IMG/VR virus record: IMGVR_UViG_3300032321_000180
Location: 1 to 46,635 of that record
Direction: 5' to 3' (one strand)
Length of the DNA stretch: 46,635 nt
Origin: a virus
Taxonomy: Duplodnaviria > Caudoviricetes
Shown: in pieces, positions 1 to 46,635 of the stretch
Layout of the letters: the number at the start of each line of letters is the position of its first letter
Position numbering within the stretch: the stretch's first letter is position 1
The notes under the pieces: model-generated
The model's database searches: none
The model's input: only the letters and a program-made list of their open reading frames with translations
Told to the model about the DNA's origin: nothing
Program-made: the position numbers and the translations under genes

Positions 1-194
1 CCAGAGCCTTCAGCGATTCGCTCACGTTTTGCATTAATGTTGGCATACAGACCACCCCCTTTAAATTTTTTACCCTCGTCAGCATTGGCAAATTCTTTGC
101 CGACTTTTGCGGGGATGCCGACCTTCTTGGCGAACGCAGGATTGTGCGCTACCGCCTCCATCAAACGATGTTGAGCAGGTGACTTGCTTGGCAT
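1..194 (-). CDS. Small basic head-region protein, 3' truncated by window edge (MPSKSPAQHRLMEAVAHNPAFAKKVGIP...FKGGGLYANINAKRERI...)
   Basis: Own translation from ATG at 194, open to the window edge, immediately after the stop of the upstream gene; contains an FKGGG motif. Confidence 0.7.
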   Translation of the reverse strand, partial: MPSKSPAQHRLMEAVAHNPAFAKKVGIPAKVGKEFANADEGKKFKGGGLYANINAKRERIAEGS

Positions 195-196
195 GA

Positions 197-616
197 TCAG
201 CCCAATGGATTGACGTAGTGTTTTTGCATTTCCAAGATGACCGTGTAAGCATCTCCAGCACTGCCGTCTAAAGTAGTGAAAGAAATTGAACCAGTCTTAC
301 CTGCGCCAGCGTTGTTGGTCAAGCCGCCAATCTTGGAATAGTCTTGCGTGTACGAGTTGTTTTGCGGGATGAGTTCAATTACCACAGGAGCCGTAGCAAC
401 CCAGTTCATCTGAACCTCAAGTCCATGCGTCAGTGCGGTAACTTTGAGGATGCTCACAGCATCGCAAGCACCGCCTGCGTTGGATGGCAGCAAGTTAGCA
501 GGATTGACTTTGACAACAGCAGATTCATTCTCTGTCGCGCTCATCGTTGCATAGAACTTCATGATGGCAACTCGTTCGCCATCAAACAATGTTTGTGATG
601 TAGCCGTAATAGCCAT
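197..616 (-). CDS. Hypothetical virion structural protein
   Basis: ORF 197..628; likely start ATG 616 (MAITATSQ) after a GGAG RBS; in the late operon. Confidence 0.7.
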   Translation of the reverse strand: MAITATSQTLFDGERVAIMKFYATMSATENESAVVKVNPANLLPSNAGGACDAVSILKVTALTHGLEVQMNWVATAPVVIELIPQNNSYTQDYSKIGGLTNNAGAGKTGSISFTTLDGSAGDAYTVILEMQKHYVNPLG

Positions 617-630
617 AAATCTCTCCAATT

Positions 631-656
631 AAAAGCAGGGGCCGAAGCCCCCACTT
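631..656 (-). terminator. Rho-independent terminator
   Basis: Minus strand GGGGC-TTCG-GCCCC hairpin followed by TGCTTTTAA. Confidence 0.7.
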
Positions 657-660
657 GTTT

Positions 661-1716
661 TCAACAAGCGCGTCCGCCTTTTTTCATTGGCGCAACAGTA
701 ACCGACTCTTTCGACTTGGTTACGCTTTTTGGGTTCACAAAACCACGGCCAGCACCAGCTTCCTTCTTGCCTGCAAACAGGCTGTCCATGAAACTATGCG
801 CCTTCTTTGCAAACCCCATGCCCATCGGAGGCTCATTGAGTGTGTCATCGTAGGCACCTTTTGACAGGTCTACGTCACCACCCTCTTTGAGTTTCATCTT
901 ACTGGCAACCCGGCCACCACGCTTGTAGGTTCCAGCAAGTTCATTGATGGCTACAGGCTTGGAGGCGGGTTTACGGCCTTGTGGCATTGCCACGGCAGAA
1001 CCAGTGCTATTAACACTGCCCCCCGTGGCGAAATGCTTTTTTGTTGCACCTCCACGCTTGAAGCCACCAGCATTACCTAGATTCACGCCACCAGTATTGG
1101 CAGGAGAGTTGTCGTACTTTGCCGTGTCCACAATCGTAGTAGCAGCAGATCCGGAAGTGCCTTCAGATGGGATCATGCCGCCAGTGGCATATCCAGCTTG
1201 GCCTTTCACAACGCCACCAGTAGCCATCTTGACTTTGCCGCCTTTTTTGTAGCCGCCTTGACCATTTACAACACCGCCAGTAGCCATCTTGCCACCCTTT
1301 TTCAAGGCCAGCTTGGTGCCCTTGCCGCCCTTATGCTCTTGCATATCGTGCTGCTTGAACGCCTTCTTGATCATGGCCTTGTCTTGCGACATATCCATTT
1401 TCTCTTCTTTGCGCTGATCGGCTTTTGATTCTGCCTCTCCGCCTTTTTTCATGCGACTTGCTGCCATGCCAATAGGAGCCGCTGGGCCAGAACCCATCAT
1501 CTTCATAGCGCGGCGACGAGCAGCCAACGAAGGAGCCAAGGGGGCAGAAGCACCCATTGGGCCACCACGAGCAGGCATAGAAGGAGGCATAGCAGAGGGA
1601 GGGGCCATGCCCATCATCCCACCGTCAGCCTTCTTCACCATACCGCCTTTTTTGAGCTTCAGTTCAACTGAAGGCTCAGTGGTCTCCATCTTCACCATCG
1701 GTTTAAATTGTCCCAT
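661..1716 (-). CDS. Low-complexity Gly/Lys/Met-rich protein with ~13 phi-[AK]-x-GG motifs; probable internal head protein
   Basis: Start MGQFKPMVK at 1716 after AAGGAG RBS; repeats LKKGG, MATGG, YATGG, FKRGG, MKKGG etc. Confidence 0.75.
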   Translation of the reverse strand: MGQFKPMVKMETTEPSVELKLKKGGMVKKADGGMMGMAPPSAMPPSMPARGGPMGASAPLAPSLAARRRAMKMMGSGPAAPIGMAASRMKKGGEAESKADQRKEEKMDMSQDKAMIKKAFKQHDMQEHKGGKGTKLALKKGGKMATGGVVNGQGGYKKGGKVKMATGGVVKGQAGYATGGMIPSEGTSGSAATTIVDTAKYDNSPANTGGVNLGNAGGFKRGGATKKHFATGGSVNSTGSAVAMPQGRKPASKPVAINELAGTYKRGGRVASKMKLKEGGDVDLSKGAYDDTLNEPPMGMGFAKKAHSFMDSLFAGKKEAGAGRGFVNPKSVTKSKESVTVAPMKKGGRAC

Positions 1717-1726
1717 GTCGTTCTCC

Positions 1727-2704
1727 TTATGCTTGTGTGACGCCGAGAGCGCCAACACGGGTTGCATTTGGGCCTACCGCAATTGCTGGCAGGGCGATTC
1801 CCATTACGAGACGTTTGATACCATCCGCCGCCGATGAGGGCAGATAAGTGCCCCGCACATCACCAGTTGTGGTGGTGGCCGTCAAGGTAGCGGCGGCGGC
1901 AAAAGTGCCCGCATCTTCGGCTAGGGTGTTGTTCCAGCCTGCGCGAGTAACGTACCCAGCATCAGTGATGCGCAGTGGCGCACCCAAGATGTCGGTTGTA
2001 CCCACCGCGACGGTCACCACGCTTGCGCCAGAAGAAGTAACGCTGGCAATTTGGTAGAAGGCTTTCTTGCCACTGACAGTTGTTGATGCCACCGTTCCTG
2101 TTGCAATTACCTCGCTCATGGCTTGACCGTAGTAGTCGTAGCCAGAAACAGTAATGTTGACAGAAGTCGGAGTACCAGCACCTGTGGTTGTAGAAACCGC
2201 ACGAGGGCAGTCAAGTTGCAAGCCTGTTGCGCCGCCTGTAATCGTGGCCGATGTAACACCAGCACCTGCGGCCAGCGTAAGCGTGGTAGCAGTTGTGATG
2301 ACGGCGGCAACAATGTTGGTTGTCAACTTCGCCTGTGGTACAGCATCCCAAACATAAATGCGACCCAGAGGGCCAACACCTACGCTCATTGGGGATGGGT
2401 TTGACAACAAAGCATTACCCGAACCAATGATGGTTGCGCTTGCTACAGTTTGTGAGGCACTTACGGTGTAAGTACCCACGCCGCCAGAACCCGTACCGAA
2501 TGCGGTGATATAGGTTCCATTGGTCAACGAGGTTGAGCTATCAATAAACATACCAACAAAAATTGGGTCACCCGAAAGCATCGCGGTGACGGTCAATGTA
2601 GTGGTAGCAATTGAGCCAGTAAAAGTTGAAACAGCAGGGTAGGCGTCCATACCTTGAACGGTAAGGGCGGAACCCAGAAAGAGATCATCTGAAAATTGAG
2701 GCAT
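1727..2704 (-). CDS. Thr/Ala/Gly-rich virion protein (head decoration/fibre-like)
   Basis: Start MPQFSDD at 2704 with AAGGAG RBS; beta-rich composition; directly after the capsid gene. Confidence 0.7.
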
Positions 2705-2736
2705 GGTCTGCTCCTTGAAAAGTTTGACCAAACATT

Positions 2737-2768
2737 AAAAAAAGGGGCGGGTTTTTTACTCCCGCCCC
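2737..2768 (-). terminator. Rho-independent terminator after the major capsid gene
   Basis: Minus strand GGGGCGGG...CCCGCCCC followed by T7. Confidence 0.8.
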
Positions 2769-2776
2769 GCTTGGCT

Positions 2777-3691
2777 TTACACGCCGGGTGTACCGTACAT
2801 TGCACGCGGATCAGTAAATCCGGGGATGTAACGCTCGGTAGCCTTGTAGCGCATTGAGTCGGTCTCAAAATCGCCTTCCATAGTCTTTTCCAACTTACGG
2901 CGCATCATGAGCTTCATGCCTTCAGGAGCGTCGGTTTGGACAAAGAATGCTGTAGCGCTTGTCAAGCGGCTGATAACAGCAGCGCCTTCGTCCAGCAAGC
3001 CGATAGACTTGACAGGGTTCAGGTCGTTGTTTGCTGTACCAGAACGCAGAACGCTCTTCAACAGAACTTCGGCTTGGAAGACGTTACCCGGAGCCACCAC
3101 CAATTGGCGGGGCACCAGACGAATCTTCTTGCCGTTGTTATCCACAGCTTGGCGGATCTGGATCAGCATCTGCTCCAGAGAAGTCTGGCTCAGGTTAGCG
3201 GCGGTAGCCAACTGGTTGCTGAAAGTGCCGTTCACGATGGGGTGGGATGTGTTAATTAAAGACACGCCGTCGCCGCCGGGGTAAGCACTGTTAAAGGCAC
3301 GATTGATGATGTTCGCGCACAGAGTCTCTTTGGTCTCAATAAGAGACTGAGCCAAGTGACGAGCATAGACTTGACCGATGCGGATGTGGTCGCCGTCTTC
3401 AACCAACACTTTGGTCAACGCGAAGGCCAAGCCATACACGTTGTACACATAGCGTTGCAAGAAGAGTACGCCGCCCTGCTGGTACGAAACAGGAGTTCCG
3501 TCAGGCAGTTGAGGCGCTGCGCCAAATCCATAAAGGACAGGCTCTTCGTGGTAGTTGCGGGGAATACCGTCCTGCTCACGGAAAACCCGTGACCATTCAT
3601 CGGTACGTTGATCATAGACTCCATCAAAGCACTCGTTCATTATTGGTTCAACGATGCTTCTAAAGTCCGTACTGCGCATTGGTGCTGCCAT
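2777..3691 (-). CDS. Major capsid protein (HK97 fold, Mu gpT-like group)
   Basis: 304 aa; motifs GFGAAP..PDG..V.Y, GGDGVSL....HP, P..LVVAP, RY..GFTDPR..YG..G; follows scaffold and decoration genes and precedes a terminator. Confidence 0.88.
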   Translation of the reverse strand: MAAPMRSTDFRSIVEPIMNECFDGVYDQRTDEWSRVFREQDGIPRNYHEEPVLYGFGAAPQLPDGTPVSYQQGGVLFLQRYVYNVYGLAFALTKVLVEDGDHIRIGQVYARHLAQSLIETKETLCANIINRAFNSAYPGGDGVSLINTSHPIVNGTFSNQLATAANLSQTSLEQMLIQIRQAVDNNGKKIRLVPRQLVVAPGNVFQAEVLLKSVLRSGTANNDLNPVKSIGLLDEGAAVISRLTSATAFFVQTDAPEGMKLMMRRKLEKTMEGDFETDSMRYKATERYIPGFTDPRAMYGTPGV

Positions 3692-3702
3692 GATTGGACT
3701 CC

Positions 3703-4275
3703 TTAGATGGCGTTAATGGTTGCGACGTATTGGCTGCGAGAGACTTGTACTTGCACAACTGTGTAAGCATCGCCCCAAGCGTTATCAACGCCGTTAGAAA
3801 GACCGATGATACGCATATCACCGACCGCGCTTGTACCCGCAAGGGTGGTGGAGATCGTGCATTGCGACAAGCCCGTGGTCGTAGAACCAGCGGAGATGTT
3901 GCTAAAGTTTGCTTGATCGCCAATTGAGGTTTGAGCCAAACTACCGTCTGCTTGAATGTCGTAAACGATATTCGGGTCAGAGTAGTAGTAAGTCACTTGA
4001 GAGCCAGTTTGGTAGGCGGTGTTAGCCACCCACTGATTGCTGACCAAACGACGACCAGTAGTATCAGTGTACTCATGACCAGCAAAAGCGCCTTGGTAGG
4101 CGCTGCCAGCAGTAGCAGCAATGATGTTTCCAGACGTATTAAGGGCAACAGGTTGACCCTTCAGAATTCCGGTTGAATAACCAGAAGCAATACCGTTAGC
4201 AAGAGCCACAGCGCGATCCAGACCCGATGGGTGGAACGAAGGACGCAAGCCGAACGGAGCAGAGGTTGCACTCAT
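3703..4275 (-). CDS. Capsid decoration/cement protein
   Basis: 190 aa, APFGLRP start, D(P)NIVY.IQADG motif, immediately upstream of the MCP gene. Confidence 0.7.
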   Translation of the reverse strand: MSATSAPFGLRPSFHPSGLDRAVALANGIASGYSTGILKGQPVALNTSGNIIAATAGSAYQGAFAGHEYTDTTGRRLVSNQWVANTAYQTGSQVTYYYSDPNIVYDIQADGSLAQTSIGDQANFSNISAGSTTTGLSQCTISTTLAGTSAVGDMRIIGLSNGVDNAWGDAYTVVQVQVSRSQYVATINAI

Positions 4276-4296
4276 AGAAACTCCTTTGTTAAGTCC

Positions 4297-4839
4297 TCAT
4301 CCGTAAAATACGGGTGTTTGGACGGTTCGGTTCAAATTGCCAAAGCCTTCGCCTTCAACACTTCCCAGACTCTTGCCTGAGCTATCGCGGTTTCCTTGAA
4401 GCTGCTCAATTTGGATTTGGACTTTGTCCGCCTCTTCCATGGGAGCCTCATGGTGCATTTGAATCATGACCTCTTGATAAACGTCCATTGGAAGTTTATA
4501 CAAGCGCATTTCATTGCACGCGACAAAACCTACGTCTTCGCCAGCCTTTACGCGGTAATTTTCGAATCCGGGTAACTCATCCGCTTTCACGGGAACATAC
4601 CCTAATCGCATCCGCTTATCAATACTGTCGTATCCGTTGGTGGTTGATAACCAGCAAAGATGCCATCCCGGAATTTCCGGAACCTTCGGCAGCGCACTTT
4701 GTGTCCATTCATCGCTCCACATCTTGCGACGTTCCTGCGTAGAAATGAACTTCTCTTCGGGAGCGGCGCGGCTTGCATCTTGTGAAGATCTTTGCTCACG
4801 GCCACCAGCGTTGAGGGTTTTTTTAAGACGAGAATCCAT
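4297..4839 (-). CDS. Conserved head-module hypothetical protein
   Basis: 180 aa ORF (P..PGWHLCWLST...R.RLGY.PV) between scaffold and decoration genes. Confidence 0.7.
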   Translation of the reverse strand: MDSRLKKTLNAGGREQRSSQDASRAAPEEKFISTQERRKMWSDEWTQSALPKVPEIPGWHLCWLSTTNGYDSIDKRMRLGYVPVKADELPGFENYRVKAGEDVGFVACNEMRLYKLPMDVYQEVMIQMHHEAPMEEADKVQIQIEQLQGNRDSSGKSLGSVEGEGFGNLNRTVQTPVFYG

Positions 4840-4844
4840 AATGT

Positions 4845-5783
4845 TTAGCTCCTATTGTTTCGTGCTGCTTCTGCATACCGTTTGATCATCTTTGCGCGTT
4901 TTTGTGCGTCATCCCACATACCAGCGTCCTTCATTGCACGAACCTGTTCAGGCTCAAGAACAAAAGAATTGCCGCTACCGCGAGGTGAAGATTCACGCGA
5001 AGAACCGGTCACTAAACTTTTAGGTCTCCTTCTGGGTTGCTCATCATGACGATCATTATACTTATGAGGTAGCCGCCTTTGCAAGCGGCTGTCAAGCTCC
5101 TCCCAATACTCGTTTGTAGAGGGGTCGTACCCCTCCTGAACCAGTCGGTTGTCGATCACTTTAGCGATCTGGGAGTCTTCATCCTTGCCGTCTGGGTCGT
5201 ACCAAGTGTTGTTCTCCATCCAGTCATTTGCCAGACGTTGTAACTTGGGGTTAACCGCCCCAGTGTCAGAACCATTCTCAGCGGCCCGTGACTTGAAGTT
5301 TTGCATGGCCTCTAGCTTGCGCTTGGAGTCGTACCAAAGCTCCTGCGCCCTAGCAAAAGAGGTGCCGTCAGCGTTGTCCGTAGCCTCTTTGAGCTTGGCA
5401 GTAGCGTATTGCAGGCGTAGCTGCTCATCCTCAATTGCCTTGTCAAATCGGGCTAAGTCAGCGCCTGATTGCTTGCGCTCCAGCACGGATAGGCGCTCAA
5501 CAAGCTGCTGGTTCTGGCGTTCTAGTAGCGTCAGCTTGGCGTCTTTTTCAACGTGAGTTTGCTTGATGTACTCCTTTTTGGCACGTCGGCGGTTGCGACG
5601 AGCCTCTCGGATTGCGCTAGTGTCACCCGGCTGATCGCTGTCCCCATCATCGGAGGCGGCAGAGACTTCGCCGCCCTCGTTGTGGGGCGACTCAATGTCA
5701 TCAGGTAGCTCTACTGTGGCAGAGCCGTCTTTTTCTTCAACGACAGCCATGTCGTCAATATCTTCTTTAAGTTCTTTGTTCAT
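4845..5783 (-). CDS. Putative capsid scaffolding protein
   Basis: Acidic N-terminus, long coiled coil, W...N.WY motif, C-terminal helix pair; upstream of the capsid genes. Confidence 0.7.
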   Translation of the reverse strand: MNKELKEDIDDMAVVEEKDGSATVELPDDIESPHNEGGEVSAASDDGDSDQPGDTSAIREARRNRRRAKKEYIKQTHVEKDAKLTLLERQNQQLVERLSVLERKQSGADLARFDKAIEDEQLRLQYATAKLKEATDNADGTSFARAQELWYDSKRKLEAMQNFKSRAAENGSDTGAVNPKLQRLANDWMENNTWYDPDGKDEDSQIAKVIDNRLVQEGYDPSTNEYWEELDSRLQRRLPHKYNDRHDEQPRRRPKSLVTGSSRESSPRGSGNSFVLEPEQVRAMKDAGMWDDAQKRAKMIKRYAEAARNNRS

Positions 5784-6253
5784 ACCAACACCTCCTCAAA
5801 AATGCGCTTGGTTGTTTTTTTGGCTTGCATTGAAATCACCAAGGATTGGGCAATTTTTAACAACTCTTCATCACTCATGGTGCTTTTGAAGGCGTTAACG
5901 CAAACACAAACAAGGCGAACATTCCCCTCAATGTAACCAATTGAATTGTCAATTCGGTCAATTGACATGGATGTGGGAGCAGTTTTACCCGTGGCCCATG
6001 TCATACGAATACCTGATAACGCGCACAATCCTTCTTGAGCGTCATACAAAGACATCAGGTAATCTTGATTGATGGTCACTTCGGCTCTTTTCCGAGCCAT
6101 AGCAAGAGTAGAAGAAAAAGCATACCGTGGGCTTTTCTTATTTCGCTCACGATGTTTCTCAAGCAATTTCTCTTTATTGTCAACTCTCCATTGCTGGAGT
6201 TTTTCTTGGTTTTTTACGTTCCAAGCACGTTGTGTTTCTGGTTTATTTTTCAT
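5780..6253 (-). CDS. HNH/beta-beta-alpha-Me-type endonuclease (probable free-standing homing endonuclease)
   Basis: CALSG...SIDRIDNSIGYIEGNVRLVCVCVN motif, basic N-terminus, AT-richer than neighbours. Confidence 0.75.
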   Translation of the reverse strand: MKNKPETQRAWNVKNQEKLQQWRVDNKEKLLEKHRERNKKSPRYAFSSTLAMARKRAEVTINQDYLMSLYDAQEGLCALSGIRMTWATGKTAPTSMSIDRIDNSIGYIEGNVRLVCVCVNAFKSTMSDEELLKIAQSLVISMQAKKTTKRIFEEVLV

Positions 6254-6690
6254 TAGATAAACGCCTTCATAGCAAGTGGATTACCAGTGATCTTCACAAT
6301 CACCTCGTGATCGTTTAGCACCATGAATAAAGCTGGTTCTTCGTGGTCATCAGCGCCCGGAACAGGCACCTCCCAACGATCTCCGCCCCATTTGGGCACA
6401 CGGATGTAGTCGCCAACCTCAATCCACGACCCTTCGGGCCACGGGAGCATGGTGTCACGGTGTTTGAACGCTAGTGGGCCGATCTCTACGACCTTTGCCA
6501 CCATGTTCTGCCACTTTTCGGTTTCTTTGGTTTCTTCAACCAATATGATTCCCGCGCTAGTTGTCTTCTGCTTTGCACGACGGAGTTGCACCAAGATGCG
6601 TCCGCCAAGGGGTTTTGCGCCGGGGTCTACGCTCGGAAAAGCCCAAGCTACGTCAGCTTCGTTAAAAGCTACCGGGTCATTCATTTTCAT
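6253..6690 (-). CDS. groES: GroES-like co-chaperonin
   Basis: KPLGGRILVQ...TTSAGIILVE..KE (mobile loop)...AKVVEIGP...VGD.I..PKWGG...LND.EV..KI. Confidence 0.85.
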   Translation of the reverse strand: MKMNDPVAFNEADVAWAFPSVDPGAKPLGGRILVQLRRAKQKTTSAGIILVEETKETEKWQNMVAKVVEIGPLAFKHRDTMLPWPEGSWIEVGDYIRVPKWGGDRWEVPVPGADDHEEPALFMVLNDHEVIVKITGNPLAMKAFI

Positions 6691-6862
6691 CTGTTTCTTT
6701 CATTAAGTCGTTAAGGATGTCAAGGGCTTCTTGCAATCCAAAATAATGTCCAACCATGCGTTGATAAGTCTCCCAGTTCGCCGCATTTCCAGCAGCAAGG
6801 GACGCAGCTATTGCTACCTGCTTAGACTTAATCCCGCCGATCAGATCGCCAAGGGTTTTCAT
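6677..6862 (-). CDS. Small hypothetical protein
   Basis: 61 aa, overlaps its neighbours in the head operon. Confidence 0.65.
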   Translation of the reverse strand: MKTLGDLIGGIKSKQVAIAASLAAGNAANWETYQRMVGHYFGLQEALDILNDLMKETDENE

Positions 6863-7005
6863 TTTTTCTTAGCCTGTGATAAGCCTCCTGACTGTTTGGT
6901 TGGTGCAGAACCCTTCATGCTCTGGCCGTCGAGCTTCTCGCCCATAGCCATGCGCTTGTGCTGGGGAACTTGCACACTCTTTTGCTCTTGATCACTGGTT
7001 GCCAT
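6859..7005 (-). CDS. Small hypothetical protein
   Basis: Likely start MATSDQEQ at 7005 with AAGGAG RBS. Confidence 0.55.
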   Translation of the reverse strand: MATSDQEQKSVQVPQHKRMAMGEKLDGQSMKGSAPTKQSGGLSQAKKK

Positions 7006-9526
7006 AAGGTACTCCTTGGGTTTGTACAGCTTGGTTCTGCTCAAAATTGAGCTTTGCCGCATCTCGCGTTAAGCGTGCTGTCTCGATGCGTTGTTTGGTC
7101 TCTTGGTCGCCCTCGGCGATGGCAAGGCGTAGCTGCAAGTCTTCCATGTCCAACTGGCGCTGCTGCTCCAGCTTCCTCATGTCCATATCGACCTTGGCCT
7201 GCAACTCCTTCTCCTTGAGTCCCATCTCCGCTTGGTCGCGCTGGGTGCGGCGCTGCGTCTCGGCCATGCTGGTGTCCAGCAACACCTTGGTGTCTGGTGC
7301 CATTGGGGGCTGGGGCTGGGACTGCTGCAACTGCTGCATCATCTGCTGGATCATTGGCATGACCTTTTGGAAAGCCTCGTCGCTGTCCAATTTAACGTGC
7401 TGCGATACCGCCGAGAACAGCTTGTCGATCTTGGAGGGCTGCTTAGACATCTCATAGTCCTCTGTAGCGCCTTGCATTGACATATCCACATACCCGTTCA
7501 TGCGGTTCAAGTACCACAAGGTCAAGTGCTGCTTGATGTGATCCATTGCTCGTGGCAAGTAGGTAGGCGCAATGGCAGGGTTTCCGCCCAACGCAGGGTT
7601 GGTAGCAAAGTCCAAGATGACTTGTATGTGCGAAAGGTGATCCTGCTCAATGTAGGCGTAAGCAGCTTGGCCCATAGCCATTGCCACGTTCTCGTTGGCA
7701 GCGTCAATCTTGACCGGCGAGGGTGTATCAACCATCAGTTCGTTGATACCGGGCACTTTGATCTGCTTTAGGAAGCGCTCAATGACCACTTTCTTGTTGA
7801 ACAACTCTGGATTCTTGTCCATCATCGCCATCACAGCCTGAGTCTGGGCCATGCGCTGCGTTTCGGAGAAGATGTGAGGGTCAGAGACGGGAATAACGTC
7901 CGTCACACGAGAAAAGTCCTCGCGGGTGACCTCCAGATCCTCTACCACCTCGCCACGGCGCATATCGTCCAAGTACCAGCGGTTGATGCGGCTTAAAACC
8001 TTCAGCACACGGCCCTGAGACTCATGCAAACGGGCATGGATGGCCGAAAACACCGCTGCTCCCTGCTCAATCAGTGCCTGAGTGGTGCCCACAGGTGCGT
8101 TGGCGTTCACATCGGCAATCTTTTCCTCTGCCGTGGTTACCACGCCCTTGGCGGCGTTGGTCAACCAGCCTAAAAGTTCAAATAGGACGGGGCTGGGCGG
8201 GTTAAATGGCATGGGCATAGCCAGTTTGCGCACATCATCTACGCCGGGAGCGCCTTCAATCTCCACCACCTGCGTGACTTCGACCTCTTGCGACTGTCCA
8301 GAGACCTTGCCGCCCTTCAACTTGAGCAGCGTGGCAGCATTGTTGATGTGGGCAGAGTCCAGCAAGGCCCGTAAAGCGCCTGTAAGGGCCGCAGATAGCC
8401 CTCCAATGAGTTGGGGCAGGCCAACGGCATAGGCACCACGCCACGGGATGAATTTGAACTCGATAACCCAGTCCAGCTTGGTCATCGTCTCGTCGCCCTC
8501 TTCCCAATTGCGGTACAAACCGATGACTTCGGACGACAGATCGTCGATCATCAGGATGTAGGGAGCCGATTCGCCGCCAGAGAACTTGTCGTCGTCCAGT
8601 TCCAACCATGTGTAGATGTGATACACGCGGCGTAGGCCGTCTTCGTTGTTGTCAATGGACTTGCCTTCAATCTTGTTGGTCGCCTTTTGTGAGGCGGTCA
8701 TCTCAGGATCCATCGTTGAGCGGGAAAACGGCGTGTCGCGGTACATCCCAGAGGCGATGCGGCGCTTGTAGTCCCAATCGGAAATGTCATCGACCTCGGT
8801 CACGCGCTGTGCGGTGTAGAAGTTGCCCGCTGCGTAAGGCAAAAGCACGTTGTCAATGGGCAGGAACTGGGCGCAGGGGCGCTTTTTCTTCTCGTCGTAC
8901 CACAGCTTGATGTACTGAGAGCCGCCAAGCGGTAGCTGGGTAAGCATCTGCTCTTGCTCGTCGCGGAACTCTTCGATCTGCTCGGTCAACTGCCAGTTCA
9001 TGTACTCCGATTTGCGCTCGGCCACGGCGGTTTTCTCGTCCGTTACGTCACCCAAGATCTTGGTGCGGGTCGGGCCGTCAGGTGGGAACATCTCCTTAAT
9101 GGCGCGGGAGGCAAAGTCAATGCACGCCTCGGCCATCACCGGATGAACGACCTTTGAAGCTCCGTTGAAATTGGCTCCACCGGGGGCATCATTGCCCATG
9201 CCAGTGCGCTTGATGCCCTCTTCGTACTGCTTGTCGCGCTGCTTGCGGGCGTTCTTGTCCTTCTCCACCAACTCGATGTAGCGCAGGGCCAGCGTGTCGA
9301 TGTCCATCGTGTTGAAGTCATCGCTGTCGGCCAAGTTCTCGTAGAAGTCCTCGTCTTCGCGTGGCCCTTTGGTGGTCATGTGAACGACGACAGAGCCGTC
9401 GGGCAACTCTTCTAGCTCAGAGTCATCAAGGCGAGGCATCTCCACCTCTACGCCAGCCTCTTCATCTGGCTGTTCGCCGTCTACGAAACGACCGTACTCT
9501 GGGTCAATGGGGAACTGTGTTGCCAT
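6992..9526 (-). CDS. Portal protein (P22-like, long C-terminal coiled coil)
   Basis: 844 aa; GASKVVHPVMAEACIDF, YMNWQL, GLPQLIGGL...LLDSAHINN, PVGTT.ALIEQG, PVSDP.IFS motifs; Gln-rich tail. Confidence 0.9.
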   Translation of the reverse strand: MATQFPIDPEYGRFVDGEQPDEEAGVEVEMPRLDDSELEELPDGSVVVHMTTKGPREDEDFYENLADSDDFNTMDIDTLALRYIELVEKDKNARKQRDKQYEEGIKRTGMGNDAPGGANFNGASKVVHPVMAEACIDFASRAIKEMFPPDGPTRTKILGDVTDEKTAVAERKSEYMNWQLTEQIEEFRDEQEQMLTQLPLGGSQYIKLWYDEKKKRPCAQFLPIDNVLLPYAAGNFYTAQRVTEVDDISDWDYKRRIASGMYRDTPFSRSTMDPEMTASQKATNKIEGKSIDNNEDGLRRVYHIYTWLELDDDKFSGGESAPYILMIDDLSSEVIGLYRNWEEGDETMTKLDWVIEFKFIPWRGAYAVGLPQLIGGLSAALTGALRALLDSAHINNAATLLKLKGGKVSGQSQEVEVTQVVEIEGAPGVDDVRKLAMPMPFNPPSPVLFELLGWLTNAAKGVVTTAEEKIADVNANAPVGTTQALIEQGAAVFSAIHARLHESQGRVLKVLSRINRWYLDDMRRGEVVEDLEVTREDFSRVTDVIPVSDPHIFSETQRMAQTQAVMAMMDKNPELFNKKVVIERFLKQIKVPGINELMVDTPSPVKIDAANENVAMAMGQAAYAYIEQDHLSHIQVILDFATNPALGGNPAIAPTYLPRAMDHIKQHLTLWYLNRMNGYVDMSMQGATEDYEMSKQPSKIDKLFSAVSQHVKLDSDEAFQKVMPMIQQMMQQLQQSQPQPPMAPDTKVLLDTSMAETQRRTQRDQAEMGLKEKELQAKVDMDMRKLEQQRQLDMEDLQLRLAIAEGDQETKQRIETARLTRDAAKLNFEQNQAVQTQGVPYGNQ

Positions 9527-12500
9527 GTCGTTTTACCTTTTTAGTCTTGCAGTGGATAAGGCCACCTTCGATTGTCACTTCGCCGCCCTCTTTGCGCTGA
9601 AGACCTGTTTGCCTTACATCGGGCATTCCTTCTTTGCGATACCACGGGAGCAAATCACCCTCACCAGTTTCAATTTGGCGCAGCACTTCGGCGCGGACAT
9701 TTGCCGGGTTGGGTTGAATGCCTTTTTTGTTCAGGGTGTAAGCAACTTGCTTCTCCAGCAAATCAAGGGCGTCACCCCGTGGTGAGCGCAGGCCCGTTAA
9801 CTCTCCGCCGCCAAACCATCGGCCAGCTTGCGCCATGCCGCCGGGTATTCCCAGATCCCCTGCAATGCCAAGCAAGCCCTGTTCGCCAGCGTTGTACTCG
9901 GTATTGCCAAATCCGCCCTGCTCATTAAAGTACGGGTGAAACCTGCTGCCTTGCGTTTGGCCTCCAGCCTCATGAACGTCAAGCACCACCGAGTTGGCAA
10001 AGTCGCCAGCCTTTTGTGAACCATATGTTGGGATCTTGTAATTGGTTGGGATGTTGGCCTTGCTCATCTCGCGCAAGTCCTGCCCGCCCTCAATTACTTT
10101 TGCCACGCCTTCACGATGAAGCGGCATCAAAGGCAAGCCAATGCCAAACTTTTCTTTGTACACGGCCATCTCGCGGGCCACGTTCTCTTCGGTCAATGGT
10201 ATGCCTCTAGCGTTCATGTCGCGCATGAATTGCCCTACGGCCATCTCGTTCATTATGGAATTGCGGGCAGACGCTGGCGCAAGCGAGTGAATCCATCTGT
10301 CAAACTTTTCGGCAGGCATACCCGCCTCTAGCACCGCTTGTTTCACAGGGTATAGCGAGGCGTAGAAAGTCTCACCGCCAAGCGGCAGGCCACGCTTAAT
10401 TTGCTTTTCAATGAGGGCGCGATTCTCTTGGTCAGCGTACAACTCATCAACATGAGATGTGCTGGCGCGTGTGGGTATATCCCTTGGAAAAGCAGTCTGC
10501 TCTACGCCGGGGAAGCCTTCAAGCGCGTCCTTGATGGACGAGCGGTCAAATGCTTGCAATTCAGGCGCAGGGGGAGTCCAAGGCTCAGTAGGCTGGTCAA
10601 GGAATTCGTTGGCCTTGCGCTTGCGTTCTGCCACCACCTCGGCGGTGTTTTGCATCTTGTTGACATTGGTCTTTGAGTAAGGCGTTTTTACCAATGGGCC
10701 GTATGTCTTCTCCAGCTCTGGCTTTTGCACACGCTCCCATTCCAGTTTGCTAGTGGCTTGCTTTGTGGCTTTCTTCAGCACATCTTCTTCGCTCAACTTG
10801 GGATTGTCTGCGGCAATCTTTGCTACAAACTTTTCAATCGTTGAGTTAAGCACCTTGGGACTGTACGCCGCCTTCGCAGCCTTTGCCGCAGCCTCAGCAG
10901 CAGCCTTTGCCACATTTGTTATTCCACCACCAGCCATATGCGCTTCAGGCTTGTCGGTGCGTAGTAGATTGTTTAGGGCGTTTCTTAGGCCAACGCTGCC
11001 ACCACTAGCCATGCCTTGTTCTGGTGGCAAAAGACCAAGTTCTTTTTGAAGTTCTATTTCGTACTCTTCTGGGGTAACGTACTTCAAATCGCCTGCACCT
11101 TTGTATGGTTTTAATCCAGTGTTTTGCAAGTCACCAACTCCAGACCATTTGCCACTCTTCACAAAGTCCTGTACGAATGGCAAGTACTCTTCTTTGGGTG
11201 CGCGGTTTTGTTTGCCTTTGATTTGAATAATATCTTCGGGTGGCGCAACAAATCTATCTGGATAAAAATGCTGCATCCACTCTGCCGCCCCGGGTCTTCC
11301 TCCATGAGTTGAAATACCTTCAACCATGTGTTGTTTATAAATTGGCTTAATGTCTTCCGGAATATCAAAAGGCGTATAGGCTCCGGGTTTTGTCTCAACA
11401 GTTACATGAGGCTCACCCTTGGCATCACGCAGGCTGAAGATGCGGCTGCGGCCCGCTGATACATCAGGGCAGTAGCCACCAACGCAGTGGCCCATTGTGT
11501 CGCCTTCGTACTTGAGGGCATCTTCAAGGCGTTTGTCGTGGTTACCGTTAAAAAATGACACCGCCTCATCTGGGGTATCAAACTCCATACGAGACAAAGG
11601 TTGCCCATTTTTATCAATAACTTGATAGCTTTGGTTTACTTCATTTTGCGCAACCTTGTAACCACTAGGCAAATCTTTTGGCGCAGTTAACTCAATCCAC
11701 TTGTAGCCCTCTGGATACTCCTTGTGGACAGGCATACCCTCGGTGACCTTGGCCTGCGTCTCGCGCATCTTCTTTGCCATCTCTTGGTCGTACTCATAGG
11801 TGCGGCGTACTGCCTGCTCCATGCTTACCTTGCTCAGTTGTTCAGGGCGGATGCGGCCTTCAGCTACGTCTTGCTTGAGGACATCAATGATGTGGTCAAA
11901 ACCAAGGTCTCGTGCGTCAAAATTGGAGCCAGCCATATGCAATTTGGTATTTGGGTCAGCCTTGTCCATCCAAGACTCATACATATGAGCGCCGGGGCCG
12001 TTAGAGTCTTTTACTTTTTTTATTGTTCGAACACTAACAGGTTGAATTACGGCATCCGAACGGTTTTCCCACTGCTGGGCAAGATCAGACTTAGACATCA
12101 GATTGCCGCCAGCTTCTTTTCTAGACGACTCACCCTTAATCGCCCAATACGTTGGGTCTTCAGCAATCGGGAAGTGAGTTATGCCCTCCTCAGCCAACTT
12201 GCGTACTGGGTCGTCAGGCGTAGCCATCTGCTTCTTGACGTAGTTGGTCAAGTTGCTGTCAACCCACTTGTTGATGGCATTGTTAACAGGGTCGGCCATA
12301 CGCTCATTGGTGAACGCATCTCCCATCAAACGCCGTGCGGCTTCCTCATTAACGACGCCGCGCTTCAATGGTTTCAACGCCTGCTCCACGTTGCCGCCAA
12401 GCCAGTTGCCGCCAGTCTCTTTAATTACGTTCAAGCCACCCATTGGCTGGTCAGCAAACTTCATGCGGCCAGCGGCAGGCACCAACTCCTCCGCAGCGCG

Positions 12501-15500
12501 TGCGGCCTTTGCCGCCTTGCCTATCTTGGACAACAATCCACCACCGGCCATGCGCGGCTCTACTTTTGTTGGCTCAAACATGATGCCCATCGGCTTGGTG
12601 GCGTTTGGGTTAATCATGCCCTCGTAACCGTACTCTTTGACCAAACGCTCGTAGTCGTTGGCCTCTTGCATGGGGTAAGTGACGCCTGCGTTAACCCGTG
12701 CGGTAAATGGCGTGCGGTTGGCCTCGCGGGCCAGCAACCTAAAGTCCAGCGGATCTTGGGTAATGTCGTACAGGCTTGACGACTCTCCACGGTAACGGTT
12801 GCCACCAAGGCCAGCTTCGGGCGCAACAGTACCCGGCTCACCGAGGTAGAAGTACGAGCGGTCGCGCACGCCACCCTCAAGGTCACGCAGGCGTCCGGCT
12901 TCCGCACCCTTGATGCCTGTGCCGTACCTTGTGGGGTCTATCAATTGCAGGTTGGGTTCGTTGCTGTAGTGGGTCAGTACCGATCCGGTCTCGGTTCCCT
13001 TAGTTGGCAGGTTTGCAGCTTTCAGGTACGAAGGCATTCCGCCAGCGAACTGGGGATTCATAAACTCAGGCGGCAGCAGCACGGCCCTGTTAGGAGCAAA
13101 CTCCAACCCGGAGTAGGCTTGACGCTTGAGGTCTTCAATTTCTTTTACAAGCGCTTTGTCGCCACGCCTGCGGGCTTCGTAACTCATGCCCTCATACTCG
13201 GCAATAGTTTTCTTGAGCTTGGCATTGAGTGGGCTGTAGTTGACCACTGAGTTCTGTCCACGGGTCTCAGCAGTCATCGCCATACGCGCAAGGGGCGAGT
13301 ACATTTGCTGGTGAACGGCCCATGCCATCTCTTCACCCTTGGGGCCAAACTCGTTGCCGTAAATGGCGTGGCCCAACAGGTCATGGACAGCGCGAAACTT
13401 CTCGTTCTCGTTCAAGCCAGTTTGCGGATCTACGTTGTGCAAGAAGTCGTGCTTGTCGCCACCCTGATAAACGTACAGGTGCCTGTTCCCATGCACATCA
13501 GCGGCCATGTCCTTGGCCCCGTTGTAATTGCCCTCACCAGCGCGGTGGTACGAGAAGTTGTACGGCAGTTTCTTAAACTGATCATCAGTCTCCTTTGCCA
13601 TCTGACGGTAAGCCTTCTCCATCAGGTCGTCGTAGTTTTTTGCGCCAATCTGCTCCATCAGGTCAGGCATCTCACGACTGTAAGCTCCAAAGATTGCAGA
13701 CTTGTACTCAGGCGATCCTTGGACAGCCAGATCAAAAGTACGAGCAATGCCTGACTGCTTTGCCAACGAACTACTTGGAGTTTTTGGCACACCGAAGTCA
13801 ACCCCTTGGATATCTTGCGTGTATTTCTTTGCAATATTCAGTGGTTGATTTGCAACTGGGTCAGCAATTATTCGACCCACTTCCTCTGGCGATAAGAGTT
13901 GCGGAACTTTGCGTCCAGTTGGTTCTGCTCCTCCTGCGACAGCGGGGGTGGCTCGTAACCCATCCGCTTCTTTAGTTCCGCGAGTTGTTGCTGCGTCTTT
14001 GCCAAGTGTTGTTGGCTGGACTCGGAAGAATGGGCCTTCTTGTTGTGTTGCATATTTGGTTCCTGCTGTTTTAATTTCCTTTGCCGCCTTTGCTTCCTTA
14101 CCTGCCAGCAAGGCATCCTTGACGCCCTTAACACCCTTAACGCCAGCTTTGGCTACACCATAGCCAGCAGCACCCAAACCAATCGTATCCAGCACATCCA
14201 TTGGGTTAGGTGCATAGCCCTTGCCGACGCTGCCTAGCAGGTTGCTTGCGCCAGTGCCGCCAGTCAGGTCGGACATCTTCATGGCGTCCAAGATGTCGGT
14301 CGTGGGCACCTTGGCCGTGTTGACGCCAGTAGCCACCCGTGGGTTCGTGGCCGAGCGCTGGAACTCGTAGGGGATCGTGAGGGTGGAGTCTTCCATGCCC
14401 TTGCGTAGATCTGGGCCAACAAACGGCACGGCACCCACCAAGTTGCCCACCACGCTGCCAACTGATGGGCCGCTGTCAATTAGGCGGTTGAGCTTGTCCA
14501 GCCCCGACTTGACCGCCTTAACGCCAAGGTTCATGCGCTCGGTCTTGGGGTAAGGCTTGTTCTCGTTGTCCTGACGAGTAGCGCCCATGAGCGAGTAGTT
14601 GCTGTCCGCCCTGCCGCCACCAGCAAGGTGGATCAAGCCACCTTGGGCCTTGTCCTGCTCCTTTGCCAGTAAGTCAGGCGCAGCCACGCCCATAACCGCC
14701 GCAGTGGCCGCAGTCTTTCGGAATGGGTCAAAAGCGGCAAATCGGGAACGGATTGTCTCTGGGTTGAACACGGCAATCGTTGGGAAGTTGTCATCGGTTG
14801 ACTCGCGCAGCCGCATGGAGTCGTAACCCTTGCTCTTCAGGAAGTCAACCACGGGCTGGTTTTCGTACACCAAGTAGTTTCCGTGTTGAAAGTGCTTAAC
14901 AATCTCTTGCGGAGTATTGTTCTTGGCAAAGTATTCGGCCATGACATCCATGTCGGTCTCAGGGTTGAACGTATTGTTCGCCTCAACCTTCATTGGATAA
15001 ACCGCGCTGTGTGTTCGATCTGGGTCTAAGCCAGACTCTCTTGCAAAGGCTTCCTTGAACGCATTGTTCCTTTTGTCGTACTCTGCATGAAAGTTAGGGT
15101 CGTCTCGGTCAAGCGACTCAAAATCCATGTACTTGTGTTTAAGGGCGCGGTATAAATCTTCGGCAGACTTTTGCTCTGCTTCAGCGCCAATACGCTTTTG
15201 CATCTTGCCCTTGCCAACCCATTTGCTGGCGAAATCTGGGTCTTTTGTTACAAATGCCAAGTCGTCGTTGTAACCCGGAACAAACGCACCTTTGATGTCC
15301 TGTTTGGTTCCGTGGTATGCGTCTGTATTGATGCCCATCGCCGCAGCCCGCTGCTCTGGCGTGTTGCTGGCAGCAAGGCCAAGGCCACCCTTTGCTGGAG
15401 GCAGGGCGGCTCGTTGTTGGGCTAGGCGCAGGGCTTCTGCCTGTGGTGCCTCCTCAACAACCCTAGTCACCGCCTTGGCGGCAGGCTTGGCAGCTTTGAC

Positions 15501-16280
15501 CACAGCCTTCAGCAACCCACCACCAGCTTTGTTCAGGTCTGGCACAGTGGTGTCATAGGTGCCTTGGTTGCCTATCGCGCTCTTAACCGTGTTGGGGTCA
15601 AACGCTACCACCTCACTCAACTCGCCATTGCGGTACTGGGCCAAGCCGTCGTAGCCAGCAGCACGGGCGCGGGATTCAACCTCCTTGCCAATGTAGCCCT
15701 TTTGGTCGTAGGCACGCTCGACCATGCGGGACGCCTTGTCCTCGTCCATGCCCAGCTTGATCAACGCCTCAATCATGGGGTCGCCATGGGTTCCCTCAAT
15801 GAAGAGCGGGTTCTTAATCTGGGCGTGGACTGGCAACATATTGCCGCCCTGTTGCGATGGCAGTACGTTGCCAGAGTTGCGCTGGTTCAACGCCTTCAGC
15901 CCGAAGTCTTGATGGCGCGGGTCGCTCAACATCATCTCAAGCGCCTCGTCGTTGGGAATGCCGCTGTAGCCGCTTGCATGGGCGGAGCTAGGGGTAAGGT
16001 ACACCCCAGAGCCTAGAGCGCCTTCCTTGCTGGGCTTGATACGGCTGATGGCCTCTTGGCCCTTGCCACCTTCGGTTGCGGTTGTGCCGTGGTACAGGCG
16101 CATGGGCGTCTTGCTCTCAGCAAGAAACTTGGCGAGGTTGGCCTCGCGTTCCACGGTTGGCAATACTTTTTGCGCAGCCTTAGCCACAGACTTCAACAGT
16201 CCACCACCAGCCATATTGGCATCGCCAGACAGAAGCTGGTCAAGCTGCGCTCGGCGGATGTCGGTCAGTCGTTGGTTCAT
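9504..16280 (-). CDS. Giant polyvalent multi-enzyme protein (three ADP-ribosyltransferase-like domains, HDxxGH zincin-like, PcfJ-like, glycosylase-like)
   Basis: Likely start MNQRLTD at 16280 (AAGGAAG RBS); YHGT..GYDG..E.VAF.P..KSAIGN.GTYD; second YHGT..GYDS; RAVHDLLGH..ETRGQNS; EGDTMGHCVGGY..IFSLRD..G.PHVTVE..QIKGKQN. Confidence 0.8.
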   Translation of the reverse strand: MNQRLTDIRRAQLDQLLSGDANMAGGGLLKSVAKAAQKVLPTVEREANLAKFLAESKTPMRLYHGTTATEGGKGQEAISRIKPSKEGALGSGVYLTPSSAHASGYSGIPNDEALEMMLSDPRHQDFGLKALNQRNSGNVLPSQQGGNMLPVHAQIKNPLFIEGTHGDPMIEALIKLGMDEDKASRMVERAYDQKGYIGKEVESRARAAGYDGLAQYRNGELSEVVAFDPNTVKSAIGNQGTYDTTVPDLNKAGGGLLKAVVKAAKPAAKAVTRVVEEAPQAEALRLAQQRAALPPAKGGLGLAASNTPEQRAAAMGINTDAYHGTKQDIKGAFVPGYNDDLAFVTKDPDFASKWVGKGKMQKRIGAEAEQKSAEDLYRALKHKYMDFESLDRDDPNFHAEYDKRNNAFKEAFARESGLDPDRTHSAVYPMKVEANNTFNPETDMDVMAEYFAKNNTPQEIVKHFQHGNYLVYENQPVVDFLKSKGYDSMRLRESTDDNFPTIAVFNPETIRSRFAAFDPFRKTAATAAVMGVAAPDLLAKEQDKAQGGLIHLAGGGRADSNYSLMGATRQDNENKPYPKTERMNLGVKAVKSGLDKLNRLIDSGPSVGSVVGNLVGAVPFVGPDLRKGMEDSTLTIPYEFQRSATNPRVATGVNTAKVPTTDILDAMKMSDLTGGTGASNLLGSVGKGYAPNPMDVLDTIGLGAAGYGVAKAGVKGVKGVKDALLAGKEAKAAKEIKTAGTKYATQQEGPFFRVQPTTLGKDAATTRGTKEADGLRATPAVAGGAEPTGRKVPQLLSPEEVGRIIADPVANQPLNIAKKYTQDIQGVDFGVPKTPSSSLAKQSGIARTFDLAVQGSPEYKSAIFGAYSREMPDLMEQIGAKNYDDLMEKAYRQMAKETDDQFKKLPYNFSYHRAGEGNYNGAKDMAADVHGNRHLYVYQGGDKHDFLHNVDPQTGLNENEKFRAVHDLLGHAIYGNEFGPKGEEMAWAVHQQMYSPLARMAMTAETRGQNSVVNYSPLNAKLKKTIAEYEGMSYEARRRGDKALVKEIEDLKRQAYSGLEFAPNRAVLLPPEFMNPQFAGGMPSYLKAANLPTKGTETGSVLTHYSNEPNLQLIDPTRYGTGIKGAEAGRLRDLEGGVRDRSYFYLGEPGTVAPEAGLGGNRYRGESSSLYDITQDPLDFRLLAREANRTPFTARVNAGVTYPMQEANDYERLVKEYGYEGMINPNATKPMGIMFEPTKVEPRMAGGGLLSKIGKAAKAARAAEELVPAAGRMKFADQPMGGLNVIKETGGNWLGGNVEQALKPLKRGVVNEEAARRLMGDAFTNERMADPVNNAINKWVDSNLTNYVKKQMATPDDPVRKLAEEGITHFPIAEDPTYWAIKGESSRKEAGGNLMSKSDLAQQWENRSDAVIQPVSVRTIKKVKDSNGPGAHMYESWMDKADPNTKLHMAGSNFDARDLGFDHIIDVLKQDVAEGRIRPEQLSKVSMEQAVRRTYEYDQEMAKKMRETQAKVTEGMPVHKEYPEGYKWIELTAPKDLPSGYKVAQNEVNQSYQVIDKNGQPLSRMEFDTPDEAVSFFNGNHDKRLEDALKYEGDTMGHCVGGYCPDVSAGRSRIFSLRDAKGEPHVTVETKPGAYTPFDIPEDIKPIYKQHMVEGISTHGGRPGAAEWMQHFYPDRFVAPPEDIIQIKGKQNRAPKEEYLPFVQDFVKSGKWSGVGDLQNTGLKPYKGAGDLKYVTPEEYEIELQKELGLLPPEQGMASGGSVGLRNALNNLLRTDKPEAHMAGGGITNVAKAAAEAAAKAAKAAYSPKVLNSTIEKFVAKIAADNPKLSEEDVLKKATKQATSKLEWERVQKPELEKTYGPLVKTPYSKTNVNKMQNTAEVVAERKRKANEFLDQPTEPWTPPAPELQAFDRSSIKDALEGFPGVEQTAFPRDIPTRASTSHVDELYADQENRALIEKQIKRGLPLGGETFYASLYPVKQAVLEAGMPAEKFDRWIHSLAPASARNSIMNEMAVGQFMRDMNARGIPLTEENVAREMAVYKEKFGIGLPLMPLHREGVAKVIEGGQDLREMSKANIPTNYKIPTYGSQKAGDFANSVVLDVHEAGGQTQGSRFHPYFNEQGGFGNTEYNAGEQGLLGIAGDLGIPGGMAQAGRWFGGGELTGLRSPRGDALDLLEKQVAYTLNKKGIQPNPANVRAEVLRQIETGEGDLLPWYRKEGMPDVRQTGLQRKEGGEVTIEGGLIHCKTKKVKRHGNTVPH

Positions 16281-16665
16281 GGCGGCTTCCTTATACCCCC
16301 GCATTTAACCACAGGTTGTGAGGGAATTGTCTCTACCCGCTTGCAGGCTCGGCACACCCACCGCTCTCGGCCTGTGGTCAGTGGGTAGGTCTCTATCACT
16401 CCACCGCATTTGCATAACCTCATAACTGCCCTTTGGTGAATGTTGGAGCAAAGCGCAGCCTATACCGTGAAAAATCACAGACACCGCTACGCTTTGATGT
16501 ATGCCCTTCGGAGCCATGCCATCGCTTACGCTGGACAGACTTGCAGGCTTTCGCCCTACCACCGCGCTCTATCCTTAGCCCACGCTCCCTGATCTGGTTT
16601 GCTCGTGTATCAGGGTATCCCATGCCCAGCCATCGACGTACCGCACTGGGCCGTCCAAAAGCAAA

Positions 16666-16781
16666 AACCCCGCAAGATGCTCTGTGGTCTTGGCTCTTGG
16701 CGAGAGCAACAGCAAGACGATTGACGCGAATCAAAAATCTCGCCTGCTGTCTGACAAGACCACACAGTACCTTACGGGGTT
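16666..16781 (-). ncRNA. C4-antisense-like structured RNA / attenuator hairpin
   Basis: Long closing stem (AACCCCGUAAGGU/AUCUUGCGGGGUU, UGUGGUCUUG/CAAGACCACA) enclosing two hairpins, one with a CGCCAA loop; followed by a U-tract. Confidence 0.6.
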
Positions 16782-16823
16782 CAAGATTCGCGTTTTCGCC
16801 CAGATGCCACTCCAGACGGGTGC

Positions 16824-16829
16824 ATTGTA
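16824..16829 (-). promoter_or_regulatory. Putative -10 element (TACAAT) driving the ncRNA block
   Basis: TACAAT about 20 nt after the terL stop, just before a leader hairpin; no convincing -35. Confidence 0.45.
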
Positions 16830-16849
16830 CACCATTCGGAACCATTGGC

Positions 16850-18268
16850 CTACGCTGCATAGGGATTACCCTTACGCTGCTTGCCAGAGTCAACGTAGTC
16901 GTCCTCGTCCCAGTTATCCTCTGGCGGTGGGTCGATGTCCAGCCAGCCAGCGTCACGCAGGTAGCGCAGCGCTTGGGTGCAAGCGTCCACGAAGTCGTCG
17001 TGCGTGGTGTTGGGGAACGAGCAGATCTGGCTGACGAACGCCTCGGCCCAGTCCTTGACGTAGCCCTTCTTGTTGTCCGACTCAGGTATCCACACCCGAC
17101 CACGGGCGATGATGTTGGAGACGATGTTCAGGCGCTGCACCTTGTCCGCCCTGCCGGGGTTGTACGCCCTCACCGGCAGGTGGGCACGCTGCAAGTCTTG
17201 TATAAGACTGATGCCAGCGCTCTTGTCCTCAATGAGCAGCAAGTCCACCCGCTTCTTGTCCTTCCCTTCGCCGTACACGATCTCGTACTCCTCAGTCACC
17301 TTAGGGCGCAGGTCGGGGTACTGGAGCCTGTCCTGCCAGCAGTCGATCACCATCGCGCTCATTGGGCCGTCCAGAGGCTTGAACACGCCGAACGTGATGC
17401 AGGCAGTAGGATCGTTCTGCGTCTTCTCGCTGGTCGCCACATCGTATGACTGGAGGATGTACTCAAAGCGCGGGAAGGCGCGGCCAGCAGGCCACAGCTT
17501 GAACATCGAGCGCTGGACAACTCCGCCCTCCTCGGCGTCGATGATCTCGGCGTAGATCTCCTGCCTGCCTAGCTTGGTGCCCTCAAAGGACAGGATCTGC
17601 TTCCTGAAGTTATCTGACAGGTTGGCTAGGTTGGTGTACGTCGAGGCGGTGGTGACCGTTACATCGTCCCCATCTCGGCCAACCAGATCGACGATCAAGT
17701 CCTTGGGCTGCGGGGTCGTGGTGACAATGATGTGGGTCTTGGTGCCCAAGCGCACGCCGAACTGGATCTGATCCCATGCGTCTTGGATGTAGTCCCAAGC
17801 GGCAAGCTCATCGAGCCAAGCGCCGTGGAACTGTGGGCCACGAAAGCGGGCTGGCTCGGATGCGGGTATACCCTTGATCAAGCTGCCGTTGGTCAGGTAG
17901 ATCTCGTGCAGCGCCTTGTTGTAGTCCTTGATCAGCGGGGCTGGGATCACCGACATCAGGCCAGAGTCACCCTCAAAGCAGGTTGATCGCACATCGGAGG
18001 ATGTGGGGGCGGCCACCAGCCAGCGGGTGCCGGGATGCGTCCATGCCCACCAGCCTATCTGCTCTGCCGCTGTACGGGTCTTGCCTGCGCCACGGCCAGC
18101 CAGCAGCAGCCAGATACTCCACCAGTCCCCATGAGGCAGGATCTGGTGGTTATGCGCCTTGTCCAGCCAAGTGAGCCGCCAAGCCGTCGCCAGCTTCACT
18201 TCTGGGCTGGCAAGCTCAAAGCTGCGCTTGACCTCTGGGTCTTGCAGCAACTCGATGATGTCACTCAT
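16850..18268 (-). CDS. terL: Terminase large subunit
   Basis: Walker A AGRGAGKT, Walker B AWLDE, coupling motif VTTTP, nuclease YDVA..K..ND and HDDFVDA. Confidence 0.95.
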   Translation of the reverse strand: MSDIIELLQDPEVKRSFELASPEVKLATAWRLTWLDKAHNHQILPHGDWWSIWLLLAGRGAGKTRTAAEQIGWWAWTHPGTRWLVAAPTSSDVRSTCFEGDSGLMSVIPAPLIKDYNKALHEIYLTNGSLIKGIPASEPARFRGPQFHGAWLDELAAWDYIQDAWDQIQFGVRLGTKTHIIVTTTPQPKDLIVDLVGRDGDDVTVTTASTYTNLANLSDNFRKQILSFEGTKLGRQEIYAEIIDAEEGGVVQRSMFKLWPAGRAFPRFEYILQSYDVATSEKTQNDPTACITFGVFKPLDGPMSAMVIDCWQDRLQYPDLRPKVTEEYEIVYGEGKDKKRVDLLLIEDKSAGISLIQDLQRAHLPVRAYNPGRADKVQRLNIVSNIIARGRVWIPESDNKKGYVKDWAEAFVSQICSFPNTTHDDFVDACTQALRYLRDAGWLDIDPPPEDNWDEDDYVDSGKQRKGNPYAA

Positions 18269-18836
18269 TCGCTTGGCGCTTCAACTCGGCGTTCTTGATC
18301 AGCGCCTCAAGCAAGCTGTCCGCCTGCACCGACGCCTCTACCTTGAGCGGATTCTTGGGATCGCCACCCAACTGAACCTTGGTGCCGTACTTGGCAGGGT
18401 TCCAGCAAGCCAGCAGCTTCAGGCGTGTCTCAATGCGTAGCTTGCGGTGGCCCAGCATATCAGCGACCGTTGTAGTGCTGTTCTTGTCACCCATAACCTG
18501 CGTTTCACCGAAGTGCAACGTGTCGCTGATTTCGATCAACTCCTCGGCCATCGCATCGTAACCGGCCTCGCGTGCGCGTGCGACCTGTAGGGAAAGATCT
18601 GGGTCACGCGCTATCCACTCATACATCTGCGTCCAGTGCGGCATCCTGTCATCCCTGCATATCTGGCGTAGTGGCTCCCCATTGCTGAGGCGTTCGCACA
18701 TCTCTGCTGCCAGTTCTGGCGTGTACTTACTGGGGCGTCCTGTCTTCTTTGGTGTGTCAGGCAGGGTGAGTGTTGTCCCTTGCGCTGTTGGTGGCTTCTT
18801 GGGCCGTTTAGACCCCTTGGCGGTAGTTTCTGGCAT
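18261..18836 (-). CDS. terS: Terminase small subunit
   Basis: GRPSKYTPELA..MCERL..GE.LR.IC HTH, KLRIETR.KLLA...P.KYG; overlaps the terL start. Confidence 0.88.
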   Translation of the reverse strand: MPETTAKGSKRPKKPPTAQGTTLTLPDTPKKTGRPSKYTPELAAEMCERLSNGEPLRQICRDDRMPHWTQMYEWIARDPDLSLQVARAREAGYDAMAEELIEISDTLHFGETQVMGDKNSTTTVADMLGHRKLRIETRLKLLACWNPAKYGTKVQLGGDPKNPLKVEASVQADSLLEALIKNAELKRQANE

Positions 18837-18871
18837 GGTGAATCCTTATTCCTATGCGGCCAAGTGTAACT

Positions 18872-18946
18872 TGGTTGCGGAGGCTGGAGTCGCACCAGCT
18901 ATCTCATGGTTATGAGCCATGCGGGTTACTCTTTCCCCTCTCCGCG
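18872..18946 (-). tRNA. tRNA-Met(CAT), initiator-like acceptor stem, non-canonical
   Basis: Cloverleaf CGCGGAG/CTCCGCA-ACCA, anticodon arm CATGG-CTCATAA-CCATG, T arm GCTGG-TGCGACT-CCAGC, encoded CCA. Confidence 0.8.
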
Positions 18947-18952
18947 ATAAAG

Positions 18953-19210
18953 GTTGTTGGTGGCCTGCACCCATCTCAGGCTTGTCCTAGTCACGAAAGT
19001 GTGTCAATTGAAACTTAGAAGATTGGACGTTTCCGCTCAACTGATGTACACCACACTTGAGAACTCCGACTTGGCTGTCTGACTTCACCAACACGGCTGG
19101 GGACTGAATCTCATGCAACGGGCATCACCCGCTGCTCGGTTGTGAACCGACAATCCCCATGCGTGTTAGCTTCAACGCCCGTTGAACACACGTTCTTCAG
19201 GCGATGAACA
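18953..19210 (-). ncRNA. Candidate structured non-coding RNA(s) upstream of the tRNA
   Basis: No credible ORF; stems AACACG-CA-UGGGGAUUG/CAGUCCCCA-GC-CGUGUU and GUUGGUG/CACCAAC enclosing several hairpins. Confidence 0.45.
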
Positions 19211-19528
19211 TTACTTCACTATTCTCTCAAACGGCAGGTCGCCATTGATGTTGGCCGCGAACAGCAAGAACTCTACTGCCTCATCCTGCGTGCTGGCAAA
19301 TGCTATCGGGCACTTGTCATCATCGGCACCGCTCCAGTCATCAAAGCACGCCACCCAAAAGCCTGACTGGTTCTCCAGCACGATTTTATGGCTGTCGGGG
19401 GTGTAAGTCAATGTCTCTGGGTAATCGCTGATGCGCTTGATCTCTTCCTTCTCCCATTGCTGGGCACCAAGGCTGATCAGGCGGTTTGCGCTGGCTTGCA
19501 CTTGCTGGTCAAATTCTGCTTGTGTCAT
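19211..19528 (-). CDS. Hypothetical protein
   Basis: Likely start MTQAEFDQ at 19528 with AAGGA RBS. Confidence 0.6.
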   Translation of the reverse strand: MTQAEFDQQVQASANRLISLGAQQWEKEEIKRISDYPETLTYTPDSHKIVLENQSGFWVACFDDWSGADDDKCPIAFASTQDEAVEFLLFAANINGDLPFERIVK

Positions 19529-19544
19529 GGTCTTTGTCCTTTGT

Positions 19545-19949
19545 TTAGAAGCTGGGGTCAACGTAGTGGTCACGCTTGCCGAGGATGAGGCCACCAGTGG
19601 ACTTCTGGAAGCGGCCAGTGTCTTGGTTGATGTAGCCACGCACCCACTTGCCCGTCTTGCGCTCCATGCGGTAGGTGGCCGCGTGGTTGTAAATGCCGGG
19701 GACAAAGGCGTAGGTTGCACTGCCGTCATGGGTGCTACCCTTGATCACTAGCACCTCGTCATCGACCACGCAGATTTCGTAGGCCCACACTTTGCTCTTC
19801 AGTTCAGTCACGGCGGTTACGGTGGCTGCGTGGCGGTCAGTCCACGACAGGGTTGTTGCGGCCATACCGACTTCAGGGGCTGGGGCACCAATGGTCATGC
19901 GGCTGTACAGGTGGTTGACCAAGCTGCTGGTTTGAGTTCCGATGTTCAT
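19545..19949 (-). CDS. Hypothetical early protein
   Basis: P.VGM.AT...WTDRHA.TV..V ... G.R..Y.DPSF; downstream of promoter cassette 1. Confidence 0.75.
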   Translation of the reverse strand: MNIGTQTSSLVNHLYSRMTIGAPAPEVGMAATTLSWTDRHAATVTAVTELKSKVWAYEICVVDDEVLVIKGSTHDGSATYAFVPGIYNHAATYRMERKTGKWVRGYINQDTGRFQKSTGGLILGKRDHYVDPSF

Positions 19950-19952
19950 CAC

Positions 19953-20052
19953 TTTTCCTTCACTGTTACGACTGCGGGATGCTGCCGTTGATGTAATTGT
20001 ATATTAAACCAAAGGGGTTGTTACACCCCTTTTTACTAGGTGTTTACCCTAG
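19953..20052 (-). promoter_or_regulatory. Promoter cassette copy 1 (TAGGG box, operator over the -10, leader motif)
   Basis: CTAGGGTAAACACCTAG, TACAAT, CCGCAG..TAACAGTGAA shared with copies 2 and 3. Confidence 0.7.
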
Positions 20053-20628
20053 TGCCTCTTCCAACATTTTTGGGCGCTGGATCACAGTCTGCTTAACACC
20101 ATCACGCAAGCCATGTTCTTTTACGGTAGCCTTCACGGTGGCTGTATGGCCCTTGGCGGGGAAGTCATAGGACTTACCTTTGTAGATGACTACGTTCTGG
20201 TCTGCGTCTTCGCAGATGTGGATGTAGTTAGAACCATAGATGCTATCTAAAACGATGATGTGAACGGTGGTAAGGGTAAGGGTCACCTTTTGTCCTACAT
20301 CGCCCACAAAGGCGCGATTGGCGTTCAGAGCAGCCTTCTCGCTGGCCCACTCGGCCTTCTTGGCTGCACGCTGGTCAATACCCTTCAGGACGGCTTCTGA
20401 TTGTTTTGGAGTGAGCTTGCCGAAGGTGTCGAGCGCAGAGGCCATGGAACCCATGAAACCTTCTTTGTAAGACATGGTGCCATGGTCGCTGTACACACGG
20501 CCAGCCTCAGTGGCGTCAAGGATTTCAAGAGCGCGGGGAGTGTTCTCCAGCCATGTCTTGCGTGCATTCATAAGGATGTTGCGCTTGCGACCTGCTTCCC
20601 AAGCCGCTGGGTGTTCGATGTTTGCCAT
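20044..20628 (-). CDS. Hypothetical protein with probable C-terminal OB-fold
   Basis: Start MANIEHP at 20628 (AGGAG RBS); FVG.VGQK...D..QNV.IYKG...VKATVKEH..RDGVKQT..QRPK. Confidence 0.7.
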   Translation of the reverse strand: MANIEHPAAWEAGRKRNILMNARKTWLENTPRALEILDATEAGRVYSDHGTMSYKEGFMGSMASALDTFGKLTPKQSEAVLKGIDQRAAKKAEWASEKAALNANRAFVGDVGQKVTLTLTTVHIIVLDSIYGSNYIHICEDADQNVVIYKGKSYDFPAKGHTATVKATVKEHGLRDGVKQTVIQRPKMLEEALG

Positions 20629-20727
20629 ATTTCGCTCCTGATTCACTGTCCTGCGGATTGCAGTGGTGTAATTGTATATTAAACAAAGACGGCTCAACAC
20701 AAATATTTACTAGGGGTTTTCCCTAAG
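20629..20727 (-). promoter_or_regulatory. Promoter cassette copy 2
   Basis: CTTAGGGAAAACCCCTAG, GTTTAATATACAATTACAC, CACTGCAATCCGCAGGACAGTGAA. Confidence 0.7.
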
Positions 20728-21234
20728 ATCAAACATTTTTTGGATCAGCGCATCTTCCTGACGTTTTTTTACCCTCTCTACGACTTGTTCCAGTTCCAAC
20801 GCCCAAAATTGATCCTTTTCTTCTTTGCGTTTATTGGCTTCCTCCCATACGTCCCTCATGAATGGCCTGCGCTCGTATTGGCCCATCATGGAGCTTCTAC
20901 TTGGGTGAAGCATCTTGCGTATGGCTTTGGCCTCTATCTGGCGTATGCGTTCCCTTGTTACCTCAAGTACATCGCCGCAATCATCAAGCGTCATGTCCAA
21001 CCAAAATCTAAATAGCACTACCTTCTTTTCCTTTGGACTTAGGGTGTCCAAAATGGGCGGAAAGATTCTTGGCAAATCAATCGCCGCATCAATGTCCTCT
21101 GGCTCCTCGTGCATCCAAGGCGGCAGCTTGTCAAACTCTTGGCTCTTTGGCTCGTCATTACGGCTGCGCCAGAGCCTGCCCACATCTGGGTGGCAGTCGC
21201 TCAAGCGGCACTCAGTGCTTATTCTGTAAGCCAT
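20710..21234 (-). CDS. Stand-alone sigma70 region-4 (RpoD-like HTH) protein
   Basis: LDTLSPKEKKVV..RF...MTLDDCG..LEVTRERIRQIEAKAIRKMLHPSRS matches the RpoD C-terminus; no region 2. Confidence 0.85.
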   Translation of the reverse strand: MAYRISTECRLSDCHPDVGRLWRSRNDEPKSQEFDKLPPWMHEEPEDIDAAIDLPRIFPPILDTLSPKEKKVVLFRFWLDMTLDDCGDVLEVTRERIRQIEAKAIRKMLHPSRSSMMGQYERRPFMRDVWEEANKRKEEKDQFWALELEQVVERVKKRQEDALIQKMFDLRENP

Positions 21235-21379
21235 TTTGTTTGCCCGCCTTGAGGTGACTCATCAGCCTGACCAGCGCCTCCATCGTGTAGTTCGGCTCTT
21301 GGCTCTTCTTGATCCACTCCTCAATCTCGGCGAGGGTGAAGTCCCGCCCATCGTCAAAACCCTTCACATAATCGCTCAT
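21212..21379 (-). CDS. Hypothetical protein
   Basis: Start MSDYVKGFDDG with GGAGG RBS. Confidence 0.55.
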   Translation of the reverse strand: MSDYVKGFDDGRDFTLAEIEEWIKKSQEPNYTMEALVRLMSHLKAGKQNGLQNKH

Positions 21380-21543
21380 ATTTCCTCCAAGTTCAGGTAA
21401 GTGGTGATGATGTAGCCAAAGGACATACCGCCCCAAGTAAGCGCTACTTTGTGCAACAGTCCGTCTCCGCTCCAGCCAAAGATCAGGCAGACAGCGGCCA
21501 TGACGGCCACCACCATGTCGGCAATGATGGCACCTTTGTTCAT
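21376..21543 (-). CDS. Small membrane protein (55 aa)
   Basis: Own translation MNKGAIIADMVVAVMAAVCLIFGW...; ATGA overlaps at both ends. Confidence 0.5.
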   Translation of the reverse strand: MNKGAIIADMVVAVMAAVCLIFGWSGDGLLHKVALTWGGMSFGYIITTYLNLEEI

Positions 21544-21821
21544 GCTGTGTACTCCAATGCTTGCAGCTTGCTGATGCGGGTGTTGATCTCCATCACGGTC
21601 TTGTTGAAGTCGGCCATCGCCCTTTCTTTCCTAGCCTCTAATGCGGCAATCATTTGAGCCGTTGGATCGTAATTGTCTGGCACTTCAACTTCAATCTCTT
21701 GCTCACAAACAAAAGTTCGAGTGTCATCGTCATTTGCTTTAAAAGAATAAACTTGATAAGTGCCTCTATCTTCCCACTCGTATTTTTGAAAGTGAACGTA
21801 AACAGTGGTTGTGATTTTCAT
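21540..21821 (-). CDS. Hypothetical protein
   Basis: Start MKITTTV at 21821 with AAGGAG RBS. Confidence 0.65.
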   Translation of the reverse strand: MKITTTVYVHFQKYEWEDRGTYQVYSFKANDDDTRTFVCEQEIEVEVPDNYDPTAQMIAALEARKERAMADFNKTVMEINTRISKLQALEYTA

Positions 21822-21832
21822 GGTGTTCTCCT

Positions 21833-21846
21833 TGGGGCCGAAGCCC
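21833..21846 (-). other. cUUCGg hairpin immediately 5' of an RBS
   Basis: GGGGC-TTCG-GCCCC followed by AAGGAG, with no U-tract (mRNA stabiliser/processing site?). Confidence 0.45.
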
Positions 21847-21853
21847 CGGTTAA

Positions 21854-22039
21854 TTAAATTGGTGATCCCATCTCGTAGCCGTTGATCACTCGGTTGAGTC
21901 GATCCCACTTGGCTAGGTCTTCAGGCCATTGCATGGCACGCTCCAATGCAAAGCACTCCTCATCTGTCAACTCAACAATGCCCTGCTCTTTGCCATCTGG
22001 CCCGAAGGCCACGATTGCGTTGATGTACACGTTTTTCAT
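21854..22039 (-). CDS. Hypothetical protein
   Basis: 61 aa ORF with GGAG RBS. Confidence 0.55.
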   Translation of the reverse strand: MKNVYINAIVAFGPDGKEQGIVELTDEECFALERAMQWPEDLAKWDRLNRVINGYEMGSPI

Positions 22040-22050
22040 GGCTGCTCCGA

Positions 22051-22341
22051 TTAACGGCTGGTGACCTTGACCGTGAACACGGCGGTGGTCTTGGTGTGGC
22101 TGGCAATCTGCTGGGCAGTGGCACCTAGCTCGGCCAGCAGGGCTTTGTAATCAACCGATGAGCGGTTGGTCTCGCTGTAGGTAGCCTTGAAGATGGCACC
22201 CTCTACAACCTTAGCACCGCCTGCGCTGGCGCTGTCCTTGATGGCGTCCTTGATGGCGTCAGCACGGTCGGTCAGGTCTTTGATCTGGGCCAGCAGTGCG
22301 CCGAGGGTGTCTACGTCATTGAGCTTGAGATCGTTGTTCAT
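22051..22341 (-). CDS. Hypothetical early protein
   Basis: Start MNNDLKL at 22341; VD.LG.L.AQI..L...A..IK coiled coil. Confidence 0.7.
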   Translation of the reverse strand: MNNDLKLNDVDTLGALLAQIKDLTDRADAIKDAIKDSASAGGAKVVEGAIFKATYSETNRSSVDYKALLAELGATAQQIASHTKTTAVFTVKVTSR

Positions 22342-22447
22342 GTCGCTGTCTTTCACTGTTACCTGCGGATTGCAGTGATGTTAGTATAACGCCAAATTAA
22401 ACGATACAAGCCTTTTCTCAATTTATTTTCTAGGTGTTTACCCTAAG
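22342..22447 (-). promoter_or_regulatory. Promoter cassette copy 3
   Basis: CTTAGGGTAAACACCTAG, TATACT, CACTGCAATCCGCAGGTAACAGTGAA. Confidence 0.7.
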
Positions 22448-22734
22448 TTGTCCAGATTCAGCAACAGGCGGGTGTCCATGAGGAGATCTTCCTCATCAAA
22501 TCCCCAGTGCTTAAAAAATCCCTTTGTGCCAAGCCCGTGGATGCCGTCTGAGCCTCTGTGGTGTTGCGGGCACAAAGGCACTACATCCATGTGGCTAGAG
22601 CGCCTTCCAGCCCCTGTTCCAGCCCGTTTATGGTGTATTTCCGCTGGGGTGCCCTCGTACCCCATGCGCCTGCACACAGCGCAGCCCAGCTCGGCCACGC
22701 GGCTCATGTGCTTTTTCTCAGCCAGCGTGGTCAT
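22438..22734 (-). CDS. Ref-like (recombination enhancement) Zn/HNH nuclease
   Basis: VAELGCAVC...AEIHH.R.G.GAG.R.SH..V.PLCP.HHRG..GIH. Confidence 0.8.
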   Translation of the reverse strand: MTTLAEKKHMSRVAELGCAVCRRMGYEGTPAEIHHKRAGTGAGRRSSHMDVVPLCPQHHRGSDGIHGLGTKGFFKHWGFDEEDLLMDTRLLLNLDNLG

Positions 22735-22894
22735 GTTGCGCCCTTGACTTTGCGTAAGCCTCTTCCATTGCTTTTGACATTTTGTTCGTGGCCGTGACAA
22801 CACTATGCACAAATTTGTCAAATGACCAGTTCCAAGAATTGTTGCGCCTGACGGCGGTTTGCGCCACCTTGCGCCGTTTGCGAATACTGGTCAT
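22718..22894 (-). CDS. Small basic hypothetical protein (58 aa)
   Basis: Own translation MTSIRKRRKVAQ...; fills the gap, with an ATGA overlap. Confidence 0.4.
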   Translation of the reverse strand: MTSIRKRRKVAQTAVRRNNSWNWSFDKFVHSVVTATNKMSKAMEEAYAKSRAQHDHAG

Positions 22895-23358
22895 TGCTTG
22901 CCCTTGGTAAGCCCGTCTTCATGAGCCAACACAATGGCTCTTGCATAATGAACAAATGGTTGATTGCTTAACTCAGCACCAACTCCATAGTCAGCAAATA
23001 AAGCAACCTTCCATATTGCTTCGATTTCTTTGTCCGTCAGCACAACCCGTGTGCGCTGTAATGGGTGGGTGTAGAGGGTGCGAACCTCATATGGCCCATG
23101 CCCATCGTGGTGGTCGGGAATACCGTCATACCAATCAGAACAATGGGGTGATCGGAATTGATGAACCGCCAACGGCTCCTGCGCTGGCTGTGCCAATGCT
23201 GCTTGCCAACCTGCCCATGCCCAATAAGCAAAGGTGTCTTTTTCATACGGGTTAGTGCTGTCATCGTAGTCACTGTCCCACCAGTCATTAAACGCTTCGC
23301 AGCCCCATTGCTCTAGCTTGTCCAGCGCCGCTGCTTTCTTGCTTTGATAGCCTGTCAT
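22891..23358 (-). CDS. Hypothetical protein (AQPAQEP..LYT.P mosaic phage family)
   Basis: 155 aa; ALAQPAQEP, LYTHP, LTDKEI, YARAI motifs. Confidence 0.65.
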   Translation of the reverse strand: MTGYQSKKAAALDKLEQWGCEAFNDWWDSDYDDSTNPYEKDTFAYWAWAGWQAALAQPAQEPLAVHQFRSPHCSDWYDGIPDHHDGHGPYEVRTLYTHPLQRTRVVLTDKEIEAIWKVALFADYGVGAELSNQPFVHYARAIVLAHEDGLTKGKQ

Positions 23359-23573
23359 GTTTGTTTCTCCTTAAAACCGCGCCAGTATTTGTTTTGATTA
23401 GCGTCAAACTGCTTGTGGTACTCATCCCACAAGTTGTAAGAGCCACTCGACCATTTATTTCCGTTCCATGTAGCCCACATATAGCTTTCATGCGAACCCC
23501 TTCCTGTGTATTTAATCTCATACACACCCTTATTCACAGGCTTGATGTGCGGCGGGAACCACGGTGTCATCAT
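23355..23573 (-). CDS. Hypothetical protein
   Basis: TPWFP..IKPV..GVYE...W.G..W...WRG. Confidence 0.65.
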   Translation of the reverse strand: MMTPWFPPHIKPVNKGVYEIKYTGRGSHESYMWATWNGNKWSSGSYNLWDEYHKQFDANQNKYWRGFKEKQT

Positions 23574-23815
23574 ATTGTTCCCCTTGCGCGGATGGCGGCG
23601 GCACAGTCTTCAGCGTCATAAAGCACTTTGTAACGGTCTTCTTCGGGCGTGTCGAGCCACTTGTTCCAAATCGAAAAACATAATGCGGCACACTCCTCAC
23701 GCTCATGCGCTGCTACCAAGTCGGCAAACTTTTCAAGGGCTTCTTGATAGATGCCATCCAAATGAGGGCGCATTCCAATTAGTTTGCACTCTTGTGCTAG
23801 TTCAATGATGTTCAT
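23570..23815 (-). CDS. Hypothetical protein
   Basis: FA.LVAAHEREECA..C...CAAAIRARG motif. Confidence 0.65.
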   Translation of the reverse strand: MNIIELAQECKLIGMRPHLDGIYQEALEKFADLVAAHEREECAALCFSIWNKWLDTPEEDRYKVLYDAEDCAAAIRARGTI

Positions 23816-24036
23816 CACTTCCCCCATATAAGTAAAAAAGCAACCCAGCCGCACAGCACTACCGCCATCACGGTAAGCAATCCTTTAAACGTGTCGGCAA
23901 GGTCGTCTATTGGGTCGCCCAGTTGAGCATCGTTGTACCCATTGACATAGGCATCATTGATTTCTTTGATGCGTTGCTTGCGTACCGGACAGTCAGGGCC
24001 ATTGGTGCATTTTCCGTAATCGCAGCAAGTGTTCAT
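23815..24036 (-). CDS. Hypothetical protein, Cys-rich N-terminus and C-terminal TM helix
   Basis: CCDYGKCTNGPDCPVR; hydrophobic C-terminus. Confidence 0.6.
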   Translation of the reverse strand: MNTCCDYGKCTNGPDCPVRKQRIKEINDAYVNGYNDAQLGDPIDDLADTFKGLLTVMAVVLCGWVAFLLIWGK

Positions 24037-24048
24037 TTGGTTTTCTCC

Positions 24049-24282
24049 TTAAGTAATGTGAACAACAAGCGCACGTTCTTTGCCAGCGTATTGCTCGTTG
24101 GCTTTCTCGTCGGCATACAAAGTTTCATGCTCACCGTAATACCACGCTTCGTTGGCGTTCAAAGCAACTTCTTTTACATCAACACTTCCCACCTCAGTAA
24201 CCCCGCCTTCGTAGCCATCACGCACTACCATCAACTCAGGGTCAACGGCTTGCAGCTTTTCAATCAGGTCTTTGACTTTCAT
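24049..24282 (-). CDS. Hypothetical protein
   Basis: MKVKDLIEKLQ..DP...V...GYEGG. Confidence 0.65.
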   Translation of the reverse strand: MKVKDLIEKLQAVDPELMVVRDGYEGGVTEVGSVDVKEVALNANEAWYYGEHETLYADEKANEQYAGKERALVVHIT

Positions 24283-24461
24283 TTAGCACGCTCCTTAACT
24301 TGATCGTCCAATGGGTGCTTCCACCACCCGCTTATATCGTCTGCGCTCCTGTACTTCACACGCACATAAGTGTCTGTGATTAGGAACCGCTCCTGCTCTA
24401 CGTTGTCTTCCATGTTGAGTACATCTTTGTATGTCCAACCACCTTTCATTTGCAAAATCAT
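24279..24461 (-). CDS. Hypothetical protein
   Basis: 60 aa, ATGA overlaps. Confidence 0.5.
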   Translation of the reverse strand: MILQMKGGWTYKDVLNMEDNVEQERFLITDTYVRVKYRSADDISGWWKHPLDDQVKERAK

Positions 24462-24670
24462 TTGGCACGCTCCTGAAGCATGGCCTCTGCCATTGTGTAG
24501 GACTTTTCTGCCATTTCGGCGTAGGTTTCTCGAATGTTATGGACAGTTAGCCCTTGCATAGCTAATCCCGCAAAGTGGTCACGCAAGGTAATGTCCCTTG
24601 CATAGCCGCCGGTCTTGACGTGCCAGTCGGTGTATTGCTTGGCGTAGTCTGCGTCTGCTATATCTTTCAT
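24458..24670 (-). CDS. Hypothetical protein (TLRD.FAG.AMQG family)
   Basis: Start MKDIADA at 24670 with AGGAG RBS; ITLRDHFAGLAMQG...Y.MA.AML.ER. Confidence 0.7.
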   Translation of the reverse strand: MKDIADADYAKQYTDWHVKTGGYARDITLRDHFAGLAMQGLTVHNIRETYAEMAEKSYTMAEAMLQERAK

Positions 24671-24680
24671 TTGTATTCTC

Positions 24681-24830
24681 CTAATGAAGCCAAAGATAAA
24701 AACCATGCAAGATGCCAATCGGGAACAAGATGGCACCAGCCAGCAAGAAGCCCCACAAGCCCTGTGCAAAGCAAGTAAAAACGTGCGTGAACCAAGCAGC
24801 CACGCAAAGTAATCCAATTAGTGCGGGCAT
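24681..24830 (-). CDS. Small membrane protein (49 aa)
   Basis: Own translation MPALIGLLCVAAWFTHVFTCFAQGLWGFLLAGAILFPIGILHG...; GGAGG RBS. Confidence 0.55.
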   Translation of the reverse strand: MPALIGLLCVAAWFTHVFTCFAQGLWGFLLAGAILFPIGILHGFYLWLH

Positions 24831-25075
24831 TACTTGGCCTCCTTCTGTGCAGCGCGTTCTGCTTTTTTCTTTTGGTAATACTTGCGTGAGTAAGCCCTTT
24901 GTTGCGCCCTTTTATCAAGAAGTTCTTTCTCCTCCATCTTTGAGATCCAGTTTGGATCAACTCTGGGTTTTGTCAGCACACTAGCAAGCACTGACTCAAG
25001 GTTGTCTATCCTTGACTCCAAATGCAAGACGAGTGTTTCCAAATCTTGGGCTTGTTTCCATACGTTTAGTTTCAT
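24830..25075 (-). CDS. Hypothetical protein
   Basis: 81 aa coiled coil with basic C-terminus. Confidence 0.55.
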   Translation of the reverse strand: MKLNVWKQAQDLETLVLHLESRIDNLESVLASVLTKPRVDPNWISKMEEKELLDKRAQQRAYSRKYYQKKKAERAAQKEAK

Positions 25076-25401
25076 ACTGTCACCTTAAATTCTTGTCGGT
25101 TGTTTGCTTGTTCTGTACGCCAGATCTCTACGCGAAGCTCGGCTGCGGTGATGTCCCACTTGAGCTTCTCTTCGATCTCTACCGCTGCCTGTAAGCCCTT
25201 GATCAACTCCAGCATCTCTGGGTGTGCGTATGCTTCGCGTTCTTGGGCACCAATCGCTGACTCGTTGGACTTCTTCATCAAGATGGCCTTGAGGCTCTTG
25301 CGGTAATGCTCGATGTAGGTGCGCTCCGCCTTGGCTTTGGCGAACTGCTTGGCGTGTCTCAGGATGTAATCCACCGCCTCGTGAGGGTCTCGGTCTTGCA
25401 C
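25072..25401 (-). CDS. Conserved helical hypothetical protein
   Basis: AKAKA.R.Y.E.YRKS..A.LM...AQEREAYAHP...A.E.EE.L.W...W.T..AN.R. Confidence 0.7.
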   Translation of the reverse strand: MQDRDPHEAVDYILRHAKQFAKAKAERTYIEHYRKSLKAILMKKSNESAIGAQEREAYAHPEMLELIKGLQAAVEIEEKLKWDITAAELRVEIWRTEQANNRQEFKVTV

Positions 25402-25430
25402 TGTATTTCCTTTCTCTGTTTAAGTTGAAG

Positions 25431-25601
25431 TTAAAGCATATCACACTTTTTATCCCGCCTATTCTTTTCTTCAATTATTTTTTGAGCCTGCTCATAGGCC
25501 ACATAAGCTATGTCGTCTGGCTGCGCGTTCTTGGGCCTGCTCAGTAATGCCAGCATGGCAAACATCGCCACCACATCAACCCACTCTGGTTCTTGTTTCA
25601 T
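25431..25601 (-). CDS. Hypothetical protein (56 aa)
   Basis: Own translation MKQEPEWVDVVAMFAML... Confidence 0.45.
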   Translation of the reverse strand: MKQEPEWVDVVAMFAMLALLSRPKNAQPDDIAYVAYEQAQKIIEEKNRRDKKCDML

Positions 25602-25810
25602 TTGTGCTTCCCAAAAAGTGCCTCGCCAGCAGCGTCAGGGAATCTTGCCCCCCATGCAACCACTTGCTGCACATCCATGTTTTCTAAAAATCCATCGACT
25701 GAACTGATCCTGTACTCGATCTCTCCGCCATATGTCTTGATCTTTGCTATGCCAATGGTTCCCTTTAAATTGGTAAACCAAAGGCACTTCAGCGCTACGT
25801 CCTCGTTCAT
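25598..25810 (-). CDS. Hypothetical protein
   Basis: 70 aa, ATGA overlaps. Confidence 0.55.
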   Translation of the reverse strand: MNEDVALKCLWFTNLKGTIGIAKIKTYGGEIEYRISSVDGFLENMDVQQVVAWGARFPDAAGEALFGKHK

Positions 25811-26160
25811 TCCATCTCCTCAATCTTTATCTTAAGCATCCCACCAATGTTTGGTGCCCAGTAAATGCGTAAGTCTTTTATCTGCGAATCGTCCTCGTAC
25901 ACCCCGGCATGGGCCAGCGAGTCGAGCGTGGCTTTCAGGAGGTTGTCTAAATCACGCCTGCGGTTGTCTGGCCGGTGAGCCTCCACCGTAAGGCACAAAG
26001 GCCCGTCAAAGTGCTTCTGGGCACGCTGTATCAGCATCTGATCGGCCACCTCTTGCCGGTAGTCTCTGCCGTCCTTGCTGATCAGCATCCGCCCGTTGAC
26101 CATGCGCCAGTAGGTGTTGACCGACGGAGGCCACGGCAGCGTTATTTCGAGCGGATTCAT
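25807..26160 (-). CDS. rusA: RusA Holliday junction resolvase
   Basis: LPWPPSVNTYWR, PDNRRRDLDNLLKATLDSL..AGVYEDDSQI. Confidence 0.93.
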   Translation of the reverse strand: MNPLEITLPWPPSVNTYWRMVNGRMLISKDGRDYRQEVADQMLIQRAQKHFDGPLCLTVEAHRPDNRRRDLDNLLKATLDSLAHAGVYEDDSQIKDLRIYWAPNIGGMLKIKIEEME

Positions 26161-26390
26161 TGGCGCTGCTCAGGTATGCGATTGCGTATCGCGTCCCCTA
26201 GCTTCTCGATGTCCACGCACTCGTCGGCCAACTTGGCGCAGGCTTCCCGCTCAATCAGGATTGCCATGTGCGTTGCGTGCATGGCGTAGCCAAGGATTTC
26301 CTCCCTGACCTCTGCCAATGCCTTGTCAAACTCAAGCTGCGTGAACAGGGTCTTGCCCTGCGAAAAAATGTTCTTAGCAAACTGGTTCAT
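26157..26390 (-). CDS. Hypothetical protein
   Basis: Start MNQFAK; EREACAK..D...AIR.R. Confidence 0.6.
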   Translation of the reverse strand: MNQFAKNIFSQGKTLFTQLEFDKALAEVREEILGYAMHATHMAILIEREACAKLADECVDIEKLGDAIRNRIPEQRQ

Positions 26391-26623
26391 TTCCATTCTC
26401 CTTCGTTGCCTCGGTTGCCTTTGATCCATTGGTCTCGGACGTCTCTATCCAGATTGGATTTAGGGTGAATTTGGTTCCATCCTTTGACAGTCTTCCCAGT
26501 AATGTCACGGTAGCCGTCAAGGAATCGCACCGCAGCGTCACGATCTTGTATTCGGGTTTTGATAACCCACCGAACGAGACAGCGATGCCGATGCTCGTCC
26601 TCACCTTTCCCCTCCGCATTCAC
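26387..26623 (-). CDS. Hypothetical protein
   Basis: E.RHRC.VR.VI...QW.KGNRG..G.W. Confidence 0.65.
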   Translation of the reverse strand: MNAEGKGEDEHRHRCLVRWVIKTRIQDRDAAVRFLDGYRDITGKTVKGWNQIHPKSNLDRDVRDQWIKGNRGNEGEWK

Positions 26624-27063
26624 GCCTCCTCCTTCAAAGCCTGTTTGTACATCTGAATCTGGATCGACCGCATACGCTCACCGGCCAAATGCCGAAAGCG
26701 CAGCCGCTTGGCCCACGCCTTGGGATCGTTCTCAGACCGCTTCTCGGCCATCATGGGAGCGATCTTGGCTAACTCTGCGGCCACCCGCTCAGGATCAGCC
26801 GCCGGTTCAGGCAGCATCAACACCTCTGGCGCTGGAGCCATGCGGCACAGATTCTTGAACTGGATCACGTTGGGCACCCGCTCAGGCAGGTTGTCCAGCG
26901 CCCAGACGATGCGCTTCATGGTCTCCTTGTTTTGCAAGAAGCTGGAAAGCTCGTGCTGCCACATGGACTTGACATCCATGATCGGAGCCGCCCCAAAGGA
27001 GTTCTGCCAAGCCGACCCGTAGGTCAGGGCCAGCCGCTCAAACAGTCGATCAATTGCTACCAT
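26620..27063 (-). CDS. Putative helicase loader (lambda P-like position)
   Basis: Start MVAIDRLFERL..YG..W; P...P....F...CR motif; directly after the initiator. Confidence 0.6.
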   Translation of the reverse strand: MVAIDRLFERLALTYGSAWQNSFGAAPIMDVKSMWQHELSSFLQNKETMKRIVWALDNLPERVPNVIQFKNLCRMAPAPEVLMLPEPAADPERVAAELAKIAPMMAEKRSENDPKAWAKRLRFRHLAGERMRSIQIQMYKQALKEEA

Positions 27064-27772
27064 TTTGGATCTCCAGTGAGTTGACAAGAGTGACTGGCTT
27101 GCGGCCAACCATTTCATCGTACTGCTGCTGCTTGTACTCCCGCTCGGTCTCAGCAAAGCTCTTTGCAGGCGTTTTAAGGGTGTCCAGCACCCACGAAGCC
27201 TTAAACCCTACCCAACCCCTGCTGCAACAGGTCTCCAAGGCTTCCTGAAGGCTGTAGCCAGCTTTGTTGGCCTCTCGCTGGAGTCCCTTGATACCCGTCT
27301 CCGTGATGACTGCCTTCTTGGCTTTACGAAGCTGAACAAAATCTTCCCAGACTTTTTCAGAAACGCCGTCAGGCGCTTGTATTCTTTTATGGTTTATGGT
27401 TAATGGTTTATGGTTTATGGTTGGTTGAACGGTTGTTGGACGGACGTTGATTTTCTCGGCTGCACGCTTGGCAGCGGAGGCTTTTCCAGCCTTGGATGCG
27501 GTCTCCAACTTGCCCTTGAATGCCTCAATTTCGCGCTCACAGCGGCTGTGAAACCATCCGTCCTCGTCCTCTTGGAACATATCGACCAACACGGATTCAA
27601 CGACCGTTACATCCATCCGAATCCTACGGGCCACCCAATCAGTGTCCATAGGAATCTTCTGCTCCGTGTCGTAGTACATATCCAAGAGGCGTCTGTAGGC
27701 CAGATCCTCGTCGTTGGTCAAGTGGGCTGTCGCCGCTCTGTAGTCACCGATGTGGTGTTGGTAGTAATGCAT
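27050..27772 (-). CDS. Replication initiator, YdaU/DUF1376 family
   Basis: MHYYQHHIGDY...T.HL...E..AYRRLLD.YY..E; C-terminal W.DF...RK.KKA..T......GW.GFKA.W. Confidence 0.85.
   Translation of the reverse strand: MHYYQHHIGDYRAATAHLTNDEDLAYRRLLDMYYDTEQKIPMDTDWVARRIRMDVTVVESVLVDMFQEDEDGWFHSRCEREIEAFKGKLETASKAGKASAAKRAAEKINVRPTTVQPTINHKPLTINHKRIQAPDGVSEKVWEDFVQLRKAKKAVITETGIKGLQREANKAGYSLQEALETCCSRGWVGFKASWVLDTLKTPAKSFAETEREYKQQQYDEMVGRKPVTLVNSLEIQNGSN
27388..27422. repeat. 5 x 7-bp tandem repeat [T/A]ATGGTT inside the initiator gene (candidate ori)
   Basis: tatggtt tatggtt aatggtt tatggtt tatggtt. Confidence 0.75.
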
Positions 27773-27983
27773 TTTTCGCTGTCTTTCCAAAAATATCGGG
27801 CCGTAATTCAACCCTCTTCACTTTCCTGCCTGTGTGTGTTTCGATTGCCAGTGCCAGTTCGGGACTAGGCAGTTTGCGCCCCGTGCTGATCAATGAGAGC
27901 CACGTTTTGGAGATGCCTAGCTTGAGGGCAAAATCTCTCTGCGTGCCTCGCGGTTTACCAGTGAAATATTCGGTTAGGGTCAT
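27744..27983 (-). CDS. Cro/YdaS-like HTH transcriptional regulator
   Basis: TQRDFALKLGISKTWLS.I..GR..PSPELA..IE..TG..V...ELRPDIF. Confidence 0.88.
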   Translation of the reverse strand: MTLTEYFTGKPRGTQRDFALKLGISKTWLSLISTGRKLPSPELALAIETHTGRKVKRVELRPDIFGKTAKNALLPTPHR

Positions 27984-27989
27984 AAAGCT

Positions 27990-28100
27990 CCTGTTGTTGA
28001 GTTAACACGATGTTACACTAAAAAACACGATTGTTAAAAATTTTCTGTAATTTCTTGTTAAACGTGATATAGTCGCTCCAGTTTAACCTAAAAGTGAACG
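27990..28100. promoter_or_regulatory. Divergent promoter region with three 19-bp operators
   Basis: AT-rich; rightward TG-a-TATAGT extended -10; operators at 28000-28018, 28045-28063, 28081-28099. Confidence 0.7.
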
Positions 28101-28102
28101 AC

Positions 28103-28276
28103 ATGGAAAGCGAATTGCAACAGGCTATGGCCGAAAAGATGCTGATGCTTGCCCAAGCCCTTGATCGGGCGCAGGCGGGTGTCGCTACAGAGGGGGACTG
28201 GTGGGTGATCCGCGCAGAATGCGGCATCCCTTGTCCCATAGTGAAACTTGAAACTAGGAGTGAAAAATGGGTCTAA
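28103..28276 (+). CDS. Hypothetical protein
   Basis: First ORF of the rightward operon. Confidence 0.55.
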   Translation: MESELQQAMAEKMLMLAQALDRAQAGVATEGDWWVIRAECGIPCPIVKLETRSEKWV

Positions 28277-28926
28277 CAGTAAGTCAAACAGACGGTGGGG
28301 GCGGCTTTGCGCAAGTGCCTCCGGGGATGCACCTTGCTCGGTGCTACCGAATCGTGGACATGGGCACACAGCAGTCCACATGGCAGGGCAAAACCAAGTT
28401 CCAGCCAAAGGTGATGTTTCAATTTGAGGTACACAGCGAGGACGCCGATGGCAACCCGTTGCTTACCGAGAAGGGCGAACCCCTGTCAATCTCCAAGAAC
28501 TTTACGGCCAGCTTCTTTGACACAGCCAAGCTGCGTACCGAGTTGGAGAACTGGCGGTCACGCGCCTTCACCGAAGAAGAGTTGCGGGGCTTTCAGTTAA
28601 AGAACGTGCTGGGCGTATGGGCCATGCTGTCGGTGGTGCGGGAGAAGGGCCAAGACGGCAAGGACTACACGAACATCTCCAGCATCAACCCTGTGCCGTC
28701 CAACATCAAGCGTGCAGGTCTGCCTGCTGGGCACAACCCGCTCAAGGCGTTTGATCTGGATGAGCCAGACATGGAATTGTTTGAGACCTTCGGCCAGAAG
28801 ATGAAGGAGAAGATCCAAAATACTCCTGAGTGGAAGGCTGCACACTCTACCGCTCCAGAGCGCAAAGCCCCCAACCTAAATACTGGGTCTGGGTTCGATG
28901 ATATGGAAGATAGTATTCCCTTCTGA
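28267..28926 (+). CDS. Putative single-stranded DNA-binding protein
   Basis: P.G.H.ARCY..VD.GTQ; acidic C-terminal tail FDDMEDSIPF. Confidence 0.72.
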   Translation: MGLTVSQTDGGGGFAQVPPGMHLARCYRIVDMGTQQSTWQGKTKFQPKVMFQFEVHSEDADGNPLLTEKGEPLSISKNFTASFFDTAKLRTELENWRSRAFTEEELRGFQLKNVLGVWAMLSVVREKGQDGKDYTNISSINPVPSNIKRAGLPAGHNPLKAFDLDEPDMELFETFGQKMKEKIQNTPEWKAAHSTAPERKAPNLNTGSGFDDMEDSIPF

Positions 28927-28940
28927 GTAGGAGATCAGCT

Positions 28941-29285
28941 ATGGCAAAGCATCAGTTCGATTGGAAGACGCCTGATATTTTTGACGGCCATTTTGGCTCC
29001 CCTGCCAAATCCCATGCTCGAAGGAAAGACCCTATCACAAGCAAGTTGGCGGCAAAGTCCATCGACTCCAAGACGCTTGAGCTACGGGTCTACGATGTGA
29101 TCTGCAAGTTCCCTAATGGGTGCATTTCGGATGATGTGGTTCGCATGATCCCAGAGCATGGGGTGCAGACAATCTCGCCACGCTATGCCAAGCTGATCAA
29201 AAAAGGCTTTATTGAAGACACTGGAGAGCAACGCAAAGGTGCCGCTGGCAGGATGCAGCGGGTCATGCGGCGCAAAGTAGATTAA
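28941..29285 (+). CDS. Winged-helix DNA-binding protein
   Basis: AR..DP.TS..AA; ISPRYA.L..KG.I.DTGE.R....GR.Q.V. Confidence 0.65.
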   Translation: MAKHQFDWKTPDIFDGHFGSPAKSHARRKDPITSKLAAKSIDSKTLELRVYDVICKFPNGCISDDVVRMIPEHGVQTISPRYAKLIKKGFIEDTGEQRKGAAGRMQRVMRRKVD

Positions 29286-29286
29286 C

Positions 29287-29353
29287 GGGGGAAAGCGGAT
29301 GCTGGTGAAGTGTCACTGCAATGCGGCGGTCAGCCAGACGTAGCGAGTACCCC
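29287..29353 (+). ncRNA. Candidate structured RNA with loop-E-like motif
   Basis: GGGG-GAAA-GC...GC-GAGUA-CCCC closing, inner CUGG/CCAG and UGA/UCA stems; intergenic. Confidence 0.45.
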
Positions 29354-29370
29354 ACCCTTTAAGGATAGAT

Positions 29371-30141
29371 ATGAGTACAGTAATCAGAGCCAGCGAATCC
29401 AATCATTGGTACACTCGTGATGGCGTTCCACAATACACCGTGGAGGCCAAGAAGGGCGGACTACGCGCCACAACCCTTCGTGATGCCCGCACAATGAATC
29501 TGGTGCCCTCGGTCACCACCATTCTTGGCGTGGCAGCAAAGCCCGCTTTGTTAGCTTGGATGCAGCAGCAAGTGCTGATGGCCGCGCTGACATTGCCCAA
29601 AGTAGATAGCGAGACAGAAGAGCAATACATAGCCAGAATCATCCATGACTCGAAAGAGCAGGGGCGTGCGGCTGCGGACGCTGGAACAGACATCCATGCG
29701 TCCATACAAGGATTTTATGAAAACAGGCCCACAGGCAACCACAAAGCAAGCGTTTCAGCCTGCGTACAAGCGATCAACGACCACTTTGGTGACTGGGGCT
29801 GGGTATCGGAGCGTTCATTCGCACACGAACTCGGTTTTGGCGGTAAGTGCGACCTATATGTCCCTGCCGATGAACGAGGTGATGGCTTCGTCATTGACGT
29901 TAAAACGAAAGAATTCTCTGACCCCGCAAAGGTCGAGGGCTACGATGAGCATCTGATGCAGTTGGCGGCGTACCGTGTAGGGCTTGGATGCCCCAAGGCA
30001 CGCTGTGCAAATGTGTTTGTGAGTCGTAGCGTCCCCGGCCTCGTAGTGGTCAAAGAATGGTCATTGGAAGACATCGATCGGGGTTGGCCGATGTTCTCCC
30101 ACCTTCTATCCTTCTGGCAACTAAAGAACAAACACTCATGA
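29371..30141 (+). CDS. PD-(D/E)XK (Cas4/RecB-like) exonuclease
   Basis: PSVTTIL, GT.IH, SE..F....GFGGKCDL, IDVKT, QLAAY. Confidence 0.85.
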   Translation: MSTVIRASESNHWYTRDGVPQYTVEAKKGGLRATTLRDARTMNLVPSVTTILGVAAKPALLAWMQQQVLMAALTLPKVDSETEEQYIARIIHDSKEQGRAAADAGTDIHASIQGFYENRPTGNHKASVSACVQAINDHFGDWGWVSERSFAHELGFGGKCDLYVPADERGDGFVIDVKTKEFSDPAKVEGYDEHLMQLAAYRVGLGCPKARCANVFVSRSVPGLVVVKEWSLEDIDRGWPMFSHLLSFWQLKNKHS

Positions 30142-30362
30142 AATACCTAACCGAAGAAACTATCAAGCAGATTTTTTTCTACTGCGATGTCCATGAACCC
30201 GACGCCTTGATTGCAGACGAGGTAGACATCGTCCAGTTTTCCAACAAGCTGCTGGCTTACGCCCATCCTCACTTAGCCAAAGCGGAGCATGAGCGCTGCG
30301 TTGCTATCGTGGCCGAACTGAACCCTGAAGTCGCCAAGGTTTTAGAGAGACAGCGGCCATAA
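30138..30362 (+). CDS. Hypothetical protein
   Basis: Start MKYLTEE at 30138 (ATGA overlap). Confidence 0.6.
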   Translation: MKYLTEETIKQIFFYCDVHEPDALIADEVDIVQFSNKLLAYAHPHLAKAEHERCVAIVAELNPEVAKVLERQRP

Positions 30363-30388
30363 AAAAAGCCCCCGGAAATGGGGGCTAA
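30361..30388 (-). terminator. Terminator between convergent operons
   Basis: Minus strand AGCCCC...GGGGCT followed by a T-tract. Confidence 0.75.
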
Positions 30389-30399
30389 GTAGCAACTGC

Positions 30400-32058
30400 C
30401 TATTGAGCATAACCCATCGGGTCTGAATAATCCGATGGAACTTGATCAAACCGGCGCTGGACTCCTTGCTGCATCTCTTGCATTTTTTTCTCAGCGTAAG
30501 CACGAGCCGCTGGATCCCTGTACAAGTCAACTGCACTTGCACCAAGCATTAACGGCACTCCAAAGGGTGCTGTTGGCGGGAACATGGATAAAGCTCCACC
30601 AACGACACCAGCACCTTTGGTTGCCATCTTGATGTAGTCGCGTTGGTCGGGAGGCTTGTCGTACTCGTGAGCCATCTCGGCCACATCCAAGCCAGCAGAT
30701 AGACCAGCAAGGGGCGGCAAGGCGTACTTGCCAGCATACTTAGCCGTATCGGCCACAGGCTTCATCATTGACTTGAACAGGTTGGCAACCTCATCCAATC
30801 CTGCGGCAGTGCGCTGGGCCAGTGAAGGCGGCGCTGGCGGGGTTGGTTTTGGAATCTCAACCAAAGTGCCTTGAGGCGGTGGCGCTGCTGGGCCGCGCAT
30901 ATAAGGATCTACTGGAGCATCAGCGGCAGAAAGTGGCCCTTGCACTTTAAATGATGCCTTTGGGCCTTTGCCGCCACCTTGATCTGGCGTCATCAAGCCA
31001 CCGTACTGTGGGTTCTCAACAAACTGATTTGGCGCAATTTGGTTGACGCGATTTAATCCCTCGCGGCGTTGGGTGGACAAGTCGTGAGCGCCGCCTTCAT
31101 TCTTGGTCATATCCAAAGCGCGTGCCGCCTCAATATCTGTCAAGCCAGCATCCTTGGCGTAGTTGTAAACCCCAGCGCCAGTTTGGCCTTTTGCCATTCG
31201 ACCAGCATCTTTTGGCCCAACAGGGATGGGTTTGATCGGCTCTAACTTGGTTAAGGAGCTAGGCGGGGTAACGGATGGCGGCACGGTCTTGCCAGCTTTG
31301 GCCGATTCATTTACTGCCTGAACCGACAAACGAGCCTCTTCCTCCGCTTTAGCAATTTCTCCTGCCTTGCGTATGTCTCTTGCATCTTTTGCTTTAAAAA
31401 TGCCTTTTCCAAGCGGAACAGATGCCCCTATAGCGGTGCCAACCGAACCCGTTACAAAGCGTTCACCTTTGCTGGCACCAGAAGTGTCTGGAGGTTTTGG
31501 TGAAGGAGGTGACGCTGCAACTACAGTTGACCGTTCCGACTTGGCCTCTGTATCTTCTGCTGGTGCTTCAGAAGCCGTTGATGCGGGCGCTTCTGTATTG
31601 GCGGGAGTCTCATTAACCAAGCCATTGAATGCCCCATGCTTTTCAATGGCAGTAACGTAATCTTGCCCTAATGGATTTGCTTCTCCGCCATAGAACATTG
31701 GATCATCAATTCCACGGTTGTATCCGTAAGCAGTCAACTTGGGATTTTTTTTATTTAATTCCCAAGATTTTTTAAGATAAGCAACGCCAGCATCAATATT
31801 TCCTTGAGGAGTTTTTATGTCGGCAAGGCTGAAGCCCTCACCTTTCGCTGTATTAGGCTTGATCTGCATTAAACCAATCTCTCCCGCTGTGCCATTAGGA
31901 ACATTTGGATTAAGGCCGCTCTCTTGGTAAGCAATAGCTACGGCAAGTTTTGGAGGCACCCCAGCCCTTTCCGCCGCCTGTGCAACTTTAACGGCATAAA
32001 CAATTTGCTCGTGGCTAAGTCCGTTAAGAAATGCTAGTTCTGGTGGTTTTACTGACAT
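30400..32058 (-). CDS. Ejection/internal virion protein with N-terminal lytic transglycosylase (SLT) domain
   Basis: IAYQESG, GLMQI.P.TA, NIDAG..YL, YN.G motifs. Confidence 0.85.
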   Translation of the reverse strand: MSVKPPELAFLNGLSHEQIVYAVKVAQAAERAGVPPKLAVAIAYQESGLNPNVPNGTAGEIGLMQIKPNTAKGEGFSLADIKTPQGNIDAGVAYLKKSWELNKKNPKLTAYGYNRGIDDPMFYGGEANPLGQDYVTAIEKHGAFNGLVNETPANTEAPASTASEAPAEDTEAKSERSTVVAASPPSPKPPDTSGASKGERFVTGSVGTAIGASVPLGKGIFKAKDARDIRKAGEIAKAEEEARLSVQAVNESAKAGKTVPPSVTPPSSLTKLEPIKPIPVGPKDAGRMAKGQTGAGVYNYAKDAGLTDIEAARALDMTKNEGGAHDLSTQRREGLNRVNQIAPNQFVENPQYGGLMTPDQGGGKGPKASFKVQGPLSAADAPVDPYMRGPAAPPPQGTLVEIPKPTPPAPPSLAQRTAAGLDEVANLFKSMMKPVADTAKYAGKYALPPLAGLSAGLDVAEMAHEYDKPPDQRDYIKMATKGAGVVGGALSMFPPTAPFGVPLMLGASAVDLYRDPAARAYAEKKMQEMQQGVQRRFDQVPSDYSDPMGYAQ

Positions 32059-32068
32059 GGCTTAATCC

Positions 32069-33844
32069 TTATCCTAGTTTCTTTGCTGCGCCTTCAATGT
32101 CCCGTACTTTTTTTCCATCAGGGGACTTGGCTGGAGCAGCAGGAGCTTTAGCAGGCTCAGGGGAATTCATTTGTTTTTCACCGACAGCCATTCCAGTCAA
32201 GTCATCTAAATATTTGGAAAACATATCTTTGTACTTTTTTGACCGATAGAACGTCGATACGCTTCCTTTAAAGTCATCAAAAGCCTCATCCAAGTCTTGG
32301 TGGTACTGGGCTTTGCGTTCAAGCATATCTGCCTTGGCTCGTACAGTAAGAGGAATATCCTTGTCGGTTACGCCAGCCCTGCCCATCAATGCAGTCTCGT
32401 AATTGGATGTGCTGCCTTTTAGCAGCTTGCCTTTTGACAACTGCATATTTGCAATCAACATACCAAGCGTTTGAGCCTTTTGCATTTCCGTTGGGTCTAA
32501 ATTAAGATTTTTTACTATGTTAGAAATTTCTGGAATGCCAATACTAAATCCCGAAACACCAACTCCGCTTTCAACAAGGTTAACAATTGCCGAAAACACT
32601 TTATTGTTGCTAAACACACCCATGATTTTTTCAGCAGCAGGGTCACTAGCAAACTTTCTGAATTGGCGTGCCATCTCAATAGATTCTCTTGCCACATCAG
32701 CTTTTGTTTTAAACTCTGCTCTGCGCTCAGCTTCTTGTTTTGCAGCTTCTTCCTTGCCAACTTTTTCAACAGCTATGTTTGATGCAGCTTGTTGTTTGGC
32801 AATGTCAGCATTCAAATCAAGCTGTTTATCCAGCATAGCTTGATCTTCTTTACTTAAAATACCGTTTGGCCTTGTGGGTTTTGCAAGAATAGCGGAAATA
32901 TTGGATTGAGCTTCATCAGGTTTTTTTTCGAGGCCAGAAGGCTCAGCAACAGCGGCTGGGCTTATTACTTTTGGAATTTCAGGAGGCTGACTTTCTATCA
33001 CTTCTTTTGGCGCAGGCAGTGACATGATGCCCTTCTTGCCAAAAGCTATTTCTTCTATTAAGTCAGTAGACTCTCCAGCCTTGTACGCCTCTACCCATTG
33101 CTTTCCAAGCCCTTTGCTTGCAGACATTTTGTAATGGTCGTACTCTGCTGGCGTCATCGTGAGGGTGCCGCCAACGGTTGAGTATTCGTAAGGCTTTTGG
33201 TTTCGCATTGGCAAATCTACAAATGCGCCACGACCACCATCGGCCATAGTATCAAACACGCCTTGATCACTCATCAAGAAACGCCCCTGATACATTTTTG
33301 CAGCATCCATTAAGAAGCTGCCGTAATCTTTGTCTTTTGGAAACGCCTTTTTAAACTTTTCAGCCATTTCAAGGGTTATAGGCCTCATCCCAGCAGGGGC
33401 GCTGCCTTGTTGACCAGCAGGCCCATTTGCAGCAGGAGGCAAAGAAACCCCATCGGCAGGCAGTCCAGTTGGCCTTGCTTGTGCAGGGCCAGTCAGTTCG
33501 CCAAACATTGAGGCAGCGCGTTGGGCGTTCTGCTGCTCACGTTGCGCCTGTGCCATCGTAAGACCGGCCTGAGCCTCTTCAATGTCTTGTTGCCTGTTTA
33601 GCTGCTGCGCCTCTTGTGCGCCTTTGAGACCAGCGCCAAGTCCTTCGCCAAAGTTTCCTTTGGAAGATAGCATTGCCTGACTAAACGCCATCAGCGTTGG
33701 ATCGTAACCAAGATTTTGACGAGCCGCATATGCTTGCATTACCCTATCGGTAGCACGCTCAACGGCATCGTCTGTTTGACCCTCTTCAAGCCCGTAGGCT
33801 GGGGTCAGCTTTGGCAGACTGGATAAAGCACCTTTTGTAGCCAT
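32069..33844 (-). CDS. Putative ejection (internal virion) protein
   Basis: 591 aa, helical, located among the ejection genes. Confidence 0.6.
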   Translation of the reverse strand: MATKGALSSLPKLTPAYGLEEGQTDDAVERATDRVMQAYAARQNLGYDPTLMAFSQAMLSSKGNFGEGLGAGLKGAQEAQQLNRQQDIEEAQAGLTMAQAQREQQNAQRAASMFGELTGPAQARPTGLPADGVSLPPAANGPAGQQGSAPAGMRPITLEMAEKFKKAFPKDKDYGSFLMDAAKMYQGRFLMSDQGVFDTMADGGRGAFVDLPMRNQKPYEYSTVGGTLTMTPAEYDHYKMSASKGLGKQWVEAYKAGESTDLIEEIAFGKKGIMSLPAPKEVIESQPPEIPKVISPAAVAEPSGLEKKPDEAQSNISAILAKPTRPNGILSKEDQAMLDKQLDLNADIAKQQAASNIAVEKVGKEEAAKQEAERRAEFKTKADVARESIEMARQFRKFASDPAAEKIMGVFSNNKVFSAIVNLVESGVGVSGFSIGIPEISNIVKNLNLDPTEMQKAQTLGMLIANMQLSKGKLLKGSTSNYETALMGRAGVTDKDIPLTVRAKADMLERKAQYHQDLDEAFDDFKGSVSTFYRSKKYKDMFSKYLDDLTGMAVGEKQMNSPEPAKAPAAPAKSPDGKKVRDIEGAAKKLG

Positions 33845-33854
33845 GATTTATTCC

Positions 33855-34874
33855 TTATGGGTTTTCAACCCAGTTTCCGTCTGCATCCCAATACCCGCCA
33901 GTCGTTACTTCTCCACCAGATTGGTCATTTGGAGGGGTATATGGGGCAGTTGGCAAACTTTGATTAAGCAATCCTTTTGACTCATTCCAAAGTTTGGATA
34001 ACCAGTTTGGCGTTTCAGTAATTAAGCCAGTCTTCGGATCAGTTGTCTTGGTCGATCCAAGGCCAGCACCAATTGCAGTACCGATTCCAATAACTTGGTT
34101 AAGAGGCGACCCTTGGTAGTAGCTGCTGGTCAATGGGCCTGACTTTGTTGTCGTTGTGGAGCCGGGGGCTTGGTAGCCGCGCAACAACGCAGAGGCATTG
34201 GTGGCCGTCTTCAGGGGTGCATCAATCAGCGATTGCTGGTATGCCTGCTGCTCTGCGCCTGCTTTGGTCAACGCGCCAGCGCCAGTGAGGCCAAGCGATT
34301 GCTCCTTCTCGGCAAGGTTGCCTTGCAGTTGGCCCGCTTGGGTTTGCAGTTGTGCATTTTGCAACGCTTGATCAACAGAGGATTTGTACCCAGCAGACAA
34401 AGCGCCATACTGCTGACCAGTCAAGTTGGACTGTAGGTCAGACAGGGTTTGGCCCATTGCGTTTGCATAGCGCTGGCTACCAAGGCCACCAGAGCCGACA
34501 AAGCCAGCCTTGAGTTGCGGCATTAGGTTGCGCTGTACGTTTTGCTGCTGAAGACGCGCCATCTCATCCACCACGTTGGTGGTGTATGGGTTCATGAAAG
34601 CGCTGATCTGCGGGGCGGCACCAGCGGCAGCAGTAGAGGCGGTTTGCTCTGCCGCTGAAAGACCGGGCTGATAAGCTCCTGCCGCCGTAGGTACTTGTGC
34701 ATATCCCGTGTTTTGCATGGCCGTCAAAGGCGCAATCTGGTTGGGATTTGCCATTGCATTCATGCCAGCAGTAGACAATCCCGACATCAGGTTTGTGTAA
34801 TAGTCTGGCGATGTTGTCGCCGTAGTGTCCGTTGTCGTTACATTCGGATTTGCATAAACATCAAAAGCTGACAT
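33855..34874 (-). CDS. Putative DNA-transfer/ejection protein
   Basis: Gln/Ala/Gly-rich; FMNPY...V.D, GG.GSQR, L...GA.QQA..Q..ID. Confidence 0.65.
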   Translation of the reverse strand: MSAFDVYANPNVTTTDTTATTSPDYYTNLMSGLSTAGMNAMANPNQIAPLTAMQNTGYAQVPTAAGAYQPGLSAAEQTASTAAAGAAPQISAFMNPYTTNVVDEMARLQQQNVQRNLMPQLKAGFVGSGGLGSQRYANAMGQTLSDLQSNLTGQQYGALSAGYKSSVDQALQNAQLQTQAGQLQGNLAEKEQSLGLTGAGALTKAGAEQQAYQQSLIDAPLKTATNASALLRGYQAPGSTTTTKSGPLTSSYYQGSPLNQVIGIGTAIGAGLGSTKTTDPKTGLITETPNWLSKLWNESKGLLNQSLPTAPYTPPNDQSGGEVTTGGYWDADGNWVENP

Positions 34875-34883
34875 ATTTATCTC

Positions 34884-37800
34884 CTAGCTTCGCTTGAGAA
34901 AATCAAGCGGGGATTTGATCTGCGGCGGCAAATCCTTGGGTTTAGCAGAACGGACATGGGCGCGAATGCCGTGCATCATGTCGTATAGTTTATCGCTTCC
35001 CGCCTTGGTTGAGCCATTTCCTACCGCTGCAACAACATCGGCGGGGAAAACAAACTCCCCGTCAGCCAGCATGGCGGGAATATCGTCCGACTGGCCGTCT
35101 CCAGCCCCCGTTACGGCGTCCCCGTGGCGGAAGTCCACCCGCATCTTGCCTCCAGAGGCCATCAAAGGGGTGCTTAGACCGCCTTGGGCGTACTTCCCGT
35201 GGCGAGTACCAGCCCTGCCGCCTTTGGCGTAGGTGCCTGTTTTGAGGTTCTCCGATGCCGATGGGTAGGCGGTGGAGGCGTCCGTAGCTTGGCCCGCCTG
35301 CCCGGCTTGGCCCGCGCCCATATTGAGGATGTCCTCAATGGATCGCTGAGTTCCATACGAGTATGAGGGGTCGTTCATTGCGTTTCCTTGTGCTGGTAAT
35401 CCAGTGCTTGCTGAGGTTGGCTGAATTCCATATTCATTTTCAAATCCAAACGATTGCTCCTGAAGACTCAAAAACTTTGCCAACGGGCTTTCAAACTGGT
35501 TGGGGTTTTGCTTTGCTCCAAGGTAAACAGAAGAAAGCGGCGATTTTTTCTTAGCCTCATCCGTTGTAGGTATAAGCTGCTGGTCTTGGGCGACTGGACG
35601 CAACAAAGACAAAGCACCCTGTGCCGCGCCTTTTTGCAGCGCAGCATTTGAAGCCTTTGCGGCAGCAGTGTTCTTGGCAATAGTTTCAAGCTCTTTTTGA
35701 AGCACTGATTGCTGGTCATATCCGGCTGTATTTGCTGCTACTGATGGATTTATTTCCTGCGTTGCAATCCTAATAGCATCAGCCGGGTCTGCGCCCAAAC
35801 TAACCAACTCATCAACACGAGAATTTAACGCTGCGTTCGGATTTACGTTAACGTTTGGATTTGCATTAGTGTTTGCATTAGGGTTTGCATTGGGATTAGC
35901 GTTCGGATTAGCGTTAGGGTTTGCATTGGGATTTGCATTTACATCCGGGTTTACATTTGGATTTACATTAGGGTTGATGTTTAAGCTAACGCTTGGATTG
36001 ACGTTAGGGTTTACATTTGGATTGATGTTTGCATTTGCGTTTGGATTAACGTTTGGATTTGCATTAGGGTTTGAATTTGGGTTTACATTTGGGTTGGCAT
36101 TAGGGTTTGCGTTAGGATTTGCATTGACATTAGGATTGGCGTTCGGATTTGGATTTGCATTTGGATTTGCATTTGTGTCAACATTTCCATTTGTTTGCTG
36201 TGCAGCAGTAACCCTCGCTTGTGCCGCTTGCAAAGCATCATTTGAAGCCTTGATGTCGGCTTCCGCTTTTACCCTTGCCACCTCTTTTTGTTGCGCGGCT
36301 TCTTTTAGCGCAGCTAATTGACTTGCGGCTTCTCTTGCCTTTGATTCATTCGCGGTCTTTGCCGCCAAATCTTGTTCCGATTTAAGCTGAAGGCCAGCAA
36401 AACTTTGTGCGGCTTTTTCAGCCTCAGCTTTGGTGTCTTGCGCTGCTTTTACTTTTGCTGCGGCCTCTTCCTTTGCTTTCCTCTCGGCTTCCAAAACAGA
36501 AAATATCTCAAGCTGCGAGTTTATTTTTTCAACCCTAGTTTCCGCGCTGAAGTATTTTGAGTACGTCTCTTTTTTTGTTTCCTCTATTTCAGTTAAATGC
36601 TGTTGAGCGGCTGCGGCCTCTTGTGCCGCTTTGTCAGAAATTTCCTTGTTTGATTGGTAAAGTTGTTTCGCCTCTGGCAACGCTTGTTGGTTGGCTTCAA
36701 CGCTCTGGCTTATTTCTTTAAACTGGTTTACAGCCTCTTGAGCGCTTTGATATGCTTTGTAAGAGTTGTCGTAATCGGAAATAACTTTTTGCGCTGAAGA
36801 CAGTACGGTTTTATTGCTTTCGCTTGCTTTGGTAAACGCAACAGGCGCTGCAACAGTTTCAATAATTTGTTGCTCAACCTTTGAAGAGGTCTGTTGTGAA
36901 ACCTGACCAGAATGCACCGCTCCAGTAATTGTTCCGCTTGCAATAATTGCTTGTACAGCAGCAGATCCTATGTCTTTATCCCAAGCCTGACCGTTCACCA
37001 TGTTGGTCGCAATTTTCCCGGATACTTCTTCAGCAACCTCGGCACTAAGCTCACCCTTCAATGCGGATTTAAGGCTTTCCTTAACAATGGTTTGCTGTGC
37101 AATTTTTTGTTCGTTAGAAAGCGCTCCGGGTATAAACTTGTTGGCGATTGCAGATGTAGCTGTTGCAATTGAACCAGCAATACGGCCACGCCTTAACGCC
37201 TCTTCTGGAGTCTCGCCAAGAGCGATGGCTTGGTCATAAGCATTTTGAGCTATGTCGGCACCTTGAGTTACCGCATTGGCGGTAATGGCGGCAACCTCGG
37301 CCACTTTCATTCCAGCACCAAGGGCACGAGCAGCAACCATTGCGCCGCTTCCAGTAAGCAGTGTGACCCCGTTTTCAGCAATGAACGCTGCGGTTTGAAC
37401 TGGATTGACGCCAAACTGCTTAAAGGTCTCCACCACTTGAGAGAAGGTGCCCTCATCCCCAGCTTTGGAGATGGCTTGATTCATCAACGCCTGATCAGAC
37501 TTAAAGCTGGTTGACCGTAAATTGTCAATGCTTGCTTGTATTTCTTTGGATGTTTTAAGAAACGCATTGTCTGGGCCAGCCAATCCCGTCATCAGTCCAA
37601 TCGAGCCAACTTGTCCAAGCAAGTTTGCGCCGCCTGCTGGGATGCCTACTCCAATGTCAATTGAAGTCTGAACAGCCCTTCCAATGGCGTCATTAAACTT
37701 TTGAAAACTGGCTGGCATTGTTCCATCTGAAGTTCCACCAACAGGCAAACCTGTGAGCGGGTCATACACAACATCCTCATTGGCAGAAGTTGTTCCAGTT

Positions 37801-39788
37801 GTTTTTGCTGGCGTTTGACTTGCTGGAGTTTGAGTGACTACCGCCTTAAATGCGGCATCATCCGCTGCACTAAATCCATCCATTGCGCCACGGCCAGAGC
37901 CTGCGGCATCAGAAGCCGCAATTTTGTTCATCCGTATTTCATCTGACTTGGCCGCAAGAGCAGGGTCTTCAACACGAGTGTTGGTGCTAAAGCTGTTCCC
38001 ATTCCAAGTAAAAGTCTTTCCAGCGCCATAGCCAGCACGAGCCGCTGCGTAAGCCTCGTCAAAGGTCTTGGCGGTGTTAATGGCCGTCTCAACTACTTGA
38101 TTGCGCTCACCGGCAGTCATTGGATTGGAGACGGTGAATACAGCCTCACCCGGCTTTACTTGCGGTATCTCTTTCTGATTTGCAATGCTAACCTTTTCGC
38201 CTTCGCTTATGTTAGAGCCTTCTGCTTTTGCAGCATCAATTTGAGCTTGAGTTAGGGCTGTAGAGGTGTCTTGCGTTGTTGCGGCAGGCGTTGTTTCTTG
38301 AGTCGTTACAACTGGCGTAGCGGTAGAAGACGGCAAAACAACTGAAGTTGCGTCTTGATTTGCCGCAGAAGGAGTAACAACCGGCGTAATATCTATAGCA
38401 GGAGTTGTTGGGGCGGGGGTAGATACAACATCTACGCTGGCCGCAGGGTGATCAACCTTGTACTGCTCTTCAATAGCCTTTACATAATCAGGCGTGTCTG
38501 ATTTAATAATCTTTGATAACTCTTCAGGCGATGCATCTTTTCCGTACAATTCTTTGTATTTGTCATTTGCTGCTTGAAAGTTTTGCAGCTTATTCGCAAT
38601 CAACTCAGTGTTCGCGGCCTCAACTTCATTGAAGCTCTTAACCGCCTCATCAAACGATGGCTGAACATCATCTTTAAGTTGGGCGGTCAAAGTCGCGTAA
38701 TCAGATTGAGCGGCTTTGAAATTTTCATTCAAGCTGTCTATCTGCGGCTTTGCTGTTGCATAGCTATTGTTGAAAGAATCAATTGCAGTGTTAGCCGCCG
38801 CAGCGTCTTTGTTGATTGTTAAAACAAGAGAGGATTTTGTTACTTCTCCTCCGGTTTTGGGGTCAACGTAATAAGTAACAGTGCTATATCCGCCACCTCT
38901 TCCTGTGTTCTTAACACGTTTTGTTTTTTTGGTGTATACATATGTAAAGTTATCGTATTTGTATTTGTCTTTGTTGTACTTGTCAATTGCAGCTTGAGCG
39001 GCATCCTGCTCATCTTGCAATGGATCAATAAGGTCGTTGTAATCTTCAGCAATTGTTTGCTGCTTTGTTATGCTTGAGTTGATGCTGTCTTGCAAAGAAG
39101 TAATTTTTGACGCAGCATTTTTTAAAGCAGTTCCAGCGTCAGAAATTGTTTCTTTGATGCTTGGCCCAGCAACTTGAAGGAATGAGTCTATCAATGAGCT
39201 TTGCAACGCCTTACTTGGATCGTTTCCAAGCAAAGATGCGGCAATAACACTTTTTGTGGCACGAGCAAAAGCCGCCCCAGATTCGGAAGACGACAGACTG
39301 TCAAATCCGGGTATGCCTCCGGTAAATTTATCTACCGCCAAATTGACGCTACTGCTCAATCCGGCAGTCAACCCGCCTTTAAGCATCGCATCAATAGGAT
39401 TTTTTCCTTGAAGCAGCGCTGAAGTTCCGCTAGAAATTGCTCCAGATGTCGCCGTTGCAATCACTTGCGACATTGCGTTTGCTGTGGTTTGACTTACCCC
39501 GCTTGAGATTAAATTTGTAGCTACGCTTTTTGAAACTGTTTGGGAAATATTCTGTCCGATAGTGCCACCAACATACGAAGTGACCCCACCCAATATTGCG
39601 TTTTTAAGAATGTCCTCTGGCTTATCACCCTTCAATGCGGAAAAAGTAGCGCCAATGGTTGCTGCGCCAATTGCCGTTGCAGCCGTAGCGCTTACGGCAG
39701 TAACACCAACAAACGAAGCAATAGCAGTACCAATTTCTGCGGCAAAAAGGTAAGTAGCCGCCGCTGGAGTAATAATGAAAAATGCCAT
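34884..39788 (-). CDS. Large ejection/internal virion protein (1634 aa) with NANP/NVNP repeat tract and C-terminal Ax[19 protein letters not shown] domain
   Basis: Hydrophobic N-terminus, coiled coils, repeat tract, conserved C-terminal domain. Confidence 0.7.
35835..36175 (-). repeat. (N-[A/V/I/S/P])n tract, mostly NANP/NVNP units, ~110 aa
   Basis: Seen in the translation; synonymous codons vary between units. Confidence 0.9.
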
Positions 39789-39789
39789 G

Positions 39790-40350
39790 TTATTTCATCT
39801 CCAATGGCTTATTGGTTGAGTCAATCAGACCAACCTCTTCATATGTTTTGGCGGTGTGAAAATCAGTGATGTCGTCTAAGTTCTCTTCTCCTACTTGCTT
39901 GGTCATTAGTACGTTAAGCCACACACAGTCTTCCAGCACATAGCCAACGCGCTTGACATTTGGCTCTGATACATAAACGCATGGGGCTTCAACAACCCTG
40001 CGCCCATTCTCAGAGACAACAGCCAGCTTGCCTTTAAGCAATACGTTGATTACGGGGTGTTTATGGATCCTGCCAACAACAATCGCACCTTTGGCTAGAG
40101 TCATTTCTCGGCCATACATGGCACATCCAAACTCATCGTGCAATTGCGTGAAGTGATGCTTGTAGCTGTACTCAGCAGGAGTCAGGTTACCTGCATCAAA
40201 AGCCTTGATGTACTCGCTTTGAAACTCATTGATCTTCTCACGCGCTTGTACTTTTAAAGGGTGATTTTTGTGGAGCAGCGAAGCATCTGGAGCGGACGCC
40301 TCCAAGTCTTCAAATTGGGCAAGGTCTAGATCATGAAGGTCGAGCAGCAT
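39790..40350 (-). CDS. Cupin-fold protein
   Basis: HHF...Y.REM...KG..VVG.IHK.....LLKG...V......AP...VS....KR.....ED..W. Confidence 0.65.
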
Positions 40351-40351
40351 T

Positions 40352-40789
40352 TCATACCTCTATGAAAAAAGAGATGTACGGTTTGCCATCCGGGCCTTTA
40401 ATTTTTTCTTCTTTGAACTTGTACTCACGGAGAATTTTTTCAAACACTTGTTTTTTGTTTAGCGGCATATAGGTGTACAACACCTTTACTTCCGCATTTT
40501 TCAAAATTGCTATCAGAGGGTCTAGCTGCTTATCTAGCTCCTTGAGCTTGGCGCTTTCAGACAATCCTTTTCCAATCATGGCGTGCATCTCAACCATGTG
40601 TGGGCCTGATACGGTGATCAAGAACACAATCTTGCCGAGGTGGATGAGCTTGCAACCCGGCTCTTGAACCTTTTGGCCCATGTAATTAACCATTGCAGCA
40701 GCTTTTTTCCCGCTGTGGGTCTGTTCCATGAAGTGGTCATACATGATCTGCACGACTTCATTTGGTTTTTCGGCTGTAGATGCGGTCAT
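40352..40789 (-). CDS. Hypothetical protein, possibly GNAT-like (P22 gp14 position)
   Basis: Synteny after the nozzle; weak GNAT-like pattern (EMHAM, F.EE). Confidence 0.5.
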   Translation of the reverse strand: MTASTAEKPNEVVQIMYDHFMEQTHSGKKAAAMVNYMGQKVQEPGCKLIHLGKIVFLITVSGPHMVEMHAMIGKGLSESAKLKELDKQLDPLIAILKNAEVKVLYTYMPLNKKQVFEKILREYKFKEEKIKGPDGKPYISFFIEV

Positions 40790-41044
40790 TTAATTAACTC
40801 TTGGGTTAACGGCAGCGACCAATGCTTCTGCCCAGTCATGCCAGTCATTGTACTGATCGGTTCGCGGAATAGCCTCGTTTGTAAAAACGTCAATGGCAGA
40901 CAATCCATTGCCCCAATTCTTCCAGTCGGTAAGTTGAGTAGGTATCTCAAGGTTCTGCGCCGCATAAAGCTCACACATGAGCGATGCCCACGAGTCAAAC
41001 GTGTGGTATCGGGGATCATAGATCTGTGCAGGATTAAGGGCCAT
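40790..41044 (-). CDS. Small tail-associated protein
   Basis: 84 aa, Trp-rich (W..W, W.DWA), after the nozzle gene. Confidence 0.6.
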   Translation of the reverse strand: MALNPAQIYDPRYHTFDSWASLMCELYAAQNLEIPTQLTDWKNWGNGLSAIDVFTNEAIPRTDQYNDWHDWAEALVAAVNPRVN

Positions 41045-43247
41045 ATGGCCTCACATCACCGATGTCGGCAGTCAATAAGGCTTTGCCTAACTGGTAGTTT
41101 CCACCGGCAACGTCAGAGGTAAACCGCAGCCGCATCTCCCTGCGTTGCTCACGCATATCAATCTTGCCAGTATTTTGGCCAAAAACAAACGGGTCGGACA
41201 CCTTATCTGGGCCTTGTGCAAAGGCTGGGCCAAGCACCGTCAGGGACATATCACCAGACTGGATGAAGTCAGGCTCCACGCGCTCCAAACGGATCCATCG
41301 GTTATCACCAACAGGGGCAGGCTGTGAAGGCCCACCAGACACCCAGCCTAGATCATTGGTCTCAAAGTAGCTGGTGATTGCGCGGACGTTCTGGCCTACT
41401 ATCTGGTCTGTGCCAATCTCATGCTGGTACACATTGATCAAATTGGCCGCAATGGAGAACGTGAGCGCAACTGTTCCTGTGCCCGTTGATGCGGCGGACA
41501 TCTCAATTGCTTGGGCGTAAATAGCACTCACAGCCACGGCAAATCCAGCCCCAGTTCCGCCAAGGTTTGTGTTGGATGCGCTCAATGAGTTGCCAACTTC
41601 ATACCCAACGCCACGAGAGGTTATGGTGACAGTGGTCACAACGCCTCCAGCAACGCCTATGGTGGCCTTTGCATTGGCTCCAGAGCCTCCAGTAAGGGGT
41701 ACGTTAGTGTACGAGCCGTTAACGTAGCCAGAGCCGCCCGTAATCGCTCCAAGCGTCTTGATGTTGCTGGAGGTGATAGCCATCACCGTTGTGCCGGTCG
41801 GAATGTTGGAGCCAGAGATTACCTGCCGCAAAGCCACTTGCGTGTTGTAGGTGTCGCTGTACAGGAAAACGCTCCCGCTAACTTCATTGAAGTTGTCGGT
41901 GAAAACTGTCGTTGCCGTGGTCGTGTGCCAATCAGCGGCCACAGGGTAGGCAAACACTTGGGAAAAGTATCCAGCAGAACGCTGCGATCCAGCGGCTAGG
42001 CCAGCGTCATACCAAGTATTCTCACGCACGTTGTAAATGATGGCATCGTTGCACTCAGTGGAGTCTCCACGGGGATAAAACCACCAGATTTCTCCAAACC
42101 TCGGAACCTTTGTTGCCCAAACTTTTTGACGTTGCTCGTAGTTTAAATTGTCAAAGAAGTAGTTCTGGTTCATCGTGTTGGGGATTTCCTTGACCACACC
42201 GTTGTACATCAGGAATCTGTCAACCCCACACCAATAATAAATGCCGTCATACTCAATTGCAGACTGGCTCGATAAGATTGAAGATTGGCTGGTAATGATG
42301 TCGTAACGCCAGTATTGGGCAGGAGTTCCCGTCCCTCCGATGTAGGACACACGGATCAGGCTGTCAAGGCTCCAGAACAGGCCAGAAGGCGCGTTTGAGC
42401 CGCCCCTAACTGGTAGCCCTTGAACAACCTTTCCAGAGGCCACATTGGTGGCATTAGCGTCAGCAGATACCCAGTCGTTGGTATTGCCAGCAGCGCAGTT
42501 TTGAATCAGGCCGTTGTTGCCGTACACAAACAAGTAGGGATGCAATGACACAACCCCGCCAGATACTGAGATGTTGTTGTCAAAAGTCAGAGTAACAGAG
42601 CCGCTTGCGGTGGCATTGTTAGAAATCTTGACGGTCGTAGTGACTACTGAAACCACCGTTGTATTGGCAGGTATGCCGGTTCCAGTTATGGTCTGTCCAG
42701 CGCCAATAAGCGGATTGGTCGCGGCAAGGGTGATTGTGTTTGAGAAAACCGTAGTCGTACCAGTGTCGGTAAAGACTCCAATTCGGCTCATACTCAAGGA
42801 AGTAATTCCGCCAATCAAAACAGGGGTGTTTGTTTCGTTGTTGATGGATGCAAGGTTCTGGCCGGGGTGCGCAATTAGAGCTTGAACGCCGCTTCCAGAG
42901 ACATCATAAAAACCATCAAACTGCCACAAGTTCAAATTTGAAGCCGTAAAGTTGGTTAGGGAAAAATCTCCAACGCCAGCGCCGACGCCATTGTTGTCAA
43001 TTGTCAAAACTTGCAGGCCATTGTTGTAGCCACTGAAAATAGACGTAAATGCGTTCTGTGGATTTAGCCATATGCCGCGAGATGGGCCAGTAAGCTGATC
43101 AGAAATTACTCTGTACCCGCCAATCTTGCGAGGACGACTACGCTGAAACCTTACCCACAAACCATCGGTATAAAAGTTCATGTCAAAGACAGTTCCATCC
43201 CTCTGGATGCCCGCCTTTGTGTCGAGGGTAAAGACTTTTGCGCCCAT
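41034..43247 (-). CDS. Tail nozzle / head-stabilisation protein (P22 gp10-like) with inserted beta domains
   Basis: GIQRDGT..D...Y.DG.WVRF...PRKIGG; YYW.G.DRF..Y.G.V; F.EIWWFYP.....EC...IIYN..E..WY; R.EPDF.Q.G. Confidence 0.75.
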   Translation of the reverse strand: MGAKVFTLDTKAGIQRDGTVFDMNFYTDGLWVRFQRSRPRKIGGYRVISDQLTGPSRGIWLNPQNAFTSIFSGYNNGLQVLTIDNNGVGAGVGDFSLTNFTASNLNLWQFDGFYDVSGSGVQALIAHPGQNLASINNETNTPVLIGGITSLSMSRIGVFTDTGTTTVFSNTITLAATNPLIGAGQTITGTGIPANTTVVSVVTTTVKISNNATASGSVTLTFDNNISVSGGVVSLHPYLFVYGNNGLIQNCAAGNTNDWVSADANATNVASGKVVQGLPVRGGSNAPSGLFWSLDSLIRVSYIGGTGTPAQYWRYDIITSQSSILSSQSAIEYDGIYYWCGVDRFLMYNGVVKEIPNTMNQNYFFDNLNYEQRQKVWATKVPRFGEIWWFYPRGDSTECNDAIIYNVRENTWYDAGLAAGSQRSAGYFSQVFAYPVAADWHTTTATTVFTDNFNEVSGSVFLYSDTYNTQVALRQVISGSNIPTGTTVMAITSSNIKTLGAITGGSGYVNGSYTNVPLTGGSGANAKATIGVAGGVVTTVTITSRGVGYEVGNSLSASNTNLGGTGAGFAVAVSAIYAQAIEMSAASTGTGTVALTFSIAANLINVYQHEIGTDQIVGQNVRAITSYFETNDLGWVSGGPSQPAPVGDNRWIRLERVEPDFIQSGDMSLTVLGPAFAQGPDKVSDPFVFGQNTGKIDMREQRREMRLRFTSDVAGGNYQLGKALLTADIGDVRPYGP

Positions 43248-44743
43248 TAAAACGCGCCCCCTTGAACTCCGCCAGTAAAGTTTCCAGTGCCCGGAATATT
43301 AAGTCCAGTAGCCGTCAATCCAAACTTTTTAACGCCTAGAACAGTAATGCCAAACTCACCAGATCCGGGACGGTACACACCCGTAGAGGTCTCCGAGGCA
43401 AAGTTGAGCGAAGGAGCGCCAGCCGTTCCGTCAACTAAAGATATGTTTACCGCACCAGCAGCAATCGTTGAGGCGTTGAGCAGGTTAACTGAATCACACA
43501 GCAAAATAACCTGCTGCCCAGCAGGCACAGTGGCCGTAGCGCCGCCAGAGCTTGTTGTGAAAGTGATCTGGTAGGCGGATGCCCCGCCATTGGTCTGGTT
43601 GGTGATGTAGTACACCTGAATCGTCTGTGGAAGCACCACGGTGACGTTTCCAGTCAATGTGCCCGTGTATTTTTGGATGGTGTTTGCGGCCTCAGAAGCT
43701 GTCAGGGTATAGGTACCAGTCGTAACAGCTTTGGTCAACTGGGTAAAGTTGAACTGAGTGCTACGGCCCAAACCCACCGTAAAGAACGCAGAGCCAGAGC
43801 AGCAAATTACGCAAGAATCGGCAGGAGACAAAGCAATCGTAGATGCGCCATTGATCTGGATGCCAGCATCAGGAGCAATCGTCAAGGTGCCAGTGCCGCC
43901 ATTGCGGATCATCATGTACCAGTCATTTCCCAGCGTGATGGCCGAGGTCAGAGTCAATGTGCCAGAACCGCCAGTCCAAACATAAGTGGACGCTCGGTCT
44001 GAGCTAATTGCCGTGTAACCAGACGAGAAGGTGTTGACTACATTGGACGAGTTAAGAGTGCTTGAAATTGCTTTTACGCCAAATCCAGCAAGGGTTGCAG
44101 CGTCTACGTTAGAAGTGCCAACGCCAAATGAGATCAATCCCCATGTGCCCGCCGTGGTGGCGTTGGAGGTCAGGTAGATGTACTTTGCTTCGCCTGCGGC
44201 AATTGTGACGATGGGAGAGCCAGCGTAATCCCTGACGGTGAACGAGTAGGAGCCAACATTGCGAAACAACGCATCAATGCCAACAGACGCCTGATTTGCA
44301 GGCGGCATATCCAAAGTGAACGAGTCCAATGTAAACGTCAGCCCAGTGGTCGTGCCAACAGTAGTTGCGACCGCAGCGCCGCCCAAGGTGGCCGACAGCG
44401 TGAAGGTCGTCGTGCCGTTAGTGGCAATGATGAAGTAAGTGTTGCCAGTGGTGATGCCGCCTGAAGTGCCCGTGGAAATTCCAGTTACAACGACGGCTTG
44501 ACCAACAAACAGGCTTGGGGTTGTCGTGCAAGCGCATTGACCGTTGGTTCCTATAACGCTTACGCTTACTAACGCAAGGCCGCTAGACAGGGACGATACG
44601 TCCATTACTCTAGCTGCCGCATTGTCTGTAACGCTGCCGTTAATCGGCCATGTCAATACCGAGTCTGCGGAAAGAACAATGCTCCGATATGAAACATCGG
44701 TAGGCTGGATAACTTGGCCTGTGAACGGACTTGTAAAGCTCAT
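43247..44743 (-). CDS. Tail fibre/spike-associated structural protein
   Basis: Thr/Gly/Ser-rich; TGTLTGNVTV..P, DGTAGAPSLNF....TG.YR motifs typical of fibres. Confidence 0.7.
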   Translation of the reverse strand: MSFTSPFTGQVIQPTDVSYRSIVLSADSVLTWPINGSVTDNAAARVMDVSSLSSGLALVSVSVIGTNGQCACTTTPSLFVGQAVVVTGISTGTSGGITTGNTYFIIATNGTTTFTLSATLGGAAVATTVGTTTGLTFTLDSFTLDMPPANQASVGIDALFRNVGSYSFTVRDYAGSPIVTIAAGEAKYIYLTSNATTAGTWGLISFGVGTSNVDAATLAGFGVKAISSTLNSSNVVNTFSSGYTAISSDRASTYVWTGGSGTLTLTSAITLGNDWYMMIRNGGTGTLTIAPDAGIQINGASTIALSPADSCVICCSGSAFFTVGLGRSTQFNFTQLTKAVTTGTYTLTASEAANTIQKYTGTLTGNVTVVLPQTIQVYYITNQTNGGASAYQITFTTSSGGATATVPAGQQVILLCDSVNLLNASTIAAGAVNISLVDGTAGAPSLNFASETSTGVYRPGSGEFGITVLGVKKFGLTATGLNIPGTGNFTGGVQGGAF

Positions 44744-45378
44744 TATGAATCCCTCGCAATCGCCTGCCTATCAGCCAAGCGGTTTACATTTTCGTTTTGC
44801 AACAAAGAAATGATCTTGTCGTACTGGCCCTGCCACATCGGAATGCGCTCGTCATTCTTCAGGAAAGGCATTGCCTGCAACAAAGATCCGTACAGCAACG
44901 CTTGAGGCGCGTACTGGGTGAACCAATTAGATTGGTTGGAAGAGTCAAGGGGCTGGTTGCGCTCATAGTACAAGACCTCATAACTGTATGCCGCCGCAGG
45001 AGTAGGGGCTACCAGCCAATGCTCGTAGTCGTAGTCGCAGAAGTACAGTGGAACGTCCGTTGAACTGGCGTTGGGCCAATATGAGCGAAGGTACTCGTAG
45101 GTTCGAAGGAGGATGGGCTGGCGCTTACCAGCCACCGTCACGTTCATGGACACAGTCTTGCGCCAACGAGCGGGCTTGGCAATCGTGGTCTCACTTAGAA
45201 CCATCGTGCTTTGAACCACTACCAAGTTGCCGAGGAACTTGATCTCGGAGGCAATGATCTGCTCCGCCAGCATGATGAACTGAGGGATTTTTGCAATAGT
45301 GGCGGCGTCCGTCCGCTCCAAGTAGGACTGAACGTCTTCTACAAGGGAGTCATACGTCATTACCGAAGCGGTCGTCAT
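44743..45378 (-). CDS. Head-tail adaptor protein
   Basis: TY.SL...V..YL.R.D....IP.FI.LAE; PTP..AY; NW....AP..LLYGSL..A.PFLKNDER...W...Y. Confidence 0.78.
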   Translation of the reverse strand: MTTASVMTYDSLVEDVQSYLERTDAATIAKIPQFIMLAEQIIASEIKFLGNLVVVQSTMVLSETTIAKPARWRKTVSMNVTVAGKRQPILLRTYEYLRSYWPNASSTDVPLYFCDYDYEHWLVAPTPAAAYSYEVLYYERNQPLDSSNQSNWFTQYAPQALLYGSLLQAMPFLKNDERIPMWQGQYDKIISLLQNENVNRLADRQAIARDS

Positions 45379-45402
45379 ACATTCCTCTCAAATCAGTCCT
45401 CG

Positions 45403-45837
45403 TTACCCTTGATTGTAAGGGCGAGTACCTTGTTTGTCGATAATCAGAACCTGACCGCGAGGCTTGCCTTTGGGGTCGTTGGGAACCGAAATATGCGTCC
45501 ATCGGTCAAACTCGCGGATTAGCTGGTCAAAGGGCAGCTTTGCGGCCATCACCGCCTTGACTACAGCGTCGGGGGCCATGCCGGGTACACGAATGTCAGC
45601 AGCACAACCGACCCGATGCTGAGAAGTGTCTTTACTGCCCACTGCATCATTTACTTGTTTGCTCCGAAATGCGCTGTTGACCATGATCGGTACGCCTCCC
45701 AGAACGCCTTTAACTTGTTCCAAAAGGCTTGCAATGCGGATAAGATTTGCTGTTTCAGCAAGGTTAGGTTCATTCTTAAACTCCCGGTGATCGGTGTTAG
45801 TTAGCTCTTCCAAGGTAAAGTTCTTGGTCAAGTTCAT
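45403..45837 (-). CDS. Endolysin, peptidase M15A family
   Basis: L..NFTL.E; NS.FRS..VN.AVG....SQH..G.AAD; DQLI.E...W.HIS. Confidence 0.88.
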   Translation of the reverse strand: MNLTKNFTLEELTNTDHREFKNEPNLAETANLIRIASLLEQVKGVLGGVPIMVNSAFRSKQVNDAVGSKDTSQHRVGCAADIRVPGMAPDAVVKAVMAAKLPFDQLIREFDRWTHISVPNDPKGKPRGQVLIIDKQGTRPYNQG

Positions 45838-46241
45838 TTTGCAGCCACGCCTTGAATCTTCTCAGCGGTACGCATACCACCCAGACCTAGCATACCCAGC
45901 AGTAGCGGCATCATGGTTCCGGTGTCCATTTGTGGAAACTTTACGGGATGACCTGCCAGCGCAGCGCCCCACTCGGCCAATGGGCCAATAACAAATTGGA
46001 CAGCGAATCCAGCACTACACACCCACCCAACGCTAGGACGCCATCCTGATACGAATATGCTAGAGCTTGCTGCCTCCGCTTTGTTGATTTCCATTTGCCC
46101 AGTGATCTGGGCCAACTCGCCGTTCTGTTGGAGCTTCATCAACTCCAGCTTGGCAGCGGCTTGCTGCGCCGGGTCAGGCAACACTCGGTCTAGGACTTTG
46201 CTGCCAACTTCAAATAATGCTGTTACGGGGTCAAGGGCCAT
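45834..46241 (-). CDS. Holin (3-TM, GTA-type)
   Basis: IN..EA.S.S.FVSGWRP..GW.C; LLGMLGLGG.RT.EK..GV. Confidence 0.85.
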   Translation of the reverse strand: MALDPVTALFEVGSKVLDRVLPDPAQQAAAKLELMKLQQNGELAQITGQMEINKAEAASSSIFVSGWRPSVGWVCSAGFAVQFVIGPLAEWGAALAGHPVKFPQMDTGTMMPLLLGMLGLGGMRTAEKIQGVAAK

Positions 46242-46473
46242 GCTTAATCTCCTCGTCGTGGGATAGCTTCACGCCAGCCAATAAGCCAATAAAGCCGCCG
46301 ATGATGGTTTGAAATGCTGGGCTTATCAGCTTGAAAATTTCCGTGTTGTCCACTTCTTTTGACCACAGGCCAATTAATAGCGCACTAACCATAGCTAGTA
46401 CAGATAGGCATAGGGTTGCGCTGACCATGAGCGTCACTGCAAAGGTTAGCCGTGCTTTGATGTTGTCGTTCAC
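46231..46473 (-). CDS. Small two-TM membrane protein (lysis region)
   Basis: GTG start at 46473; two hydrophobic helices; PAFQTIIGGFIGLLAG. Confidence 0.6.
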   Translation of the reverse strand: MNDNIKARLTFAVTLMVSATLCLSVLAMVSALLIGLWSKEVDNTEIFKLISPAFQTIIGGFIGLLAGVKLSHDEEIKHGP

Positions 46474-46635
46474 TTTTTCCCCGCTTTCTCTATGATTTTT
46501 GCGCGTAGCAAAGGACTGTCTGATGTACCTGCCCACTCTGGCAAGGCGTTCCAAATAAGGACGTAATCGTCCGAGCCACATGATGTCTTATCCAGCCACG
46601 CCAGCATGGCCTTGTGGCGCTCCGCTGGGTCGTGC
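46470..46635 (-). CDS. Hypothetical protein, 5' truncated by window edge
   Basis: Own translation ...HDPAERHKAMLAWL...IWNALPEWAGTSDS..LRAKII; stop overlaps the next start. Confidence 0.55.
   Translation of the reverse strand, partial: HDPAERHKAMLAWLDKTSCGSDDYVLIWNALPEWAGTSDSPLLRAKIIEKAGKK

Follow-up and report, generated by a model that had tools for sequence, protein, structure and literature searches.

A repeated [AK]-x-G-G motif forms the joints between exchangeable modules of a polyvalent protein in an uncultured podophage

A motif-punctuated polyvalent protein between terL and portal

An uncultured short-tailed phage (podophage) encodes, between its terminase and portal genes, a giant protein punctuated by copies of a short motif, and module gain, loss and re-ordering among related phages happen at this motif. 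We lean towards a reading in which cleavage at X|[AK]xGG would release the modules, each with a basic helix at its start.

The window analyzed here is the whole 46,635-nucleotide stretch of this phage's DNA, in whose annotation the cassette ORF is flanked by terL and portal. The ORF belongs to the phage polyvalent proteins and its polypeptide combines ART-PolyVal twice, PcfJ and two further module families. The locus and its motifs are as follows.

16850..18268, (-) strand: terminase large subunit (terL), upstream anchor
9504..16304, (-) strand: cassette (polyvalent) protein by ORF call, 2,266 aa overall, 2,258 aa counted from the ATG at 16280
6992..9526, (-) strand: portal protein, downstream anchor, overlapping the cassette stop (phrog_1216)
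16200..16214, (-) strand: motif 1, MAGGG, aa 31, then a basic helix
15516..15530, (-) strand: motif 2, KAGGG, aa 259, then a basic helix
14613..14651, (-) strand: tandem motifs 3 and 4, KAQGG (aa 552) and LAGGG (aa 560)
12537..12551, (-) strand: motif 5, MAGGG, aa 1252, then a basic helix
10923..11012, (-) strand: motifs 6 and 7, MASGG (aa 1765) and MAGGG (aa 1790), then a basic helix
9582..9596, (-) strand: motif 8, RKEGG, aa 2237, C-terminal tail motif

The strict motif pattern was [MFYKRH][AK]xGG; a looser form, [MFYKRH(L)]-[AK]-x-G-G, admits leucine in first position. All motifs listed for the giant protein in the first-pass annotation were located where it had put them, and the eight copies start at nucleotides 16214, 15530, 14651, 14627, 12551, 11012, 10937 and 9596. 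Seven are strict, against a mean of 0.96 in shuffled sequences, and none of 10,000 shuffles reached seven. Motifs 3 and 4 are spaced with a period of 8, the usual tandem form in the motif family. The same annotation had placed the motifs at block boundaries, which holds for those that serve as joints but not for the last one, a tail motif that joins nothing, and it had missed copies in two other proteins of the window. The near-identical basic helix that it saw after four motifs is present in all four, but its LLKxxxKA form is a lineage feature, found in 20 of 114 post-motif segments. A basic amphipathic leader after the motif is general beyond this lineage: in the 20 aa downstream of the motif net charge is +1.75 versus -0.02 and the hydrophobic moment is higher (n = 114 versus 1,216 for both).

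The motifs bound five modules.

15528..16211, (-) strand: module 1, ART-PolyVal ADP-ribosyltransferase, family F4, 228 aa (PF18760, E 5.6e-14)
14649..15527, (-) strand: module 2, divergent ART-like, family F14, 293 aa (PF18760, E 5.6e-4, short of the curated cut-off; F4 profile built from ART modules of relatives, E 1.5e-10)
12549..14624, (-) strand: module 3, family F2, 692 aa, a zincin-like HDxxGH part and an unannotated C-terminal part (phrog_3170, a PHROG of unknown function)
11010..12548, (-) strand: module 4, family F1, 513 aa, with a PcfJ-like stretch (PF14284, E 5e-8, spanning only 46 aa)
9594..10934, (-) strand: module 5, family F3 and distantly F9, 447 aa, DUF7178-like

Of the earlier block labels, ART is retained for module 1 and, as ART-like by the F4 profile, for module 2, while PcfJ applies to the short stretch of module 4 only. 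The third block had been called zincin-like plus ART-like; all 16 family members retain its HDxxGH string, but module 3 has no peptidase Pfam match and its C-terminal tail matches neither Pfam nor the ART profile. The label glycosylase-like for module 5 was not confirmed; its nearest named Atlas clusters bear DUF7178 and its profile has no match in the PDB.

Modules are exchanged at the motif

A motif-bearing ORF of 295-2,451 aa was present in 64 of 64 related loci having both terL and portal. Across related cassettes 284 motifs were counted in 92 distinct ORFs, compared with 33.9 after shuffling (maximum 48 in 200 shuffles). Of the 202 motif-bounded segments, 27 were singletons and the rest made up 32 module families; their ordered junctions were of 57 types, and five family pairs occur in both orders. 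ART-PolyVal, LPD23, DUF6782/M78 and ASCH were found among 69 scanned segments, and family F11 matches metallopeptidase Pfams.

Homology breakpoints were compared with motif positions while the motifs were masked, a breakpoint within 25 aa of a motif being scored as a hit and 2,000 shifts serving as the null. Hits made up 79 of 198 breakpoints (null 25.4, maximum 45); the remaining 119 fall more than 25 aa from any motif. At 70% identity or above, 55 of 110 breakpoints were hits (null 15.2, maximum 31). The suggestion that the motifs are standard joints for module exchange is thus supported at this locus.

Caulobacter phage RW, HTVC023P and CRP-901 have neither a large terL-portal ORF nor a motif-rich protein and were set aside as cultured models of the cassette; RW and HTVC023P carry one motif each, upstream of their own hook, an element described below. 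The literature records listed in a search included no virion proteome of a relative.

The motif string at one mapped and one possible tape-measure cut

Outside support for cleavage comes from the tape-measure protein pb2 of phage T5, which is cut after R1127 according to intact-mass MS (PMC10038345, available in part). The sequence at this cut is R|AEGG, one of only two strict matches in 1,219 aa, and the strict pattern had been fixed before pb2 was examined. All eight T5-type tape-measure ends, down to 23% identity, conserve its R, A, G and G. On the cargo matrix the cut site scores only 3.2 bits and ranks second in pb2, the top-scoring site, at 138, not being reported as cut. The first-pass proposal of a cleavage site gains support from T5, but with the cut before the alanine (X|A-x-G-G) instead of at GG|G or G|GG.

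Phage lambda gpH shares the string as FATGG. Its published pieces are of about 78 and 14 kDa, the cut site and catalyst being stated as unknown (PMC12617516). A cut at FATGG (733) would give computed pieces of 79.6 and 12.7 kDa; the lambda authors' own estimate is near residue 710 (PMC12617516). The accessible parts of PMC1796659 and PMC10713586 contain no mapped site.

These siphophage tail proteins have one site each, whereas the cassette, a podophage cargo, has eight. In the tape measures a Gly-Glu element directly follows the motif in cis; none stands behind the eight cassette motifs, and in the window it follows the motif only in a 1,634-aa protein.

Further motif copies: the basic head-module protein and the tape-measure-like hook

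661..1767, (-) strand: basic low-complexity protein, 368 aa, 13 motif copies
34884..35231, (-) strand: three motifs (aa 1520, 1533 and 1543) and a tape-measure-like hook of about 90 aa

The basic protein is encoded by the second gene after that for the major capsid protein, and each of 32 distinct relatives contains 7-12 strict motif copies. The hook, with the signature G.G.G.SD.I.A.L..GE[FY]V, terminates the product of ORF 34884-39788, which is 1,634 aa long and probably an ejection protein. The hook profile matches the tape-measure proteins of 8ZDO (E 1.3e-15) and 8RK3 (E 6.3e-5), and the hook has no Pfam family. Its structure model (pLDDT 64, pTM 0.46) gave a best PDB-wide Z of 2.8; at this model quality, nothing in a viral structure library matched with an E value of 0.001 or less.

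The hook is homologous to the predicted hook of JBD30 tape-measure protein gp46 (residues 1022-1066), proposed as an anchor (PMC11445458), and to two copies in the 8ZDO protein, which are likewise preceded by F/Y-A-x-G-G. The JBD30 hook was not linked to cargo proteins, and its authors guess a cut behind it, after residue 1066, not before (PMC11445458). In hhalign comparisons with the window's hook profile the T5 element did not align (E 0.54), nor did crAss C1, the cargo protein 1 or gp45 discussed below, match (E 0.45; an Atlas score of 0.80 was taken only as a lead), and for the lambda element the match was weak (E 0.0014, probability 17%). What connects the motif to T5 is thus a five-residue pattern. 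Searches for T5-hook intermediates gave only near-identical T5-like or lambda-like sequences, and one alignment lacked a usable pattern.

crAss001 gp45 and the docking-tag alternative

The virion cargo protein gp45 of crAss001 (PF25725) is likewise punctuated by motif sites, four strict and seven when any first residue is allowed at X-[AK]-x-GG, and segments between its sites are gained or lost in relatives. Its portal-bound domain comprises residues 425-552 (PMC10172136, consulted in part). Residue 425 is the alanine of N|AFGG, a site that lies outside the strict class with Asn at P1, and the next motif stands at 559; the tail-bound helix 214-245 sits in a different motif-bounded piece. Ordered domains tend in any case to begin at linkers. 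In the text that is available, gp45 is treated as one chain threaded through the portal, and none of the four gp45 peptides named there spans a motif (PMC10172136). In contrast to the cassette, gp45 has no enzyme modules.

Alternatively, the motif might be an uncut docking tag whose copies bind a reader (hook, portal or capsid wall), so that the entire chain is loaded through multivalency and ejected in one piece. The 13 copies in the basic head-module protein, the tandem copies 8 aa apart and the binding of the motif-led gp45 domain to the portal wing (PMC10172136, as far as its available text goes) would fit such a tag, as would the copy that 45 of 72 motif-bearing cargo ORFs have within their last 45 aa, a position at which cleavage would release only a short tail. 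However, among seven ORFs inspected, the six that have a gene start carry no N-terminal motif (0/6), five of them opening with Met and an Ala/Lys-rich stretch as judged by eye, and one stand-alone module ORF has no motif anywhere. A missing N-terminal motif at gene starts is expected if the motif serves to create a free N-terminus. In addition, the four other crAss cargo proteins (gp46, gp47, gp49 and gp50) have no strict motif, and the sole experimentally mapped instance of the string, in the part of the T5 report available, is a cut. We therefore regard docking as unlikely, and the first-pass idea of a loading tag is weakened by the same stand-alone modules and crAss001 proteins.

Linker, in-cis peptidase and di-glycine alternatives

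There is a small chance that duplication has spread motif and helix as a flexible linker whose only roles are those of recombination joint and folding spacer. Breakpoints do cluster at motifs, and identical residues among four window motif copies share their codon in 26 of 47 cases, more than expected (roughly 0.23-0.56, depending on the residue type). Against this, the motif is also present in non-modular proteins and tape measures and is too short, and its DNA too variable, for a recombination site; synonymous codons vary at the motifs, which indicates that constraint acts on the protein. The E. coli Chi octamer occurs eight times on the coding strand, four times within cassette motifs. It is no commoner in the Ala-Gly-Gly of motifs (28/101) than in other Ala-Gly-Gly (44/155; p = 1), and Chi sites were rejected as an explanation.

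It is quite improbable that the motifs are cut by the zincin-like module within the cassette itself, in the way that Iyer et al. suggested for polyvalent proteins generally; processing into functional units driven by an MPTase is put forward in the available part of PMC5512222. HDxxGH is kept in module 3 and F11 matches metallopeptidases. But HDxxGH deviates from HExxH, F2 and F11 are themselves swapped like cargo, and F2 or F11 occurs in only 21 of 69 motif-bearing cassettes of at least 400 aa, although unannotated modules could conceal other peptidases. Most motif cassettes lack the two recognized peptidase-like modules, a difference from the proteins described by Iyer et al.

The adenovirus protease (adenain) has the consensus (M/I/L)xGG|X and would need x = Gly in the motif. 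That an adenain/Ulp1-like phage protease cleaves behind the two glycines is very unlikely: Gly-Gly is invariant and MAGG|G copies fit the consensus, but x is Gly in just 17% of 291 family motifs, no such protease was found among the 32 ORFs of the window (which is shorter than the relatives' 53-58 kb contigs), and the T5 cut, as mapped in the available text, lies three residues upstream of the glycines.

Proposed processing and candidate cutters

In the cleavage reading, the cassette polyprotein would be packaged in the phage head and cleaved immediately N-terminal to Ala/Lys (X|AxGG), in the register of the T5 maturation site, so that one gene might yield about five separately ejected effectors of 24, 32, 75, 57 and 49 kDa. 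The basic amphipathic helix at each new N-terminus could act as a loading or ejection handle. For the cassette we infer virion loading, cleavage, its register and the handle role of the helix from these comparisons.

The most economical candidate cutter would be the conserved acidic hook, acting in trans inside the particle; both in tape measures and at the end of the 1,634-aa protein, the motif accompanies it in cis. Alternatively, the cutter may be a host protease. No protease was found among the 32 window ORFs. The capsid protein matches protease-capsid fusion PHROGs over their C-terminal parts only. A 180-aa gene after the scaffold gene has His60, Cys62 and Cys108 invariant in 16 close relatives; a role of its product as the protease is unsupported, with His/Cys lost in the distant relatives HTVC023P and CRP-901 and an unusable model (pLDDT 45) without a fold match.

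Comparison with known systems and significance

Prohead-protease maturation, exemplified by the T4 gp21 protease with its capsid-targeting sequence, resembles the cassette in that one short motif, often repeated, is common to many internal proteins. The SPN3US ejection protein gp245 is matured by the prohead protease at AXE| (PMC10052503, available in part). In SPN3US and T4, however, the motif precedes the cut, N-terminal propeptides are removed and the dedicated protease is known, whereas none was found in the window.

The cassette also compares with the polyvalent proteins described by Iyer et al. 2017 (PMC5512222, seen in part), for which processing into functional units was already proposed and P1 DarA and DdrB are described as processed and packaged. 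The multi-effector chain in a portal-terminase phage is shared, as is the domain pool (ART-PolyVal in the window; LPD23, metallopeptidase and ASCH in relatives). That text, as available, describes no joint motif, with 'linker' and 'glycine' at zero occurrences, whereas the joints of the cassette are one peptide common to other late proteins.

More speculatively, X|[AK]xGG might be one maturation signal across tailed phages, which cuts the T5 and lambda tape measures, splits crAss gp45 into tail and head pieces, and has been multiplied in an abundant aquatic podophage clade into a plug-and-play polyprotein read in trans by the hook without a dedicated protease; we put this forward only tentatively. 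Cleavage at the motif predicts that lambda gpH is cut at F733|A734 and that crAss001 gp45 is cut at N424|A425 rather than threaded intact through the portal.

Taken together, the motif would serve as a rule that predicts from sequence the points at which polyvalent phage proteins separate. The rule would define the real units: 32 module families, most without a Pfam match, as candidate injected host-takeover or anti-defence enzymes. If motif and helix suffice to process and load a passenger, they would form a portable protein-delivery joint.

Genome setting and the cassette protein

The window, a contig of 46,635 bases from a tailed phage, has 32 ORFs, which include terminase subunits, portal, GroES, endonuclease, major capsid protein, an SU10-type adaptor, tail proteins, a holin, an M15 endolysin, an SLT protein and a weak match to a DNA-ejection protein. 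Since no tape-measure match was found among these 32 ORFs, the tail is presumably short, and as contigs of IMG/VR relatives reach up to 53-58 kb, several kb are probably missing from the window. The closest cultured portals (45%) are those of the Caulobacter phages RW, KcrB, RLK and GB2A, followed at 35% or less by Roseobacter phages CRP-901/902 and Pelagibacter phages HTVC023P/027P. Every relative examined whose contig extends to this point has GroES (6253-6690, minus strand, in the window) directly behind the portal. About 545 nt between terL and the cassette (16305-16849) hold no convincing gene. TerL has 472 aa in the window and 748-1,048 aa in several relatives (L006 2233-4479, L024 1525-4044, L032 1458-4604), which suggests inteins or other insertions in the latter.

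The eight motifs of the cassette, a 2,266-aa ORF (9504-16304, minus strand), were all recovered at the positions reported by the first-pass annotation. The strict form, [MFYKRH][AK]xGG, occurs seven times, compared to 0.96 in shuffled sequences, and none of 10,000 shuffles reached seven. Among the proposed module labels, the first ART (E 5.6e-14) and PcfJ (E 5e-8, 46 aa) were confirmed and the second ART was weakly supported (E 5.6e-4; E 1.5e-10 against a profile of the relatives' ART modules), while for the zincin, ART-like and glycosylase labels nothing was obtained beyond conserved strings and a likeness to DUF7178. In the closest relative (L001 3517-9566, 97% portal), a frame change breaks the cassette inside PcfJ rather than at a motif; this may be an assembly error.

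The motif marks module boundaries throughout the clade

Out of 460 related loci found with a portal search, the 80 best were analyzed. A motif-bearing ORF was present between terL and portal in all 64 of these 80 loci that have both genes, the longest per locus ranging from 295 to 2,451 aa. The 92 distinct interval ORFs contain 284 motifs, compared to 33.9 after shuffling (maximum 48 in 200 shuffles), and in the same loci the density per 1,000 aa is 3.4 in cassettes versus 0.19 in the portal; terL, capsid and GroES contain none. Cutting the interval ORFs at the motifs, with a length floor of 90 aa, gave 202 segments that form 32 families and 27 singletons. Between the families 57 ordered junction types were observed, with both orders for five family pairs; modules 3 and 5 of the window are reversed in two relatives (L076 and L078).

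The proposal that modules are exchanged at the motif was supported when homology breakpoints were compared among the terL-portal homologues. Motifs were masked before BLAST, and internal breakpoints within 25 aa of a motif were counted against 2,000 circular shifts. At an identity of at least 55%, 79 of 198 breakpoints were near a motif (null mean 25.4, maximum 45), and at 70% or more 55 of 110 (null 15.2, maximum 31), counts that come from related proteins and are hence not independent. The remaining breakpoints fall inside modules. In a Pfam scan of 69 representative segments most had no match; the matches include ART-PolyVal, LPD23, DUF6782/M78 metallopeptidase, DUF7178, ASCH and GDSL, which is the domain pool of the polyvalent proteins as described in the available text of PMC5512222.

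Anatomy of the joint

In 291 instances, the first motif position is M (38%), K (23%), Y (14%), F (11%) or R (6%) and the second A (66%) or K (29%), while the third, ahead of GG, is free (Gly only 17%). The GG is often followed by E/A-V, and a second copy often lies 8 aa on. Behind the final motif of a joint come 20 aa of basic, amphipathic character (charge +1.75 versus -0.02; n=114 versus 1,216), the LLKxxxKA helix form being found in only 20 of the 114. A terminal motif with a short tail ends 45 of 72 motif-bearing ORFs. Among seven ORFs inspected, six had a gene start; all six gene-starting modules lack an N-terminal motif, and five have an Ala/Lys-rich start. One ORF is motif-free throughout. 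Since motif codons vary and Chi is not enriched at motifs, the constraint acts on the peptide.

The motif in other late proteins

The motif is also found in a further protein of the window:

661-1767: basic 368-aa protein; 13 motif copies in the window, 7-12 strict copies in 32 relatives

Small basic ORFs of relatives, at a place just past the window's end, carry two to three copies (L003 19074-19583, L034 12556-12852, L046 18953-19258). A highly conserved 180-aa gene between the scaffold-like and capsid genes (4297-4839, minus strand) has an L-x-x-G-G-R near its N-terminus that is invariant in 16 of 16 close relatives and resembles a variant motif.

In the 1,634-aa likely ejection protein (34884-39788), three copies immediately precede a C-terminal element of ~90 aa, the hook, for which clustering at 50% gives 12,619 relatives. 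The GTDB bins with its nearest matches (83-86%) bear the labels Limnohabitans and Burkholderiaceae, which is weak evidence on the host. The hook gave many weak matches to annotated tape measures (179 records with an E of 1 or better). Homologous elements, each with F/Y-A-x-G-G ahead of it, occur in the tape-measure proteins (TMPs) of PDB 8ZDO (E 1.3e-15) and of JBD30 (E 6.3e-5); in the accessible text of PMC11445458 the JBD30 element is termed a predicted hook. Predicted folds of the hook were uninformative. Neighboring likely ejection proteins are almost motif-free (1 in 71 proteins; 2 in 54 proteins), and Caulobacter phage RW and HTVC023P have a single motif ahead of the hook and no cassette. 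We infer that the motif first served as leader of the hook itself and was later multiplied onto other proteins in the clade. Homologues of the 1,634-aa protein range from about 500 to 3,000 aa with an almost invariant C-terminal hook; the protein itself contains an Asn-Pro-Asn-Ala/Val repeat tract of about 105 aa (about 35830-36160, minus strand). In HMO-2011 (L279 11959-14247), the protein encoded directly behind the portal has 763 aa and carries the hook N-terminally, with Gly-Gly strings leading.

Register of the putative cut

T5 pb2 is cut after R1127 according to intact-mass MS (PMC10038345). The site, R1127|AEGG, leaves a 92-aa fragment, and the 1,219-aa protein has just one other strict match. 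All 8 aligned T5-type ends conserve R, A, G, G and two Glu further downstream. The downstream Gly-Glu element is absent behind cassette motifs. On the cargo matrix the site scores 3.2 bits, second behind a site at 138. In crAss001 gp45, the portal-bound domain is resolved at 425-552 and the tail-bound helix at 214-245, 420 A apart (PMC10172136). The domain starts exactly at the Ala of N|AFGG, a site whose first position holds Asn, which the strict class does not include; the following motif comes at 559, and sites at 206 and 260 flank the helix. None of the four peptides named in that text (79-101, 181-190, 275-300, 307-320) spans a site, and its main text and text-readable supplement contain no mention of cleavage. 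Relatives of crAss001 gp45 (L197 21988-24516) have gained or lost complete segments bounded by X-[AK]-x-GG sites (L247, L250, L252), as cassettes have. Cutting lambda gpH at FATGG (733) would give 79.6 and 12.7 kDa (computed); fragments of ~78 and ~14 kDa are reported by authors who call site and catalyst unknown and place the cut near 710 (PMC12617516). For the JBD30 TMP a cut at 1066 was proposed (PMC11445458). Together, T5, crAss001 gp45 and lambda gpH favor X|A-x-G-G over the GG|X register initially suggested. Against this reading, the hook profile aligned only weakly with lambda (E 0.0014) and gave no alignment to the T5-type element (E 0.54) or crAss C1 (E 0.45). The rank of the T5 site on the cargo matrix, the Asn at the crAss001 site and the missing Gly-Glu element of the cassette also count against it, as do the differing views of the crAss001, lambda and JBD30 authors, the first of whom read gp45 as an intact chain (PMC10172136).

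A model for cassette processing

With slightly better than even confidence, we propose that the cassette chain would be loaded into the prohead and cleaved ahead of each Ala/Lys, giving pieces of 24, 32, 75, 57 and 49 kDa (computed), every piece led by a basic helix, which would be ejected as separate effectors. No protease was found among the window's 32 ORFs; the hook might be an economical candidate cutter because its Asp and Glu are invariant, although one search pattern itself demanded DGE.

That the motif is an uncut docking tag appears unlikely. A role as linker and recombination joint only is less probable still. Processing of polyvalent proteins into functional units by a zincin domain was already proposed (PMC5512222, as far as its text was available), but the families in question (F2, window module 3 with HDxxGH, or F11, metallopeptidase matches) are present in only 21 of 69 cassettes, which makes self-processing improbable. 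Cleavage by a di-glycine protease is very improbable given the favored register.

Tested in the present analysis itself were the masked-breakpoint statistic, the replacement of the motif by the start codon and the exact match of crAss001 residue 425 to the T5 register. Among the papers text-searched, which included little of the subscription literature, none was found to describe the motif ('AxGG', 0 occurrences), and the available text of PMC5512222 describes no joint motif. The cassette is a member of the polyvalent proteins, and what is new in it is that its joints are one defined peptide, which is common to other late proteins and matches a known tape-measure cut.
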